Source: a virus. Taken from it: a stretch of 64,000 nucleotides of DNA. The stretch spans positions 192,001 through 256,000 of IMG/VR virus record IMGVR_UViG_3300045988_180880; one strand, 5' to 3'. The translations under genes were made by a program, and so were the position numbers. The notes under the pieces are model-generated. The model did no database searches. It was not told where the DNA came from and saw nothing but the letters and a program-made list of their open reading frames with translations. Within the stretch, counting starts at the first letter, position 1; each line of letters opens with the position of its first letter. Below, in pieces: positions 1-64,000 of the stretch.

Positions 1-74
1 TCTGTTCTTGAAGAAAAAGAAAAGGATAGCACATATACCACCCTTTTCTCCTAACCGTCTCAAAAATGCTAAAA

Positions 75-90
75 GCCTTATATATGAGAG
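75..90 (+). promoter_or_regulatory. candidate promoter GCCTTATATATGAGAG (CCTTAnnnnTG family)
   Basis: Member of the recurrent upstream motif family. Followed directly by a 10-bp hairpin (88-97/146-155) and a T-run. Confidence 0.35.
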
Positions 91-190
91 AATAGAAATT
101 AAACTATAGAATCCTAAAGTATTGAAAGAAATTGGATATAATAGTTCTATTCTCTAATATTTTTAACTAAAACTCAATTAAATATTTATT

Positions 191-343
191 ATGAACATTG
201 AGATTTTTAACGTAATACTATTCATACTATTCGCTGTAGTATGGATAGCTGGGAGTATCGTAGTGATATCCCTGGTAGCTTCAGTCTTAGTAAAAATATT
301 ACTGAAGGCTTTGATAGCTACTTTCAATTTGGTTATTAATTAA
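191..343 (+). CDS. small hydrophobic membrane protein (50 aa, below ORF-track cutoff)
   Basis: ATG at 191, TAA at 341. Translation MNIEIFNVILFILFAVVWIAGSIVVISLVASVLVKILLKALIATFNLVIN is almost entirely hydrophobic. A terminator follows. Confidence 0.4.
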   Translation: MNIEIFNVILFILFAVVWIAGSIVVISLVASVLVKILLKALIATFNLVIN

Positions 344-352
344 TCAAATACA

Positions 353-381
353 CCCTGGGCAAAATGTGCCTGGGGTTTTTC
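353..381 (+). terminator. rho-independent terminator-like hairpin
   Basis: CCCTGGGCA / TGCCTGGGG 9-bp stem (two G-U pairs), 5-nt loop, then TTTTT. Confidence 0.5.
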
Positions 382-708
382 TTTCATATATTAGAATCTA
401 AAGGACTATAGAGAGCAAAATTGTCCTTAAAGTTCGAAGACAAAGGAGCTTCCCGTTATCTATCCCCTCCGATCGCTACCGCTGAGGGGATCTAAGGAAG
501 AAACTTTGAATAAGATATATAGGAATGATAATAGGTTTTTCTCCGATTATTTAGATTTAAGTATATAGATTTTATTCAGATTTCCGCCTTCAAGAGGCGG
601 ATCTTATTTTAATATTAAAAAGTGTCCTTTTTTTTTCAGATTTAGATTTATTTACTATTTTATATTTTTATGATATCTAAAGTGACAAAACGCATGTATT
701 ATCCTTTT

Positions 709-725
709 AAACTCTAATTAATGAA
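709..725 (+). promoter_or_regulatory. conserved leader motif AAACTCTAATTAATGAA
   Basis: Near-identical 17-mers at 44988-45004 and 47168-47184. Sits exactly 96 nt before the ATG of 821, as the 44988 copy does before 45100. Confidence 0.4.
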
Positions 726-820
726 AAAGGGATCCTCCTGTGTCTTCAATTTAAAAAGACAATTTATTAAAACTGGATTCTGTATTGAATTAAAAATAAC
801 AATTAAAATATTTAATATTT

Positions 821-2899
821 ATGATCAATAAATTACCTGATATCATAGTACCTAGAGGTATTAGATATATTTCAGAAATGGATAGTTTATTTAGATTTTA
901 TAAACTACCTGTAAAGTGTATAATAAATAAGCAACTTCCAGGTTGTGGTTTCACTGAATACTGTATTAATGGTCCTGAGAATGTAATACTTTGTTCTCCT
1001 AGAAAAATGTTACTTAAGAATAAAAAAGATCAACATGAATTTGAAGTTTATCTAGTTGTGAATGAATTAGAAAAAGAAATAGAGGTTGATAAAGATCTCT
1101 CTAAACTAGATAAATCTAGATCATTTATGGAAAAATTAAAAGAGTGTACTGGAGAGGATAAAAATGATATTTATAATCGATTAATGAGAGAAATTAAAGA
1201 TTATATTAATTTCCGAAAGTCTTATGATAAACCTTATAAGATTCTAGTAACATACGATTCATATAGAATTGTAAAGGATATCCTAGAGAGTCTTGGAATA
1301 TTTCAATCATTCTACACTGTAATAGATGAATTTCAGACAATCCTACATGATGCTAGATTTAAGTCAGATACCGAATTAGGATTTCTTTATTATCTTAAAC
1401 AATCTCATAGTGCATTATTTGTATCAGCAACCCCTATGTTAGAGGAATATTTAAATATGTTAGATGAATTTAATGGTCTCCCATACATAGATATGAATTG
1501 GGGAAAAGAAGATCCTAGTCGAATAATTAGACCGAATCTAAAGGTGTTATCTATGATGAGTGTGGGGACTAAGTTACCAGAAATTATTCAATCCTACAAG
1601 GATGGTAATTTTGAGAGAGCTATTAGGATGATTAATGGATATCCTAGGGAAATAATATCAGATGAAGCAGTGCTTTATGTAAACTCTGTTAATCATATAG
1701 TTAGTATTATAAAAAAGTGTGATCTCCAACCTGAAGAAGTAAATATTCTATGTAGTAAAACAGAGGGAAATCTTAAACGTATACAGAAAAAACTAGGAAA
1801 GAGGTTTGTAATAGGAGAAGTACCATTAAAAGGAGTAAAACCTAAAATGTTCACCTTCTGTACAAGGACTGTATATCTAGGAGCCGATTTTTATTCTACA
1901 TGTGCTAGAAGTTTTATATTTAGCGATAGTAATATAGATACTTTAGCTGTAGATATTTCTGATGATCTCCCACAAATCCTAGGTCGTCAGAGATTATTTG
2001 AGAATCCCTGGAAAAATGATGCTGTATTTTATTATAGGTCAATATGCGATTATAGAAAGGTTAGTCAAGAGGAGTTTGATAAAGAACTTGAAAGAAAAAA
2101 GAAGGCTACCAGTGATTTATTAAGATCTTTTGATTCTGCACCAGATGATGCTAAGTTAACTTTAGCAGAAAAATATCAGAAAGATGCTAAGATGTCTAAT
2201 TATAAAGATGATTATGTTTCTGTTAATAAACATCAAGGGTCAAGTTTAATTCCAGTTCTTAATAATCTCGTTCTGGTTAATGAGATTAGAGCTTTCAGAA
2301 TACAACAAATAGATTATAAAGATAGATTTACAGTATTCTCTAGTGTACATTCTGTTTTAGATACAAATGATATTATTAATCAAGAGGTGTCTAATTTCTT
2401 ATATCAGTATGAACAATTAGGAACATATTTTGAGAAAGCTAGATTATTATGTGAATCTGATTTATCCAAAGAGGTTATAGATTTAGTATTAGCTCAGATA
2501 TCAGAGGAAGATGATGTTAAATCTCATTATATAGCAATTGGACCTCAGAAATTTAGAGCTTTAGGATATAAAGCAACTCTAGTCAGAAGAGAATTAGGTA
2601 TAGTAACATTTAGTAAAGAGCTTTTAATAAATACAATATTTTCAAATTTTAGTATTGGAGATAGAATAAGTTCTGCAGAAGCTAAAGAAAGATTAAGATT
2701 TTTATACTCTTCTATTTCTTATACAGCTACTCCTAAAGCAACTGATTTAGATGCATATTTTATTACGAAAGAAGCAAAAGTTAATGAAATTTCAGAAGAT
2801 GGTACGAAGAAAAGAGTAAAAGGATTTGATATTATAGGAGTAAAACCAGAATATCAAGGAACATATAATAACTTAAAAATAATAAATAATCAATTATGA
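821..2899 (+). CDS. SF2 helicase-like protein, paralogue A (atypical Walker A)
   Basis: Ordered motifs: LPGCGFTEY (I, no Lys), LCSPRKML (Ia), VIDEFQ (II), VSATP (III), TRTVYLGADF (V-like), QILGRQR (VI). Clear paralogue of 45100..47124. Confidence 0.7.
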   Translation: MINKLPDIIVPRGIRYISEMDSLFRFYKLPVKCIINKQLPGCGFTEYCINGPENVILCSPRKMLLKNKKDQHEFEVYLVVNELEKEIEVDKDLSKLDKSRSFMEKLKECTGEDKNDIYNRLMREIKDYINFRKSYDKPYKILVTYDSYRIVKDILESLGIFQSFYTVIDEFQTILHDARFKSDTELGFLYYLKQSHSALFVSATPMLEEYLNMLDEFNGLPYIDMNWGKEDPSRIIRPNLKVLSMMSVGTKLPEIIQSYKDGNFERAIRMINGYPREIISDEAVLYVNSVNHIVSIIKKCDLQPEEVNILCSKTEGNLKRIQKKLGKRFVIGEVPLKGVKPKMFTFCTRTVYLGADFYSTCARSFIFSDSNIDTLAVDISDDLPQILGRQRLFENPWKNDAVFYYRSICDYRKVSQEEFDKELERKKKATSDLLRSFDSAPDDAKLTLAEKYQKDAKMSNYKDDYVSVNKHQGSSLIPVLNNLVLVNEIRAFRIQQIDYKDRFTVFSSVHSVLDTNDIINQEVSNFLYQYEQLGTYFEKARLLCESDLSKEVIDLVLAQISEEDDVKSHYIAIGPQKFRALGYKATLVRRELGIVTFSKELLINTIFSNFSIGDRISSAEAKERLRFLYSSISYTATPKATDLDAYFITKEAKVNEISEDGTKKRVKGFDIIGVKPEYQGTYNNLKIINNQL

Positions 2900-3084
2900 T
2901 AACATTTTTATTCTATTATTTTCTTATTGCAATATTTATCGGATTATTCTTTATTCATACTCTAGATAATATAAAAAATATACTCCCTGAAGATGAATAT
3001 AGGAAGATGAGACAGACTATTGTTAATTTTATGCCTTTCTTACCGATTGCATTGTTAGTTGTCTTGTTTTGGAAGAGATTTTAG
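2896..3084 (+). CDS. small membrane protein (2 predicted TM)
   Basis: ATGA overlap with the upstream gene; two hydrophobic stretches. Confidence 0.55.
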   Translation: MITFLFYYFLIAIFIGLFFIHTLDNIKNILPEDEYRKMRQTIVNFMPFLPIALLVVLFWKRF

Positions 3085-3110
3085 CTTTTTCCATATAATA
3101 ATCTTTCAAA

Positions 3111-3125
3111 GCCTTATATATGTAG
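3111..3125 (+). promoter_or_regulatory. candidate promoter GCCTTATATATGTAG
   Basis: Motif family member, 23 nt upstream of the ATG at 3148. Confidence 0.4.
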
Positions 3126-3147
3126 AAATAAACTTAAAAGAGAGATT

Positions 3148-3675
3148 ATGGAAAAGTTAAAATTTTGGTTAGATGAATTAGATCTAATCGCAAAGGAATT
3201 TAATCGTGAATATGAACAATTATGTAAAGAACACCTCACAAGATTGCAAAAAATTAATATGGAGCTAGATGAGGGTAGTCCAGAACATATTTTTGCATGT
3301 GAATATTACTACAATCTACTAGATAATAGATTGGAAAGTTTGAGAAGCCTTGGACAATTTTATATGTTATCAGTTACAAAAATGGACGAGGTGCTTAAGA
3401 AATCAAGAGAAAACGAAAATCCCGTTAAGAAGACTATAAGAAAAACGATAGATAATTTCATGGAATCTATTGAGAACCTAATGAAACTTCAGAACGGACT
3501 TAAAGGTTATTTGATGTCTCATATTGATAGTGTAAAATCTATCAAACCGGAGATGCAAAAAATGATGAATGAGTTCGAGACTAAGAAGTTGGTTAAGATT
3601 CCAGAAGGTTGGGATTTTTTAGAAGTTGATGATGAATATAATGTCATCGTAGCAAGGGAGAAAAAGGGAGCTTAA
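3148..3675 (+). CDS. hypothetical protein (helical/coiled-coil-like)
   Basis: ORF-track ORF with an upstream motif; no recognisable catalytic motif. Confidence 0.6.
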   Translation: MEKLKFWLDELDLIAKEFNREYEQLCKEHLTRLQKINMELDEGSPEHIFACEYYYNLLDNRLESLRSLGQFYMLSVTKMDEVLKKSRENENPVKKTIRKTIDNFMESIENLMKLQNGLKGYLMSHIDSVKSIKPEMQKMMNEFETKKLVKIPEGWDFLEVDDEYNVIVAREKKGA

Positions 3676-3707
3676 TGCTTCCTTCTCTTTTTTCTTCTCC
3701 CTTGAAT

Positions 3708-3722
3708 TCCTTACTAATGTGG
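3708..3722 (+). promoter_or_regulatory. candidate promoter TCCTTACTAATGTGG
   Basis: Motif family member in the 3676-3883 intergenic region; only tiny ORFs lie downstream. Confidence 0.25.
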
Positions 3723-3874
3723 ATTAAAACTATGTGAGAACTAAAACAAAGTAATAATGAATCAAAAATCAAGATCACCCTGAAAAAAGATAAAAGTTAT
3801 TAGGGTTAAAACTATTATGAAAGAACTATGCGATGAGTGTGGTTCTTTCTTTTTGCTTCTCTTAAAAATGCAAA

Positions 3875-3889
3875 ACCTTATAATTGATG
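3875..3889 (+). promoter_or_regulatory. candidate promoter ACCTTATAATTGATG
   Basis: Motif family member. It overlaps the ORF-track start at 3884, which argues the true start is the ATG at 3926. Confidence 0.35.
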
Positions 3890-4654
3890 GAAAGAGAATC
3901 AAAGCTTTCCATCCTAAAAGAAATTATGAAAAATGAACAAGAAAGAGATTTATACTTTTGTGCAGATATTCATGGAAGTTTTCGAGAAATTACATGGATT
4001 ATAACTCAACGTTATAAACTTAAAGATGCTAATATTATTTTTCTTGGAGATGTAGGATTAGGTTTTTCTAAGCCAGGGTATTATAATCAGGAGTTTGAAA
4101 GAATTAATACTAAACTAGAGAAAAATAATATAACATATTATTTTATAAGAGGAAATCATGATAACCTAGAGTACTGGAATGAAAAATTAATAAATGATTT
4201 CCCCAAAATTAAGTTTCTTCAGGATCATGAAGTAGTAGAACTCTCGGGGAAAACAATATATCCGATCGGGGGAGCAACTTCAGTAGATTATAAATGGAGA
4301 ATGAATTATAATGGATTGATGGAGAGAGTTAGTTCGTCTAAAAGAGTATGGTGGGAGACAGAAGATATAATTAAGAAGCCTATTAAAGATCTTCCAGGGA
4401 GGGTTGATATAATAGCTTCTCATACTGCTCCACTATGTTTTGAACCAATTATTACACGTCACGAAGAGGAAGCAGAAGATGTTTACCTCAGAGACTTAGA
4501 AAATCGAAAATACTTAGATCAGGTATTTAGAGGAGTAAGATGTAAGTATTGGTTCTTTGGACATTTTCATACTTCAATCACATCAAGTCTTGAGGATACT
4601 ATATATAAATGTTTAGATATTAATGAATTATATATGTTTAGAAATCATGAGTAG
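3884..4654 (+). CDS. calcineurin-like metallophosphoesterase (start more likely ATG 3926)
   Basis: Motifs CADIHG, FLGDVGLG, IRGNHDN, FGHFH in the order typical of Ser/Thr phosphatase-like phosphoesterases. Confidence 0.75.
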   Translation: MMERESKLSILKEIMKNEQERDLYFCADIHGSFREITWIITQRYKLKDANIIFLGDVGLGFSKPGYYNQEFERINTKLEKNNITYYFIRGNHDNLEYWNEKLINDFPKIKFLQDHEVVELSGKTIYPIGGATSVDYKWRMNYNGLMERVSSSKRVWWETEDIIKKPIKDLPGRVDIIASHTAPLCFEPIITRHEEEAEDVYLRDLENRKYLDQVFRGVRCKYWFFGHFHTSITSSLEDTIYKCLDINELYMFRNHE

Positions 4655-4973
4655 TAGTAAGGGTACAATTTCAAATCCGTTATTAATGCCTATCGGAGAA
4701 GTTTTTTATGTTGATCATACTAAAGCAGTTTTGGATAGTAGTATAAAAATAAATTCAAAAGCTATCTTAGAAGAAATATTGCATTCTAAAGATACTGACC
4801 TTCAAGAGGATTTAAAGCTAATCATTAGATATCTTCAAGGTTGTTTAGAGGAAACTATGGATAATCCTTGGTTTTTGAAAGAGATTAAAGACTTGAGGAA
4901 AAAGCTAGAGGAAACCGAGAAACGATGTGATGACTTAGAGGAAAAGTTAAAACATGTATTACATAATGAATAA
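4623..4973 (+). CDS. hypothetical protein (probable start ATG 4647)
   Basis: ORF-track ORF; the ATG at 4647 overlaps the upstream stop; coiled-coil C-terminus. Confidence 0.55.
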   Translation: MNYICLEIMSSSKGTISNPLLMPIGEVFYVDHTKAVLDSSIKINSKAILEEILHSKDTDLQEDLKLIIRYLQGCLEETMDNPWFLKEIKDLRKKLEETEKRCDDLEEKLKHVLHNE

Positions 4974-5277
4974 TATTAAAAGTAGAATTGAATATATAAC
5001 AGATCTTGAATTTAAAATAGAAGATAAGTATTTAGTTCTGGGAGGATATTATAATTCACTAAAAAGAACAACACCTAGAATTATTGCTAAGAGAATTACT
5101 ACATTTTTCTTATCGGATGGAGGTAAAAGTGTTGTATTCTATGATCAAGCTTATTCAGGATTGTTTGAAGATGAATTTATTAAACCTATACTCCAGAAAA
5201 TATTATCTGAAGCTAAACAATTATTTTCAACTCTCTCAGTAGATTATAAGATAATTCAAGATTACCTAAAAAAGTGA
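4954..5277 (+). CDS. hypothetical protein
   Basis: ORF-track ORF in same-strand operon packing. Confidence 0.55.
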   Translation: MYYIMNNIKSRIEYITDLEFKIEDKYLVLGGYYNSLKRTTPRIIAKRITTFFLSDGGKSVVFYDQAYSGLFEDEFIKPILQKILSEAKQLFSTLSVDYKIIQDYLKK

Positions 5278-5302
5278 ATTTTGCTATTTAAGAGAGGTTA
5301 AA

Positions 5303-5319
5303 GCCTTACAATTGAGAAG
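5303..5319 (+). promoter_or_regulatory. candidate promoter GCCTTACAATTGAGAAG
   Basis: Motif family member. Immediately followed by the hairpin AAGAACATTAG...CTAGTGTTCTT and a T-run. Confidence 0.35.
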
Positions 5320-5496
5320 AACATTAGAAAAATTTATAAAAATATAGATTAATCTAGTGTTCTTTTTAATTTTGAAGTATAATAAATAGCACTTCAGAAA
5401 CCCTCAAAATCTAATAAATGAGGGGATATTATATAGAAACCTCCCCTCAATGATTAAAGTTATAAAGAAAAATAAACAAATTAAAAAGCTAGAAAA

Positions 5497-7017
5497 ATGG
5501 CAAAATCAAAAAATGACAACATTAACATTTCAATTTTTACAGCATTGAAAGTTAGTGAGATTTCAAGAGTACCAGTACTTATTATGTCTAATCCAGGTCT
5601 TGGTAAATCAACTTCAGTAGAAATGTTTGCAGAAGTTCGAGATTATCACCTAGTCCTTCTTAGAGGTAATAGTACAACTGCAGAAGAAGTTATGGGATAT
5701 GATGTGGCTACGAGTGATCAAGAAAACCCCACAACTAGACATCTTAGACCTTTTTGGTATACTGAAATCTTAAAAGTTGCAGAAAAAGGAGGTAAATCAC
5801 TGTTATTTTTGGATGAGATCACTACAGCAAACGAATACGTACAGGCTAGTTTATTGCATTTAGTATTTGAGCGTAAAGTGGGTTCAGAAAGACTTCCAGA
5901 GAATACATTGATTGTTTCTGCAGGTAATTATGCACAGAATCTTTCGAATTCTATGCAAATGCTACCTCCGTTAATGAATCGTTTTATGATTTACAACATT
6001 ACTCCGGATCATACAGACCTGGATACATTCCTTTGTAAATATGACGGAGCTATTGCATCATCAGAAGGTAAGGTTAAAGATTTCATGGGAAGTCTTAGAG
6101 ATACGATGAAAAAACTTGATGCTCAGGAAGTAGAAATTCCGGCTGATCAATATAATAAGATTGGTGAGTATATCGAACGTGGTATTAAACAAACTGCTCG
6201 AGCATTGATGACTTCTGGTGGTAAACCTGTAGACTTAGCAATTACAGAACTTAATGGTATCTATGCTGATGCCGAAAATGAGACTAAGCTTTATGGATTT
6301 ACAACTTTCCGAACTTTGAATTATCTTAGAGACGTTACAATTGCAAGTTTTAAGTGTTTTGGTAAGAGCGGTATTACTTCAGATAACTATCGTAATATGA
6401 TCGATGGTCTTTGTGGTATTGGTATTTCTCGAGATCCAAAAACAAAGAATTTGATTAAGACGCCGATTTCTAAGGACTTCTATGATACTATGGTTAATAT
6501 CGTTAATGATATTGAAAAGATGAAGAATGATAAACTTCCTAAGTATACTAAGTTCTTCAACGAGATCATAGATGGAAAGAAAAAGCTCGAAGTTCCTGAA
6601 ATGCAAGCAATAATCAATAAGTTATCAGAACTTAAATCAGATAAGGACTTAGAACAAATCGAACGTCCGATTGATCCGGCTTGCATCGAGAAATTGTTTA
6701 AATTGAGTAAGGATTCTGGTTCTTCTATTACCAAGATTAAAGTATCTACTACTGATAAATTCTTGGATAAAGTACCAGTAGAGACATTCATCGGATATGT
6801 ATCTTATTGGAATACAATTTCAGATCTTATGACTTCTATTCAAAGTCTGATTACAGATTCTTCTAAGGGTTATAAGGATGATACTTTGGCATTGTTGAAG
6901 AATACTCAAGAAGACCTTAGAACTTCTGGATTTAAACTCAGATCAATTCGTAAGATTATTCTTCAGGAAGATCCGAGCATGGGAAGTATGGTTCCTGATA
7001 TTAGAAGTTTTAAATAA
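5497..7017 (+). CDS. AAA+ ATPase (MoxR/AAA_5-like)
   Basis: Walker A NPGLGKST, Walker B LLFLDEIT, sensor-like SAGNY. Followed by a vWA partner gene. Confidence 0.75.
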   Translation: MAKSKNDNINISIFTALKVSEISRVPVLIMSNPGLGKSTSVEMFAEVRDYHLVLLRGNSTTAEEVMGYDVATSDQENPTTRHLRPFWYTEILKVAEKGGKSLLFLDEITTANEYVQASLLHLVFERKVGSERLPENTLIVSAGNYAQNLSNSMQMLPPLMNRFMIYNITPDHTDLDTFLCKYDGAIASSEGKVKDFMGSLRDTMKKLDAQEVEIPADQYNKIGEYIERGIKQTARALMTSGGKPVDLAITELNGIYADAENETKLYGFTTFRTLNYLRDVTIASFKCFGKSGITSDNYRNMIDGLCGIGISRDPKTKNLIKTPISKDFYDTMVNIVNDIEKMKNDKLPKYTKFFNEIIDGKKKLEVPEMQAIINKLSELKSDKDLEQIERPIDPACIEKLFKLSKDSGSSITKIKVSTTDKFLDKVPVETFIGYVSYWNTISDLMTSIQSLITDSSKGYKDDTLALLKNTQEDLRTSGFKLRSIRKIILQEDPSMGSMVPDIRSFK

Positions 7018-7036
7018 TTATACTATTATATGAGTG

Positions 7037-7090
7037 TTAACCTTAGAGAAAAATATGTAATGATCATGTGGATCTCTAAGGTTAATTTAT
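7037..7090 (+). terminator. hairpin terminator
   Basis: 13-bp perfect stem TTAACCTTAGAGA (7037-7049) / TCTCTAAGGTTAA (7073-7085), followed by TTTATT. Confidence 0.55.
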
Positions 7091-7115
7091 TAGAAAAATA
7101 TCAAAATTTAAAATT

Positions 7116-8861
7116 ATGAGAAATCAGACAGAGTTAGAATTTATTAAAAGATTCATTGACAATACTTATAGTAGATTCGGGAATATGTTGATGGTTAATA
7201 CAGAAAAACCATTTAATCCTGATAATCCTGAACTTGGATATTGTTTTAAATATAAAGATGATATCTCAGGAAATGTTATCTATAAAATTGTCTGCTCAGA
7301 GATTAAGATTCCACGTACTGATTTTCGTATTCTTATGCATGAGTACGGACATATTTACTTAGGACATCTTGATGGTATTCATGAAGAGCTTGATACTCAG
7401 ATTTGTAATACCTTCAGAGATTATCGAGGCGAATTGATTGATCGAATTAATAAAGAGTGTGGAATTGATTTTGCAGAGAAGTTGATTGAGAGAGTAATAG
7501 ATGATCCAGTTCTTAATCACAGTCTTCATAATATTGCTATGGATATGGAAGTAAATTCTAAAATCCTAAGTACTGAAGATGTAGAGGAGATGGAATCAGA
7601 TATTTCATCAGTTCTTCCTAATTATCAACTTGAGCTCTTGAAATATAATAGAGATCACACTGATAATGAAGAAGCAAAACAGGCTCTTGATGATATGATA
7701 AAGAAGATGGAAAATGAGGCTAAAATTAAACTCATTGTTCCAGAAAGATATTATATATCCGAAGGTAACCCTTTCCCGAGTGAACTTAGTTACCCTGAAT
7801 ACTTGATGCTAATTGTTCAACACTTGGATCAGTTTGTTAAGATGTTGGTTTCTATTAAAAAGGGTGGAAACGGTGATACATCTCAAGTTACAAATCAAGA
7901 TATTCAAGATGCACTTCAAGGTAGTGGTTCAGGATCTGGACAAGGTAATCAGCAAGGTGGTGGAATGCAAGGTCTTTCTGATCTTATGCAGGAAATGGGT
8001 ATGACTGATGGTTCTGGTAGTAGTTCAGGATCTGGACAAGGTAATCAGCAAGGTAAAGGTGATCCAAAAGATTGTCCATATAAAGGAAAGAGAGATTCTG
8101 GTTCAGGTGATTTGAACAGTAACGGTATAGATGAGGGTGGAACTCATAAAGATCACAGAACAGACTCTAGAGACGATGCCGATAAAAAACGTGAGCTTGG
8201 ACAAATTCGTTCAGGAGGTGGCGTTGGATGTGGTTCTAGTGGAGCTCCAGATGCAACGAGACTTGTGGATAAGACAGACGAAGTAGATATGGCTCTAGAT
8301 GAAGTAATGTTAAATTATAAATCTAGAGTGGTTAAAGTTGATACAAAGAAAGATCTTATGTATCTTTATAATCGTGGTATTAATCGTTCTGTTATTGCTC
8401 CAACTATTAGAAGAAAGGTAACCATGTCTAATGAACCAACTATTGTATTTTTAATTGATGTTTCGGGATCTATGGATACACGATTGGTTGATAGAATTTT
8501 GAATACTATTGCCAATAAAATGAAAAAGATTGGACGTGGATTAAAGTATAATATTATTTCATGGTCTACACAGCTTGGAGATCATATTAAAGATATCGAC
8601 CCGAGAAAGGGTGTTCCAAGAATCTCTATGGGAGGTGGAACAAGAATGGCTAGAGGTATGGAATATTTCAGACAGAATTATGGACCTGAAGCTATCTTGA
8701 TCTTAATATCAGACTTTGAAGATTACTTGGAAGAATGGCATGAACAAGAACTTAAGATGCCTAACTATACCATGTACGGATTTAATTATGGATATAGTAA
8801 TTATAATCAAGAATTTAAATATTTCAAAGTGAAAAATTTTAAAAACAATGGCAACTATTAA
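7116..8861 (+). CDS. HExxH metallopeptidase-like + vWA domain protein (DUF2201-like partner of the AAA+ ATPase)
   Basis: LMHEYGHIYLGH near the N-terminus; MIDAS-like IDVSGSMD in the C-terminal vWA; central Gly/Ser/Gln low-complexity linker. Confidence 0.7.
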   Translation: MRNQTELEFIKRFIDNTYSRFGNMLMVNTEKPFNPDNPELGYCFKYKDDISGNVIYKIVCSEIKIPRTDFRILMHEYGHIYLGHLDGIHEELDTQICNTFRDYRGELIDRINKECGIDFAEKLIERVIDDPVLNHSLHNIAMDMEVNSKILSTEDVEEMESDISSVLPNYQLELLKYNRDHTDNEEAKQALDDMIKKMENEAKIKLIVPERYYISEGNPFPSELSYPEYLMLIVQHLDQFVKMLVSIKKGGNGDTSQVTNQDIQDALQGSGSGSGQGNQQGGGMQGLSDLMQEMGMTDGSGSSSGSGQGNQQGKGDPKDCPYKGKRDSGSGDLNSNGIDEGGTHKDHRTDSRDDADKKRELGQIRSGGGVGCGSSGAPDATRLVDKTDEVDMALDEVMLNYKSRVVKVDTKKDLMYLYNRGINRSVIAPTIRRKVTMSNEPTIVFLIDVSGSMDTRLVDRILNTIANKMKKIGRGLKYNIISWSTQLGDHIKDIDPRKGVPRISMGGGTRMARGMEYFRQNYGPEAILILISDFEDYLEEWHEQELKMPNYTMYGFNYGYSNYNQEFKYFKVKNFKNNGNY

Positions 8862-9453
8862 TAATGGAAACATAAATAGAGACAAAGTCCATTCATTGGT
8901 TGAAGTATTTTATCAACCATCATTTAAGACTTTCTATGTTAATTCAGTAGATGGAGAGACATTTGTAAAGCCTGTAGGTGTATTTGTAAGTTTAGGAATA
9001 ACTACGTCTTTGAAGGTCTTAGAAGATATCAAGAACATTATTTCCGGAAGTGAAGGTTATAGTGCGACTTTGGCAGAGATTAAATCTAAGAAGGTAGCAG
9101 GTCAGTTCTTAAATACTGTTACATGTACTACCGGACCTAAACAATATAAAATTACAAATCTTTCAGAGGATATTATGGGAGAGGAGGAGTCTAAGGCAGA
9201 ATTGGAGAGAATGAAGAACTTGATGAATCCGTCTCAAGATTTAGATATCCTTAAAGAGTATGCACCTAAGATTTCCAGGTTGCAAGACTTGATAGATAAA
9301 TTAACTTCTACACATGGTTGGGATGCTCATTTGATTCAAAAAGAGGCTTCCGGAGACTATCGAATATTCCATCAATATATTAATTATAAAAAGGAAGGCG
9401 AATTGGAATATCGTGTAGGAATATTCGTAACAGAAGATGTTGGAAACGATTAA
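8848..9453 (+). CDS. hypothetical protein
   Basis: ORF-track ORF overlapping the upstream stop; operon packing. Confidence 0.6.
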   Translation: MATINNGNINRDKVHSLVEVFYQPSFKTFYVNSVDGETFVKPVGVFVSLGITTSLKVLEDIKNIISGSEGYSATLAEIKSKKVAGQFLNTVTCTTGPKQYKITNLSEDIMGEEESKAELERMKNLMNPSQDLDILKEYAPKISRLQDLIDKLTSTHGWDAHLIQKEASGDYRIFHQYINYKKEGELEYRVGIFVTEDVGND

Positions 9454-9772
9454 GAAGGCTGTTTTAATTTCATTACTGTTATTACTTGGGTTTGGATTGG
9501 GGGTATTATATTACTCCCACTCCTCTCAAGATAAATCTAAGGGGGAAACTATATTACCTCCTCCAGAAATTATACAACCTGAAAAAAATAAAATTGATTC
9601 CCTTGAAGTAGAGATAATATCAAGGGATAGTATTATCAGTTATCTCAGAGAAAAGATTCATAGGATAGAATCTACTCGAACTGATAAAGTAGATAGTATT
9701 AGGGAATTACCGACAACAGAAGCGGTAGAATTTCTTAGACTTAAACTTAGAGAATTTGACAGTAAGTATTAA
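9437..9772 (+). CDS. hypothetical membrane-anchored protein
   Basis: N-terminal hydrophobic segment AVLISLLLLLGFGLGVLYY. Confidence 0.55.
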   Translation: MLETIKKAVLISLLLLLGFGLGVLYYSHSSQDKSKGETILPPPEIIQPEKNKIDSLEVEIISRDSIISYLREKIHRIESTRTDKVDSIRELPTTEAVEFLRLKLREFDSKY

Positions 9773-9781
9773 AGAAAATAG

Positions 9782-9850
9782 AACTTAGAGAACTTACTTT
9801 CGTGTTGATAAAAAGCACGATTACTGTCAAGTTCTCTAAGTTTTTTATTT
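9782..9850 (+). terminator. strong hairpin terminator
   Basis: 14-bp perfect stem AACTTAGAGAACTT (9782-9795) / AAGTTCTCTAAGTT (9829-9842), followed by TTTTTTATTTTT. Confidence 0.65.
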
Positions 9851-9927
9851 TTAATATTTAGTTATGATTATTAAAAGAAAATTGAAAAATTTCTCCAGAA
9901 GTAATGGTAGAGATTTAATAGAACACT

Positions 9928-10887
9928 TTGCTGTTAAGAGATTTAATATTATTGAAAAAAGAGCAAAGAGAGTATGGATTAGTTTCAGATTTATATCATT
10001 CTGGACTAGGAAGAACATATAAGAAATATGTTGGAAGAACTAGAAAATCAATAGCGAATAAATTAGAAAAAGATATTGCTTCTGCTAGAGTTAATGGATA
10101 TTTATTAGAAGGTAAGAAATATGATACTGCTGATTTTGGAGTGGAAAATAAGCTAAAAAGTTTAGCGTCTAGAAAATACAATACTAAAGTGTGGGATGGA
10201 AAGTTTACTGGGAGAGAAGAGAGTATGATTCCTACTAAAGATTTAGATATTGAGAAATCTGCAAATCTAATTGTTTTAAATTCTAGAAAGAATAAATATC
10301 CTGATTTACCTTTTACAGTACTTAGAAATACTAAAAAATATCCAAAACAAAAAGATATCAATCGATATAAAGAATATGCATCTAAAGCAAAATATAATAT
10401 TGATCATCATAGAGGAAATACATCTGGTTTAGCTCATGAAATCGGTCATGTTAAGAATTATGAAAGTAAAAACCCTATTACTAAAGTAAATAATAAGGTT
10501 GCTAATAAATATTCGGAGGAAGTAGCTAATTATGATTCTTTTAATGAAAATGGAAGTTTACTTAAAGGGATAAGTAATTACTTTAAGCAAAGAGCATTAA
10601 TAAATGAAGAATCAAATGCTTCCAAAAAAGCAATGAGGTTGCTGAAAAAATCAGGTATGAATAAAGATAAACTTAATAATTCTAAATTAGATTTAGATGA
10701 TAGTTTAAAAACATATAAGTATGGAGGAGAAGTATTTTATAAGACTCCAATAATGAAAAAGATTCAAATACCTTCTAGGAGATCTTCATCTAATAATAGA
10801 ATTAGAAATCATATTGAAAAACTTGGTGGAGATCCTAATTCTCTTCATCCAGATTTGAGACAAAATTTTTTAGAAATGGATTTATAA
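9928..10887 (+). CDS. hypothetical protein with HExxH motif (start uncertain)
   Basis: AHEIGHV motif. The track start is non-ATG. A separate ATG ORF (9864..~10020) lies in another frame. Confidence 0.5.
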   Translation: MLLRDLILLKKEQREYGLVSDLYHSGLGRTYKKYVGRTRKSIANKLEKDIASARVNGYLLEGKKYDTADFGVENKLKSLASRKYNTKVWDGKFTGREESMIPTKDLDIEKSANLIVLNSRKNKYPDLPFTVLRNTKKYPKQKDINRYKEYASKAKYNIDHHRGNTSGLAHEIGHVKNYESKNPITKVNNKVANKYSEEVANYDSFNENGSLLKGISNYFKQRALINEESNASKKAMRLLKKSGMNKDKLNNSKLDLDDSLKTYKYGGEVFYKTPIMKKIQIPSRRSSSNNRIRNHIEKLGGDPNSLHPDLRQNFLEMDL

Positions 10888-11188
10888 ATTCATTAAAGAC
10901 TTCAGATGAGATGTTTTCCTTAATTGATAGTTCGGTTGGAGAAGACCATCGAGATCTTTGTACTTTTGGAAAATATGGAATTTCTATGATAAAATTATTT
11001 TCTAAATTATCATTGTTGTAGTAAAGATCATCCTCTGTAAGTGAGCTTTCTTTTAATAATTGCTGATCATTTATTGAATATTTATCTTTGGGAATTATAG
11101 CAAAGAGTTTATATGTATCTTTTTTATAATCACTAAATCCTCCCAGTGATTTAGTCTTCTTTCTAAGGAAAAATTTAATATCTTTCAT
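10835..11188 (-). CDS. hypothetical protein
   Basis: ORF-track ORF 10835..11200; first ATG at 11188; convergent with 9928..10887. Confidence 0.45.
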   Translation of the reverse strand: MKDIKFFLRKKTKSLGGFSDYKKDTYKLFAIIPKDKYSINDQQLLKESSLTEDDLYYNNDNLENNFIIEIPYFPKVQRSRWSSPTELSIKENISSEVFNEFINPFLKNFVSNLDEEN

Positions 11189-11245
11189 AACTTTATACAA
11201 TTTTTAGATTCACTTATTAGGTTTTATCGTTAAATTAGTAGCAAA

Positions 11246-11638
11246 ATGAAAAAAATAATCTATTGTCTCTTATTATCTCTATTTTTTATCACTAAAGGAT
11301 ATTCACAAGAGATAATAGAGCATCGTGGAGATACAATGATAGTTATATCTCCTGAAAATCTGAAAACAATTAATAGCATAATAGTAGATCTTGAGTCTTC
11401 CGAAAAAATTATAAAACTTCAAGGAGATATAATAAAAGAAGATTCGATTAAGGCAGCGAATCTAGACTCAATTATAATTTATCAGTCTATGATGATGAGG
11501 AAAAAAGATGATTATTATGTTAACTCTATACAAGCTTTAGAAAATAGCTTAAAGAAAGAAAAAAGAAAACGTAAATTATGGGCAGGTGCTTTAGGTTGTG
11601 TAGCAGTAATCCTAGGTGCTCTTGCCATAAGTAATTAA
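11246..11638 (+). CDS. secreted/membrane protein (signal peptide + C-terminal TM)
   Basis: N-terminal MKKIIYCLLLSLFFITKGYSQ and C-terminal LWAGALGCVAVILGALAI. Confidence 0.6.
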   Translation: MKKIIYCLLLSLFFITKGYSQEIIEHRGDTMIVISPENLKTINSIIVDLESSEKIIKLQGDIIKEDSIKAANLDSIIIYQSMMMRKKDDYYVNSIQALENSLKKEKRKRKLWAGALGCVAVILGALAISN

Positions 11639-11644
11639 AAAGTC

Positions 11645-12100
11645 ATGGTAGAAGTAGTTATTAATTATGATCAGTCTACACAAGAATATAAGATCTACGA
11701 ACCTACGACAGATACTCTTTTGATATCTAGTAACCTGACTGAAGCGTTCGTTAATCTTTCTGTATTCTTAACATCAGCTGGATTAATTCAGGGCGACATA
11801 TTGAATTATCCAGAAATATCTTATCATTTCGACAGTCATACAGTAAAGTCGATGATAGAGAGTAATGTAAATCTCCTTAAACGTCTACAAACAGCTCCTT
11901 CAGGATTTATGATTAGTAGTCAGAAGTTTGGCGGCTCTACTACATCTCCTATCAAACCTAAGAAACAAGAAAGTGGGTTTGATAGTAATGGTTTTAATAA
12001 ATCTTATCAAGCAGATAGACGTTTTAGTGGGAAAAAGTCTTCTAGTTTTTCAGGGAAGTCAGGATTTAAGACATCTAATAAAAAATTTGGAGGACAATAA
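11645..12100 (+). CDS. hypothetical protein with basic Ser/Gly-rich tail
   Basis: ORF-track ORF; C-terminus SGKKSSSFSGKSGFKTSNKKFGGQ. Confidence 0.55.
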   Translation: MVEVVINYDQSTQEYKIYEPTTDTLLISSNLTEAFVNLSVFLTSAGLIQGDILNYPEISYHFDSHTVKSMIESNVNLLKRLQTAPSGFMISSQKFGGSTTSPIKPKKQESGFDSNGFNKSYQADRRFSGKKSSSFSGKSGFKTSNKKFGGQ

Positions 12101-12135
12101 ATAAATTTTAAAGTTATTAATAAAACTAAGAAAAA

Positions 12136-12561
12136 ATGGGATACCAATTACAAGTTAAAACATCATTTGTATCTCCGGTAACATTAAAGATATTTACAGA
12201 GAATGGATATTTACCTATTTTTATAATAAGAAATATTAGTAATTCAGAATTAATTGGTAAGTATAATGGAACGGCAGTACATTTTAGAAATTTAGCTCCA
12301 AGTACAGAATTATTTAGAGCAAAGAGAGACGGGCTTATTGATTTTACAGAATTTTCTAAGAGATATATTATTGAGATGTCGAATGTAAATTTTGTAGAGG
12401 TTATTGATAAACTTAATTACTTGGCTGAACTTAGTAATGCAAGAGGAGTTATATTAATGGGTTATGGTTCTGATGATAAAATATGTCACAGATCTATCTT
12501 ATCTAACCTAATTAACAGTATGGGAATATTAAACAGTCATATAACAGAAATAATACTATGA
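12136..12561 (+). CDS. hypothetical protein
   Basis: ORF-track ORF; operon packing. Confidence 0.55.
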   Translation: MGYQLQVKTSFVSPVTLKIFTENGYLPIFIIRNISNSELIGKYNGTAVHFRNLAPSTELFRAKRDGLIDFTEFSKRYIIEMSNVNFVEVIDKLNYLAELSNARGVILMGYGSDDKICHRSILSNLINSMGILNSHITEIIL

Positions 12562-12830
12562 GAAGTAATCCTAGAGAAATTGAAATCCAGGAAGACATAG
12601 TAGCTAAATTAGATAGACTTGACATACATCCTTATTCAATAATATGTTCTTTTGCGATAGGAGAAGGAATTATATCAATTACATTTTACCTGAAACAAGA
12701 TTTATCCGAGTTTCTTGATCTTTTAAGTTATAGAAGTCAATGTGATAAAACGGGATATTTAGTGATGGAAGATAATAATACAATAATTCTTTCAGGGTTG
12801 GCTTTAATTAATTTATATACACTATTATGA
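12558..12830 (+). CDS. hypothetical protein
   Basis: ATGA overlap with the upstream gene. Confidence 0.55.
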   Translation: MRSNPREIEIQEDIVAKLDRLDIHPYSIICSFAIGEGIISITFYLKQDLSEFLDLLSYRSQCDKTGYLVMEDNNTIILSGLALINLYTLL

Positions 12831-13312
12831 AAGATGCCTGGTTTAAAGAAGTATTTACCGAGTTTTACAAATTATCTTATATACGAGAAGGCAAATCTAA
12901 AAGAATCGTTCTAAAAGGACTTAGTGATCATAAGGTTTTAGATTATGTTATCCTAAGAATTACACCTACAGAAGATGTTATTTATTATCTCTATAATGGT
13001 TCTTCGATTCATATTCCAGAAAAGTGGATTGATCTATTTTCAAGTTTTAATACTCATTCAGGGTTTAGAGTCTTGGAGTGTTATGATAGTGATGTAGATG
13101 GATCTTTAAGTCATTTTGGATATCTTATGACAAGGTTAATTTGTCACTTAGATAAAAGTCTATCTAAAATTGAAGGAGAGGAGCTTTTGAATGTTCTTGG
13201 AGAGATAAGTGTAATTGGTACGAAAGAATTTAGAGAATGGTGCCTTGAAGAATTTGGATTAGAACTTGATCCCTTCGAATATCGTTCTTTGGATGAAAAT
13301 TTAGATATTTAA
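12827..13312 (+). CDS. hypothetical protein
   Basis: ATGA overlap with the upstream gene. Confidence 0.55.
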   Translation: MKDAWFKEVFTEFYKLSYIREGKSKRIVLKGLSDHKVLDYVILRITPTEDVIYYLYNGSSIHIPEKWIDLFSSFNTHSGFRVLECYDSDVDGSLSHFGYLMTRLICHLDKSLSKIEGEELLNVLGEISVIGTKEFREWCLEEFGLELDPFEYRSLDENLDI

Positions 13313-13322
13313 AATTGATGAG

Positions 13323-13814
13323 ATGAAACAGTTTGATATTTATACTGACGGATCTCACCTAGACAAACAAAATAATGGAAGACTTGGTATCGGAGGAGTT
13401 CTTATTGACCCTACCGGACCTGGAATGGGAACTATGCTTAATAAATTCTCAATTGAATTAACTCCTGAATATATGAATTTATCTTTTGGAGCTCAGAAGT
13501 GTAGCAATCCTAGTGCGGAGTTAGTAGCAGTTTTACATGCTTTATATGAATTTCGTGGTTCTTGGGGTCCGAATGATATTGTAGTAGTCCATGCAGATTA
13601 TCTTGGTGTTCGAGAATGGATGACTGGTAATTGGAAAGTAAAAGAACCATACATTGCTCGAATTAAAGGTGATATTGATAAAGAAATAATTAAACAGGGT
13701 TTACAAAGAAGAATTGAGTATAAGTGGGTAAAGGGACATCAGAAAAATAATGGTGTTGATGCCGATATATACTGGAATAACTATGTAGATTCTCTAGCTA
13801 AAGGCAAAGGATAA
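13323..13814 (+). CDS. rnh: ribonuclease H (RNase HI-like)
   Basis: DEDD pattern in order: IYTDGS, NPSAELVAVLHAL, VHADYLGV, KGHQ...NNYVDSLAK. Confidence 0.8.
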   Translation: MKQFDIYTDGSHLDKQNNGRLGIGGVLIDPTGPGMGTMLNKFSIELTPEYMNLSFGAQKCSNPSAELVAVLHALYEFRGSWGPNDIVVVHADYLGVREWMTGNWKVKEPYIARIKGDIDKEIIKQGLQRRIEYKWVKGHQKNNGVDADIYWNNYVDSLAKGKG

Positions 13815-13815
13815 A

Positions 13816-14340
13816 ATGTTGAATAGTTGTAGAAACTCAAGAATTGTAGGTCCTTCTGGAATTTGGGAATATGAACAGTTGATCGGTGCTAAGGTAAAAG
13901 TTAGTTCATTACCTGTTAGTAATTTCTTTGGTTGTTTCTCAGGTGGAGGAAGTAATGATCTATTAACTATTAAAGATATTTATTTTAGAATATCTCTTGA
14001 TGGAAAAACTATAACAGTGATCGAATTAACCGAGTATCCAGGGAAAATATTTACTTGGAAAGATTTGGAAATTATCGAGCTTAATGTTATTAGTAAGTTT
14101 AAAGCTGTATGTGGAACTTTCTTATCTAATCAATCAATTTGTGGATATGGAGTTGATACTGAAGCTTCTTGGATAAAAGATATGTCAAATGGAATAGCTT
14201 TTATCGATGAAAAGGGAAATATAATAACTAATCGTATAGTGAGAATCGTTGGAGCAAATGTAGAGGATATTAATACCGATACAAATGAAATTACAGATAT
14301 AGATGTAAACTTCAATGGTGATATACTAGATAAAAGATAA
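13816..14340 (+). CDS. hypothetical protein
   Basis: ORF-track ORF; operon packing. Confidence 0.55.
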   Translation: MLNSCRNSRIVGPSGIWEYEQLIGAKVKVSSLPVSNFFGCFSGGGSNDLLTIKDIYFRISLDGKTITVIELTEYPGKIFTWKDLEIIELNVISKFKAVCGTFLSNQSICGYGVDTEASWIKDMSNGIAFIDEKGNIITNRIVRIVGANVEDINTDTNEITDIDVNFNGDILDKR

Positions 14341-14345
14341 TAAAA

Positions 14346-14924
14346 ATGGCACAATCACAGTTAACAAGATTTGAATGTATTTATGCCAATCGAGATGAAG
14401 CACTTAAGGCTCTCTCATGTGCATCTAGACAATATGCTGAATTAGTTGCTGTAAGATATTATAATGAAGTTGAAGATGTTTGTATTCTTTTAGTAATTTT
14501 TAAGAGTGCAGACTTAGGTGATTTTGACATTGTTTCAGATACTATGGAATTAAGTCAAGGTCCTAGAATATTTACAGCAAAAAAACAGTCAGAGGAACAA
14601 TCAGATCAGGAGTGTATCTTGATTGCGTTGTTTGGTGAAAAACCTAAGAATGGAGATGTAGTAATCCTGACTTCTTATGATGGTACTACTTCCATTACTT
14701 ATACAATGATCGGAGGACAGTGGATAAAAACTGGTGGAACTACTGCAGATGGACTTGGAATTATATTTGAAGATTCTAATACCATCGATTTTACAATGAG
14801 TCCTGGTCCTACTGAATCTAAGAAAACATTAACCGCTGATGTAAAATTGGATAATAATAATTTGATTTATGATGAGAAGGTTGATGGAATTCGTATTAAT
14901 AAAATCTATGGAGGAACATTCTAA
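14346..14924 (+). CDS. hypothetical virion/tail-associated protein
   Basis: Lies at the head of the fibre block. Its N-terminus loosely resembles the N-terminus of the 29829 fibre. Confidence 0.45.
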   Translation: MAQSQLTRFECIYANRDEALKALSCASRQYAELVAVRYYNEVEDVCILLVIFKSADLGDFDIVSDTMELSQGPRIFTAKKQSEEQSDQECILIALFGEKPKNGDVVILTSYDGTTSITYTMIGGQWIKTGGTTADGLGIIFEDSNTIDFTMSPGPTESKKTLTADVKLDNNNLIYDEKVDGIRINKIYGGTF

Positions 14925-15110
14925 ATGAAAAAAGTAAGAAGCCCGAAAGATATAAAAGTGATCTCCGGACGTTCTGCTAGAAATACAGCTCCTTTTGTTG
15001 GAAGACTTGGTAAACCTCTTAATCCGGGGGCTCTAAAATTTAAGCAGAGTAATATTCCAGGAGGAGATATATTTAATGATTATCTCTTAGATTTAATGAA
15101 ATTAAAATAA
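14925..15110 (+). CDS. hypothetical small basic protein
   Basis: ORF-track ORF directly abutting the upstream stop. Confidence 0.5.
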   Translation: MKKVRSPKDIKVISGRSARNTAPFVGRLGKPLNPGALKFKQSNIPGGDIFNDYLLDLMKLK

Positions 15111-15120
15111 GAAAAATATT

Positions 15121-15483
15121 ATGGACTTGCTTGATAGAACTGATGTTAGTAATAAAAATCCTGGGGATTCATTAACTAGTGCTGATATCAATAGTATAAA
15201 TAATACTGTTAATGCTGCAGTTAGTTATATAAATGAAAACTTAAAAGATTTTTGTAATGCTAATGCTGAAATAAATAATTATGAAAGAAAATTAACTCTT
15301 TCGGGAGCAATTAGATTAGTACCTGAAGCAAGACGACGTAGCGGATTGAAAATTAGATTTCTTGGTAGTGAAGGTGCATATTCAGAATATATTTATAAAG
15401 GACCAGATGCTGATGAATCTAATTGGGCTAATGAAGATAATTGGAAATCTCCTTGCAACATTATTGACGGAGGAGAGTGGTAA
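15121..15483 (+). CDS. hypothetical tail-fibre-associated protein
   Basis: ORF-track ORF within the fibre block. Confidence 0.5.
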   Translation: MDLLDRTDVSNKNPGDSLTSADINSINNTVNAAVSYINENLKDFCNANAEINNYERKLTLSGAIRLVPEARRRSGLKIRFLGSEGAYSEYIYKGPDADESNWANEDNWKSPCNIIDGGEW

Positions 15484-15504
15484 GTTTAAATAATAACATA
15501 AATT

Positions 15505-15885
15505 ATGAAAAATAGTTATATAAAAACTACATGGATTGATAATAAAACTCCTGTTAATGCGGCTAATTTAAATAAGATCGAGAGTGCTTTATCAGATCTT
15601 TATACTAACGCTCTTAGTTCTTCTGAGATTTTAGAAGGAGATGGTATTAGAATTACTAATACTAGTTGTCAGTCAGATTGTTACGGTAATACTACAAAAG
15701 GTATTCAATTTTCTGTATCAGATCGTGTAATGCAATCTGATTCTTGTAAAGGTGTTGATATTGTAACAAATACCTTGGATATCCTTCAATTTGAAAAGGA
15801 TAGATTATACCTATTCTTAGATCCAGAGAGAAAAACTTTGGTTAAGATGGTAATAAACGGAGTTACTATTTTTGAAGTGAAATAA
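15505..15885 (+). CDS. hypothetical tail-fibre-associated protein
   Basis: N-terminal TTWIDNKTPVNAANLNKIESAL resembles the N-terminal motif common in phage fibre and baseplate-attached proteins. Confidence 0.5.
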   Translation: MKNSYIKTTWIDNKTPVNAANLNKIESALSDLYTNALSSSEILEGDGIRITNTSCQSDCYGNTTKGIQFSVSDRVMQSDSCKGVDIVTNTLDILQFEKDRLYLFLDPERKTLVKMVINGVTIFEVK

Positions 15886-15887
15886 TA

Positions 15888-16487
15888 ATGAGATGGAACG
15901 ATAAAAACGGATACATCACATATAAACAAGCTCTTCAAAATATTAAATCATGTCTAGGGATAGCTAAGATAGATTATTCTATGAGATGTGAATTAGCTCC
16001 GTATATCACATATATCTTAAAATATATATCAGATAGATTAACTTTACTTCCAGAAGGATCAGATGTCAAAACTTATATTCAAGAGTTTTTTGATATTCGA
16101 GATCATGGTGAAGCTAAGATTGTATTTTATGCTGTAGATGAACTTAGATGTGAACTTGGAATTGATAATGGTGAAATATACGTTGAAGGTTCTGAGATTC
16201 CATACAATGAGGATAGATTTATTTATGCATGGAGTAATGTTTTGACTGCTATGTTAGTTAGAATTTTATTCCAGTATCAAAATCTTCTAGCTCAACCCGA
16301 ATCTAATGACTGCCCTTGTAATAATGAATGTGGAAGAGGACAGACTACAGCGGATTACGAATCTTGGAGTTCTGGTGTTTATCCAGAAGATGAAAGTTAT
16401 TCTTACTATAATTATAAAGAAGTAAACAATACGGAATGGAGAACTAATAATGATGTTCCGGAGTGTACAAAATGTCTAAGACAATGA
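15888..16487 (+). CDS. hypothetical protein (Cys-rich C-terminus)
   Basis: ORF-track ORF; operon packing. Confidence 0.55.
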   Translation: MRWNDKNGYITYKQALQNIKSCLGIAKIDYSMRCELAPYITYILKYISDRLTLLPEGSDVKTYIQEFFDIRDHGEAKIVFYAVDELRCELGIDNGEIYVEGSEIPYNEDRFIYAWSNVLTAMLVRILFQYQNLLAQPESNDCPCNNECGRGQTTADYESWSSGVYPEDESYSYYNYKEVNNTEWRTNNDVPECTKCLRQ

Positions 16488-17944
16488 GTGATATAATTGT
16501 AAAAAATCAACTTCCTGAACCAACCGTAATTATTCTTAAAAATTCGGTAGAACAGGGAAAGATGCCTACTCCAGAACAGCTTGAAGTAGGTGAATTAGGT
16601 TTAGGTCTTCATGCCGGAGAGGAAAGTATATGGGTCAAAAATTCTGATGGTGTAGTTGTAGATCTTAGAGTTCCTAGAGTTGATAATTTTTGGGGTGATT
16701 TTCTCCTTGAATATGAAACTCTTGAGGAATTTAATGCAGATCTAGAAGCCGGAAAAATTAGTGATACTTCGATAGCTTTCATCAAAGGATCTAGACAGGC
16801 TTGGACTAAAGGAACTTTCTTCGCATTATCGGAGGAAGAAATAAATAAACTGATCGATAGTAAAGTATTGTTATTCCCAAGTATGACTTCTGAGTTAACA
16901 TCAGAAAGTACATCTGAAGAAATAGCAGAAATTTTTGGTGGAGCAGAGAATTTTGTTAAGCTTACTGAAAAGATTAAAGATCAGATTTCAATTGCGTCTT
17001 TAAGAGTAGATTCTGGGAAAGCGATAGTTCCTGTATCTATTCAATCTAGTATTATAGAGTGTGAAACTCAGTGTAAAAATGTATTAGTTCTAGAGTGGAT
17101 TTATTCAGGGAAATATTATTCAGAAAAGATTATCCTGAATAGTTTTACATCTGAATTCTCAGTTGAAAGAGAATTTACAGAATCTACTTTTATTGAGGTA
17201 GTAGAAAAAATAGATGAGCTTTTTAATACAAACTTAGAACTTGTAGAACCTAAGATTAATGGAACTTGGGATTTCTATAATAATGCATTCGAACCTATAA
17301 CAATTACTCCAAGTCCAAATAAATATAATCCTGTAATTGAAAATGGATATAAGGCTGTTTTCAAAGGAGTTTATACATGGACAAGTGAAGATGGAAAGAA
17401 AGATCCTACTGGAGTTGTTAAGGGTTCATTCTGGGATACTCTTACAGGTACTGATGTTAGTTCTGATATAGTAACTAGTCCTTATTATACAGAAGATGCT
17501 ACTATTTCTATTAAACTTGAAGCTCCTAAGACTGGTTTTATGGTTAGAGGAGAAGATGTTGTTAGAAGTACTGGCGTTTATGATTATACAGAAGATACTA
17601 GATCAGTAACATTCGCACATAGATTATTCTATGGTGTATCTACTAAGGGAAAAGACTTAGTAGAGTATGATATTAAATCTCTGAAAACATCTGAATTAAT
17701 TACTGAACATCCTAAAAAGACTCTAGAACATTTTTCTACAGAAATGGATGAATATGCTATTTTTGCTTATCCTAAAGTTCTTGGTGAGTTAGATAGTATT
17801 TATCAGGATGGAATTCGTGTAATTAAGGCATTTAACAAAGTAGAATTAGAAATCACTAATGGTGCTGGTGTAGTAATAGATTATATAGTTTATGTTACTA
17901 ATAATCCAGGTGCTTTTACTGATGTTGAGTTAGAATTTAAATAA
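16463..17944 (+). CDS. fibre adaptor/attachment protein, paralogue 1
   Basis: The C-terminal ~200 aa are alignable with 26604..27584 (APKTGFMVRGEDVV / APKKGFMVSGSSVV; ITNGAGVVIDYIVYVTNNPGAFTDVELEFK / VTNGAGVNIVYYVYTSKYKGAFQNVKLDFK). Confidence 0.6.
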   Translation: MYKMSKTMSDIIVKNQLPEPTVIILKNSVEQGKMPTPEQLEVGELGLGLHAGEESIWVKNSDGVVVDLRVPRVDNFWGDFLLEYETLEEFNADLEAGKISDTSIAFIKGSRQAWTKGTFFALSEEEINKLIDSKVLLFPSMTSELTSESTSEEIAEIFGGAENFVKLTEKIKDQISIASLRVDSGKAIVPVSIQSSIIECETQCKNVLVLEWIYSGKYYSEKIILNSFTSEFSVEREFTESTFIEVVEKIDELFNTNLELVEPKINGTWDFYNNAFEPITITPSPNKYNPVIENGYKAVFKGVYTWTSEDGKKDPTGVVKGSFWDTLTGTDVSSDIVTSPYYTEDATISIKLEAPKTGFMVRGEDVVRSTGVYDYTEDTRSVTFAHRLFYGVSTKGKDLVEYDIKSLKTSELITEHPKKTLEHFSTEMDEYAIFAYPKVLGELDSIYQDGIRVIKAFNKVELEITNGAGVVIDYIVYVTNNPGAFTDVELEFK

Positions 17945-17952
17945 ATAGTACA

Positions 17953-20900
17953 ATGGCGTTAAATTTTGCAGATAGATTAGTGTCCAACAATCCTAGTGCA
18001 TATGGAATTGTTAGAGCTATAGAAGTTAGTGGACACAAAACAGTATCTTCTCTTTCAGCATTGTATAAAATTCCCGACTGTATTCTTTCTGATACAGGGG
18101 ATAATTCTGGTAATGATTCTCTTGGACAATTGTGGTATGTAATTGATGCCAGAGAAGTTTATCAGCTTGTTAATTGGGAAAAAAGAAATGAAGCTGGAGG
18201 ATGGAAACCATACTTATCTGGAGTAATTACAGATGAAGCACTGGAAGAGATATTAAAGACTAAGCAAGATAAATTGATAGCCGGAGAAGGGATTAGTATC
18301 AGTGAGGATAATGTAATTTCTTGCACTATAGATACATCACTTTTCAGAATGGTGGATGAGCTACCTTCTTTGGAGGAAGCAGAGACAAATAAAATTTATC
18401 TTCTTAGAAAAGAAAATAATATCGGAGAACTTCAGAGTTATACTGAATATATAGTAACTATTAAGGTTGACGAAGAAGGGAAAGAAATAAAAGAATGGGA
18501 AAAGATCGGTGAATATGATTTATCTATTGAACTTGCTCCCTATCTTAAAATAGAAGATGCAGAAAAGACTTACGTAAAGAAGGAAAACATCGTAGATTCA
18601 TTCGAAGGTGGTGATCCTAAAGAGCAAGTTTTATCTGCTGAAAAAGGAAAAGAACTTAAAGGACTTATTGATTCTCTTGAAGAAAGAAAAGTTGATAGTG
18701 TAACTGCTACTCCTGGAAAAGGAATCATAGTAGAAGGTACTCATAACGATCCTACTATTGGTGTTCTTCGTGATCCTGAGTCTGAAGGATTTTTTACAAT
18801 CGAAGAAACAGGTCTTAAACTTAGTGGTGTTCAGGATGCTATTGATGAAGCAGTTGGTGAATTAACTGATAGAGTAGAACTTGAATCTGATGTAGTCTAT
18901 AATATCAATGAAATATTTCCAGGTGAAGGTAAGGGAGAAAATGGAGATCAGTGGCACATCCAATATGCTGCTGCTAAATTAGATGCTTTCCTTCCAGCTG
19001 AAAAGAAAGTTCCAGGTATAAAAGTTAAGTTTATTAACTTAGACGGTAACTGGAGAACTTTCACTTTCAATGGTGGATATTTCTTGGATGGTAGAAACTG
19101 GAGTTATGATATCACTTCTAATGACTTCACTGAATTAGCTACAGAAAATCTTCCAACAGCTACTCCAGAATCAAATGGAGTAATGTCAAAAGAAGATAAA
19201 GCTAAACTTGATGGAATTAGTGAAACTATCAATAAAGATGTAGATGATAAGATTGCAGAAGTTAAAGAGACAATCGATAACTATACTGTAAATGGTTATA
19301 AAATTTCCACAAATCCATCTTTAGATAGAAATGATATCGGTCTTGGAAATGTTACTAATGACGCTCAGATAAAACGCTCTGAAATGGGTGTTCCTAAGGG
19401 TGTTGCTACTCTTGGAGAAGATGGTAAAGTTCCGGAATCACAACTTCCAGATTCAGTTCTTGGAAATGTTAAATATCAAGGAGTTTGGGATGCAGTTAAT
19501 AATGTTCCTAAACTTGAACTTAACGATTTTGATTCCAATGGTCATTACTATATAGCTATTAATAAAGGCTCTCAATTTGGATATGATTTTGATCCAGGTG
19601 ATTGGGTAATTAATAGTAATGGTAGATGGGTTAAAATTGATAATGTAGATTCAGTTAAGTCTGTAAATGGTCAGATCGGAATTGTTGAATTAGGTATAGA
19701 GGATATTCCTAATCTTAAGGAAACTCTAGATTCTAAAGCAACTAATGATGATTTCAATAGACACTTAACAGACTATAAGAATCCTCACAAGGTTACTAAA
19801 GATCAAGTAGGTCTGGGTAATGTAGATAATACAGCAGATAAGGATAAACCTGTTTCTGATGCTACACAGGCATTAATTGATCAAACAAGAACCGTACTAG
19901 AAAATAAAATTTCTGAATTACAAACTAATACTGAGGCAGACTTAGAAGTATTTAGATCAGAATTTGAGAATAAATTAGCCGAACTTGCTGCTAAAGAAGA
20001 AGCTGATATTGTTGCTGTTAATAATAGTCTGAAGGAAGCAAAGACAGAACTTCAGAATAATATTGATAACTTAGCATCAAAGACAGAAAATGATTTAACA
20101 GTTGCTAAGAAAGAGTTGGATAATAAGATCTCTGAATTATCAACTAAAACAGAATCTGATCTTTCTACTCTTAGAGCTGACTTAGAATCTAGTATTTCTG
20201 TAACTAAAACAGAGCTTGAGAAGAGTATATCTGAATTGGCATCTAAAACAGAAAATGATCTTAATACTGCTAAATCAGAACTTGAAAAAGCTATATCAGA
20301 CCTAACTGCTAAAGAAGAAGCTGATATTGTTGCTGTTAATAATGCTCTTTCTGAAGCTAAGAAAGAATTAGAAAACAGTATCTCTAGTTTAGCATCTAAG
20401 ACAGAAAATGATCTTAGTTTAGCAACAAAAGATTTGAATAATAAGATCTCTGAATTAGCTACTAAAACAGAATCCGATCTTTCTACTCTTAGAGCTGACT
20501 TAGAATCTAGTATTTCCGTAACTAAGACTGATCTAGAATCTAAGATCACTGAATTAGCAACTAAGACTGATGCTAAATTCCAAGCAACTGATTCTAAGAT
20601 TGAAGCAACTAAGACAGAGCTTCAAACTAATATTGATAACCTATCTCATCGTCATGATGATGATATGAAAGATATTAGAAGAGAAATCGAAGAGGCTACT
20701 GCTGGTTCTAATGAAGCACTTAATACACACATCCAAGATAAGAGTAATCCTCATCAAGTAACTAAAGAACAGGTAGGTCTTGGTAATGTTACAGATGATG
20801 CACAGGTTAAGCGTTCCGAAATGGGTATGCCAGAAGGAGTTGCTACACTTGATGCAACCGGAAAAGTGCCTTCATCTCAATTACCTAGTTTCGTAGATGA

Positions 20901-23900
20901 TGTAATCGAAGTAGATTCATTTGACTTACTTCCTGAAACTGGTGAAACTGGTAAGATCTATGTAACTAAGGATACTAACTTGACTTATAGATGGTCAGGC
21001 TCTCAGTATGTAGAAATTTCTGAATCACTTGCACTTGGAGAAACGTCTAGTACAGCTTACCCAGGAGACAAAGGTAAAGCTACTACAGACAAGGTTAATG
21101 CTCATACTTCAGACTACAATAATCCTCATAAAGTAGATAAAGCTCAGGTAGGTCTTGGAAACGTTGATAATACAGCTGACCTCGATAAACCAGTATCTAA
21201 TGCTACACAGGAATTAGTAGATAATACTAAGAAAGAGCTAGAAGAAAAGATTAATAACTCAGGAAACGACTTACAAGATAACATTGATAAGATTGACGAG
21301 AGAGTTACTAATATTGAAGATTCTATTGCTCAGCCTGGTGGTTTAGCTACTCTTGATGATGCCGGAAAAGTACCTCTAGAACAATTGCCAAGTTTAGTAG
21401 ATGATGTAATTGAAGTAGACTCTTTCGAACATCTACCTGAAGCTGGAGAAGTTGGAAAAATCTATGTTACTAAGGATACTAATCTTCTTTATCGTTGGAC
21501 AGGGGTTAAATATGTAGAAGTATCAGAATCTCTCCACTTAGGTGAAACGGCTGATACTGCTTATGCGGGAGATAAAGGCAAGGAGACAACTGATAAGGTT
21601 AATTCTCATATCTCAGACTTCAATAATCCGCATAAAGTTACAGCCGAACAAGTAGGCTTAGGTAATGTTGATAATACTTCTGATATCAATAAACCTGTTT
21701 CTACCGCACAACAAGAAGCTTTAGATGCAGTTAAGACCGAACTTGAGGAGAAAATTAATAACTCTGGTAGTGATCTTCAAGGTAATATTGATAAGATTGA
21801 CGAGAGAGTTACTAATATCGAAAACTCAGTAGGTGCTCCTGATGGTATAGCTACACTTGATTCCGAAGGTAAATTAGAAGTTTCACAGATCCCTAACGAA
21901 GCTCTGAATGTTATCGAAGGTAAGTATATGACTGAAACTCAATTTACTGATTCTGAAGGTGTAGAGTTTATTCCAAGACATAATACTATTTATATTGATA
22001 GTATCGGTGGTTCGAATAAACTTTATCGCTGGGATGGATTCAAGTATGTAGAAGTATCAGATTCAGATAATGTTACAGAAGCTATTGACAATCACATCAA
22101 AGATTTCAATAATCCACATAAAGTAACAGCCGAACAAATTGGGCTTGGAAACGTAGATAATACAGCCGATATTGATAAGCCAATATCTACTGCTGTTCAA
22201 GAAGCTTTAGATACTGTAAACACTAAAGTAACTGAACACACTGAGAATAAAGAAAATCCTCATGGTGTTACAGCAGAACAAATTGGCTTAGGAAATGTAG
22301 ATAATACGGCTGATTATGATAAACCTGTTTCTAAGGCTACTCAAGATGAAATCGATAGAATTGACGGTCGTATTGATACAATCGATAATTCAATTGGTGT
22401 TCCTAGTGGTATTGCAACTCTTGATGGCAATGGTAAATTAACAGATTCTCAAATACCAGACAAGACGATTAATGTTCTTGTAGGTAAACTTATGAGTGAA
22501 ACAGAATTCAAGGACGAAGAAGGTAATACTTATGAACCTAGAACTGGAGTAATTTATATTGATACTGTTTCTGGTACTGAGAAAATATATAGATGGAATA
22601 AATATGAATATGTAGAGATTTCAAATACAGAATTACTTGAAGGTGCATTAAATTCTCACGTTCAGGATAAGAATAATCCTCATCAAGTAACCAAAGAGCA
22701 GATTGGGTTAAGTGAAGTAACAAATGATGCTCAAGTTAAGAGATCAGAAATGGGAACTCCGGAAGGTGTTGCTACTCTTAACGAAAATGGTAAAATTCCT
22801 GTGGAACAACTTCCAGGACAAGTTGATGAAGTATTTGGAATTGATCGTTTCGTATCAACAAAAACAGATATTCCTTCTTCTAGATTAGTAATTGGTTCCA
22901 CTTACTATGTAGAAGATGAGAAGAAAATATATACAGCAATTTCTGAAACGGAATTAGATGAAGGTGCTACTCCTGATAAAGGTGTAATCTATTCTAATCG
23001 AGAAACTAATATAATCTATCGTTGGGATGGTGCTGAATTAGTAGAAATTGGTAACCCTATTCATCTTGGTGAAGTAGCTGGAACTGCATATCCTGGAGAT
23101 AAAGGTAAGGCTACTACAGATAAAGTTAATGCTCATGTGGCTGACTTTGAAAATCCTCACCAAGTAACTAAAGAACAGATCGGTCTTGGAAATGTAGATA
23201 ATACTTCTGATGCTGATAAGCCTATTTCTAGTGCAGTCCAGGAAGCTTTAGATGCTGTTAATAAAGAAGTTTCAGAACATAAAGCTGATAAGAATAATCC
23301 TCATGAGGTAACAAAAGCTCAGGTAGGTTTAGGAAATGTAGATAATACTGCAGACCTTGATAAACCAGTATCTAATGCTACACAGGAATTAGTAGATAAT
23401 ACTAAGAAAGAGCTTGATACTAAGATAGATAATCATACTTCAGACTTTAACAATCCTCATAAGGTAACAAAAGAACAAGTAGGACTAGGGAATGTTGATA
23501 ATACAGCTGATATTAATAAGCCTGTATCTGTAGCACAACAAGCTTTAGTAGATTCTACAAAGGCAGAGTTGAAGAAAGATATTGGTGATATTGAAAAAGA
23601 TGTTACTAATCACATAGCTGACAAGAATAATCCTCATGAAGTAAATAAACTTCAGGTAGGTCTTGGAAATGTTGATAATACATCAGATATCAATAAACCT
23701 GTATCTATTGCACAACAAGCTGCTTTAGATAAACTTAAGAGTGATCTTGAATCTATTATAGGTTCTACAGGAACAGATCTTAGTGCTCACTTGAAAGACT
23801 TTGATAATCCTCATAAGGTTACTAAAGATCAGGTTGGACTTGGTAAGGTGGATAACACTGCTGACCTTGAAAAACCTGTCTCTGTAGCAACTCAAGAGGC

Positions 23901-26604
23901 AATCAATGCTGTTCAGTCTAATCTTGATAAGACCAATATTTCATTAGAGAATCATATTGCAGATAAGAAGAATCCTCATGAAGTAACGAAGGAACAAGTA
24001 GGTCTAGGTAATGTAGATAATACATCTGACTTAGATAAACCTGTTTCTCATTATCAACAGGATGCTCTTGATGAACTTGAAAGAAGACTTCAAGGTTCTA
24101 TTGATGGTTCTGGTTCTGATCTTAGTGCTCATATTTCAGATTTTAATAATCCGCATAAAGTAACTAAGGATCAGGTTGGACTTGGTAATGTAGATAATAC
24201 AGCTGACAAGGATAAACCTATTTCTGATGCTACACAGAAAGCTTTGGATAGTATTAAGACAGAAACTAATACTATTATCGAAACTCATATAGCAGATAAG
24301 AATAATCCTCATGAAGTAACTAAGGAACAGATTGGATTAGGTGAAGTAACAAATGATGCTCAAGTAAAACGTTCAGAGATGGGCGTAGCTGGGGGAGTTG
24401 CTACACTTGACCAAGAAGGCAAAGTTCCTAGTTCTCAATTACCTAGCTTTGTAGACGATGTTATTGAAGTAGATTCTTACGATAACTTGCCTACTACAGG
24501 TGAAGCTGGAAAGATTTACGTAACCAAAGACACTAACCTAACCTATAGATGGTCTGGTTCTCGATATATTGAAATTTCTGCTTCCTTAGCCCTCGGAGAA
24601 ACTAGCTCAACCGCATATCCAGGTGACAAGGGAAAAGAAACAACTGATAAGGTTAATACTCACGTAGCTGATCTTAATAATCCTCACCAAGTAACTAAAG
24701 AACAGGTTGGACTTGGAAATGTAGATAATACATCCGACCTTGATAAGCCTGTTTCTAATGCTACTCAAGAATTAGTAGACAACACTAAGAAAGAACTTGA
24801 GGATCTGATTACTTCTAATGAGGGAGGTCTAGATAATCATATTAAAGATTTCAACAATCCTCATAAGGTAACTAAAGATCAAGTAGGTCTAGGTAACGTT
24901 GATAATACTTCAGATAAAGATAAACCTTTGTCTGATGCAGCTAAAGAAGCTATCAACGAGGTTAAGACTCTAATTACTTCTTCTGGAACTGACTTAAGCA
25001 ATCATATTAAAGATTATACAAATCCTCATAGAGTAACTGCAGAACAAGTAGGTCTCGGAAATGTAAATAATACTTCCGACCTTGACAAACCTATTTCTAA
25101 TGCTACTCAGAAGGAACTTGATAAACTTGACGCTAAGATTGATAAGATTAATACAGATCAGGGAACAGATCTTAGTGCTCACTTGAGAGATTTCAGTAAT
25201 CCTCATAAAGTAACTAAAGAACAAATTGGACTCGGAAATGTAGATAATACTGCAGATCTCGATAAACCAATATCTACTGCTACACAAAAAGCAATTGATG
25301 ATGCCAAAGCAGCTAATAATACTGCTTTAGATAATCATGCTAATCGTACAGATAATCCTCATAAGGTAACTAAGGATCAAGTAGGTTTAGGTAACGTTGA
25401 TAATACAGCCGATATTAATAAACCTGTATCTGTAGCACAGCAGAATGCTCTTGATACTTTATCTAATAGTTTAAATACAGCTATTAATAATCACGTAGGT
25501 AATACTAATAATCCTCATCAAGTAACTAAAGAACAAGTAGGTCTCGGAAAAGTAGATAATACATCTGACTTAGAAAAGCCTATTTCAGTAGCAACTCAAA
25601 ACGCTATTTCTGAAGTTGTTTCTAATCTGGATAAACATATTGCAGATAAGAACAATCCTCATGAAGTAACAAAAGAGCAAATTGGACTTGGTAGAGTTGA
25701 TAATACATCAGACCTCGAGAAACCTATTTCAACAGCTACTCAGGTTGCTCTTGATAAGAAGGCTGAACTTGGACCTGATGGAAAAATACCTGAAAGTCAA
25801 TTACCTGAAAGAACAATGCATAGTTTGTTCTATAAGGGTACTTGGGATGCTGAAAGGAATTTACCAACACTAGCTAATGGAGATAAGGCACAAGATGGTG
25901 ATTACTATTTAGTTAATAATGATGGTGAGTCCTTTGGATATAAATTCATGGTAAATGATATTATATTCAATGCCAGTGGAATTTGGTATAGAATGATGGG
26001 CTCTAATAAGAGAGATAATCCTACTGAATTTAAGATTACTAAATTCACAGCAGATAGAACTTTATTAGAGAGAGGTGAATCAACAGAAATTACTCTTGAA
26101 TGGGAATATCAATTGACCCCAAGTGGACAAATTAATTTCCAATTCATAGATACTCATGATATTCCTGTTGAGGAACGTACTTATAAGATTACTGCCACTG
26201 GAGGACAAACATTCACATTGAGAGGTTCGTATCTAAGTGAAGTTGCAACAGCTACTTTAACGATTGATACAGCTGATAAGGTTTATGTAGGTGCATCAAG
26301 TAATTCTGCTCCTACTGACTCTGACTTTATAGCAATGAATTCTTTCTTCTCCTTCGGTGATAATGAATTCCCATTCACTCCTATTGATTGTTCAGGAGGT
26401 AAGTATATTTACGTAGCAATTCCAACAGAAGAGTATAGTAAGTATAGAATCTATTGTAATAATTATCCTGTTGATGATGTAACAGTATACTCTAGACGTA
26501 TAACTAACATCTTTACTGGATATACTGATTATACAATTACTAAACTTGCTAATCTCTATCATGGAATACTAAATATTGAAGTTAAATTAATTGATAAAAG
26601 ATAA
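17953..26604 (+). CDS. giant tail fibre protein (2883 aa) built from repeats
   Basis: At least 22 copies by eye of NPH(K/Q/E)VT(K/A)(E/D)Q(V/I)GLGNVDNT(A/S)D..KP(V/I)S. Also a coiled-coil tandem duplication and triplicated ~80-aa modules. Confidence 0.85.
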   Translation: MALNFADRLVSNNPSAYGIVRAIEVSGHKTVSSLSALYKIPDCILSDTGDNSGNDSLGQLWYVIDAREVYQLVNWEKRNEAGGWKPYLSGVITDEALEEILKTKQDKLIAGEGISISEDNVISCTIDTSLFRMVDELPSLEEAETNKIYLLRKENNIGELQSYTEYIVTIKVDEEGKEIKEWEKIGEYDLSIELAPYLKIEDAEKTYVKKENIVDSFEGGDPKEQVLSAEKGKELKGLIDSLEERKVDSVTATPGKGIIVEGTHNDPTIGVLRDPESEGFFTIEETGLKLSGVQDAIDEAVGELTDRVELESDVVYNINEIFPGEGKGENGDQWHIQYAAAKLDAFLPAEKKVPGIKVKFINLDGNWRTFTFNGGYFLDGRNWSYDITSNDFTELATENLPTATPESNGVMSKEDKAKLDGISETINKDVDDKIAEVKETIDNYTVNGYKISTNPSLDRNDIGLGNVTNDAQIKRSEMGVPKGVATLGEDGKVPESQLPDSVLGNVKYQGVWDAVNNVPKLELNDFDSNGHYYIAINKGSQFGYDFDPGDWVINSNGRWVKIDNVDSVKSVNGQIGIVELGIEDIPNLKETLDSKATNDDFNRHLTDYKNPHKVTKDQVGLGNVDNTADKDKPVSDATQALIDQTRTVLENKISELQTNTEADLEVFRSEFENKLAELAAKEEADIVAVNNSLKEAKTELQNNIDNLASKTENDLTVAKKELDNKISELSTKTESDLSTLRADLESSISVTKTELEKSISELASKTENDLNTAKSELEKAISDLTAKEEADIVAVNNALSEAKKELENSISSLASKTENDLSLATKDLNNKISELATKTESDLSTLRADLESSISVTKTDLESKITELATKTDAKFQATDSKIEATKTELQTNIDNLSHRHDDDMKDIRREIEEATAGSNEALNTHIQDKSNPHQVTKEQVGLGNVTDDAQVKRSEMGMPEGVATLDATGKVPSSQLPSFVDDVIEVDSFDLLPETGETGKIYVTKDTNLTYRWSGSQYVEISESLALGETSSTAYPGDKGKATTDKVNAHTSDYNNPHKVDKAQVGLGNVDNTADLDKPVSNATQELVDNTKKELEEKINNSGNDLQDNIDKIDERVTNIEDSIAQPGGLATLDDAGKVPLEQLPSLVDDVIEVDSFEHLPEAGEVGKIYVTKDTNLLYRWTGVKYVEVSESLHLGETADTAYAGDKGKETTDKVNSHISDFNNPHKVTAEQVGLGNVDNTSDINKPVSTAQQEALDAVKTELEEKINNSGSDLQGNIDKIDERVTNIENSVGAPDGIATLDSEGKLEVSQIPNEALNVIEGKYMTETQFTDSEGVEFIPRHNTIYIDSIGGSNKLYRWDGFKYVEVSDSDNVTEAIDNHIKDFNNPHKVTAEQIGLGNVDNTADIDKPISTAVQEALDTVNTKVTEHTENKENPHGVTAEQIGLGNVDNTADYDKPVSKATQDEIDRIDGRIDTIDNSIGVPSGIATLDGNGKLTDSQIPDKTINVLVGKLMSETEFKDEEGNTYEPRTGVIYIDTVSGTEKIYRWNKYEYVEISNTELLEGALNSHVQDKNNPHQVTKEQIGLSEVTNDAQVKRSEMGTPEGVATLNENGKIPVEQLPGQVDEVFGIDRFVSTKTDIPSSRLVIGSTYYVEDEKKIYTAISETELDEGATPDKGVIYSNRETNIIYRWDGAELVEIGNPIHLGEVAGTAYPGDKGKATTDKVNAHVADFENPHQVTKEQIGLGNVDNTSDADKPISSAVQEALDAVNKEVSEHKADKNNPHEVTKAQVGLGNVDNTADLDKPVSNATQELVDNTKKELDTKIDNHTSDFNNPHKVTKEQVGLGNVDNTADINKPVSVAQQALVDSTKAELKKDIGDIEKDVTNHIADKNNPHEVNKLQVGLGNVDNTSDINKPVSIAQQAALDKLKSDLESIIGSTGTDLSAHLKDFDNPHKVTKDQVGLGKVDNTADLEKPVSVATQEAINAVQSNLDKTNISLENHIADKKNPHEVTKEQVGLGNVDNTSDLDKPVSHYQQDALDELERRLQGSIDGSGSDLSAHISDFNNPHKVTKDQVGLGNVDNTADKDKPISDATQKALDSIKTETNTIIETHIADKNNPHEVTKEQIGLGEVTNDAQVKRSEMGVAGGVATLDQEGKVPSSQLPSFVDDVIEVDSYDNLPTTGEAGKIYVTKDTNLTYRWSGSRYIEISASLALGETSSTAYPGDKGKETTDKVNTHVADLNNPHQVTKEQVGLGNVDNTSDLDKPVSNATQELVDNTKKELEDLITSNEGGLDNHIKDFNNPHKVTKDQVGLGNVDNTSDKDKPLSDAAKEAINEVKTLITSSGTDLSNHIKDYTNPHRVTAEQVGLGNVNNTSDLDKPISNATQKELDKLDAKIDKINTDQGTDLSAHLRDFSNPHKVTKEQIGLGNVDNTADLDKPISTATQKAIDDAKAANNTALDNHANRTDNPHKVTKDQVGLGNVDNTADINKPVSVAQQNALDTLSNSLNTAINNHVGNTNNPHQVTKEQVGLGKVDNTSDLEKPISVATQNAISEVVSNLDKHIADKNNPHEVTKEQIGLGRVDNTSDLEKPISTATQVALDKKAELGPDGKIPESQLPERTMHSLFYKGTWDAERNLPTLANGDKAQDGDYYLVNNDGESFGYKFMVNDIIFNASGIWYRMMGSNKRDNPTEFKITKFTADRTLLERGESTEITLEWEYQLTPSGQINFQFIDTHDIPVEERTYKITATGGQTFTLRGSYLSEVATATLTIDTADKVYVGASSNSAPTDSDFIAMNSFFSFGDNEFPFTPIDCSGGKYIYVAIPTEEYSKYRIYCNNYPVDDVTVYSRRITNIFTGYTDYTITKLANLYHGILNIEVKLIDKR

Positions 26605-27584
26605 TGCCAGAAAATAATTTAAAAGGAACGGTACTCTATTCGGGTATCGTTCCCACCAATACTTCTGACGTATATCCAACACATTCAGCCATTTATGGTA
26701 TGGGAGGCTTCCGTTCAGTTAAAACAATAGCTGAGCGGGATGCTATTCCTGTAGAGCGACTAGAAGTAGGAGCTAAAGTATTGGTATCTGAACAAGAAAC
26801 TGGATATTACGTTGAATCAATAGTAGATGGAAAAGTAAATTGGCAACTTGATACTTATTTATTTGCTGATAAACTCTTAGCATCTCCAGTTATCTCTGGT
26901 ACTTGGAGTTTTAAAAATAATGCTGGTACAGAGGTTACAAATACAGAAGTTGGTGTTAGTAACGTAAATGCTAGTTCTATTACTATCGAACGAGGATATA
27001 AAGCAAAATTTGTTGGAAGTTTTAAATGGACTAAGACAACTACAAATAAAGCCCCTACTTCATGTAGTGGTGACTTAGGGACAACTTTACCTTCTAGTGA
27101 TGTTGCTTCTCCAACAACTACTATTGATAATATTGCTGCTTCCAGAGTAATTAAAGAAACCTTAAGTGCACCTAAAAAAGGATTCATGGTTTCTGGTAGT
27201 TCTGTAGTTGTTGCATCTGGAAATGATACGACATCTGCACAATTTAGTATCAATGTATGGTCTAGACAGAGATATGGTGTAACTACTTCAGCTACTCCTA
27301 CACAAGATGATATTAAAGCTATGACTGGAACAAAATTAGTCAATGCTAGAACTTTATCAGTTTCTGGAGTTACTGCTGATGGAACTCAATATTACAGTTA
27401 TGCTTACCCAAAAGACTTAGGAGCTCTTACATCAATTGTTCAGAATGGAGCAGCACCTGTTTTGGAAGACTTTAATAGAACTGAAGTGACTGTAACAAAT
27501 GGTGCAGGTGTAAATATCGTTTATTATGTATACACCTCTAAATATAAAGGTGCATTTCAAAATGTTAAACTAGATTTTAAATAA
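26604..27584 (+). CDS. fibre adaptor/attachment protein, paralogue 2
   Basis: C-terminal similarity to 16463..17944; its ATG overlaps the stop of the giant fibre. Confidence 0.6.
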   Translation: MPENNLKGTVLYSGIVPTNTSDVYPTHSAIYGMGGFRSVKTIAERDAIPVERLEVGAKVLVSEQETGYYVESIVDGKVNWQLDTYLFADKLLASPVISGTWSFKNNAGTEVTNTEVGVSNVNASSITIERGYKAKFVGSFKWTKTTTNKAPTSCSGDLGTTLPSSDVASPTTTIDNIAASRVIKETLSAPKKGFMVSGSSVVVASGNDTTSAQFSINVWSRQRYGVTTSATPTQDDIKAMTGTKLVNARTLSVSGVTADGTQYYSYAYPKDLGALTSIVQNGAAPVLEDFNRTEVTVTNGAGVNIVYYVYTSKYKGAFQNVKLDFK

Positions 27585-27601
27585 TTAAAGATTAGAATAC
27601 A

Positions 27602-29761
27602 ATGGCTCGTTACCCGGCGCAGTTACAATCTGCGAATCTTAATGAATTTGGTATTGTCTATGCCGACGAAATACAAGGCCATAAAACAGTTGCTACTCTG
27701 AATGCACTTTATGCTATCACAGATCCTATTCTTAGTAAATCCGTAGTAAATACTAATAATGATGCTATCGGACAAGAGTGGTTTGTTGTATCAGAGGATT
27801 GTTATTACAGATTAGACAACTGGGCCAATAGACATGCAGCTTCTGGATGGACTAAACTTCAAGTAGTAGATACAGAGTTTAATAGTCTTTCTACACATGG
27901 AGCTGATAAGATAAAAAATTTCACAACATCACCATCGACAGTAACTCTCAACTATAATACGTGGAGATCATCTACTGTAAATGCTGATGGAACCGCTGTA
28001 ATAAACGCTGCTACACAATCTGCAGCGGGTGTTCTAAGCGCAGCGGATAAAACTAAATTAGATGGATTAAATACAGATTCTATTAATGATATATCTGTAA
28101 CATCTAATGCTAATAAAGCTACTATTACATTTGTATCTGATAATGGTAATAAGGAAGATATAAGTACTACTATAGATTTTCCTATATCTACTACTACCGC
28201 AGCAGGTACAATGAGCGCCAAAGATAAAACAGAATTAGATAGAATTAATACTGCTAACTTTGCTCTTGGCGCTGTAACTCCTGCTGCGTCTACTGTAGGA
28301 ATAGCTGCTTCTAAAACAAATGTAACTGATGGTACTACCGCTGCGAATAATATTACGCTGCCTGCTGCTACACAATCTGCAGCGGGTGTTCTAAGCGCAG
28401 CGGATAAAACTAAAGTTGACCGAATCACAGGTACTAATCATGTTATCTCTCAGCCTACTACAACAGCTACCTCAAGAGTAATTACTATAACGGGTATAAA
28501 TCCTACAGATAATAAAGCAGTTTCTAGTTCTATCACTCTTCCAGAAGTATCAGAAACTCAGGCAGGTCTCGCAAGTGCATCTGATAAGAAAACTCTCAAT
28601 GCTATTAAAACTCTTGGGAATTCTTCTCACTTGAAAGATGAAGGTTGCTGGACTAGAACAGCTTCTAATGTAGCTATAAACTTCACTTGTACTAATGTTA
28701 GTGGTAATTCTACAGATACTAACGCAAAAAATGAACATTCAGTTAATATTGGAGCTGCATCATCTACTCTTGCAGGGGTAATGACTTCAACCGATAAGAC
28801 AGAACTTGATAGAATAACCACAGCGAATTTTGCTTTAGGTGCAGTTACGCCAGCAGCTTCAAGTGTAGCTATCGCAGCAACAAAAACAACTATTTCTACA
28901 GGAGTTAGTGCAGCAAACAATATAACTCTTCCCGCTGCAACTGCTAGTGTAGCTGGTGTTATGACTGCTGCAGATAAAGTAAAGCTTGATACTACTCTTC
29001 CTAACTTAATTAACTCTAATAAAACAACTATTGATAATTATACTGTAAATGGAATTAAAATTTCTACTAATCCCGTTGTAACAGGAGCAAATACTAAAGT
29101 AACTGGGTATTCAAAACCAACTACGACTGGAGCTATTGCAGCAACTGATAGTATCAATGGAGCTCTTGGAAAATTAGAGAAAAAGTTAGATGATGAAGTA
29201 ACTAATAGAACTAATGCTGTTTCAAATCTAACTAATACAGTAAATAATAATAAGACTACAATAGATAACTATACTGTTGGAGGAATAAAAATTTCTGCTA
29301 ATCCTAAAGTGGCAAATGGAACAAATACTACAGTATCTACTGCTAATAGTACGATTACTTGGTCTCTAAACTCTACTATATCACTTACTAGAGTTAATGC
29401 TTCTAGTGGATTCTATCAGACTTCAGATAAACGTTTGAAATCAGATATTAAACCTTTGGAACATACACTTGAGGAGATTTGTTCTATTCCGACAGATTCA
29501 TTTATTTTAGGTGGGAAAAAAGACCTTGGAACTATAGCACAAGAACTTGAACCAACTTTCCCTGAACTAGTAACAGACGCCGAACTTAAACAATCCGATG
29601 TACCTAACCCTGAAAACTTTGAAACCATTGAGAAAGATGGTGAAACTTATGTTCTAGTTAAAGAAGTTGATTATGCTAAAATGAGTGTTCTAGCAATCGA
29701 AGGTATTAAATTACTTAAGGCCGAAATAGATGAACTTAAAAAGCAGTTATTAGATAAATAA
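27602..29761 (+). CDS. tail fibre with C-terminal S74 intramolecular chaperone (auto-cleaving) domain
   Basis: N-terminus homologous to that of the giant fibre. Internal AAGVLSAADKTKLD / AAGTMSAKDKTELDRI repeats. C-terminal SDKRLKSDIKPL...GTIAQELEPTFPELV...VDYAKMSVLAIEGIK is typical of the endosialidase-type chaperone. Confidence 0.8.
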   Translation: MARYPAQLQSANLNEFGIVYADEIQGHKTVATLNALYAITDPILSKSVVNTNNDAIGQEWFVVSEDCYYRLDNWANRHAASGWTKLQVVDTEFNSLSTHGADKIKNFTTSPSTVTLNYNTWRSSTVNADGTAVINAATQSAAGVLSAADKTKLDGLNTDSINDISVTSNANKATITFVSDNGNKEDISTTIDFPISTTTAAGTMSAKDKTELDRINTANFALGAVTPAASTVGIAASKTNVTDGTTAANNITLPAATQSAAGVLSAADKTKVDRITGTNHVISQPTTTATSRVITITGINPTDNKAVSSSITLPEVSETQAGLASASDKKTLNAIKTLGNSSHLKDEGCWTRTASNVAINFTCTNVSGNSTDTNAKNEHSVNIGAASSTLAGVMTSTDKTELDRITTANFALGAVTPAASSVAIAATKTTISTGVSAANNITLPAATASVAGVMTAADKVKLDTTLPNLINSNKTTIDNYTVNGIKISTNPVVTGANTKVTGYSKPTTTGAIAATDSINGALGKLEKKLDDEVTNRTNAVSNLTNTVNNNKTTIDNYTVGGIKISANPKVANGTNTTVSTANSTITWSLNSTISLTRVNASSGFYQTSDKRLKSDIKPLEHTLEEICSIPTDSFILGGKKDLGTIAQELEPTFPELVTDAELKQSDVPNPENFETIEKDGETYVLVKEVDYAKMSVLAIEGIKLLKAEIDELKKQLLDK

Positions 29762-29768
29762 AATAAAG

Positions 29769-29808
29769 GGAGGTTGATCAAGAGTAAAAACTTGATTGCC
29801 TCCTTTTA
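29769..29808 (+). terminator. hairpin terminator after fibre gene
   Basis: GGAGG..ATCAAG / CTTGAT..CCTCC interrupted stem, then TTTT. Confidence 0.45.
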
Positions 29809-29828
29809 AATTTAAAAGTAGGAATGAA

Positions 29829-32447
29829 ATGGATCAAATAATTAATTTTAAAATAAATACAGAACTATTTACAAGTAGATCTGAAGCGATCCTAGCCTTA
29901 GAAAACATTATATTTACTCAAGGAGAGCCAGTTATTGCAATTTATGGAACTACTTCTCAAAATGCTAAAATTATTCTAGCCGTCGGAAAAAGAAATGGAG
30001 CTGGAAAAAATGCATTTGAAATAATTTCCACTAAAGAAGATATGTCTGAAACTTTGAATATTATTAATTCTTTGAATAATGAGTTCACAGAACATATCAA
30101 AGCAGAAGCAGGTGATAAGCTTGGACATGTAATAACAGGAGGAGATATTGTTTTCTCTGGAGGTATAGGAACTGTAGTTTCGGCTGGAAAGGTAAAAAAT
30201 AAACTCACTTTTACTGGTGGAACTTTTGAAGGAACAGATAAAACTACATTTGATGGTTCTGAGGCTGTAACGATAAAAATTCCTAGCCCCTCATTTACTG
30301 TTCCTAAACCATTAGGACATGCAATAGCTGGAGAATCTAAGGAGTGGGCTAGAGCTGACCATGTGCATGAAGCTCCTAAATCAGTCTCTGGAAATGCTGG
30401 TAGTGCTGATAAATTAAGTTCTAAAAGAAATATAACTTTAACCGGAGCTGTTACTGGAGGTGTAGTAACTGATTTTTCAGGAGATATTACAATTAATACT
30501 TCCAAAAACCATACACATGATATTTCAGAGGTTACTGGTCTACGAGGTGAGTTGAACACCTTAGAAGCAACTAAAGCTCCCATTGAAAGTCCTATCTTCA
30601 CAGGAACTCCAGAGGCTCCAACAGCTCCACAAGGAACTAATACTAATCAGTTAGCTACTACTGCATTTGTTATCAAGGAAATTGGAGAAAAAATAGAAGC
30701 TGCTGTAGCCTTGAAATTTAAAGGAACTCTCGGAACAACTGGAACTGTTAAGAGTCTTCCTGCTCAACATACAACAGGTGACGTCTATGTTGCCACTACT
30801 GGAGCTCCGAATGTATCAGGACTTAGACTTGAACCTGGTGATATAATAATTTGTATCAAAGATGGTTCAACTGCTAATGATTCTGATTGGACAGTTGTAC
30901 AAACTAATATAGATGGAGCTGTAACAGGACCTGGAAATGCAGTTTCTGGGAATTTAGTGCTTTTTAATGGAACTACAGGAAAAGTTATATCAGATTCTGG
31001 TCTTTCATTAGCAGACCTAGCAAAAGTAACAACTACTATTTCTGCAGGCCCTGGTTTAACTGGAGGTGGATCTATTGGAGGAAATCAAGTAATATCACAT
31101 GCTTCTCAACCAACTACAGGAACTAATGCAGGGGGTAATTCTGGAGCTTTTGTCACCAACATTAAGATCGATTCCTTTGGACATGTTGTAGAAGCCTTAA
31201 AAGGAGACTTAACTGGATCATATCTAGCACCCTCCGGAGAATATATTTCAGGAATTACACTCTCAGGGAATACACTATCAGGAAATTCTAAACCATTCCC
31301 TAATATTGAAATTGAAAATGGAGAAGTAGGTGGATCGGAAGAATTTGTTACTGGAATCTCTGTAAATACTGTTTTAAATAATCATAGAATTCAAGTTAAT
31401 AAAGGAACAATCCCTGGAATAATAGTAACTGGAGATGGTGGTGAAGGAAATCCTAGAAAATATGTTTCAGGAATAGAATCAGATGGACATCATGGAATAT
31501 CTTTTACTACTTCTGAAGAATCTGGAATGGTTAAAGTTTCAAAAGATGGTTCAGCTGATTACTTAGGAAATAAAGTTCTCTCTGGAATTAGTTCTGGAAA
31601 TACTTATGCAACTACCGTAACTCAAGATACTGATGCTCTAAGATTAACTACTACAATTTCAGAGATAGATGGTGGAGATGATCAAGGAAGCCAAGGAAAA
31701 CGTCAAGTAATTAGAGTAAAAAGATATACTACAGGTGGAATTCTTCCTAGTGGGTTAGCTTCAGGGGAAATAGCTATAAACTTGGTTGATAATTATCTTT
31801 ATGTTGGAAATGAAAAAGGTGGAGTTCAAAGAGTCTATCCGAATGCTACACCACAAGTAGATGGTCTTTTATCAGCCGAAGATAAATCACGCCTCGAAAA
31901 AGCTATATCTGATATCGCTGATCATGCTTCAAGTCTGGGAACGATAAATACTGAGCTTGATGTTCTTGAGGAAGATTTGAAAGACACGAAGGAAAAATTA
32001 ACTGAAAAAATTTCTCAAGAATCCGAGGCGAGAAAAACGGCTGATCAAGATTTTAAGGAAAACTTGAATACTGAAACTCAAGAAAGAACTACCGAAGATA
32101 TTGCTATAAGAGAATATATAGACTCTACAAAATCAGAGTTAAATGAAAAGATAGATAAACTTATTGGTTCAGGAGGAGAGACTGAAGGAGGATTAGCTGC
32201 AGAAGTGGAAGCTAGAAAACAAGGAGATAAATATAACTTCGATCTCTTAAAATTTGCAATTCAGAGAGTAAATTCATCTGCTGGTTTTGAAGATCCTGAT
32301 CCCGATGATGACAGTATTTATAGTAATTTCCCAGATCTTTCAGATACACATTACCTAAGAGGGCAGAGCAATTTAGTAGGATGTCTTAAGGTTCTTGACC
32401 AGAAAATTTATGAACTAGAACAAGCATTAACCATTAAAACACTCTAA
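29829..32447 (+). CDS. tail fibre protein 3
   Basis: The track ORF starts at a TTG inside the terminator; first in-frame ATG is at 29829. Gly/Thr-rich beta-type sequence, ARADHVHEAP motif, C-terminal coiled coil. Confidence 0.7.
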   Translation: MDQIINFKINTELFTSRSEAILALENIIFTQGEPVIAIYGTTSQNAKIILAVGKRNGAGKNAFEIISTKEDMSETLNIINSLNNEFTEHIKAEAGDKLGHVITGGDIVFSGGIGTVVSAGKVKNKLTFTGGTFEGTDKTTFDGSEAVTIKIPSPSFTVPKPLGHAIAGESKEWARADHVHEAPKSVSGNAGSADKLSSKRNITLTGAVTGGVVTDFSGDITINTSKNHTHDISEVTGLRGELNTLEATKAPIESPIFTGTPEAPTAPQGTNTNQLATTAFVIKEIGEKIEAAVALKFKGTLGTTGTVKSLPAQHTTGDVYVATTGAPNVSGLRLEPGDIIICIKDGSTANDSDWTVVQTNIDGAVTGPGNAVSGNLVLFNGTTGKVISDSGLSLADLAKVTTTISAGPGLTGGGSIGGNQVISHASQPTTGTNAGGNSGAFVTNIKIDSFGHVVEALKGDLTGSYLAPSGEYISGITLSGNTLSGNSKPFPNIEIENGEVGGSEEFVTGISVNTVLNNHRIQVNKGTIPGIIVTGDGGEGNPRKYVSGIESDGHHGISFTTSEESGMVKVSKDGSADYLGNKVLSGISSGNTYATTVTQDTDALRLTTTISEIDGGDDQGSQGKRQVIRVKRYTTGGILPSGLASGEIAINLVDNYLYVGNEKGGVQRVYPNATPQVDGLLSAEDKSRLEKAISDIADHASSLGTINTELDVLEEDLKDTKEKLTEKISQESEARKTADQDFKENLNTETQERTTEDIAIREYIDSTKSELNEKIDKLIGSGGETEGGLAAEVEARKQGDKYNFDLLKFAIQRVNSSAGFEDPDPDDDSIYSNFPDLSDTHYLRGQSNLVGCLKVLDQKIYELEQALTIKTL

Positions 32448-32450
32448 TAT

Positions 32451-32663
32451 ATGGCATTAACTAATTTTTATAAAGGACCTGAAGCTGAATATTCTAGAGA
32501 GAAACATATTAATGGTATCTATATGAGCACTGATTCTAGAAAGCTTTGGATATTCGGACAACCAACACAAGAATTATCAGATATTATAGAAAAAACTGAT
32601 TATGATGCTCTTGAATCTAAAGATCCGAATTTAATATATATCGTAAAATTATCAGAAGAATGA
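32451..32663 (+). CDS. hypothetical small protein
   Basis: ORF-track ORF; operon packing. Confidence 0.5.
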   Translation: MALTNFYKGPEAEYSREKHINGIYMSTDSRKLWIFGQPTQELSDIIEKTDYDALESKDPNLIYIVKLSEE

Positions 32664-32974
32664 AAAAATTAATTCTAACCCTGATCACTACTCTATTAAT
32701 TATTTCTTGTGGTACTACTCGAAAATTTAATACTACTTTTTATGAAGGCTTTTCGATAGAACCACAAAGAATAGTAGATAGTATAACTACAGCAAATTTA
32801 CTTCCAGCGTCTATAGAATATCAAGAATGGCCTAAGTTGATGTACTTTACTAGTGATTCAGTTATAACTACACAGTATACGACTATAACCACTAAAGAAG
32901 ATACGACTTATATATTCTCGATAACTGAATCCGCTGGAGATAGTATATACTTAATTAAATTTAGAAAAGAATAA
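32660..32974 (+). CDS. lipoprotein (possible spanin-type or exclusion lipoprotein)
   Basis: Signal peptide with lipobox: MKKLILTLITTLLIISC|GTT. Sits just before the holin-like gene. Confidence 0.55.
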   Translation: MKKLILTLITTLLIISCGTTRKFNTTFYEGFSIEPQRIVDSITTANLLPASIEYQEWPKLMYFTSDSVITTQYTTITTKEDTTYIFSITESAGDSIYLIKFRKE

Positions 32975-32979
32975 TAGTT

Positions 32980-33285
32980 ATGGATTTTGTATCAGTATTT
33001 TCAACATTAGCTGCTTTAGTGGCTGGTGTTCCTGTTGTTACACAGGCAATTAAGAAACTTATAGGTAAAGAACTTCCAGGGTGGGCTAATCAATTAATTT
33101 CTTGGATAGTTGCCATTGGATTATGTATGTTCGGTTGGTTTTTCGATCTTGGATGTCTTGCTGAAGCTTCTTGGTGGCAATCTCTCATAGTAGGCGCTGG
33201 TGTTGGATTAGCTAGTAACGGTGTATTTGATATCGCTCTAGTTCAGGGAATACTTGAACTTATATTCGGAAAAATAAAAAAGTAA
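32980..33285 (+). CDS. holin-like membrane protein
   Basis: 101 aa with about three hydrophobic segments and a charged C-terminus (GKIKK), directly upstream of a peptidase gene. Confidence 0.5.
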   Translation: MDFVSVFSTLAALVAGVPVVTQAIKKLIGKELPGWANQLISWIVAIGLCMFGWFFDLGCLAEASWWQSLIVGAGVGLASNGVFDIALVQGILELIFGKIKK

Positions 33286-33287
33286 TT

Positions 33288-33869
33288 ATGAGATCTTACG
33301 GTTATATTAAAACAGAAAACCTAGAAAGTTACTCAGAATATAAACCACAACCTATCACACTTCCGGCCGAATATAAACTCAAAGATATCGGCAAAGTGTG
33401 GGATCAAGGTAGTGTCGGAAGCTGTGTTAGTCATTCAATAGCAGAAATGTATAATTTTTATCAGCTAAGTCATGGAAAAACTCTAGAGAAAAAGCCTGAT
33501 TGGTTATACTATCTTAGAGCTGATAAAACAATAGATGGAATGATGCCTGCTGAAGGTTTCGAGTTAATGAAAACGGCCGGAGAAATAAAAATCTTCTCAA
33601 GAATATCAACTATCGAAGGAATTAAACATGCAGTAATAACAAATGGACCTGCACTTATAGCTGTTATTGTAAGAAACGGAGAACGTGATGATTTCTGGAA
33701 TGGTTCTGAAAACTTAGGAGGACATGCGATAAGTATTGTTGGTTTCTCTAGAGATGGATTTATGATAAAAAATTCTTGGGGTTATGGATATGCAGAGTCC
33801 GGTTTTTCTGAGATGAGCTATGAAGATGCTGGAAAAGTAATTCGAGAAGCTTGGACTATAATAGAATAA
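33288..33869 (+). CDS. papain-family (C1-like) cysteine peptidase, candidate endolysin
   Basis: DQGSVGSCVSHS (catalytic Cys context), GGHAISIVGF (His) and IKNSWG (Asn-Ser-Trp) in canonical order. Confidence 0.65.
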   Translation: MRSYGYIKTENLESYSEYKPQPITLPAEYKLKDIGKVWDQGSVGSCVSHSIAEMYNFYQLSHGKTLEKKPDWLYYLRADKTIDGMMPAEGFELMKTAGEIKIFSRISTIEGIKHAVITNGPALIAVIVRNGERDDFWNGSENLGGHAISIVGFSRDGFMIKNSWGYGYAESGFSEMSYEDAGKVIREAWTIIE

Positions 33870-33875
33870 AAAAAG

Positions 33876-33912
33876 AGACTAGTAAAGGGTTTAATTTTCC
33901 CAATACTAGTCT
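33876..33912. terminator. bidirectional hairpin terminator between convergent genes
   Basis: AGACTAGTA (33876-33884) / TACTAGTCT (33904-33912), with A-run and T-run flanks. Confidence 0.55.
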
Positions 33913-33922
33913 TTTATTTTCT

Positions 33923-34603
33923 TTATATCCTCTCTATAAATACCTCATAATCATCTTTACAATACCAACTTGGACATGTATGAGGATTTCCATGTCTATT
34001 TCCTTTTCCTCGGTTTATATAACTTTTCCATCTATATATTGTATCAGATTTCTTAAGAGCTTTCCACCAAACATCAAGTGTCGTTTTTATCCATGAACCT
34101 TTCTCGGCTATTATGTCTGATGGATTAACTAAAGGTTTATTATTATCGTAGTCTCTCAAGTGATGCCAAATATAAGGTCCAGTATATACAAATTTCTTCG
34201 GCCTTGGAGAATATACGGCGATGAATTTTTGGTCGTCAGAATAATCATCATCTCCTGTGTAACAAAAATCTACTTGAATCTCTTTTATCCCGACCCTCCT
34301 TAGTATCGCCGTTTTTTCATCAGGCCGTAAATTATAATACTCATCTCTTATTATCTTTTTCCCAGTCAAATCTCTAAGATAAAAGAATCTACCATTACCT
34401 TCTTTCCCAGGGATCATATCTTTAGGAGACTTACCTAATAAAAAAGTTTCAATATAACCTTTGGGAAATGCATAAAATCCCTTCCTAACTGGAGCTGTAT
34501 GAAATCCTCGAAAAGGTGAATCCCCAGGGAGTGATCCCTCTTTATGATCCTGTGGAGATAAAGTACCCCACCTAAAAAATTCATAACTATTCCTCTTTTT
34601 CAT
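33923..34603 (-). CDS. hypothetical protein
   Basis: ORF-track ORF with a complex Trp/Tyr-rich sequence; no recombinase motifs. Confidence 0.6.
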   Translation of the reverse strand: MKKRNSYEFFRWGTLSPQDHKEGSLPGDSPFRGFHTAPVRKGFYAFPKGYIETFLLGKSPKDMIPGKEGNGRFFYLRDLTGKKIIRDEYYNLRPDEKTAILRRVGIKEIQVDFCYTGDDDYSDDQKFIAVYSPRPKKFVYTGPYIWHHLRDYDNNKPLVNPSDIIAEKGSWIKTTLDVWWKALKKSDTIYRWKSYINRGKGNRHGNPHTCPSWYCKDDYEVFIERI

Positions 34604-34910
34604 AAACTCTATTTTTAAAAGTTACAGCCGAAAATCTCTTCTTTACTACTTTTAAGACTTTTTTCTCCAAAGATCGATACTCATTAGAAGAATAATCACG
34701 TTTTAATTCAATATATTCCCAAGGCTCGTCATAAATAAATTCCCAATCAGATGTGCACTTAATTAATTCAGCTGTCCATGGATCTGAATGTCTCCACCTA
34801 AGATAAATACAATAACCTTGAGATGAAATCGGATCAAGAAAATAATAATAACATTGACTTGGACACCATATTAAATCCTCTATCCAATAACCTAATAATT
34901 GTTCGTTCAT
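34587..34910 (-). CDS. hypothetical protein
   Basis: ORF-track ORF. A CCTTATATATG motif lies 25 nt upstream on the minus strand. Confidence 0.6.
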   Translation of the reverse strand: MNEQLLGYWIEDLIWCPSQCYYYFLDPISSQGYCIYLRWRHSDPWTAELIKCTSDWEFIYDEPWEYIELKRDYSSNEYRSLEKKVLKVVKKRFSAVTFKNRVYEKEE

Positions 34911-34935
34911 ATATAATATACTGTTTTTTCATTAA

Positions 34936-34946
34936 CATATATAAGG
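34936..34946 (-). promoter_or_regulatory. candidate promoter CCTTATATATG for 34587..34910
   Basis: Perfect motif family core on the minus strand, 25 nt before the ATG at 34910. Abuts inverted repeat A. Confidence 0.4.
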
Positions 34947-34969
34947 AAATAAACGTTCCTTTAAATCAG
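34945..34969 (+). repeat. inverted repeat A (GGAAATAAACGTTCCTTTAAATCAG)
   Basis: Its perfect 25-bp reverse complement is at 35614-35638. The core TAAACGTTCCTTTAA is shared with 39628-39648 and 40315-40335. Confidence 0.9.
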
Positions 34970-35272
34970 GATGGTAGTCACAGAACTGTACAAATATCTT
35001 TAACTCCAGTATCTGCTTCAGATTGGATATTATCCGGAAATGTTAATGGAATCTTATTCACTATAAATTCTCCCGAAATATCTACCTCTGTAGATTTATC
35101 AAACACTATACCAAAGGAAATTAATGTACGTGTAATTGCAACCTATTCTTACAGAAGTAATTCTGGTGGGATAGGTAAATGGATGGTAGGTTCTGCTGAG
35201 TCAAATAGTGTATCATTTTCTCAAGGGGAAACAGGAAGTAAAACGATTTCAGTTATTGGAAGACCTTATTAA
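34946..35272 (+). other. start-less coding cassette 1L (EINVPLNQ + ~100 aa beta-rich domain)
   Basis: Open frame from the IR to TAA at 35270-35272. The track ORF 34823..35272 gains its Met only by running antisense through 34587..34910. Confidence 0.55.
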
Positions 35273-35289
35273 ATTAATTTCCTTCTATT

Positions 35290-35637
35290 CTATAATACTT
35301 TTTCAGTTCTAATATTAATTGTTGTTTCTTTATCTTTAAATATTGTAAAAGTACTATTAATATTTGTAATAATATATTTATTAGGACTTTCTACTGATCC
35401 TCCATCTATTATTCTATAAGTTCCAACTCTTAATGTATGGGTACTAGAGTAACTAGAAGAACCCTCTTCATTAGTGATTGGTGTAGTAATTTCAGATTGT
35501 ATGCCATCATCTTCATTTTTTATAATAATAAATAGATGAATGTATTCTTCTATATCTATATTAAACCATTTCCAGTCTATATTTAAAGTTCCTAAATTTA
35601 AAATCTTACCACTCTGATTTAAAGGAACGTTTATTTC
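35290..35637 (-). other. start-less coding cassette 1R (EINVPLNQ + ~107 aa)
   Basis: Minus-strand frame is open from the IR to TAG at 35290-35292 (115 codons). There is an in-frame TGA two codons upstream of the IR, no ATG, and the ORF is absent from the ORF track. Confidence 0.55.
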
Positions 35638-35638
35638 C
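35614..35638 (-). repeat. inverted repeat B
   Basis: Perfect reverse complement of 34945-34969. Confidence 0.9.
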
Positions 35639-35645
35639 GATCAAT

Positions 35646-35660
35646 TCCTTATTAATGTAT
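35646..35660 (+). promoter_or_regulatory. candidate promoter TCCTTATTAATGTAT
   Basis: Motif family member, 25 nt upstream of the ATG at 35685. Confidence 0.4.
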
Positions 35661-35684
35661 ATTAAAATTAAATAAATTAATCAT

Positions 35685-36413
35685 ATGAAGACAGGAATTG
35701 AAACATTAATTTCAGAGGTTGGAAAAAGAATTACTAACAAAACCCAAGTAGAAGGAGGAATTATTTCTGGTTTAGGAATAAATAAAACTAATGGAAAAGA
35801 ATACGTTATTATAAGCGTTTGTGGATCATCGAACATGACGAAAGATCAACTTAATGATCTTTGCGATATTAAAATTATTACTGAAAAACTTATTACAGAG
35901 ACATTCGATTCTAATGGAATTCCAATGTTTTCTTATTGTACAATAGACGAATTCTTTAATTATTGGAATATCGTTAATGATGAAGAAATTAAAAGTTCGA
36001 TAAATTTAACTTTTAAAGAAGCAAAAGAATTATTTTCCTCAACAATATCTTGGGATATAAAAGAGAAGATCTTAAAAATTTATTCAAGAAGACAACTTGA
36101 AGGTCTTCCAGAAAAAATAGAATATCCAAAAGTACCACAAGATTATCCAGCTGAAAAATTTAGAGATAGTGCTAGAGCTTTTAAGGAACTAATTTGGTTA
36201 GTTAAAGAATATACCAAAGCATCAGCTCTTCAAGAACCTAACTGGAATGATTACTCACAAAATAAATTTGCTATTGTGAGATGTGGTGAAGCAGTAATGA
36301 TTTCGAAAGAAAAAACTTTCTTTCCAATAGCCTTTCTCTCTAAAGAAGTTGCTCAAGTATTCTTAGAAGATCATAAAGAGTTATTAGAAGAATATTATAT
36401 GATTGGAAAATGA
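35685..36413 (+). CDS. hypothetical protein
   Basis: ORF-track ORF with an upstream motif. Confidence 0.6.
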   Translation: MKTGIETLISEVGKRITNKTQVEGGIISGLGINKTNGKEYVIISVCGSSNMTKDQLNDLCDIKIITEKLITETFDSNGIPMFSYCTIDEFFNYWNIVNDEEIKSSINLTFKEAKELFSSTISWDIKEKILKIYSRRQLEGLPEKIEYPKVPQDYPAEKFRDSARAFKELIWLVKEYTKASALQEPNWNDYSQNKFAIVRCGEAVMISKEKTFFPIAFLSKEVAQVFLEDHKELLEEYYMIGK

Positions 36414-36625
36414 AAAAATTATTGATTATCCTAATTTTAATATTAGTTTCCAGTTGTGAAGTAGATCTAGAAGAGTATTCTGGATGGATTATTAAAGAAA
36501 AACGTCGAGAACCTTTAGGACTTAATTTTATTATTAGTGATCCAAACAATAATAAAAATTGGAAAATTTTAATAGTTCAAAATTATACATATAAAAAATA
36601 TAATATTGGAGATACAATAAAATGA
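36410..36625 (+). CDS. small lipoprotein
   Basis: MKKLLIILILILVSSC lipobox; ATGA overlap with the upstream gene. Confidence 0.55.
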   Translation: MKKLLIILILILVSSCEVDLEEYSGWIIKEKRREPLGLNFIISDPNNNKNWKILIVQNYTYKKYNIGDTIK

Positions 36626-37467
36626 AAGAATTAAAAACAGCTTCCCTCTCAGAAATTCCAGAGAGATTAGAAAAATCATTAACTCCGGAAAATGGGTATT
36701 CACGAAAAACAAAGAATATCCTAGTAAGATATGCTAGATGGTCGTTAACTTATAATAAGATAATGATGAAGTCTGATACTAAGTATATAAATTTTGAATA
36801 TAGTGTTGTTGGAGTTTATCCGTATATTTATCTTATCCCAATTATTAAAGTATATAAGTTAGATCGAATAATTGGAAATAACCTAGTTTATTCAGTTATC
36901 GATACTATAAAAGATCCGAAAGTTTGTTTTGATATCCCGGCTCTTATAGAATTAGGAGAAAAGCATGGAGTAGAGTTTAGACAATATCGTGGAAAAGGTC
37001 CAAATAAAAAACCCATGGCGAGAGTAATGCTAAGAAAATTCACGGATATAGAGAGCTCGTATTTTTACCTTGAAGATTACATTTCAACAGATGATATAAT
37101 AATTGAAACTTTCGATGGACTTAAGAGCTCAGAACAACGTGATATATTCTTAGAACTAGGAACGCCATGTTTTTGTATGACGTTAGATTCTGAAACAAAA
37201 GAATGGATTTTTTCTCTTAATCCTACTATTGGATCCTTTCCTGAAGATATAAATTTTCAAGGATATCCAGATGATTGGTCAAACGAGGGAATAATTCAGA
37301 GATATCAAGAATTTTCCGAAGATCTTCAGAAACCACGTCAAAAAGTAACTCCAGAATCGGTAGCTGAAGAAAAACGATTGGAGATGGAGAGAAGAAAAGA
37401 ACAGAAACGTACTAAAAATAGGAATAATGATAGATCTAAGAAAATATGCAATATTTCCGGAAAGTAA
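36622..37467 (+). CDS. hypothetical protein (basic C-terminus)
   Basis: ORF-track ORF; ATGA overlap with the upstream gene. Confidence 0.6.
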   Translation: MKELKTASLSEIPERLEKSLTPENGYSRKTKNILVRYARWSLTYNKIMMKSDTKYINFEYSVVGVYPYIYLIPIIKVYKLDRIIGNNLVYSVIDTIKDPKVCFDIPALIELGEKHGVEFRQYRGKGPNKKPMARVMLRKFTDIESSYFYLEDYISTDDIIIETFDGLKSSEQRDIFLELGTPCFCMTLDSETKEWIFSLNPTIGSFPEDINFQGYPDDWSNEGIIQRYQEFSEDLQKPRQKVTPESVAEEKRLEMERRKEQKRTKNRNNDRSKKICNISGK

Positions 37468-37609
37468 TAATTTTTTGGATAGTAGTACTCCAGGGTTAGA
37501 AGAATTAGAAAGATTTAATAAGATCATGGAAGAAACGCAGAAAAATTTGAATATAAAATCAGGATCAAGAAATGATATAATTTATGAAAAAGAAGCTGAC
37601 AAAAAATAA
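37427..37609 (+). CDS. hypothetical small protein (start uncertain)
   Basis: ORF-track ORF that overlaps both neighbours. Confidence 0.35.
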   Translation: MIDLRKYAIFPESNNFLDSSTPGLEELERFNKIMEETQKNLNIKSGSRNDIIYEKEADKK

Positions 37610-38123
37610 ATGGATAACTTCAAAAGGTGAGGAATTATCTTTAGAAGAAATGAACAGTTCTCATATATTAAATGCAATCAGAAAAATAAAATCTTCAACA
37701 GGATGGAGAGAAGATTGGCTTCCTATCTTAGAAGCAGAACTAACTAGAAGAAGTATGATAGCAAGAACAGATGATTATGAGAAAAAGATCATAACTGATG
37801 AGGAAAAAATGTATTTCTTATGTACTTCATGTGAATACCAAATGTTATCTGTTGAAGGTGGTAGTTTATCTGATATACTGAATATTACTATTAATGATCA
37901 AGTAAAAAGTTATATAAGAGATAATATTTTTTGTATACCTCTTGAACAATCTAAGGAAAATTTTATTTCGGAGATGGATAAATTAATAAGAAAAACTAGA
38001 AGTAATTCTAAAGAAGATGCTGAGAAATTTATGAGTTATTATGAAAAATATCTTCTAATTAATGTCTTTTCAAAAGAATGGAGTAATTTTATGAACTTAA
38101 TGTTAGGTCGTCATGGAAAGTAG
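37584..38123 (+). CDS. hypothetical protein
   Basis: ORF-track ORF; operon packing. Confidence 0.55.
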   Translation: MKKKLTKNKWITSKGEELSLEEMNSSHILNAIRKIKSSTGWREDWLPILEAELTRRSMIARTDDYEKKIITDEEKMYFLCTSCEYQMLSVEGGSLSDILNITINDQVKSYIRDNIFCIPLEQSKENFISEMDKLIRKTRSNSKEDAEKFMSYYEKYLLINVFSKEWSNFMNLMLGRHGK

Positions 38124-38349
38124 AATCAAAGAATCAATTATTAAACACTTAGAGTATCAAAAAAGTATTGCTAAAGATCCCGAAGGACCGTTTATATGTT
38201 GTCCTATGCCTGGTAAAAATTCATGGACCATTTCTGAAATAATAGAGGAAGTAAGAAAAGAGACAGAATTTGGAGAGGAATTTGCAGATGATGTTATAGG
38301 ATTAGCTATTGATATTTTATGTCGAAAGAATCAATCAATGAATGGATAA
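38113..38349 (+). CDS. hypothetical protein
   Basis: ORF-track ORF; operon packing. Confidence 0.5.
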   Translation: MESRIKESIIKHLEYQKSIAKDPEGPFICCPMPGKNSWTISEIIEEVRKETEFGEEFADDVIGLAIDILCRKNQSMNG

Positions 38350-38534
38350 ACTCTCAAGAACTAACAACCGAAGATCTTGATTTTATGTGGGATTTTTGTA
38401 TAGTTTTCGGTCATCCTGTAATATCTAAACTTGGAATGGCTTCTTGGAAAGATTTACGTCCAGACTTAATTAAACAAATTCCGAACGAATATGAGAAGAT
38501 GGTAGAAAAAGTAATATATAATAATAAGGAATAA
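38319..38534 (+). CDS. hypothetical protein
   Basis: ORF-track ORF; operon packing. Confidence 0.5.
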   Translation: MSKESINEWINSQELTTEDLDFMWDFCIVFGHPVISKLGMASWKDLRPDLIKQIPNEYEKMVEKVIYNNKE

Positions 38535-38992
38535 TGAAATTATTGAATTTAGAGGAATATTTAACTCCAGAAAGTATAAAAGTACATGATATTAATCAAT
38601 GGGATTCATTTTTATTTAACTTACTTGAAGAAGAAAATATATATCCACCTAAACTTACTGGACAATGGATAACAGATAAAAATAGATTTTATGAAAAGTT
38701 TGTATGTTTGAAAGAAGTAACTGAGAATACTTATTATCCTATGTATTGTAGACAATATAATCCAATTGAAATTACTATATATCATGAAAAGAATGGATTA
38801 TATGATTTTAAATGTATGTTAATAAGTATTGACGATACAGCTTTTGGGTTTGGATGGGAAAATTTAGAAAGACTTAGCATAGATAAATATGTTCTAGAAA
38901 TTATATCTTGGATTGATAAAGTAGATAAATTAGATCATGAAGAATTAATTAAATATGGACTTTCTTTAGGTGCAGAAGATTTAAGTTGGTAA
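38534..38992 (+). CDS. hypothetical protein
   Basis: ORF-track ORF; its ATG overlaps the upstream stop. Confidence 0.55.
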   Translation: MKLLNLEEYLTPESIKVHDINQWDSFLFNLLEEENIYPPKLTGQWITDKNRFYEKFVCLKEVTENTYYPMYCRQYNPIEITIYHEKNGLYDFKCMLISIDDTAFGFGWENLERLSIDKYVLEIISWIDKVDKLDHEELIKYGLSLGAEDLSW

Positions 38993-39004
38993 TTAAATAT
39001 AAAC

Positions 39005-39118
39005 ATGAATGATTTTAAAATAAAAGATATAGTAAAAGGATTAATGATTTGTACTTTTATTTCAGGGTTTTTAATAGGTATCTTATCAGTTTTAATTTTA
39101 ATTTATTCAACAATATGA
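39005..39118 (+). CDS. small membrane protein (37 aa, below track cutoff)
   Basis: ATG at 39005. Sequence MNDFKIKDIVKGLMICTFISGFLIGILSVLILIYSTI. ATGA overlap with the next gene. Confidence 0.4.
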   Translation: MNDFKIKDIVKGLMICTFISGFLIGILSVLILIYSTI

Positions 39119-39576
39119 AGAAAGAATTATATGATGAGTATGTAAAAGCTTGGGATATTTGGAAGAAAAGAACTGATGAATATTTTCAAAAAAGAGTTGA
39201 AATAATTAAAGATAAAACTCTCTCCGAAGAATCTCAATCAAAACTTTTAGACACATTAGCAGAGAATTTTGATAGAAAAGGTTTTACAGAAGAATATTTT
39301 GGACCTTGGACGGAAATAAGAGATGTTACTGATCTATTAAATCCTGACTTCATTTTACCAGGAATAGGCAAGAATTATTCAGAACTTCAAATAGCGAAAG
39401 ATGATGTTCCAGGAAATTGGGGTAAGATTGCTAGAGATTGTTATGATCCTAAAAGATATGGAAAAATAATTGGACTTGGATATGATTCCGGAGATTATTA
39501 TCTTATTATAGAAAACCCTGATACTGGAGAAGAATCAACAATCTTAATGAATACTAAGTATACTATTGATTCATAA
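39115..39576 (+). CDS. hypothetical protein (track ORF 39049..39576 trimmed to first ATG)
   Basis: In-frame ATG at 39115 (MKKELYDEY...). The upstream part of the track ORF starts at TTG and overlaps the small TM ORF. Confidence 0.55.
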   Translation: MKKELYDEYVKAWDIWKKRTDEYFQKRVEIIKDKTLSEESQSKLLDTLAENFDRKGFTEEYFGPWTEIRDVTDLLNPDFILPGIGKNYSELQIAKDDVPGNWGKIARDCYDPKRYGKIIGLGYDSGDYYLIIENPDTGEESTILMNTKYTIDS

Positions 39577-39584
39577 AAGAATAT

Positions 39585-39620
39585 AAGACTAGGATTTTAT
39601 TTTCCTAGTCTTATTTTTCT
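39585..39620 (+). terminator. hairpin terminator
   Basis: 10-bp perfect stem AAGACTAGGA (39585-39594) / TCCTAGTCTT (39603-39612), then ATTTTTCT. Confidence 0.6.
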
Positions 39621-39627
39621 CTTACCA

Positions 39628-39648
39628 TTAAACGTTCCTTTAAGTCAA
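39628..39648 (+). repeat. inverted repeat C (TTAAACGTTCCTTTAAGTCAA)
   Basis: Its reverse complement at 40315-40335 has one mismatch. An imperfect extension outward includes the flanking hairpins. Confidence 0.85.
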
Positions 39649-39963
39649 TATGCAAAAGCTGTTTATGTTAATCTCATTGTTACTTGGAGTGGAGATCCAA
39701 GTAGACCTTATGGAGCACACTTTACTTTAACTAGTAATGGTTTTGTACACGGTTTTCAAGAAATATCTAGTTCCGGTGTTCTTCCAGGAGATACAGAAAC
39801 TTTCTCAATACAAATAATAAATGATTATAATGTTTTTTCGTGGAGTTCTTCTGGTGTTTGGTATGCATATCACGATGATCTAAAACAAATACAATCTACA
39901 ATTAGTCCTAGTTCTGGAAATTTTAGCGCTAATAATGACATATACATAACTTTTAATACATAA
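39628..39963 (+). other. start-less coding cassette 2L (LNVPLSQ + ~104 aa)
   Basis: Frame is open from 39577 to TAA at 39961-39963, with no in-frame ATG. It is in frame with 39115..39576 across that gene's TAA. Confidence 0.5.
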
Positions 39964-39984
39964 AATTAAAGATAAAAATAATTT

Positions 39985-40335
39985 TTAATTGTTCTCTGGA
40001 AGTATTGGAAGACGAATATCTATATAAAAAACTTGTTCAGACTCTGAAAGAGTTATATTACTAGGAGTACATACTCCCAATTGACTATATAGACTTCCAG
40101 CCGAGTATAAAAATTCAAGATAATTTGATCCAAAAAATTCTGAATCTATTTTTTGAATTTTAGTATCCGTATATGCACTTCCCATTCCAGATCCTTTAAA
40201 TTCAAAAGAAGGTATTCCAACTTTTCTTAAAGTTAACATCCAATTAATTTGTCTTCCATTACTAGAAGAAGGTATATTTATTTTAAATGTCCAGTATTTA
40301 ATTCTTTCACCCTCTTGATTTAAAGGAACGTTTAA
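39985..40335 (-). other. start-less coding cassette 2R (LNVPLNQ + ~109 aa)
   Basis: The track ORF 39985..40239 extends upstream, without a stop, to the IR. An in-frame TAA lies 10 codons upstream of the IR. Confidence 0.5.
40315..40335 (-). repeat. inverted repeat D
   Basis: Reverse complement TTAAACGTTCCTTTAAATCAA; 20/21 match to repeat C. Confidence 0.85.
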
Positions 40336-40339
40336 AGTA

Positions 40340-40377
40340 AAAGAAAAATAAGAGATAGGATTTTATTTCCTATCTCT
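40340..40377 (-). terminator. hairpin terminator of 40370..40876
   Basis: 10-bp perfect stem AGAGATAGGA (40351-40360) / TCCTATCTCT (40368-40377). Loop and arms resemble the 39585 hairpin. Confidence 0.55.
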
Positions 40378-40876
40378 TTTTCACACTCTCCGAAATAACC
40401 TCTTCTAATTCACCTTCTGTAATATAATCCATTAAAGTTTCTTCGAATTCTACATTTATCCAAGCTTGCAACATAGCTGTATTTTCAAAATCTTCATAAC
40501 TCAGATTTCTTAACTTAACTATCTGATCTACGGCATGTCTTGTTTCGTGATAAAATGTAGTTTTGATATTCTTAACCAAACTTTTATAATCCTTTTTGGC
40601 AATAAAAGGTCTATTTCTTCTAGAGTCAATGTTTACTATTACTACTACTTGATCGAATCCTGTTGTTTTATTAATAATTCTATAAGTAGATGTTCCGGAT
40701 GTTGAACTTATTGTTTCTATAAGTTCTTCTGCTCTTGAATTTTTCTTTACCGGAATTTCCATTTTATGATTCTTTACAAACTTAGTAGTAAACCACCTCG
40801 TCATTTCTTTCTGTGTTCCAATTCCAAAATTAATTTCTACTCTATAAGAATCATGTTTTAATTTACTTATTTTCAT
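40370..40876 (-). CDS. hypothetical protein with HExxH motif
   Basis: FYHETRHAVDQ; otherwise no recognisable family. Confidence 0.55.
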   Translation of the reverse strand: MKISKLKHDSYRVEINFGIGTQKEMTRWFTTKFVKNHKMEIPVKKNSRAEELIETISSTSGTSTYRIINKTTGFDQVVVIVNIDSRRNRPFIAKKDYKSLVKNIKTTFYHETRHAVDQIVKLRNLSYEDFENTAMLQAWINVEFEETLMDYITEGELEEVISESVKKR

Positions 40877-40950
40877 ATTCTTAAAAATTTAAACTCCTTA
40901 AGCTTTTTATTATTGCTTAAGGAGTATTGTTTTACATTATTTATTTTCTC

Positions 40951-41367
40951 TCATGTATAAGGCTTTAAAGCTCTCTGAAAACGACTATACAAATAAATAT
41001 ATAGTTCATCAGCTAAATTAAATCTACTTAAGTCAGCTTCTATATTCTTTTGAATCTTAACTAAATAATAGATCAGATCAAGCCGAGTACGAGTTTCCTG
41101 AAGTTGAAATCTAAGTATATCTCTAAAAGTGAAGATACTTATATAATCGATCTTAATTCCATATAAATCTTTAAACTTATCAACAGTCATAGTTCCTCTT
41201 TTTATTCCAGAGTTATTAATAAAATCAACTACTTCTGGGATATAATAAGAAATTACAAAGTTTGATAAATTATCTATAGGAAGTTTCGAAGTAAATGCTA
41301 TAAATGTATGAAGAACTAAACCTCTTAGACTTATAGTATTATATATTACCTTATCTTCATAATCCAT
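40951..41367 (-). CDS. hypothetical protein
   Basis: ORF-track ORF, followed by a 10-bp hairpin (CTCCTTAAGC/GCTTAAGGAG, ~40886-40925). Confidence 0.55.
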   Translation of the reverse strand: MDYEDKVIYNTISLRGLVLHTFIAFTSKLPIDNLSNFVISYYIPEVVDFINNSGIKRGTMTVDKFKDLYGIKIDYISIFTFRDILRFQLQETRTRLDLIYYLVKIQKNIEADLSRFNLADELYIYLYSRFQRALKPYT

Positions 41368-41368
41368 C

Positions 41369-43270
41369 TTAACTTACTGTAGTATGTTTTGTTTTTATTA
41401 CTTTGGTTTTCACTATTTCATTCAAAAGTTTCGGCATTTCCTCTAAGTTATATCCGATATCTATATAAGTATCAAACATATCTTCAACACCGTAAACAGC
41501 ATCTATACTAATCTGAATTATTCCGAATCCAAGTTTTTCTGCTTCTTTTACTTTTGCGGCAGTATCTTTTATTGCTGGAATTCCTCCATATCCATTTGCA
41601 CAAGGGCTACCATCAGATATCACAAACATAATACAATTCTCTTTTGTGAACTTTCTAACTCTCTTTGCTACTTCTAGAATTGCATCTCCATCTCGATTTT
41701 GGGATTTTGCACAACTCTTAGATAATGAAAACTTAGGATTATAATGACTTCCTTCTCGATACACACTCAGATTTATATATCCGATCGAACCAATATCTGC
41801 AGTATGTCCATAAATATATAGATCAACTCCCAAACTTTTTCCGAAGGTTTCATTTAGAAGTATTGCAGCCTGTCTCGCTAGGATTTCCTTTTTTCCACCC
41901 ATAGATCCAGACTCATCAATAAGAACACATATAGTTGATTTATTGGTTCTAACATGTCCCTGTCTTAGGTAAACTTGTGGAACTCCTTGATATGCTTCTG
42001 CAAGTTTTGTCGTATCTAGAATTCCAGACCTACAACCTTGGATATTAAAATCATAGTTCTTATCTGTTCCTGTCAATATCTTTTTTAATCTAGGAACATA
42101 TTTTTGAACTGCTCTCACATCACATAAATAACTATTTCTATCCCCTTTTGGTTTTTCAAAGAATACCTTATCAGAATCACCACGTTCTACTGTTCCCTCT
42201 AAGATTTTCATTGTTAGGCTGTCCTTTAATGATAATAACCTAGATACTTTAGACTTATCTATCTTTCTTCCAGAATCTAAGTCAACTCCATACATTATAC
42301 TAGTTATAGATTCAGTATCATTAATTAAGAATAATATTTTTTTTAATTCCGCCGGATCTATATCAGATAATTTCTTCTCCTTAATTATCTTAAATATACT
42401 TTCAGAAACACTACAAATATCTTTAAGATTTTCTGGATATGGAGTTATCTTTTCTTGAACTTCTTTGTATACCTCAGAATACTCCTCAAGAATCTCCTCT
42501 TCTATTAATCCAGGAAATCTAAGTATCCCTATTAATGTTTTAAAGAAAAGAATCAACTTCCTCTCCCTCATCATATTAAGTCTTCCCTCTAGAGTCTTAG
42601 AATTATAACTTTTCGCACAATCAATAAAATCTTGAAATCCTGGTCGTTCTGTTAGTAATAAATCCTCAACTCTATTATCCTCAAGAAGATTTATGAAAAT
42701 TTTAATAATCTCTCCTTCTTCAGAAGTATATTTTCCACTTATAAAACTAAGAAAATTCAAATAAACTCTTAAGTAGGTATATCTTAAGTGTGCAGCCTCA
42801 TGAAGACCAAATCCACAGAAGGCATTTATTTTTGTTTCATTATCTTCGGTGGAGTCAAATATCTTAGAAGGGACTGCTATTCTTCTTTCGGAATTATCTC
42901 TTTTCTCTTCTGAAAAATAATCTGAATACGAACTACTTTCATCACTACTCTCATTTAAATTTACTTTAATCGGGAAAGGAAAATCCATTATAGTTATCAT
43001 ATCTTTTACAGAACTATAAGCCTTTTCAATTAACTTAGATAATTGTGCATCCTCTTCCTTTCCAACAGATGAATATGAATAATAACTTTCTCCATACCAA
43101 GAGCTTCTATTTATAGTTCTACTTAGCTCTCCAGAATTTCCGACAGATGATTTATAGGATTTTCTAAATATACTCCTACCCCATCTACCATCATCTTCGT
43201 CATCATAGTAATCATCATAATCCTTTCTTTTCCACCAAGGATAATATGAGGTTGAAAAATGTTTACTCAT
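41369..43270 (-). CDS. HExxH + vWA domain protein (CobT-like)
   Basis: GLHEAAHLRY in the N-terminal half; MIDAS-like VLIDESGSMGG and a vWA-like C-terminus. Adjacent to an AAA+ ATPase gene. Confidence 0.7.
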   Translation of the reverse strand: MSKHFSTSYYPWWKRKDYDDYYDDEDDGRWGRSIFRKSYKSSVGNSGELSRTINRSSWYGESYYSYSSVGKEEDAQLSKLIEKAYSSVKDMITIMDFPFPIKVNLNESSDESSSYSDYFSEEKRDNSERRIAVPSKIFDSTEDNETKINAFCGFGLHEAAHLRYTYLRVYLNFLSFISGKYTSEEGEIIKIFINLLEDNRVEDLLLTERPGFQDFIDCAKSYNSKTLEGRLNMMRERKLILFFKTLIGILRFPGLIEEEILEEYSEVYKEVQEKITPYPENLKDICSVSESIFKIIKEKKLSDIDPAELKKILFLINDTESITSIMYGVDLDSGRKIDKSKVSRLLSLKDSLTMKILEGTVERGDSDKVFFEKPKGDRNSYLCDVRAVQKYVPRLKKILTGTDKNYDFNIQGCRSGILDTTKLAEAYQGVPQVYLRQGHVRTNKSTICVLIDESGSMGGKKEILARQAAILLNETFGKSLGVDLYIYGHTADIGSIGYINLSVYREGSHYNPKFSLSKSCAKSQNRDGDAILEVAKRVRKFTKENCIMFVISDGSPCANGYGGIPAIKDTAAKVKEAEKLGFGIIQISIDAVYGVEDMFDTYIDIGYNLEEMPKLLNEIVKTKVIKTKHTTVS

Positions 43271-43276
43271 AGTCTA

Positions 43277-44431
43277 TTAATAAGATAATATTGTTTTATA
43301 TACTGTACTTCTTTCTCCTTCCAAATTAGTTCCTTCATAGATTGGAAGATATACCATTTCCATAGCACTTTTCACACTCCAACCATCTGATACTAACTCT
43401 GAGATCATTAGTGTTTCTCGAATTGATATAGAAGTTGAGATCTCCTGTTTCTTTGAGAGTGATCTAATATTATTCGCTATCTTCACAATTGATCTAGCTA
43501 CTTCTTCATCAATTCCCGTTCTATTAACCAAAACATTTACTTCTTCTGTATCTGGTATAATATTAAGTTCAAGAGGAAAAAATCGATTAAGAAGTGCTCG
43601 GTCTATCATATTAGTTCCAGTATATTCAGAACCTATATTAGCTGTTGCAATAAATGTTACCTCTGGATGAATTTTAATACTTCTAACTCCTTTCCCACAA
43701 GCTATTTCAACATTCAATTCCCGTCTATCATCTAAACAAGGAAACAATACATTATTAGCCCCAAGAGAAGAACGATTTAACTCATCTAAGAGAATTACAC
43801 ACGGTTCTTGAATTACTTTAGTGAACTTAGCATAATCAAATATACTTTTTCCATCTTCTAAGCGATGAACTCCAAGTAAATTTGAAATAGGATCAATCAT
43901 AGAACCCATATCAAACACATGAAGAGGTATACCCATTCTAGAACAAACTTCTTTTACACAACTTGTCTTTCCAGAACCTGTAGGCCCTATAATCATCGTA
44001 TTAACATGTTTTTTTATATTTCTCACTAAGATTCTCCAATTATCAGGGGTCATATAAAATCCATCCTTTGTAGAACTTGGAGAAATTAGTGATGCATCTT
44101 TAAGAATTGTTTCGAGAATCGTATCTTTCTTTAAGGGATCTACGAAATCAATTCCAGTCAGAGTTTTATATTCTTTTTTAGCTTCTTCATCTTTATATGT
44201 TAATCTTTGAAATCCCTTTTGTGTATAAAACTTTCCACCTGAAGAACTAAGATTAAGAAAAGTTGAGATAAATATAGTACCTTCTGAATAAACATCTCTT
44301 ATCTTCTTAGGGCATTGTACATAAAGACTTGTAGATACATTAGAACCATCCTTCAATTTTTGTCCAGGGAGTGCTTTTACTTTCAAATTTCCTTTAACTA
44401 ATACTGTCTCTAAAAAATAATACTTACTCAT
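43277..44431 (-). CDS. AAA+ ATPase (CobS/MoxR, AAA_5-like)
   Basis: Walker A GPTGSGKTS, Walker B ILLDELNRS, FIATANIG, LLNRF. Confidence 0.8.
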   Translation of the reverse strand: MSKYYFLETVLVKGNLKVKALPGQKLKDGSNVSTSLYVQCPKKIRDVYSEGTIFISTFLNLSSSGGKFYTQKGFQRLTYKDEEAKKEYKTLTGIDFVDPLKKDTILETILKDASLISPSSTKDGFYMTPDNWRILVRNIKKHVNTMIIGPTGSGKTSCVKEVCSRMGIPLHVFDMGSMIDPISNLLGVHRLEDGKSIFDYAKFTKVIQEPCVILLDELNRSSLGANNVLFPCLDDRRELNVEIACGKGVRSIKIHPEVTFIATANIGSEYTGTNMIDRALLNRFFPLELNIIPDTEEVNVLVNRTGIDEEVARSIVKIANNIRSLSKKQEISTSISIRETLMISELVSDGWSVKSAMEMVYLPIYEGTNLEGERSTVYKTILSY

Positions 44432-44502
44432 AATAATTTTTTCTTATAATAAATTAATATTTCTTTTATAATGAGATCAAGAACTACACAATAAAAATTC
44501 TT

Positions 44503-44517
44503 GATCATTAATAAGGA
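44503..44517 (-). promoter_or_regulatory. candidate promoter TCCTTATTAATGATC
   Basis: Motif family member on the minus strand. Immediately followed by a 9-bp hairpin (GATCAAGAA/TTCTTGATC, 44474-44506). Lies 72 nt before the ATG at 44431. Confidence 0.35.
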
Positions 44518-44987
44518 TTATAGGGTTCGAAATATTTTCTTGAGGACTAAGGAACCTGGATTGAACAAGAGAGTAATTGAAAAAACCTATAGGAAGTATA
44601 AATAGAAAATAAAAAGATAATATAGAATAAGAATTGAATAAAGAGATATTAGGATTTTTAAAGAAGGATTGAAAGGAGAGATAGTGGTTCTTAAAAAGTA
44701 TCTAGTCCTAGCTCTTCCGAGTGTGAACGAGGTAAAGAGCGTTATGGACGATATCTTTTTAAGGTTCACGATAAATATGAATATAATATTAGGTTTAAAT
44801 TTTAATCTATCGTGAACCTCCTATAAGAGACGGCTTTTACGCCTTTCCCTAACGGGAGGCGAAGCCTCTCACTATGTTCGCTCTTATAGAAGAACCACTA
44901 CAGAACTTTTTTAATAGATTAAATACTACTTTATGTTTGTATGTCATATTTCCTTTTAAAGTTCTGTTTTGCTCTTCTTATCCTTTC

Positions 44988-45004
44988 AAACTCTAATAAA
45001 TGAA
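44988..45004 (+). promoter_or_regulatory. conserved leader motif AAACTCTAATAAATGAA
   Basis: Sits 96 nt before the ATG of 45100, the same spacing as 709-725 before 821. The flanking ~110 nt are alignable between the two leaders. Confidence 0.4.
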
Positions 45005-45099
45005 GTTAAGGTATCCTTAGTCTTCGATTTTATGTAACTGAACTCTGTATTGATGAGTTTAATAATTAGTTTAGTATAATAATAAAAAAATTAAATAAC

Positions 45100-47124
45100 A
45101 TGAATAATAAAATGTATAGGGAAAAAGTAATAGTTCCTAGAGGTATTAGATTTATTTCAGAATGGAGTGAATTTAATTTTAGCAAATTTCCAGGGAAGTG
45201 TATAATAAATAAGCAATTACCTGGTTGTGGATTTACTGAATACTGTATTAGAAGTGGTGAAAATATTATTCTATGTAGTCCAAGAAAAATGTTACTTAAG
45301 AATAAATGGAGTCAACATAAGAATGAAGTTTACTTAGTAGTAAATGAAATGGATAAAGATTCTAATATTGATAAAGATTTATCCAAAATCGATAAGAGCG
45401 TAGTAATAGATAATTTAGTTAAGGAAGAAATATCTACTAATTCTGAAATCTATAAAAGATTATATCATGAAATAGAAGAATATTGTATGAATAGACCTTA
45501 TGGATTAGGTAAGAAGATATTAGTTACTTACGATTCTTATAGGATAGTGAAGGATATCTTAGAAAAGTTAGGATGGTTTAATAGATTTATTACAGTTATA
45601 GATGAATTTCAGAGTATCTTACATGATGCTAGATTCAAAAGTGATACTGAATTAAAATTTATGGAATACCTTAAACAGTCCCCCACTGCATATTTTGTAT
45701 CTGCTACTCCAATGATGGATGAGTACCTAGAAATGTTAGATGAATTTAAAGATTTACCTTATTATGAATTAGATTGGGGAAGTGAAGACACAACAAGAAT
45801 TATTAAGCCTGATTTAGATGTATATTTAATGAGAACGGTTGGTGAAAAGGCGTCTGAAATTATTCAAAAATATCTTAATAATGATTTTGAAAGTGTAGTA
45901 GTTCTTAGAAATGGTATTCCAACTAGGATAATATCAGATGAGGCTGTATTTTATGTAAACAGTGTGAATCATATTACATCTATTATAAAAAAGAATAACC
46001 TTACCCCTGAACAATGTAATATATTATGTTCAGATACAGAAGATAATAAAAAGAAAATTCAGAGAAGACTTGGAAAATCTTTTACAATAGGAGAAGTACC
46101 GTTGAAAGGAGTTAAACCTAAGATGTTTACATTCTGTACTAGGACTGTATATCTTGGGGCTGATTTTTATAGTTTATGTGCAAGGAGTTTCATATTCTCA
46201 GATTCTAATATAGACAGTTTAGCTGTTGATATTAGTGAAGATCTTCCCCAAATACTAGGTCGTCAAAGACTTTTCGAAAATCCTTGGAGTAATAGTGCAA
46301 TATTCTATTATAGATCTACTGCTAACTATAGAGAGATGAAGGAAGAAGATTTTAAAAATATAATAGAATCTAAGAAAAAATCTACTGAAAATCTATTATT
46401 AGCATACAATACTACCTTAGACACTGTTAAGTATGATTTAGCAAAGAATTATCAAAAAGTTGCTAAATCTTATAACTACAAAGATGATTATGTAGCAGTA
46501 AATAAAATTCAAACACGGGATGGAAATATAATACTTAAACCTGTTCTTAACAATTTAGTATTAGTAAATGAGATTAGGGCATTTAAAATACAACAAATAG
46601 ATTATAAAGATAGATTTAGTGTATTTTCCACTATTCATAATACTTTATCTCCAGATGATATAGTTAATCAGGAGGTATCAGAATTTCTTAGAGTATATAC
46701 TAAATTAAGTACTATACATGATAAACTAAAAATGCTGTGTGAGTATGGTTTATCTAGTGATGCAATTGATATAGTTCTTGGACAGATAGCTGATTCTGAT
46801 GAAATTAAGTCTTATTATACTACATTGGGCTCTAGTAAGCTTAAATCACTATCTTATAATAGTGCTAAAATAAAAAATCATCTAGGGGTAGTAACATTTA
46901 GTCAAGAACTTCTAGAATCTAGTATTTATTCGGAATTTAAAGTAGGGGATAAAATAACACTATCTGATATAAAATCTAGACTTGAGGTGTTATATAAGTC
47001 CATTAATTACGACAAAGTAGCCAAAGCAAAGGATTTAGAAAACTATTTTGAAGTTAAGAATTCTAGTATTTATGAAAATGGAAAGAAAGTAAAATGTTAT
47101 ATTATTATTAAAAAGAAAGAATAA
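45100..47124 (+). CDS. SF2 helicase-like protein, paralogue B (atypical Walker A)
   Basis: Same motif set as 821..2899 (LPGCGFTEY, VIDEFQ, VSATP, QILGRQR), with long stretches of identity. Confidence 0.7.
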   Translation: MNNKMYREKVIVPRGIRFISEWSEFNFSKFPGKCIINKQLPGCGFTEYCIRSGENIILCSPRKMLLKNKWSQHKNEVYLVVNEMDKDSNIDKDLSKIDKSVVIDNLVKEEISTNSEIYKRLYHEIEEYCMNRPYGLGKKILVTYDSYRIVKDILEKLGWFNRFITVIDEFQSILHDARFKSDTELKFMEYLKQSPTAYFVSATPMMDEYLEMLDEFKDLPYYELDWGSEDTTRIIKPDLDVYLMRTVGEKASEIIQKYLNNDFESVVVLRNGIPTRIISDEAVFYVNSVNHITSIIKKNNLTPEQCNILCSDTEDNKKKIQRRLGKSFTIGEVPLKGVKPKMFTFCTRTVYLGADFYSLCARSFIFSDSNIDSLAVDISEDLPQILGRQRLFENPWSNSAIFYYRSTANYREMKEEDFKNIIESKKKSTENLLLAYNTTLDTVKYDLAKNYQKVAKSYNYKDDYVAVNKIQTRDGNIILKPVLNNLVLVNEIRAFKIQQIDYKDRFSVFSTIHNTLSPDDIVNQEVSEFLRVYTKLSTIHDKLKMLCEYGLSSDAIDIVLGQIADSDEIKSYYTTLGSSKLKSLSYNSAKIKNHLGVVTFSQELLESSIYSEFKVGDKITLSDIKSRLEVLYKSINYDKVAKAKDLENYFEVKNSSIYENGKKVKCYIIIKKKE

Positions 47125-47167
47125 TTAATCAATGAAATATATAAAAATATTCAATTATTTTTCACTT

Positions 47168-47184
47168 AAAACTCTAATAAATGA
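47168..47184 (+). promoter_or_regulatory. conserved motif AAACTCTAATAAATGAA
   Basis: Identical to the 17-mer at 44988-45004; 18 nt before the ATG at 47202. Confidence 0.35.
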
Positions 47185-47201
47185 ATAAAAAATAAATAAT
47201 T

Positions 47202-47684
47202 ATGGAGAATATAATAAATAGCTTTTTTATTAAGCAGAGCAGGATTACGGAACTTACTTTTGAATTTACAGAGAGATTATGGATTCAGTCAGTTCAATAT
47301 GAAGTTAGTACAGTAGAGCATATTCCTTACATAGTAACAACAGGAGGACGAAATAAACTTTACAAACTAGAAGAAAATCCGGATGTTACAAAATATGGAG
47401 AGGATTTATATCATATTAGAAGTATTATGAAAGATTCTATAACGGCCGAAGATGTAGAGATAAACGTTATGTACCAGATTGATAAAGCAACGAGAAATGT
47501 TTTTAAGGTTTCTCACTTATACGTTGCTTTTGAAGATGGTACAAAGAAAATACTCTACAATGAAACGGCCGAAACTTATATGTGTATCTTGAGAACTCTT
47601 CAAACTAGATTTCCAGAGTTAGTTTCAGGATTATTTGTTAAGATTGGAAATGATTATAAGTATTTCTTAGATATTGAACTATGA
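47202..47684 (+). CDS. hypothetical protein
   Basis: ORF-track ORF. Confidence 0.55.
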   Translation: MENIINSFFIKQSRITELTFEFTERLWIQSVQYEVSTVEHIPYIVTTGGRNKLYKLEENPDVTKYGEDLYHIRSIMKDSITAEDVEINVMYQIDKATRNVFKVSHLYVAFEDGTKKILYNETAETYMCILRTLQTRFPELVSGLFVKIGNDYKYFLDIEL

Positions 47685-48208
47685 AAGTAATATTATCTAG
47701 TCATCTTCCTGGAGTTATTGATATCCTAATTCCGATTGCATTGCCTTTTAGAAATGTAGTAGAATTAGCAGGAGATTTACAGACAACCATGAAATATATA
47801 GAAGAGAGGGATTGGTTAGCTCAAGGATATTATCTTAGTTTATCAGATAAGACTTGGAAGTGTTCTGATAGAGATAGAGTACTGTTTGTTCAGAATAATA
47901 AACTTCCTGATATAGCTTGTAAGAAGATAGGAATTAAACGATTATCAGATCTATTGTATGATAAATTTCTAGATAAACGTGGTCTTGATATTACTACAGT
48001 TGATAATCCTATGACTATTGAAAGTCTCTCTAAAAAAGAATATCACATCGGAAAATATAACCTCAAGAATGCAGATATAATGAGAGATTATCGTAGTGAT
48101 ATTTCCAGAGAAGAATTCGAAACTAGATCTATAACTGATAAACTTATTATAACTATAATATTAAAGGTTATAGATAAACATGGAGTAGATAAATTCTTTG
48201 TAGGGTAG
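47681..48208 (+). CDS. hypothetical protein
   Basis: ATGA overlap with the upstream gene. Confidence 0.55.
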   Translation: MKVILSSHLPGVIDILIPIALPFRNVVELAGDLQTTMKYIEERDWLAQGYYLSLSDKTWKCSDRDRVLFVQNNKLPDIACKKIGIKRLSDLLYDKFLDKRGLDITTVDNPMTIESLSKKEYHIGKYNLKNADIMRDYRSDISREEFETRSITDKLIITIILKVIDKHGVDKFFVG

Positions 48209-48237
48209 AAAAACGATGGGTTTGAAAAGACGTTAAA

Positions 48238-48252
48238 TTCTTATATATGAGA
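48238..48252 (+). promoter_or_regulatory. candidate promoter TTCTTATATATGAGA
   Basis: Motif family member in the 48209-48435 intergenic region. Confidence 0.3.
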
Positions 48253-48435
48253 AAATAAATTCTTTAAGATCAAAATTCATACACAAATACAACTATACAA
48301 AAACAAAGAAAATAATGAATTTTGATCATTAATTTTTCGCCGTTAAAAATCGAATGGTTTAGAAAACGGTAAAAGCCTTATAAGAGATAAGATAACAAAA
48401 ATATTAACAAATTATTTTTCTAAAGAACAAGAATT

Positions 48436-48780
48436 ATGGAAAAAGAAGAAACTAAAAAAGAAAAAAAATCTGGTTGGTTTAGTAGAAATAAATACACAAT
48501 CGGAGGAGTTGCCGTTGGAATGGTACTTGGTGGAATAATAGTTAAATACCACAAACCAATAATATCCACTGGCAAGGGTATAGGAAATGCAGCTATAGGT
48601 CTTTTAAAGAGAAAGAAATCAGTTGCAACAACAGTTACCGGTATAGGAGAATCGGATATGATTCCTGAAGTAAAGCCGGAAATAACATCAGCCCCTACAA
48701 ATGGAGGCAATGGTGGTTACAAGAACGGTGGTTACAGAAGTCTCAACAGCCACCAAAGAGTAAATAATGTTAACTTATAA
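48436..48780 (+). CDS. membrane-anchored protein with Gly-rich basic tail
   Basis: TM segment IGGVAVGMVLGGIIV; C-terminus NGGNGGYKNGGYRS. Preferred over the antisense ORF 48420..48710. Confidence 0.5.
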   Translation: MEKEETKKEKKSGWFSRNKYTIGGVAVGMVLGGIIVKYHKPIISTGKGIGNAAIGLLKRKKSVATTVTGIGESDMIPEVKPEITSAPTNGGNGGYKNGGYRSLNSHQRVNNVNL

Positions 48781-48796
48781 GAAGGAGGATAAGAAA

Positions 48797-48970
48797 ATGA
48801 AATTGACAAATTTTTTATATCTTGCAGTAGGATTTGGAACCGGAATAGCAGCAGTTAAGCTAGAACAGAAGTACGGTTACTGTGAAAAATTGATTGGAGA
48901 CGTCAAAAAGAAGATCACTGGTGACGGTATTGAAGAAGTCGAAGAAATTCCCGCTGAGGAAAAGAAATAA
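48797..48970 (+). CDS. small membrane protein (track ORF trimmed to ATG 48797)
   Basis: MKLTNFLYLAVGFGTGIAAV, preceded by GAAGGAGG with an 8-nt spacer. This is a rare Shine-Dalgarno-like site in this window. Confidence 0.5.
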   Translation: MKLTNFLYLAVGFGTGIAAVKLEQKYGYCEKLIGDVKKKITGDGIEEVEEIPAEEKK

Positions 48971-49287
48971 ATTTTCCTTCTTTTAAGTTTAGAGTATAGA
49001 GGTATTGAATTGCTTCTATACTCTTTTTCTTTATTTAGGTTATGAAAAACACAATGATGAAAATAGAAGATGATGAAGAAAAAGAAGTAGAAGTAGAAAT
49101 AGAACAAAAACATAATTCTTGTTTATTGTTATCTCAGGGGAGGGTTCTGGAGGTCCATCCAGTTCCCTTCTTATAAAGAGATATTAAACAAGACAGATGA
49201 GTCAGCATCTATAAATAGCATATTAAGCTGACTGCGTTAAATAAAGAATTATAAACTTAAATATTAACAATAAAACTTAAAAGAAAA

Positions 49288-49467
49288 ATGGACATTAAAA
49301 AAAGAGAAAAAATAGCGATGGGGAGTTACTCAGTAGCTAATGTATGTCTCCGTGGTATAAAGATAGGTAGTCAAATTATAGCTCTTATATACGTAATAGG
49401 ATTCGGAGCTTCACTTATTGGAGACTTTCAAACAAAGAAAATTAGAAAAATTAATTCAAAAAGATAA
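49288..49467 (+). CDS. small membrane protein (59 aa, below track cutoff)
   Basis: ATG at 49288, TAA at 49465; hydrophobic core GSQIIALIYVIGFGASLIG. Confidence 0.4.
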   Translation: MDIKKREKIAMGSYSVANVCLRGIKIGSQIIALIYVIGFGASLIGDFQTKKIRKINSKR

Positions 49468-49471
49468 AAAT

Positions 49472-49753
49472 ATGATAAATATTGGTTCGTTACTTGGTGT
49501 ACAGAAAACAAGTACTACATTTTTAAAAGATAATAATAGTACTAAAACAATAACAGCTGAGTATTCAGAAAAAAGTTCTAAGATAATGATAGGAGTTGCG
49601 ATGCTTAGCATTTTAGGAGTAACATTATTAGGTGTAGGAAGTGCACTATTTTCTAAAAACGGATCTATTGGTAAACCTCAGGGAGGAGGAAATAATAGAC
49701 CCCCCAAAAAAGGAGGAATGGTTCGTGGGATTAGCAGTGGACAAAGGGGATAA
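49472..49753 (+). CDS. membrane-anchored protein with Gly-rich basic tail (track ORF trimmed to ATG)
   Basis: TM segment IMIGVAMLSILGVTLLGVGSALF; tail PQGGGNNRPPKKGGMVRGISSGQRG. Confidence 0.5.
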   Translation: MINIGSLLGVQKTSTTFLKDNNSTKTITAEYSEKSSKIMIGVAMLSILGVTLLGVGSALFSKNGSIGKPQGGGNNRPPKKGGMVRGISSGQRG

Positions 49754-49791
49754 AAAGAAGAATAAACAAACTTAAAAGAAAAGAAAAAGAA

Positions 49792-51099
49792 ATGAAACCT
49801 AAAAAATTAATACTAATTGGTTTAGGATTAGCCCTTGGTGGTTATCTGCTAGCCAGAGAAACAAAAAAAGAAATAAAAAAATTAGAAAAACAGAAAAAAC
49901 AAGTCGATGATGCACTTGAAGGTCTTGGAATTTCTTCAGATATATTAAGAGAAAAATCTAATGAAATTGTCAATTCCTTCGAAGAATATAGCGAAGTCGA
50001 CGAAGAAAATGACGAAAGTGATAACTTAGTACTAGCAATGTATAACGTTATCCAATTCGGCGATAGAAAGGGAAAGGTCAGTCCATGGGATCTTGATCTT
50101 ATTCGTATTCGCAATATAGTAGAAGAAGATAGATGGGGTAAAAAAAGGATAGTTAAGCAGGGATTATTGGATTGCGAGAACATCATTCACGTAAGTCAAT
50201 CTGACACTAGGTTTGGAAAAAGGAAATTAGAATTTATTTTCGAAATTCCAACAACTGCTTATAATAGAAATCTATCTGGTTATCCAAAGATAAATGATTA
50301 TAAAGATACGTTTAGTGAATTAGGAGATACCTTAAATCAAGAGTTTATAGGTACAGAAGATGAAAACATTGACCGTTTCTTTGTTGGATATTATATACTT
50401 TCTTATAAAATAAAGGGAGTAACGTATACAAAAGTAGTAAATGAAGAGACTGATGAAACTCGTACTTATGAAAAAGTATTTCAGGCAGCAGTGGAGATTC
50501 CTAAGAGAGATTATGAATCTTATAATGTTTATTGGCCTGATGGAAGACTTAAATATAATGGTTTTTCAGAGTTTATGCAAGACTTATTCGATTATACAGA
50601 TGGACGTAAGAGTCTGAGTAAAAAACTTACAGGTCATATTTTCGAGAATATTGCATTTTTCAGTAAGGAACTAAATGATCTTGGAAAAACTCAAGAAGAT
50701 GTATATGATGTAAAAATAGCATCTACATTTTTAGGGTATAAATTAAGATTTCCGATGAAGGATGAAATTGACGATGAACCTGGAGTAGATTTATATACAG
50801 CTCTTGATATGCTTCATTATGTAACTATTCCTGAAAACTTAACAATCTATAAGAGAAGGAGTAATTTGCATGGAACATATTCAACAAAATATAATCACGT
50901 AATGTTTCAAGCAAGAGATACAAATCCAGTGTATAAAGATCTTGGGTTTGATATCATGCTTTACTATACTGTGGATATAGAAGATGAGGATAAGAAGGAT
51001 TTTGTAAATCGAAAGATAGATATCGAATCCATGGAGTATGAACTTGGAGAAGAAAAGTCCCTGGAAGAAAAAGCCGAAGATGAGGAAAAGAAAAAATAA
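49792..51099 (+). CDS. hypothetical membrane-anchored acidic protein
   Basis: N-terminal TM segment LILIGLGLALGGYLLA; acidic C-terminus. Confidence 0.6.
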   Translation: MKPKKLILIGLGLALGGYLLARETKKEIKKLEKQKKQVDDALEGLGISSDILREKSNEIVNSFEEYSEVDEENDESDNLVLAMYNVIQFGDRKGKVSPWDLDLIRIRNIVEEDRWGKKRIVKQGLLDCENIIHVSQSDTRFGKRKLEFIFEIPTTAYNRNLSGYPKINDYKDTFSELGDTLNQEFIGTEDENIDRFFVGYYILSYKIKGVTYTKVVNEETDETRTYEKVFQAAVEIPKRDYESYNVYWPDGRLKYNGFSEFMQDLFDYTDGRKSLSKKLTGHIFENIAFFSKELNDLGKTQEDVYDVKIASTFLGYKLRFPMKDEIDDEPGVDLYTALDMLHYVTIPENLTIYKRRSNLHGTYSTKYNHVMFQARDTNPVYKDLGFDIMLYYTVDIEDEDKKDFVNRKIDIESMEYELGEEKSLEEKAEDEEKKK

Positions 51100-51110
51100 A
51101 ATAAAAATTA

Positions 51111-51146
51111 AACTAGATAGAGGTAAAATTCTATCTAGTTTTTTAT
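51111..51146. terminator. bidirectional hairpin terminator
   Basis: AACTAGATAG (51111-51120) / CTATCTAGTT (51131-51140) followed by TTTTTTATT, between convergent genes. Confidence 0.6.
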
Positions 51147-51162
51147 TCTATAACTGAGAAAA

Positions 51163-51792
51163 TCAATTATCAAAAGAGATCTCATTTATTTTATTATCAC
51201 TTTCTTCTTTTAGTCTTTCTCCTGGATCCTTTAATTCTTCTTTTATATACTGATTATCTATAAAAGAGAATACATCAAGAGGATATTTTCCAACAGATCC
51301 ACTATCTTTATATTCTTTGATAGCATTACTTAGAGAATAAAGTGGATCTTCTTTCTTTTTGTTCCTAATATTTTCAAAAAATTTAGATATAATTTTCCTT
51401 AGAGTTCTTACTTCTTTATGAAATCTAAAATCTTGTTTCTTCTCTTGGACTATTATTTCTATGATTTTATTAATAATTACTATAACAGAATCTCCTGCAG
51501 TTAACTTTTTATTTCTAAGTCTTTTGAATTCTTTCTTAAGAAATGGTTTATAAAGGTATAATATTCTTCCATAAATTTCTATATCTTCAGGTCGAACAGA
51601 TTGATCTATCCTTTCAATAGTTAACTTAACAGTATGAATATAGGATTTAGTAATACCTATATACCGATGTTCATTTTCTAGAAATTGTGTTAACTCACTA
51701 AATAAAAATCCAGTTATATCAAGTAATCCTTCTAAGTACATATCCTCAGGAACTTGGATATTCTCAGCTATTCTTTTTTCAATATCTTTCAT
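51163..51792 (-). CDS. hypothetical protein
   Basis: ORF-track ORF. CTTAATTATGTAA motif at 51811-51823 on the minus strand, 19 nt upstream. Confidence 0.55.
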   Translation of the reverse strand: MKDIEKRIAENIQVPEDMYLEGLLDITGFLFSELTQFLENEHRYIGITKSYIHTVKLTIERIDQSVRPEDIEIYGRILYLYKPFLKKEFKRLRNKKLTAGDSVIVIINKIIEIIVQEKKQDFRFHKEVRTLRKIISKFFENIRNKKKEDPLYSLSNAIKEYKDSGSVGKYPLDVFSFIDNQYIKEELKDPGERLKEESDNKINEISFDN

Positions 51793-51849
51793 ATTAGTAT
51801 AATTTTAGTTTTACATAATTAAGATTTAGGACCTTTTATAGTAGCAAAA

Positions 51850-51867
51850 TCCTTATTAATGTAGTAA
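51850..51867 (+). promoter_or_regulatory. candidate promoter TCCTTATTAATGTAGTAA
   Basis: Motif family member 20 nt upstream of the ATG at 51887. Nearly identical to the minus-strand site at 57372-57389. Confidence 0.4.
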
Positions 51868-51886
51868 TGTAAAAAATAAAACGATT

Positions 51887-52438
51887 ATGGCATTAACTAG
51901 AAGTCAGAGAGAAATAATAATTAATGAAGTAAAAAAATTGTATATTAAAGAGTTTGATGAAAGTAAAAAACTACATAATGAATTAGTAGATTTTATTTTT
52001 GATGCGATCTTAGAATGTTTAACTCCAGAAGAAAAAGAGTTTACATTGAAGTATCAAGATTATTTAAATAGTGTTCAAGTATTTGATTTTACAGGAGATG
52101 GAGTATTAAAAAAAGAATTTCCTGAAGAAAATATAAACTGTTTAAATTGGGGGGATAATCTTTATTATTTTTCTAAAGGAATAAGAATTGAAAAACGAAT
52201 AGATGGGAATTTGATTTCTGCTCCTAGTCTATTTAAAGGTAATGAGTGGAGTAGTTTTAAACATCAAAGTCCTGAATTATATAAAGAAGCTTTGGAAAAA
52301 CTTAGAGAATATGTAGTAGTTTCTAAAAGAGCATGTAATAAGTTATTCGAGTTAGAAGAAACTTTGGAAAATAAAAACTTAACTCTAACTGCTTTGAAAA
52401 CTAATTTTATAGAACTTTATAATATATTAAAATCATGA
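51887..52438 (+). CDS. hypothetical protein
   Basis: ORF-track ORF. Confidence 0.55.
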   Translation: MALTRSQREIIINEVKKLYIKEFDESKKLHNELVDFIFDAILECLTPEEKEFTLKYQDYLNSVQVFDFTGDGVLKKEFPEENINCLNWGDNLYYFSKGIRIEKRIDGNLISAPSLFKGNEWSSFKHQSPELYKEALEKLREYVVVSKRACNKLFELEETLENKNLTLTALKTNFIELYNILKS

Positions 52439-53136
52439 TTCTAGATAAAGACAAAAGTAAATTAATTTCGAGAGATATCTTATTATCAACTTATAAAGAA
52501 CTTTTAGATAACTCAGGTCTTAAGAAAAAATTAGCAAGATTAGAAAAACTAATTAAAGAATTAGTAGTTGAACTTTATAGAAAGTATGTATTTTCCGACG
52601 AGTTATTACAGTTATTTGATAAATCTAAGAAAATTGCAAAAACTATGAGATCTATTGATGTAAATTTTCAAGTTCTAGGATTATGTGACTCTCCTCAAGG
52701 TTACTATCCTAATAAGATATTAACATTAGATTCTGGAACACCTATTGGATTTGTTGTAAGTATAAACAGGTGGGTAAATATAGAAGATGATTATTTAGAG
52801 AGTTTGCCTATGTGTGGTGATGATACTTATAAGTTAATGAATGTTATAGATAAGTTTACACCAGAAGAAGTAGATGTTCTTAAAAATGCTTATATAGATC
52901 TCTTTAAAGCAACTTATGCAATAAGAAACTTTAAAGGTGGGCAAGATAAATACCTTCCAGAAAATATAAAAACTTATGGACAACTACATGATTATGATCT
53001 AGAAATTTTTGAAATAGCTTATAATAAATTCATACAACAAAGGGATGAATTAAAAGTAAAAAATAATGAATCACACTTAGATAGAAATGATATTCCTGGA
53101 AGTTTACAACGACTTAAAAGAATACTTGAACTCTAA
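52435..53136 (+). CDS. hypothetical protein
   Basis: ATGA overlap with the upstream gene. Confidence 0.55.
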   Translation: MILDKDKSKLISRDILLSTYKELLDNSGLKKKLARLEKLIKELVVELYRKYVFSDELLQLFDKSKKIAKTMRSIDVNFQVLGLCDSPQGYYPNKILTLDSGTPIGFVVSINRWVNIEDDYLESLPMCGDDTYKLMNVIDKFTPEEVDVLKNAYIDLFKATYAIRNFKGGQDKYLPENIKTYGQLHDYDLEIFEIAYNKFIQQRDELKVKNNESHLDRNDIPGSLQRLKRILEL

Positions 53137-53185
53137 GAAGAAAATAAAAAGAGAGAAACCTATTAAGGCCTCTCTTTATTTTTTT

Positions 53186-53503
53186 TTAATCTAGACTATT
53201 ACTACTAAGTATGACTCTAGTAATCGCTTCATCATCTACATCTCTATCAATTCTTGGATAATGAATTACTTCTACTGCATAAAAGTACATAGTCCCTGAG
53301 TTTTTGTCTAATGACATGGATATAATATCTGCATATTCTTCTGCATTCTCCACATCATTTGTCATATTTTCTCTTACATACTCTGCAATGTTTCTGCTGA
53401 GTACTACCTTATCCCCTTTTCTTGGGATGTTTTCAAATTCTAGGGTGATGTGGATAAAACATTCTCCACTAATTCCCATAAATGAACAGTCTATTCTTTT
53501 CAT
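53186..53503 (-). CDS. hypothetical protein
   Basis: ORF-track ORF. GCCTTATTATTGAGAA motif on the minus strand at 53516-53531. Confidence 0.55.
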   Translation of the reverse strand: MKRIDCSFMGISGECFIHITLEFENIPRKGDKVVLSRNIAEYVRENMTNDVENAEEYADIISMSLDKNSGTMYFYAVEVIHYPRIDRDVDDEAITRVILSSNSLD

Positions 53504-53544
53504 AATTTCTTGTTTTTCTCAATAATAAGGCTTTGAAGGTAAAA

Positions 53545-53559
53545 CTCTTATAGATGTAA
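53545..53559 (+). promoter_or_regulatory. candidate promoter CTCTTATAGATGTAA
   Basis: Motif family member 16 nt upstream of the ATG at 53575. Back-to-back with the minus-strand motif at 53516-53531. Confidence 0.3.
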
Positions 53560-53574
53560 TAAAAATTAAAGAAT

Positions 53575-53934
53575 ATGAATGAAAACTATGTATTAGTAAG
53601 ATGGCCAGAATCACAAGAATTTATGGAATGTGATTGGTTTAGAGATGAAGCAATTTTAGCTTTGGGACATGAAGATCAGACTGGAAGTAGTGCATATTTT
53701 ATTCCAGAATCTAGAATCTTAACTAAAGAGTATGTTCAACAAAGAGTAGCAGAACTTTGTAGAGATTATGAAGTTACACCAGAAGAAGAGGATTATTCTA
53801 GTAAACAATGGTGTGATGAGGCTTTCCCATATGAAGGTGGAATGTCTTTAAAAGAATTAATTGTAGAAATTGCTCTATTAGTAAGAAAAAGATCAACTCT
53901 TCAAGACGATAAAAAATACGACGGAGAGATGTAA
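53575..53934 (+). CDS. hypothetical protein
   Basis: ORF-track ORF, followed by the hairpin GAGAGGA..TCCTCTC and a T-run. Confidence 0.55.
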   Translation: MNENYVLVRWPESQEFMECDWFRDEAILALGHEDQTGSSAYFIPESRILTKEYVQQRVAELCRDYEVTPEEEDYSSKQWCDEAFPYEGGMSLKELIVEIALLVRKRSTLQDDKKYDGEM

Positions 53935-53979
53935 AAAAAATTGAGAGGAACCTATTTGAATGGTATCCTCTCTTTATTT

Positions 53980-54186
53980 TTATCCTACTTTTCCAGTTCT
54001 AAATGCTCTGGACTTTAAAATTTTACAACCTTTCTCTCCATGATAAACAATTAAATCGAATTTATCAAGATCCGGTCCAGTAAAATTTGTATGACTCAGG
54101 TTCATCATAGACAAAGTTACTTCACCTGTCTTACAATGTAGGTCATCATCTCCTAAAATTAATGTGTTAAGTACAAATTTATTCAT
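53980..54186 (-). CDS. hypothetical small protein
   Basis: ORF-track ORF; overlaps the stop of the thioredoxin-like gene. Confidence 0.45.
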   Translation of the reverse strand: MNKFVLNTLILGDDDLHCKTGEVTLSMMNLSHTNFTGPDLDKFDLIVYHGEKGCKILKSRAFRTGKVG

Positions 54187-54502
54187 TTCCTGATTCTGAT
54201 ATTAGTAAATCTAGATTTTCTCTAATTGTTTTCTCTGGATGTGAACCTACTAATCGATTCTGAAGTACTCCATCTTTAAAGAATAGTAGTGTTGGAATGT
54301 TTCTTATACCAAATTCTGATGTAAGTTCTGCACATTCATCAACATCACATCCGTAAATATTAACTTTCCCTTCATATTCGGTTGCTAATTTTTCAACGAT
54401 TGGTTTAATTACTTGACAACCACCACACCATTCAGCAGAATAATCTACTACTACAAGTCCTTCATTAATCAGGTTTCTTTCACTGTCTTTTAACTCTTTC
54501 AT
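54179..54502 (-). CDS. thioredoxin-like protein (CGGC active site)
   Basis: VVVDYSAEWCGGCQVIKP...IRNIPTLLFFKDG matches the thioredoxin fold pattern. The dithiol is WCGGC rather than WCGPC. Confidence 0.8.
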   Translation of the reverse strand: MKELKDSERNLINEGLVVVDYSAEWCGGCQVIKPIVEKLATEYEGKVNIYGCDVDECAELTSEFGIRNIPTLLFFKDGVLQNRLVGSHPEKTIRENLDLLISESGNE

Positions 54503-54819
54503 AACTCTAGTTTATATAATAATTCTAATTGTAATCTAGTTAATACAAATACTTTAGTTTCGTTCTCTACCTCTCTACATATTAAGTCTTTTTTTGAACC
54601 TAATCTGATAAGAGGAGATGTACCTGTGGAATCTATAATCTCTACTCCACCTGTACTAGTATCATGAGTTTCTAATGTTACATTACCAAGACCATCTATA
54701 AATGTAACTTTACTCTTATCTGAAATCCAATCAGGCACAGATCCAACTCCATATTCCCAAACTTCTATATATTCTGGATAAGCTGAATTTCTTCCTGATT
54801 GTTTATATCTTTTAGTCAT
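54499..54819 (-). CDS. hypothetical protein
   Basis: ATGA-type overlaps with both neighbours. Confidence 0.55.
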   Translation of the reverse strand: MTKRYKQSGRNSAYPEYIEVWEYGVGSVPDWISDKSKVTFIDGLGNVTLETHDTSTGGVEIIDSTGTSPLIRLGSKKDLICREVENETKVFVLTRLQLELLYKLEL

Positions 54820-55622
54820 AATTTTCCAATATCTAAATCCTCTATATTATAATCTAAACAATCTATTCCATTTTTCTTAACTAATCCAGCAAAAAGATAT
54901 CTAGGATCCGGATCAGTAAAAGTATCAATAAATTCTTTATCTACTTTTTCCAAGAATATTCCGATTGTTGTGTTTCTGAAATAAAGTACTGAAGAGTTAG
55001 ATCCCCAAGTACAATATCTACAATCTATATAATCGGCAGGATCAGGAACATCTACTCTAGTCCATGGAAAAATAACAGACTTCAGAATATGTCTATGATA
55101 AAAATATAAACATTCATCAAAAATACATTTCCATTTCTTCTTTCTTTTTTCTTCAGACGGTGTATAGTAGAAGTTATATAGTTCTGTTGATGATAATCTA
55201 CGAATCTTAAACACTGGCTTAATAATTCTAGACTGATTTATTTTTTCTAGGTTTTCAAAAAGTTTAGGTGTAGATTCTTGTAAATCCTGACATCTAGATA
55301 TTGTTATTCCGATGTGCTTCCCAAATATTTCTTTATCATATTGTAGAGCCTTAAATATAGTTCTCGGTAAATTTTCAGAACTATCTATAAAAGCACAAGC
55401 CTGATAAAGAGTTGTTATCTTTTCTTTACTAATTTTAGAGTTGTCGAAATGGGAATCAGAGAATATGAATACTATATCACTAATCTCAGAAAGTTTACAT
55501 AATCCAGTATGTATATTATCTGGAAGAGGGTAGTAATCATAATCCATTAATATAATTGATATCATAAGATGACGTGGCTGATTAACTACGTACATCTCTT
55601 CTTTTGTTGGTTTCTTAATCAT
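54816..55622 (-). CDS. hypothetical protein
   Basis: ORF-track ORF; operon packing. Confidence 0.55.
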   Translation of the reverse strand: MIKKPTKEEMYVVNQPRHLMISIILMDYDYYPLPDNIHTGLCKLSEISDIVFIFSDSHFDNSKISKEKITTLYQACAFIDSSENLPRTIFKALQYDKEIFGKHIGITISRCQDLQESTPKLFENLEKINQSRIIKPVFKIRRLSSTELYNFYYTPSEEKRKKKWKCIFDECLYFYHRHILKSVIFPWTRVDVPDPADYIDCRYCTWGSNSSVLYFRNTTIGIFLEKVDKEFIDTFTDPDPRYLFAGLVKKNGIDCLDYNIEDLDIGKL

Positions 55623-55977
55623 AAAATACTTGTCTAACTTTTTCCCAATCTACATAAGGTCTATCACTAAAATCTGGATTATATATAAGAGGACATCCAA
55701 GAGCAGCATCATCTATATAAAGATCTGCATGTACTTTTGGAGAACTAGTCCATCTTCTTTGTCCAGGATCTTGATTAACTCCATATAAAGGGATATCATT
55801 TTCTTTAAACCATTCAACTGCATCTTCGAGTTCTTTCCCTGATCTCATAGTATTTAAGATCAATTTATGACCTCTTTCTACTAGCTCTTTAAGAACAGGA
55901 ACCGCACCAATATCCTTTCCAATTCTAGGATAATCATGAGTAACACAGGTTCCATCAAAATCTACTGCTAATTTCAT
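55615..55977 (-). CDS. HAD-superfamily phosphatase-like protein
   Basis: Motif I VDFDGTC near the N-terminus; LNTMRSG and YIDDAA resemble later HAD motifs. Confidence 0.55.
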   Translation of the reverse strand: MKLAVDFDGTCVTHDYPRIGKDIGAVPVLKELVERGHKLILNTMRSGKELEDAVEWFKENDIPLYGVNQDPGQRRWTSSPKVHADLYIDDAALGCPLIYNPDFSDRPYVDWEKVRQVFYD

Positions 55978-56654
55978 AATAATTCTTTTATAGTTTGTTC
56001 ATTAATATCTAGAATAAAACATTTTCTACAATCAAGACATGCAAAGGTAGTTCCAAAATACTCCTTTGATAATTGAGTATGACCGAATATCTGATGAACT
56101 CCGGAGTACTGATTTACAAACTCTCGTACATCTGACCATACACAAGATCCATATTGACAGTATCCTCCCCTAATTGTAGATATATCCCAAAGATGATCAT
56201 AGGCTAAATCTTGGTTTCGAAGTAATGCACTTAGGACTACACAATCACATTCCTTTACCATCCAATCTCTAATTACTCCTGCATGAGAGAATAAATATTT
56301 ATCAGTTTTATATAATAACTGGAAAAGATCTTTATTATCTTTAAAAATCTCTTCTATTCTCTTAGCATTTCTATGGTCATATCTACTACAAGGAGTTATA
56401 TGTATTGATAAATCTGAGTAGTGACAATCATGATTCCCGTAGAGAAGAATAACTTTATCATTATAATTTTTCTTAAACTCTATTATTTCTTCGAACTCCT
56501 TAATAGCATCTTCAGTTGTTATTCCCTCGGCCGGATAAGGATCTAAATAATCCCCTAAGAATACAATTTTATCTACTTCATCTACTTTTTCTTTAGCTAA
56601 TCTCCAAAATGTTCGGCCGTGAACATCTGGAACTATTATTACTTTATTTATCAT
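55974..56654 (-). CDS. metallophosphoesterase (Ser/Thr phosphatase-like)
   Basis: PDVHGR, FLGDYLDPY, YGNHD, FSHAG, GHT in canonical order. Confidence 0.8.
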   Translation of the reverse strand: MINKVIIVPDVHGRTFWRLAKEKVDEVDKIVFLGDYLDPYPAEGITTEDAIKEFEEIIEFKKNYNDKVILLYGNHDCHYSDLSIHITPCSRYDHRNAKRIEEIFKDNKDLFQLLYKTDKYLFSHAGVIRDWMVKECDCVVLSALLRNQDLAYDHLWDISTIRGGYCQYGSCVWSDVREFVNQYSGVHQIFGHTQLSKEYFGTTFACLDCRKCFILDINEQTIKELL

Positions 56655-57358
56655 AACTTATTAATTAAACTCCAAATCCAATATTTTCCATTCTCAGTCC
56701 ACTTCTTTTTATTAGATACATGCTTATTTCCGTGTTTATCAATTACTACTACGGAGACTAATTTAGTATAACCTAATTTATCATAAGGACTGGATAAGAA
56801 CCAACCTTTAGCCCCACGTCTTCTATAAATAAACTTATTATCCTCTAATTTCTTAAGAAGGGTTTTTGCACTATACCCTAAATTCATATCCTTACAGATC
56901 TGTTCAGTAGAGTATAGATTTTTAGAATAAGTTAGAACCTCATCACAATAATTAGCTTGAGGTAGAAGAGAGTTATATCTATCTCTTTCTTCCTGAAGAG
57001 CAGTAGTAAATCCTGTTCTTAAGAGCTCATCGATTTTCATATTACACCAGATAGCAAATCCAGGATCTAACCATCTAGCAAATTCTAAAGCTACCCATCT
57101 ATGCATCCATGTTCCCTGTCTAGTACCATCTGAATAATTACCTTTAACTGTTAGTACAGGAGTGATACCTGAAAATCTGGTATCACTTTTAAATGCTTCT
57201 AGATAAGATTTAGTACTAGGAAGTGAAAACCAGTCGTTGGGTCTTTTTCTAAATAGTTTTGCCATTTCTGTAGCATTAATCATAGTATCAAATCCATCTG
57301 ATTGAGTAAGTTGAATAAATGCTCCATTAAATTCTAATTCACTAATAATTGTTTTCAT
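56651..57358 (-). CDS. KilA-N domain protein (Bro/antirepressor-like)
   Basis: INATEMAKLF...GTWMHRWVALEFARWLDPGFAIWCN matches the KilA-N core pattern. Confidence 0.65.
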   Translation of the reverse strand: MKTIISELEFNGAFIQLTQSDGFDTMINATEMAKLFRKRPNDWFSLPSTKSYLEAFKSDTRFSGITPVLTVKGNYSDGTRQGTWMHRWVALEFARWLDPGFAIWCNMKIDELLRTGFTTALQEERDRYNSLLPQANYCDEVLTYSKNLYSTEQICKDMNLGYSAKTLLKKLEDNKFIYRRRGAKGWFLSSPYDKLGYTKLVSVVVIDKHGNKHVSNKKKWTENGKYWIWSLINKL

Positions 57359-57371
57359 TTTTAATTGTTTT

Positions 57372-57389
57372 TTACTACATTATTAAGGA
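57372..57389 (-). promoter_or_regulatory. candidate promoter TCCTTAATAATGTAGTAA
   Basis: Motif family member on the minus strand, 14 nt before the ATG at 57358. Confidence 0.35.
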
Positions 57390-57455
57390 AATCGAATTAA
57401 CAGGACAGAAAAATAAGACCCTAAGGAATTCTCACTCCCTAGGATCTTTTTTTAT

Positions 57456-57947
57456 TTAATCTAATCTTTCATCATTATATTTACTCTTTATTAGATTACC
57501 ATTAATATTATGCCATATAGTTTGATTAGAAGATCCTCTAAATCTAAGTTTTCTATCTTTTAATTCATCTATATATCTTCCATCAACTATATAATCACAC
57601 AAATTAATAACTTTCATTTGTTCTTCAGTTAATTCAGAAATATAAAATCCAGTCCATAACCAAATCTCTTTTTCTGGCCAAGTTTCCTTTATTTCTTTTA
57701 ATAATTCACTAAGTTCTGTAGCTTGAAGTAAAGGTTCTCCACCTAAAATAGAAACTCTCTTTACTCCTTCTATTAATTCAAAAAATTCTTTTTTTTCTTT
57801 CTCAGTAAATTCTTTTCCTCCATCCAAAGGCCAAGCTACTTGATTGAAACAATTCTTACAATGGAATAAACATCCTTGTAAAAATAATGAAACTCCAATG
57901 TAAGGTCCATTAGATATATCTATTTTTCTAATAGTTGCGTATCTCAT
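57456..57947 (-). CDS. nrdG: anaerobic ribonucleotide reductase activating protein (radical SAM)
   Basis: CxxxCxxC cluster GCLFHCKNCFN, GGEPL motif, ~160 aa, directly downstream of nrdD. Confidence 0.85.
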   Translation of the reverse strand: MRYATIRKIDISNGPYIGVSLFLQGCLFHCKNCFNQVAWPLDGGKEFTEKEKKEFFELIEGVKRVSILGGEPLLQATELSELLKEIKETWPEKEIWLWTGFYISELTEEQMKVINLCDYIVDGRYIDELKDRKLRFRGSSNQTIWHNINGNLIKSKYNDERLD

Positions 57948-57961
57948 AGTTTTCAGGGATT

Positions 57962-58044
57962 TTATAATTCATGATCATCTAGATGAGTGTATCTATCTCG
58001 TATCTCGGCTGTACGCCCTTGATTCCAAAAATTGGAACCAATAT
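57962..58044 (-). CDS. nrdD: nrdD exon 5 (glycyl-radical tail)
   Basis: Completes RRTCG|YIGSNFWNQGRTAEIRDRYTHLDDHEL*. Not in the ORF track because it has no Met. Confidence 0.75.
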
Positions 58045-58204
58045 CAATAATTACTATATTATTTATATAGTTTAAGACTATATCTTTTAATAAAATTTTT
58101 ATTAATTATTATACTTAGTCGTTGAACAAGTTTATTTTTACTTGATGCCGATTTATATTAATATCTTTCCGGCAATTTTAATAATTTAACGTGAGCTAAA
58201 TTTA
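58045..58204 (-). ncRNA. group I intron 4 (ORF-less, ~160 nt)
   Basis: On the minus strand: P-like AAATTGCCGGAAAG (58165-58178), Q-like AATCGGCATCAAG (58141-58153), R-like GTTCAACGACTAAG (58114-58127), S-like AAAGATATAGTCTTAA (58072-58087). 5' exon ends in U; intron ends in G. Confidence 0.65.
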
Positions 58205-59103
58205 ACCCACACGTACGTCTAGATACATGAAGTTTGTGTTGATCTTCACAGCCACATTGAGGACACCTCCAAGACAATTTATTATCCTCATCTATAATTT
58301 CTATCTCACCATCATATCCACAGTTAGAACAATAATCTGATTTTGTATTTAACTCTGCATAAGAAATATTATCATAGATGAACTTTATAACTTCTAAAAC
58401 TGCTTCGATGTTAGTACTGATATCTGCAGACTCTATGTAAGATATCATACCACCAGAACTATATGGTTGAAGTTCTGCCTCAAATTTTAACTTATCAAGA
58501 GGATTAATTTCTTCTTTTACATTAATATGATAACTGTTAGTAATATAAGATTCATCAGTTATGTTCGGTATAACTCCGAATCTATTCTTAAGACACTTTG
58601 CAAATTTATAAGTTGTACTTTCAATTGGAGATCCGTATACACTATATCCAAGACCATTCTCCTCAGATTTCCACTTATTACAAGCATCATTTAATCTTTG
58701 CATAATTTGTTTTGCAAGATCGATATGTTTTGTATGAGATTCCCCAGTTAATGCCATAACGCACTCATATAAACCAGCATAACCTAGAGAAATTGTACTA
58801 TACCCACCAAATAATAATGGATCAATCACTTCTCCTGGTTTTAATCTTGCAAAAGCTCCATGTTGCCATAATATAGGAGCTACATCTGATTTAATTCCAA
58901 GTAAACGTTTATGTCTAATTTGTAATGCTTTATGACATAATTCCAAACGTTCATCTAGAATTTCCCAGAACTTATCAATATCTCCTTCTGCAGATAATCC
59001 TGCATCAGGAAGTGATACTGTTACAACACCTTGATTTAGACGACCATAGAATTTATAATTTCCATTTTCATCTTTCCAAGGTGATAAGAAACTGCGACAT
59101 CCC
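58205..59103 (-). CDS. nrdD: nrdD exon 4
   Basis: (M)GCRSFLSPWKDENGNYKFYGR...ELCHKAL...CPQCG...RRTCG. Extends the track ORF 58158..58946 upstream, in frame. Confidence 0.8.
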
Positions 59104-59885
59104 CAAAGTTAATAATTATTAACTTTTAGACTATATCATATTCTTATTGCTATTACCACAAATAAGAACCCTACCATTTCAGAATTTATTATTAATAATA
59201 AATTCTTACGATACTCATTTCCATATTAGTATTTCTCTAATATTTATTTTCTCTAGTCGTTAGGCTTTTATATTAAATATAATAAATATCTTTTATTTTA
59301 TACTTACGAAAACCTTTATTTTTCTTTTGTAACCAGTACTTAACAGTTACTCTAGAAATTCCTAGTAATTTTGATAAGTCTTCTTTAAAATTATAAATTT
59401 CTTCAAGTCCATTATCATAAATTATCTTAAAAGGTTTATAATTTTTATGTTTAGATCCACCAACTTTATAAGAATGACGTTCGTTTTGTTTTCTAGTACA
59501 CCACTCTAAGTTATTTACATTACTATTTAATTTATTTCCATCGATATGATTAACTTCAAGATAATTATTTGGATTAGGTATGAATAATAAAGCTACTAAT
59601 CTATGTCTAAAGAATCTTTCCTTCTTTATAGAATTATTTTTATTATATAGATAAATTCTTGGATAACCTGCATTATTAGTATCTCCAATGATTAGTTTCT
59701 TTGTTATTTTATTTCTAACTTCTCCAAGTTCATTTATTTCATAATAATTTTCCCAATTAGGTATATCTTTCCACATAAAAATATTTTATATTTAATAATT
59801 TAGCACGGTAAGTTAGCAATTAATGCCTTCTCCGTTTAAGTAGGTTTTTCGAGTAACATCACTGTTACAAGGCACAGGATACTCT
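59104..59885 (-). ncRNA. group I intron 3 carrying an HNH homing endonuclease ORF
   Basis: R-like CCTAACGACTAGAG (59251-59264) and S-like ATGATATAGTCTAAAA (59124-59139). Splits the conserved CFPS|MGCRS. Confidence 0.65.
59273..59776 (-). CDS. HNH homing endonuclease (NUMOD4 + HNH_3-like)
   Basis: NYYEINELGEVRN (NUMOD4-like); EVNHIDGNKLNSNVNNLEWCTRKQNERHS (HNH). Lies inside the intron. Confidence 0.75.
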   Translation of the reverse strand: MWKDIPNWENYYEINELGEVRNKITKKLIIGDTNNAGYPRIYLYNKNNSIKKERFFRHRLVALLFIPNPNNYLEVNHIDGNKLNSNVNNLEWCTRKQNERHSYKVGGSKHKNYKPFKIIYDNGLEEIYNFKEDLSKLLGISRVTVKYWLQKKNKGFRKYKIKDIYYI

Positions 59886-60193
59886 ATGCTCGGGAAACAG
59901 TTTCCTTCTTTAAGTTCCTTCATTTTCTTTTCAGAAATATAATCAGGAACTAATCGTTTAGCTGAACACTTAGCAGCGAGTTTAGTAAGATACCAATATT
60001 TACTATTTTCATGTATATTATCTTCCTCAAGAGCATATATCAATTTAGGAAATGCAGGAGTTACAAATACTCCATCTTCATTAGGCATTCCTTGGATACG
60101 TTGTTCTAGGAATTCTTGAATTAACATGGCTAATTCTTCTTTATATTCTGAAGTTTCGCCTAGATACATAAATACTGTTAAAAATGGGGACTG
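59886..60193 (-). CDS. nrdD: nrdD exon 3
   Basis: QSPFLTVFMYLGE...KELKEGNCFPS. The track ORF 59813..60196 runs on into the intron. Confidence 0.8.
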
Positions 60194-60486
60194 CATTTCC
60201 CCCGAATTAGACTATATCATCAACCACTATTAAATGGTTGGAGAGCGCTTCGGAATAAGGAATTTCGCCTTAAACCTACTCCTTTCGGATAGTCGTTTGA
60301 CCTTCTAGAAACTTATTCATTTTCTAGCTTGGCACAGGATTAGATTTTAATCTTTCCCTGTTAGCAAAATTTTAAACTATCATTTCCTATAGTTCCGTAT
60401 TATTTACGTAAATTTTACACCTAAGATTTCTTAGTTCACTCTCTACATTGAAAAATATTACTACTTTCCCGGGCCAGTAAAATTCG
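60194..60486 (-). ncRNA. group I intron 2 (ORF-less, ~293 nt)
   Basis: P/Q-like TTGCTAACAGGGAAAG...AATCCTGTGCC; R-like TCAAACGACTATCC (60287-60300); S-like GATGATATAGTCTAAT (60206-60221). Splits TNG|QSPF. Confidence 0.7.
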
Positions 60487-60681
60487 ACCATTTGTGTTTG
60501 TCATACTATTAATTTGATAATTAAAAGTTTGAACTGAGTCTTTAACTTCTTTTTTCAAATCAATAGTTGCTAATTTCTCGCTAAGTTCTTCATCTAATCC
60601 AGCATCTTTATATTTTTTCAGATAACCATTATAACTATCTCTTACAAAAGGTGCTAGATGTGTTAATGTTATTGTACATCC
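60487..60681 (-). CDS. nrdD: nrdD exon 2
   Basis: GCTITLTHLAPFVRDSY...QTFNYQINSMTNTNG. Both flanks of the track ORF 60436..60708 are intron sequence. Confidence 0.75.
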
Positions 60682-61862
60682 CAAATATATGAAATTTGTA
60701 TTTTTCATATAACTAGACTATTTCTTATTGAGTTTATGTTCTCAATCAACCCGTTTCAATAATTAGGAATTTCACCAAATTATTTACGTCAAAATGACTA
60801 GTCGTTACAATTAATAAATAAATTTAAATGTATGATCTGAACAATTAGTTTCTCCATTTATGTATCTACTTATTTGAGTTTCAGATTTACCCAAAAATTT
60901 CGCTAAGGCAACTATTGTTTTAAATTCATACTTATCATCTAGAATTATTTTTCTCCATTTACCTCTTTTAGTAAATGCTTTGGATTTTGCTTTCCCTTTT
61001 TTATAAGCTAATTTATTATTATCTCCCATAGACACCCACATAAGATTTGATGCTTTATTATTAGTTACATCATTATCAATATGCTCTATAGTATTTTTTT
61101 CCTCACTATGGCCATCCAGAAAAGCAAAACCAACTAACCTAGACACTTGAAGTCCTTTTTCCTTAATTTTAATATAAACTCTGCCAGTTTTCGAATTTAT
61201 ATTTAAAGATAATAGTACATACTTATCATATGTTTTTATATATCTTTTAACACGTCCCATATTTGAAATATAATAACTGGAGTATCCCAAAATCTCTTTC
61301 CATTCTTCATCAGGTAATTCTTCCCAATCATAATTTAATGAGGATTTTTCTACTAACTGATTTTTTCTTTCTTGAGCATTTATTTTCTGTCTATTAATAT
61401 AATCAATTTTGTGCTCATTTAATTCAGGAACTTTCTTTATTATATTACTCAAATATTCTGAGGTTACTTTTAATTCATTAGCTATTTCTGAAATTGAAAT
61501 ATCATTATCAAGTTTACTAATAATTAGATTTTTATTTTTATTAGCAAATTTTTGATTAGATGGTGTTAAGTAAGATACATTACCTTTTTCTAATTTCCAG
61601 TCTTCGTTGATAGCTTTTATTAAAGTTTTCCTATCTACTTCTAGTAATCTAGATATATAACTCTTAGATCTTCCTTCGTTACAATACAATTTAATAATTG
61701 TATTTTTTAATAATTCAATTTTTTCTCTTTCAGTCATTTCCAAACTTTTTTATTTATTAATCACGAGATCAGACTTTTCCATTCCTTCCTCGTTAGCCTT
61801 GATAAGCAAGACACCCACTTTTGTGGTTAGGGTTGTTTTAATACGGCAGATATATTTTATAA
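60682..61862 (-). ncRNA. group I intron 1 carrying an HNH homing endonuclease ORF
   Basis: R-like GTAACGACTAGTC (60796-60808) and S-like AAGAAATAGTCTAG (60713-60726). Splits SSSQYG|GCT. Confidence 0.65.
60811..61743 (-). CDS. HNH homing endonuclease with HTH modules
   Basis: YYISNMGRVKR (NUMOD4-like); IEHIDNDVTNNKASNLMWVSMGDNN (HNH); N- and C-terminal HTH-like segments (ISRLLEVDRKT, LAKFLGKSETQISRYING). Confidence 0.75.
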   Translation of the reverse strand: MEMTEREKIELLKNTIIKLYCNEGRSKSYISRLLEVDRKTLIKAINEDWKLEKGNVSYLTPSNQKFANKNKNLIISKLDNDISISEIANELKVTSEYLSNIIKKVPELNEHKIDYINRQKINAQERKNQLVEKSSLNYDWEELPDEEWKEILGYSSYYISNMGRVKRYIKTYDKYVLLSLNINSKTGRVYIKIKEKGLQVSRLVGFAFLDGHSEEKNTIEHIDNDVTNNKASNLMWVSMGDNNKLAYKKGKAKSKAFTKRGKWRKIILDDKYEFKTIVALAKFLGKSETQISRYINGETNCSDHTFKFIY

Positions 61863-62546
61863 ACCGTATTGACTGCTTGATACTGCAGTAATTATCTGCG
61901 TTGCAATTGTAGTAGCTGTAATTAATTTATGAGGTTTAAATATTTTTGTCTTATTTATACATGTTCCATTTTGAAGCATGTCCTCAAGATTAATCAAACA
62001 GCAATTATTCATCGCAAGTTGGCCTATATAGTCAAGATCGTGTATGTGAATCAGGCCTTCATCATGAGCTTGGATAATTTCAGGAGGGAATATTTTTCGT
62101 CTAGCCATATCTATACTAACAATTCCAGCCATATAGTCTCTCTGAACTGTTAAGAGCATAGAATCTTTATTAGAATTTTCAGACTTCCAATATTCACTAT
62201 CTCCTGCTAATAATTCATTTATTTGTTCATCGATAGTATTAGATTGTCGTTGAAATTCTCTAACACTTCGATATCCTTCATAAGCTTTTGCAGTTAACTT
62301 ATGTCCTTTCTTTATTAACTTGTCATATACTAAATTTTCAATCTCATCAATAGTACATGAACCTTTTTCTTTTAATTCTTCTTCAATTTCTTTAGAGATA
62401 TTAAAAGCTACTTTTGGACTTTTAATACCACTAGATTTCATTGCATTAAGAATTGCTTTTTCTATTTTTTCAGAATTAAATTTTTCAGATTTACCATTCC
62501 TTTTAGCAACTAGTAAATCTGATACTGTATTTACATCTTCACTCAT
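61863..62546 (-). CDS. nrdD: nrdD exon 1 (ATP-cone + N-terminal part of class III ribonucleotide reductase)
   Basis: VAKRNGKSEKFNSEKIEKAILNA is ATP-cone-like; the exon ends AVSSSQYG. Confidence 0.8.
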
Positions 62547-62569
62547 ATGTTTTTATTTTTCTTTATTTG

Positions 62570-63178
62570 TTATTTCTTACTAGGATCAAATTCAAATCCC
62601 AAGTCATTTACATATTTTTCTGCATCTTTAATATTAATAACTTCATCAATTTTATTATACTTTTGTGTAAATTCAACATATGCATCTTGATGTTCCATAT
62701 ATTCTTGAACCCCTCCTGGAAATTCTTTTGCTCGGGTAGGTTCTCTAAGAATAACATCTCTAACAAAATCAAAATCTTTCTGAACTAATAATATTCTCCT
62801 TGGTGTATAGTACGAATTTTGCTCACATAAGATATCTTCTTCATGAACTACATCCTTAATCCATTTCGAATTTTCACCGATTTCTCTATTATTCTTGTAG
62901 TAATAATAAAGCATATCGGATACTCCCCTTTCTACTAAGAGGTTATTCACTCCAGGAGGCCAGTTATTTTTTATAGCATTCCTCAAGTTACAAAGATGAA
63001 GAATAGCATAATTTCGATCATCTTGCTGTGTTCCTAAGATATTTTCCCAACGTTTCCAAGGTTTAATATCAGACCACATAACATTATACAGTCCAGGGCA
63101 TCTTGTTAATATTGATTCTATGGTTGTTGCTTTAAATGTACCAGAACATCCATAATACATAGTTATAAATCTAAACAT
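62570..63178 (-). CDS. hypothetical protein, possible P-loop kinase-like (dNMP/deoxynucleoside kinase?)
   Basis: Degenerate P-loop YGCSGTFKAT and ERGVSD-like segment; the functional assignment is weak. Confidence 0.5.
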   Translation of the reverse strand: MFRFITMYYGCSGTFKATTIESILTRCPGLYNVMWSDIKPWKRWENILGTQQDDRNYAILHLCNLRNAIKNNWPPGVNNLLVERGVSDMLYYYYKNNREIGENSKWIKDVVHEEDILCEQNSYYTPRRILLVQKDFDFVRDVILREPTRAKEFPGGVQEYMEHQDAYVEFTQKYNKIDEVINIKDAEKYVNDLGFEFDPSKK

Positions 63179-63531
63179 AACGTAAATTTTCTTAAAAAAT
63201 CTTTCTTTTCTCTTACAAATATTTTTCTTTCACTCTCAGGAACTTCTACATAACCTTCAGGAGTACAGTGTTTATACTCTTGATAGATAATACAGTTTTC
63301 CCATTCTCTTGTTTCTGGATTTTTCATTATCGCATTTTCTTGAAGTACTATATAATGATTCTTAGTACCTTCATATTCTACTATTTTTTCCATATTTACT
63401 ATTTGTTTTAGAAATAAATTGGGAACCCACACAACACGAATCCCCTTTGCATAAATAAGGAAGTCACGGGTCGAGAGATCACTTTTCATCGATTTGGAGG
63501 AAAGATAAAAAAGAGACTGGATTTTCTCCAA
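63163..63531 (-). CDS. hypothetical protein
   Basis: ORF-track ORF; overlaps the downstream gene start. Confidence 0.5.
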   Translation of the reverse strand: MEKIQSLFYLSSKSMKSDLSTRDFLIYAKGIRVVWVPNLFLKQIVNMEKIVEYEGTKNHYIVLQENAIMKNPETREWENCIIYQEYKHCTPEGYVEVPESERKIFVREKKDFLRKFTLCLDL

Positions 63532-63552
63532 TCTCTTAATGTATAGTATATA

Positions 63553-63996
63553 TTAACTTTCATATTTAAGAATATAATAACCTCTTATAGATTTCGCGCC
63601 GTACAATTTAGCTCCCGATCTGGATAGCTTTTGTGTTACGTGAAAATATGTGCTACCTCCTCCCGAACTAACTCTTACTTTCTTAGGTTGATTCGGCGCG
63701 GGAGTCACAAGGTCTTTTTTCTGATACCCTGGCGCTACTACATTCCAAGGTCCATTCTTAAATACATTATAGTAACCTTTATTATGATTTTCATTTTTGA
63801 ATTCATAGACACCTGGAACTGGTACATTTAGTTCAGTTCTCTTGCCTTTCATCATATTCCCAACAAATTTACTGTCTGGGAGTGAATTATAAGCTTTATC
63901 TCTTCGGTATATTGCATATCCTGCTGCAACACCAAGAGATAATACTGTTATGATTTTTAATCCAAAAATCAATCTATCTTTTGTTTTCTTTTTCAT
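63553..63996 (-). CDS. hypothetical membrane-anchored protein
   Basis: N-terminal TM segment LIFGLKIITVLSLGVAAGYAIY. Confidence 0.55.
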   Translation of the reverse strand: MKKKTKDRLIFGLKIITVLSLGVAAGYAIYRRDKAYNSLPDSKFVGNMMKGKRTELNVPVPGVYEFKNENHNKGYYNVFKNGPWNVVAPGYQKKDLVTPAPNQPKKVRVSSGGGSTYFHVTQKLSRSGAKLYGAKSIRGYYILKYES

Positions 63997-64000
63997 TCAT

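What the first reader, a model, noticed from the sequence alone, without database searches (positions are those of the whole stretch)
57962..62546. nrdD interrupted by four group I introns (five exons)
- The four minus-strand track ORFs (61857.., 60436.., 59813.., 58158..) are consecutive pieces of one class III ribonucleotide reductase.
- Joining them at SSSQYG|GCT, TNG|QSPF, CFPS|MGCRS and RRTCG|YIGS restores an uninterrupted 722-codon frame. The exon lengths 684+195+308+899+83 sum to 2169 nt, which is divisible by 3.
- Every 5' exon ends in U and every intervening sequence ends in G.
- Each intervening sequence carries the classical group I R (..AACGACTA..) and S (..GATATAGTCT..) elements in the correct order.
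- Introns 1 and 3 host HNH endonuclease ORFs. Introns 2 and 4 have no ORF.
- One intron in phage nrdD is classical (T4 sunY/nrdD). Four in one gene, all at highly conserved peptide motifs, is an unusually heavy load.
Basis: partly seen in the sequence, partly recalled or inferred. Interest (0 to 1): 0.7.

Follow-up and report, generated by a model that had tools for sequence, protein, structure and literature searches.

The report
Four group I introns split nrdD
A gut jumbo-phage gene for anaerobic ribonucleotide reductase really is cut into five exons by four self-splicing-type (group I) introns, but this gene in this phage group has already been published as intron-fragmented, so it confirms a known case.

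Summary
Five minus-strand exons (684+195+308+899+83 nt) join into a 722-aa NrdD that aligns without gaps across all four junctions to solved NrdD structures.

Closely related phage contigs carry every intermediate state:
- none of the four insertions;
- only introns 2+4;
- only 3+4;
- 1+2+4;
- all four.
The breakpoints fall exactly at the predicted splice sites.

All four insertions have a U·G pair at the 5' splice site, a terminal G and a P3/P7 pseudoknot core with compensatory changes in homologues. A covariance model built only from the T4 td/nrdD/nrdB introns ranks them as its top four hits in the 64-kb window. Rfam's Intron_gpI misses them, but it also misses or under-scores the T4 introns, so that failure says nothing.

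Introns 1 and 3 carry intact NUMOD4/HNH endonuclease genes. Intron 1 is flanked by a synonymous co-conversion tract.

A heavy intron load is normal here. A 2026 paper on "Jug" jumbo gut phages reports about 18 group I introns per genome and nrdD fragmented in 95 of 104 genomes. It shows RNA-read support for splicing, except at what appears to be intron 1.

Verdict: real, interpretation supported, essentially already known.

The parts
61863..62546 (-). nrdD exon 1 (684 nt; ATP-cone and N-terminal part of NrdD; ends ...CAATACGGT)
   Evidence: Intron-free alleles L002, L033, L068 and L074 continue straight into exon 2 at this base.
60682..61862 (-). Intron 1 (1181 nt), a group I intron with an HNH gene looped out of a 13-bp stem. 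Helices: P1 61869-61863/61847-61841 (U.G at the splice site); P3 61835-61830/60752-60747; two hairpins (61826-61815 and 61812-61796); GCUAAC-CGAG...CUCG (61792-61764); ORF stem 61761-61749/60822-60810; P7 60803-60799/60720-60716; P7.1; P7.2; P8 60746-60727; P9 60710-60687; terminal G at 60682.
   Evidence: Helix coordinates are and the fold. Three diverged homologues sit at the same nrdD site and have different but still complementary helices. The T4-derived model scores it at E 5.3e-6.
60811..61743 (-). Intron 1 ORF (310 aa from TTG, 308 aa from the ATG at 61737): NUMOD4 + HNH + HTH homing-endonuclease-like protein
   Evidence: Pfam: NUMOD4 30 bits (above its cutoff), HNH_3 21.3 bits (below its cutoff of 24.8), HTH_3. 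It is 28% identical to the intron 3 ORF, E 1e-10. Public assemblies call it as a 308-aa gene.
60487..60681 (-). nrdD exon 2 (195 nt)
60194..60486 (-). Intron 2 (293 nt, no ORF). Helices: P1 60489-60485/60476-60472; P3 60443-60438/60246-60241; hairpin X 60434-60421; stem Y 60416-60410/60372-60366; P4 and P5 60365-60332; P6/P6a 60333-60300; P7 60294-60290/60214-60210; P7.1; P7.2; P8 60239-60222. There is no P9 hairpin. Terminal G at 60194.
   Evidence: Coordinates are. The T4-derived model scores it at E 3.1e-8. The motif scan returned 70 stretches (53 distinct sequences, 45 read), and P3 covaries among those read. L289 and L296 carry ORF-bearing relatives at the same nrdD site. L074 lacks the intron and equals the predicted spliced sequence 60/60.
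59886..60193 (-). nrdD exon 3 (308 nt; ends inside the Met codon, AT|G)
59104..59885 (-). Intron 3 (782 nt), T4 td/sunY-like, with the ORF in the P6a loop. Helices: P1 59889-59886/59875-59872; P2 59868-59853; P3 59844-59840/59174-59170; P4 and P5 59835-59805; P6a 59797-59788/59280-59271; P7 59258-59254/59133-59129; P7.1; P7.2 59206-59181; P8 59168-59141; P9 59125-59106; terminal G at 59104.
   Evidence: The layout was compared element by element with T4 td and sunY. L363 is a homologue at the same site with compensatory helices. L068 lacks the intron and equals the predicted spliced sequence 60/60. The T4-derived model gives only E 0.096, but this is still the 4th best hit in the window.
59273..59776 (-). 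Intron 3 ORF (167 aa): NUMOD4 + HNH_3 homing endonuclease
   Evidence: Pfam HNH_3 37.8 bits and NUMOD4 33.6 bits, both above their cutoffs.
58205..59103 (-). nrdD exon 4 (899 nt; starts G|GGATGTCGC = (M)GCRS; ends ...CGTACGTGTGGG+T, one base after the Gly codon of RRTCG)
58045..58204 (-). Intron 4 (160 nt, no ORF), a compact group I intron without P2, P7.1 or P7.2. In intron numbering: P1 exon -6..-1 with 9-14 (U-1.G9); P3 19-26/94-101; P4 31-35/55-59; P5 41-43/48-50; P6 61-65/74-78; P7 85-89/125-129; P8 102-107/111-116; P9 135-140/146-151; terminal G160 = window 58045.
   Evidence: A model built from intron 4 alone finds 81 further matches (52 distinct sequences including intron 4 itself). 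In that alignment 94.8% of cells are paired against 35-44% when partners are slid, and 34 of 38 pairs show changes on both sides. P3 was tested separately. The T4-derived model gives E 0.0072. L002 and L033 lack the intron exactly at this point.
57962..58044 (-). nrdD exon 5 (83 nt; (Y)IGSNFWNQGRTAEIRDRYTHLDDHEL*), the C-terminal tail after the glycyl-radical glycine
   Evidence: Gene callers annotated no gene here in any of the 8 public contigs examined.
57456..57947 (-). nrdG (163 aa), the activating radical-SAM enzyme, directly downstream of nrdD
   Evidence: Pfam Fer4_12 at 8e-40 and Radical_SAM.

Best explanation
nrdD of this gut jumbo phage is interrupted by four independent group I introns. 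The phage is very probably a "Jug" phage. Each intron is inserted at a highly conserved peptide motif of the enzyme.

Proposed mechanism:
- After transcription each intron folds into the group I core (P1 with a U.G pair at the 5' splice site, P4-P6, and the P3-P8/P7 pseudoknot).
- It binds free guanosine in P7, is attacked at the 5' splice site, and is released after its terminal G. This ligates the exons into one 2169-nt reading frame for a normal class III ribonucleotide reductase.
- Introns 1 and 3 also encode NUMOD4/HNH endonucleases. These cut intron-less alleles in co-infecting relatives, so repair copies the intron and some flanking exon into them (homing).
- Introns 2 and 4 are ORF-less passengers. 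Intron 2 looks like an ORF-less derivative of introns that carry an ORF at the same site in other phages.

Shown here: exact exon/intron boundaries, the presence/absence polymorphism, conserved and covarying RNA structure, relatedness to the T4 introns, intact endonuclease genes, and a co-conversion tract.

Inferred: actual self-splicing, GTP dependence, and endonuclease activity and specificity.
For: 1. Reading frame. The joined frame is a full-length NrdD, gap-free across all junctions against PDB 9d3x and 1h78 and complete against Pfam NRDD.

2. Natural alleles.
- L002 (89% nt identity, 362,675-bp contig) and L033 lack all four insertions.
- L068 (99.8%) lacks introns 1 and 3.
- L074 (98.9%) lacks introns 1 and 2.
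- L440 and L441 lack only intron 3.
- L086 (377,817-bp contig), L208 and six ENA contigs of 262-384 kb have all four.
- For introns 2 and 3 the intron-less allele equals the predicted ligated sequence 60/60.

3. Core anatomy. P1 with U.G, a terminal G, P3, P4-P6, P7 (GACUA/UAGUC, as in T4 td, nrdB and nrdD) and P8 are placed in all four introns. P9 is placed in introns 1, 3 and 4.

4. Model built from proven introns. A covariance model made only from the P7-to-P7' domain of T4 td, nrdD and nrdB was searched over both strands of the whole window. Its four best hits are the four introns, at E 3.1e-8, 5.3e-6, 0.0072 and 0.096. The next hit is at E 1.8.

5. Covariation.
- Intron 4 family: 52 distinct sequences, 94.8% of cells paired against 35-44% with slid partners, 34 of 38 pairs with changes on both sides.
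- Intron 4 P3: best helix 5.69 bp against 4.46+-0.13 bp for mismatched partners.
- Intron 1: three homologues at the same site (ORF identity 48-61%) have different but complementary P1, P3, hairpins, ORF stem, P7.2, P8 and P9.
- Intron 2: P3 changes in step in family members (GAGAGU/GCUCUC, CACGGU/GCCGUG, GGUUGU/GCAACC and others).
- Intron 3: site homologue L363.

6. Homing signature. In alleles without intron 1 that are 99% identical overall, 8 of 9 (L068) or 8 of 19 (L074) CDS differences lie in the 15 nt just 5' of the intron 1 site. All are synonymous, and they create the 7-bp P1.

7. Selection. The exact exon 1 product of the intron-1-bearing allele is listed in 954 blocks of the public assembly collection, and the reading frames were intact in every copy checked.

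8. Literature. In Jug phages, nrdD is fragmented in 95 of 104 genomes, and metatranscriptome reads map precisely across intron flanks for terL and nrdD (PMC12880540).
Against: - Rfam Intron_gpI gives no hit on any of the four, even at E<=10. This is explained by the control on T4.
- No RNA data were available here.
- The published nrdD example reports no splicing reads between its 230-aa and 91-aa fragments. By size these match the ORFs flanking intron 1 (229 and 90 aa).
- Introns 1 and 2 have two extra hairpins between P3 and P4. I could not assign these to a standard group I element.
- Intron 2 has only a 5-bp P1 (3 bp with the exon) and no P9 hairpin.
- The E-values for introns 3 and 4 with the T4-derived model are weak (0.096 and 0.0072), and the model's calibration is rough.
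- The helix tables use strands picked by eye, so their 100% pairing is by construction. Only the differences between homologues carry information.
- The alignment counted was fitted to the model's structure, so its pair counts lean towards that structure.
Confidence: 0.92

Rival explanations
1. Introns 2-4 splice, but intron 1 is splicing-impaired or dependent on a protein cofactor. In that case nrdD in intron-1-bearing phages would be poorly expressed or on its way to becoming a pseudogene. The HNH-carrying element would persist purely by homing.
For: - The published Jug nrdD figure notes no splicing reads between the 230-aa and 91-aa fragments, which by size is this junction.
- The region of intron 1 between P3 and P7 is four successive hairpins rather than the textbook nested P4-P5 plus P6.
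- The 5' half of intron 1 was found only in near-identical copies by a DNA pattern search.
Against: - Three diverged homologues at the same site keep every helix through compensatory changes, including the exon-IGS pairing.
- The same "P3 - two hairpins - GCUAAC - P4" layout is shared with the large intron 2 family.
- The intron-1-bearing allele is very widespread, and its exons are intact with almost no amino-acid change.
- The T4-derived model scores its 3' domain at E 5.3e-6.
- The paper mapped reads with an unspliced aligner (Bowtie2), which may handle a 1181-nt gap poorly (my inference).
Confidence: 0.1
2. The pieces are not spliced at the RNA level. nrdD would be a genuinely fragmented gene whose separate polypeptides assemble, or are joined at the protein level in an intein-like manner.
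For: - Each fragment is an ORF that gene callers annotate separately.
- The exon 2 ORF has an in-frame ATG 27 nt upstream, inside intron 1.
- The Jug paper mentions Intein_splicing domains in some nrdD insertions of other genomes.
Against: - The intervening sequences contain stop codons in the exon frame and have no intein domains.
- Exon 3 ends inside a codon, and exon 5 (27 aa) has no start codon.
- The breaks fall at the active-site Cys loop and next to the radical glycine, where separate chains are implausible.
- All four carry group I cores.
Confidence: 0.02
3. Assembly artefact or chimeric contig: the insertions come from mis-joined reads of different phages.
For: The source is metagenomic, and introns are repeated elements that can confuse assemblers.
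Against: The same four-intron arrangement is found at 99-99.8% identity in independent IMG/VR and ENA assemblies from different samples, on contigs of 262-384 kb. The insertion points are base-precise and restore the frame.
Confidence: 0.01

Closest known systems
Fragmented nrdD of "Jug" jumbo gut phages (Sci Adv 2026, PMC12880540; preprint PMC12363816)
   Same: - Very probably the same gene in the same phage group.
- Contigs 99% identical to the window are 262-394 kb, against 360-402 kb for Jug genomes. Window GC is 31%, against about 30%.
- ORF fragments of 229 and 90 aa match the paper's "230- and 91-aa fragments".
- Related contigs with an intact nrdD exist, as in the paper's group Beta.
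- The paper reports the same combination of group I introns and HNH genes, with RNA reads supporting splicing.
   Different: - The paper speaks of four fragments. Here there are five exons, because the 83-nt last exon behind the 160-nt intron 4 is never called as a gene.
- As far as the text I could read shows, the paper gives no base-level junctions, no secondary structures, no intron presence/absence series and no co-conversion tract. It found no splicing reads at what appears to be intron 1.
- I could not compare sequences directly, because no Jug genome or supplementary table was on hand.
Phage T4 group I introns in td, nrdB and nrdD/sunY (subgroup IA2)
   Same: - Same R and S elements and the same P7 (AACGACUA ... 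AUAGUC).
- Same order P7 - P7.1 - P7.2 - GAAAY - P3' - P8 - J8/7 - P7' in introns 1-3.
- Intron 3 shares the GC/UAAAU/P6a layout of td and sunY, and like td it has its ORF in the P6a loop and a GUGA-capped P2.
- Introns sit in nucleotide-metabolism genes and carry homing endonucleases.
- A model built from the T4 introns finds all four.
   Different: - None of the four is at the T4 nrdD site (AYEY^EVN), which is 12 codons upstream of intron 2.
- T4 has one intron per gene.
- The T4 td and nrdD introns encode GIY-YIG enzymes (I-TevI, I-TevII), whereas both ORFs here are NUMOD4/HNH, like I-TevIII of nrdB.
- Introns 1 and 2 have two extra hairpins between P3 and P4.
- Intron 4 lacks P2, P7.1 and P7.2.
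Multi-intron phage genes: Staphylococcus phage Twort orf142 (three group I introns) and crAss-like phage genes with multiple introns and inteins (the latter cited in PMC12880540; Twort from my own knowledge)
   Same: Several self-splicing group I introns sit within one essential phage gene, some with and some without endonuclease ORFs.
   Different: Different genes and hosts. Four introns in nrdD exceeds Twort's three, but is within what is described for gut phages.

Membership tests
Group I intron | 5' exon ends in U, which forms a U.G wobble with the internal guide sequence in P1 | tested here: met
   The pairing exists in all four sequences:
- Intron 1: AUACGGU/GCCGUAU.
- Intron 2: GGU|CG/UGGCC.
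- Intron 3: GCAU/GUGC.
- Intron 4: GUGGGU/GCUCAC.
In each the last exon U pairs with G. In intron 1 homologue L354 the exon and guide sequence change together (CUACGGU/GCCGUAG).
Group I intron | Intron ends in G (omega G) | tested here: met
   All four end in G. The U...G choice of junction reproduces the natural intron-less alleles 60/60 for introns 2 and 3.
Group I intron | Conserved core: P3/P7 pseudoknot, P4-P6 domain, P8, J8/7, supported by covariation | tested here: met
   Helices are placed in all four. Covariation comes from the intron 4 family, intron 1 and 3 site homologues and intron 2 family P3. Caveats: introns 1 and 2 have two extra hairpins between P3 and P4, and intron 2 has no P9 hairpin.
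Group I intron | Match to a covariance model of the family | tested here: inconclusive
   Rfam RF00028 gives no hit at the gathering score or at E<=10. The same model gives 40.3 bits (below the gathering score of 50) on T4 td and nothing on T4 nrdB. A model built from the three T4 introns ranks the four introns as hits 1-4 at E 3e-8 to 0.096. The subtype models used in PMC12880540 were not available.
Group I intron | Guanosine-dependent self-splicing yielding ligated exons | not testable with these tools
   The only evidence is indirect. The literature reports RNA reads across intron flanks in Jug terL and nrdD, but none at the 230/91-aa junction.
Subgroup IA2 (T4 / Twort type) | Extra helices P7.1 and P7.2 between P7 and P3' | tested here: met
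   This is met for introns 1, 2 and 3. It is NOT met for intron 4, where P3' follows P7 after 3-4 nt. Intron 4 works like a group I intron but is not a typical IA2 member.
HNH homing endonuclease (NUMOD4 / HNH_3 type, as in I-TevIII / I-HmuI) | HNH catalytic motif and DNA-binding modules, encoded inside the intron, with evidence of mobility | tested here: met
   - Intron 3 ORF: HNH_3 37.8 bits and NUMOD4 33.6 bits, both above their cutoffs.
- Intron 1 ORF: NUMOD4 is above its cutoff. HNH_3 scores 21.3 bits, below its cutoff of 24.8, but the sequence EHIDND..NN..SNL is present.
- Mobility: presence/absence among alleles that are 99% identical, and a co-conversion tract at intron 1.
- Cleavage activity was not testable.
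Class III (anaerobic) ribonucleotide reductase NrdD | Full NRDD fold, ATP-cone, C-terminal glycyl-radical motif RxCGY, Zn-ribbon cysteines, adjacent nrdG activase | tested here: met
   - Pfam NRDD 1-562/562, ATP-cone and Gly_radical.
- RRTCGYIG aligns to T4 RRTC(A)YLG in the PDB entry and to RTCGYLG of 9d3x.
- The CxxC...CxxC cysteines are present.
- nrdG lies 15 nt downstream.
Jug (jumbo gut) phage clade | 360-402 kb genome, about 30% GC, human or animal gut origin, fragmented nrdD in the non-Beta groups | tested here: inconclusive
   Contigs 99% identical to the window are 377,817 bp (IMG/VR) and 376-394 kb (ENA gut assemblies). Window GC is 31.2%. Fragment sizes match the paper's Fig. 2D. 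No Jug genome sequence was available for a direct comparison.

The most novel reading that the evidence does not exclude
Two structural points may not yet have been described.

(a) Intron 4 (160 nt; no P2, P7.1 or P7.2) belongs to an abundant family of ultra-compact group I introns in huge gut phages. Some members are only about 131-142 nt and appear to lack P8 or P9. If they self-splice, they would be smaller than the roughly 200-nt Azoarcus tRNA-Ile intron, which I recall (own knowledge, not checked here) as one of the smallest known.

(b) Introns 1 and 2 share a conserved, covarying layout with two extra hairpins inserted between P3 and the P4 strand ("P3 - X - Y - GCUAAC - P4"). This is where textbook group I introns have only a 3-5 nt J3/4 linker.

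Either point could define a new structural variant of the ribozyme.
Probability: 0.3. Interest if true: 0.55.

Novelty: already known. Interest (0 to 1): 0.3.

Why it matters
For genome annotation, the case shows how an essential phage enzyme can be hidden as four or five "hypothetical" fragments. The 27-aa last exon, which follows the radical-bearing glycine, is missed by gene callers in every public copy examined.

For intron biology, the series of natural alleles (0, 2, 3 or 4 introns at 99% background identity, plus a synonymous co-conversion tract) is a clean natural record of homing and loss in a very abundant human-gut phage.

[quoted passage not shown] The compact 160-nt intron and its even smaller relatives could be of practical interest as minimal ribozymes.

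Tried and rejected
- Rfam cmscan at the gathering score over the whole window, and at E<=10 over 57400-63000, gave no group I hit and only noise from snoRNA and sRNA models. I rejected this as evidence against introns after the T4 control.
- megablast of the locus against GenBank phages gave only a 59-nt exon match.
- A single-sequence model of intron 4 (R1) did not find the other three introns or the T4 introns. It gave only a weak E 0.55 hit on the P4-P5 part of T4 nrdB. It was useful only for collecting the intron 4 family.
- Counting P3 on the model-fitted alignment at intron 4's own register gave no signal (45% paired; the +2 slide gave 66%). The unstructured columns were not in register. 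I replaced this with a register-free test.
- A pattern search for the 5' half of intron 1 (TAACCACAAAAGTGGGTG) returned only identical copies and one GC-rich chance match, L283. Homologues were then found through the ORF instead.
- Removing the compact-intron hits from L277 at the model's boundaries did not lengthen the ORFs. The boundaries are too approximate, so I make no claim about exon structure there.
- The fifth AACGACTA at 40980 (+) has no S element downstream and is a chance match.
- Alternatives considered and dropped: group II introns (160-293 nt is far too short), inteins (in-frame stops, no intein domains), and translational bypass (the gaps are far too long).

Full report
**1. 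The observation**

On the minus strand, five segments join into one open frame of 2169 nt, which is 722 codons plus a stop:

| exon | window coordinates | length |
|---|---|---|
| 1 | 62546-61863 | 684 nt |
| 2 | 60681-60487 | 195 nt |
| 3 | 60193-59886 | 308 nt |
| 4 | 59103-58205 | 899 nt |
| 5 | 58044-57962 | 83 nt |

- The four intervening sequences are 1181, 293, 782 and 160 nt. Each 5' exon ends in T and each intervening sequence ends in G.
- The product matches Pfam NRDD end to end (1-562/562, E 2e-176), and also ATP-cone and Gly_radical.
- It aligns without a gap across all four junctions to the solved NrdD structures 9d3x and T4 1h78.
- nrdG follows 15 nt downstream.

Where the introns sit:
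- Intron 4 lies one base after the Gly codon of RRTCG|YIGS. This aligns with RRTC(A)YLG of the T4 structure. From my own knowledge, that entry carries the G580A substitution at the radical glycine.
- Intron 3 lies one codon before the Cys of MGCRSF. From my own knowledge, this is the active-site thiyl Cys290 of T4.
- The T4 nrdD (sunY) intron sits at AYEY^EVN, 12 codons upstream of intron 2. None of the four sites is the classical one.

**2. Natural alleles prove the boundaries**

A scan of IMG/VR with the spliced protein, followed by blastn, gave a full series:

| locus or contig | identity to window | introns present |
|---|---|---|
| L002 (362,675-bp contig) | 89% nt | none |
| L033 (254 kb) | 70-85% nt (87% protein) | none |
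| L068 | 99.8% | 2 and 4 |
| L074 | 98.9% | 3 and 4 |
| L086 (377,817-bp contig) | 99.0% | all four |
| L208 | 99.8% | all four |

- The alignments to L002 and L033 break at the predicted exon ends.
- For introns 2 and 3, the intron-less allele is identical (60/60) to the predicted ligated junction.
- A look-up of the exact 229-aa exon 1 product found it in 954 blocks of public assemblies, on gut-metagenome contigs up to 394 kb.
- Among the eight contigs read, six had all four introns and two lacked only intron 3.
- No gene caller annotated exon 5 in any of them.

**3. Are they group I introns?**

*Rfam.* RF00028 gave nothing, even at E<=10. As a control I ran the same search on phage T4. The td intron reached only 40.3 bits (the gathering score is 50), and the nrdB intron was not reported at all. 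The Rfam failure is therefore uninformative for this kind of phage intron.

*A model from proven introns.* I built a covariance model from the P7-P7.1-P7.2-P3'-P8-P7' domain of the three experimentally established T4 introns only. I searched the whole 64-kb window on both strands. The four best hits are the four intervening sequences:

| intron | E-value |
|---|---|
| 2 | 3.1e-8 |
| 1 | 5.3e-6 |
| 4 | 0.0072 |
| 3 | 0.096 |
| next hit in the window | 1.8 |

*Anatomy by inspection.* This was checked by script.
- All four have a P1 in which the last exon U pairs with G.
- All four have P3, a P4-P6 region, P7 (GACUA/UAGUC, the same as in the T4 introns), P8, an A-rich J8/7 and a terminal G.
- Introns 1-3 have P7.1 and P7.2 followed by GAAAY/GAAGC-P3', as in T4 td, nrdB and sunY.
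- Intron 3 is a close structural copy of td and sunY: the GC/UAAAU/P6a layout, and like td its ORF in the P6a loop and a GUGA-capped P2.

**4. Comparative support for each intron**

*Intron 4.*
- A model made from intron 4 alone retrieved 81 further matches at E<=0.01 (52 distinct sequences including intron 4 itself) from loci collected with two core patterns.
- On that alignment 94.8% of cells are paired, against 35-44% when partners are slid by 1-3 columns.
- 34 of 38 pairs have changes on both sides. The alignment is fitted to the model, so it leans towards the structure.
- P3, which the model cannot hold, failed at intron 4's own register. A register-free test gave a mean best helix of 5.69 bp, against 4.46+-0.13 bp for mismatched partners.

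*Intron 1.*
- Searching with its HNH protein found three diverged relatives (ORF identity 61, 52 and 48%) at the same ..QYG|G.. site of nrdD in other phages.
- At homologous positions P3, two hairpins, the 13-15-bp stem that loops out the ORF, P7.2, P8 and P9 all have different sequences that remain complementary.
- In L354 the exon and guide sequence change together (strands chosen by eye).

*Intron 2.*
- The motif scan returned 70 stretches (53 distinct sequences, 45 read).
- They show P3 changing in step. They also show a conserved "P3 - GAAC - hairpin - GGUGU - hairpin - GCUAAC - P4" layout.
- L289 and L296 carry ORF-bearing relatives at the same TNG|QSPF site.

*Intron 3.*
- L363 (ORF identity 57%) sits at the same ..PCM|GCRSF site, with compensatory P2, P5, P6a, P7.1, P7.2, P8 and P9.

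**5. Mobility**

- Both intron ORFs are intact NUMOD4/HNH proteins and are distant paralogues of each other (28% identity, E 1e-10).
- In alleles without intron 1 that are 99% identical overall, 8 of the 9 (L068) or 8 of the 19 (L074) CDS differences fall in the 15 nt immediately 5' of the intron 1 site. All are synonymous: TCAAGCAGTCAATACGGT against TCATCTTCACAATATGGA.
- This is what a homing co-conversion tract looks like. It also supplies the U at -1 and the 7-bp P1.
- Introns 2 and 3 are gained or lost without any flank change.

**6. Identity of the phage and prior knowledge**

A full-text search found PMC12880540 (Sci Adv 2026; preprint PMC12363816) on "Jug" jumbo gut phages. [quoted passage not shown]

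The paper reports:
- 2513 group I introns in 136 of 139 genomes, mean length about 206 nt.
- nrdD fragmented in 95 of 104 genomes, and intact only in group Beta.
- HNH genes in the insertions.
- Metatranscriptome reads that map precisely across intron flanks.

The window has 31.2% GC, is 99% identical to a 377,817-bp contig, and has ORFs of 229 and 90 aa flanking intron 1. I therefore think it is a non-Beta Jug phage and that the gene is the published example or a near-identical one. I could not compare sequences directly.

**7. What remains open**

- *Intron 1 is the least certain.* The literature saw no spliced reads there. Its P3-to-P7 region is four successive hairpins rather than the textbook nest. 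Against a defect stand the compensatory changes in three homologues, the shared layout with the intron 2 family, and the very wide distribution of the intron-1-bearing allele with intact exons. The paper's read mapper, Bowtie2, is not splice-aware (my inference about the consequence).
- *The two extra hairpins* between P3 and P4 in introns 1 and 2 do not fit any standard element I know of.
- *Intron 2* has no P9 hairpin. Its 3' tail GGGGA pairs with the first codons of the 3' exon (UCCCC), and the same pairing is seen in L289 and L296.
- *Intron 4* lacks P2, P7.1 and P7.2, so it is not a typical IA2 intron. Some relatives are only about 131-142 nt and seem to lack P8 or P9.

**8. Verdict**

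The claim of an exceptional intron load is not supported in the context of this lineage. The finding is essentially already published at the level of phage group and gene.

The refinements added here are:
- five exons rather than four fragments;
- base-level junctions;
- secondary structures for all four introns;
- the series of natural intron-bearing and intron-free alleles;
- the co-conversion tract at intron 1;
- the control showing that Rfam is blind to these introns.

Noticed in passing
window 56651-57358 (-): The KilA-N + ANT (antirepressor-like) ORF next to nrdG is a variable cassette. It is absent from L002, L068, L086 and L440/L441. It is present in L074. In different ENA contigs it lies either before or after the neighbouring Metallophos gene.
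   Followed up: partly
window 60438-60366 and 61830-61796 (-); loci: Introns 1 and 2, and many relatives of intron 2, have two conserved, covarying hairpins between the 5' strand of P3 and a conserved GCUAAC that leads into P4. Standard group I introns have only a short J3/4 linker there. I could not place this layout in the usual nomenclature.
   Followed up: partly
window 60209-60183 (-); L289, L296: The 3' tail of intron 2 (GGGGA) can pair with the start of the 3' exon (UCCCC, the codons for S-P of QSPF), forming a hairpin across the 3' splice site. The same pairing exists in the two ORF-bearing relatives at this site. Intron 2 itself has lost the P9 hairpin that they have.
   Followed up: no
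L224:3954-4102, L241:3509-3647, L233:3524-3662, L277:7839-7980: Some members of the intron 4 family are only about 131-142 nt long and appear to lack P8 or P9 altogether. If functional, they would be unusually small group I ribozymes.
   Followed up: partly
L277 (291,943-bp contig), L224, L142 (377,817-bp contig): Hits to the compact-intron model cluster densely: 9 in 11.8 kb of L277, four of them within 860 nt, and 7-8 each in L224 and L142. The surrounding ORFs in L277 look like RNA polymerase subunit fragments. Exon structure was not resolved.
   Followed up: partly
window 57962-58044 (-) and L438-L445: Exon 5 of nrdD (27 aa, the tail after the radical glycine) is not called as a gene in any of the eight public contigs examined, so automated annotation truncates NrdD.
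   Followed up: yes
window 821-2899 (+) and 45100-47124 (+): Two large ORFs (692 and 674 aa) with no Pfam hit are 61% identical paralogues lying 42 kb apart.
   Followed up: partly
window 5497-8861 (+) and 41369-44431 (-): There are two separate gene pairs of a MoxR-type AAA+ ATPase with a VWA-domain protein (CoxE / CobT-like) in the same window.
   Followed up: no
nrdD CDS nt 1084-1098 (window about 59989-59975, exon 3), L074 compared with the window: Six substitutions cluster within 15 nt of exon 3 in L074, about 90 nt upstream of the intron 3 site. This may be a second recombination patch.
   Followed up: no
window 60682-60708 (-): The ORF that covers exon 2 starts at an ATG 27 nt inside the 3' end of intron 1, in frame with exon 2. 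This is probably coincidental.
   Followed up: no
window 40980-40987 (+): This is the fifth AACGACTA in the window. No S element or other core element follows it, so it is a chance match.
   Followed up: yes
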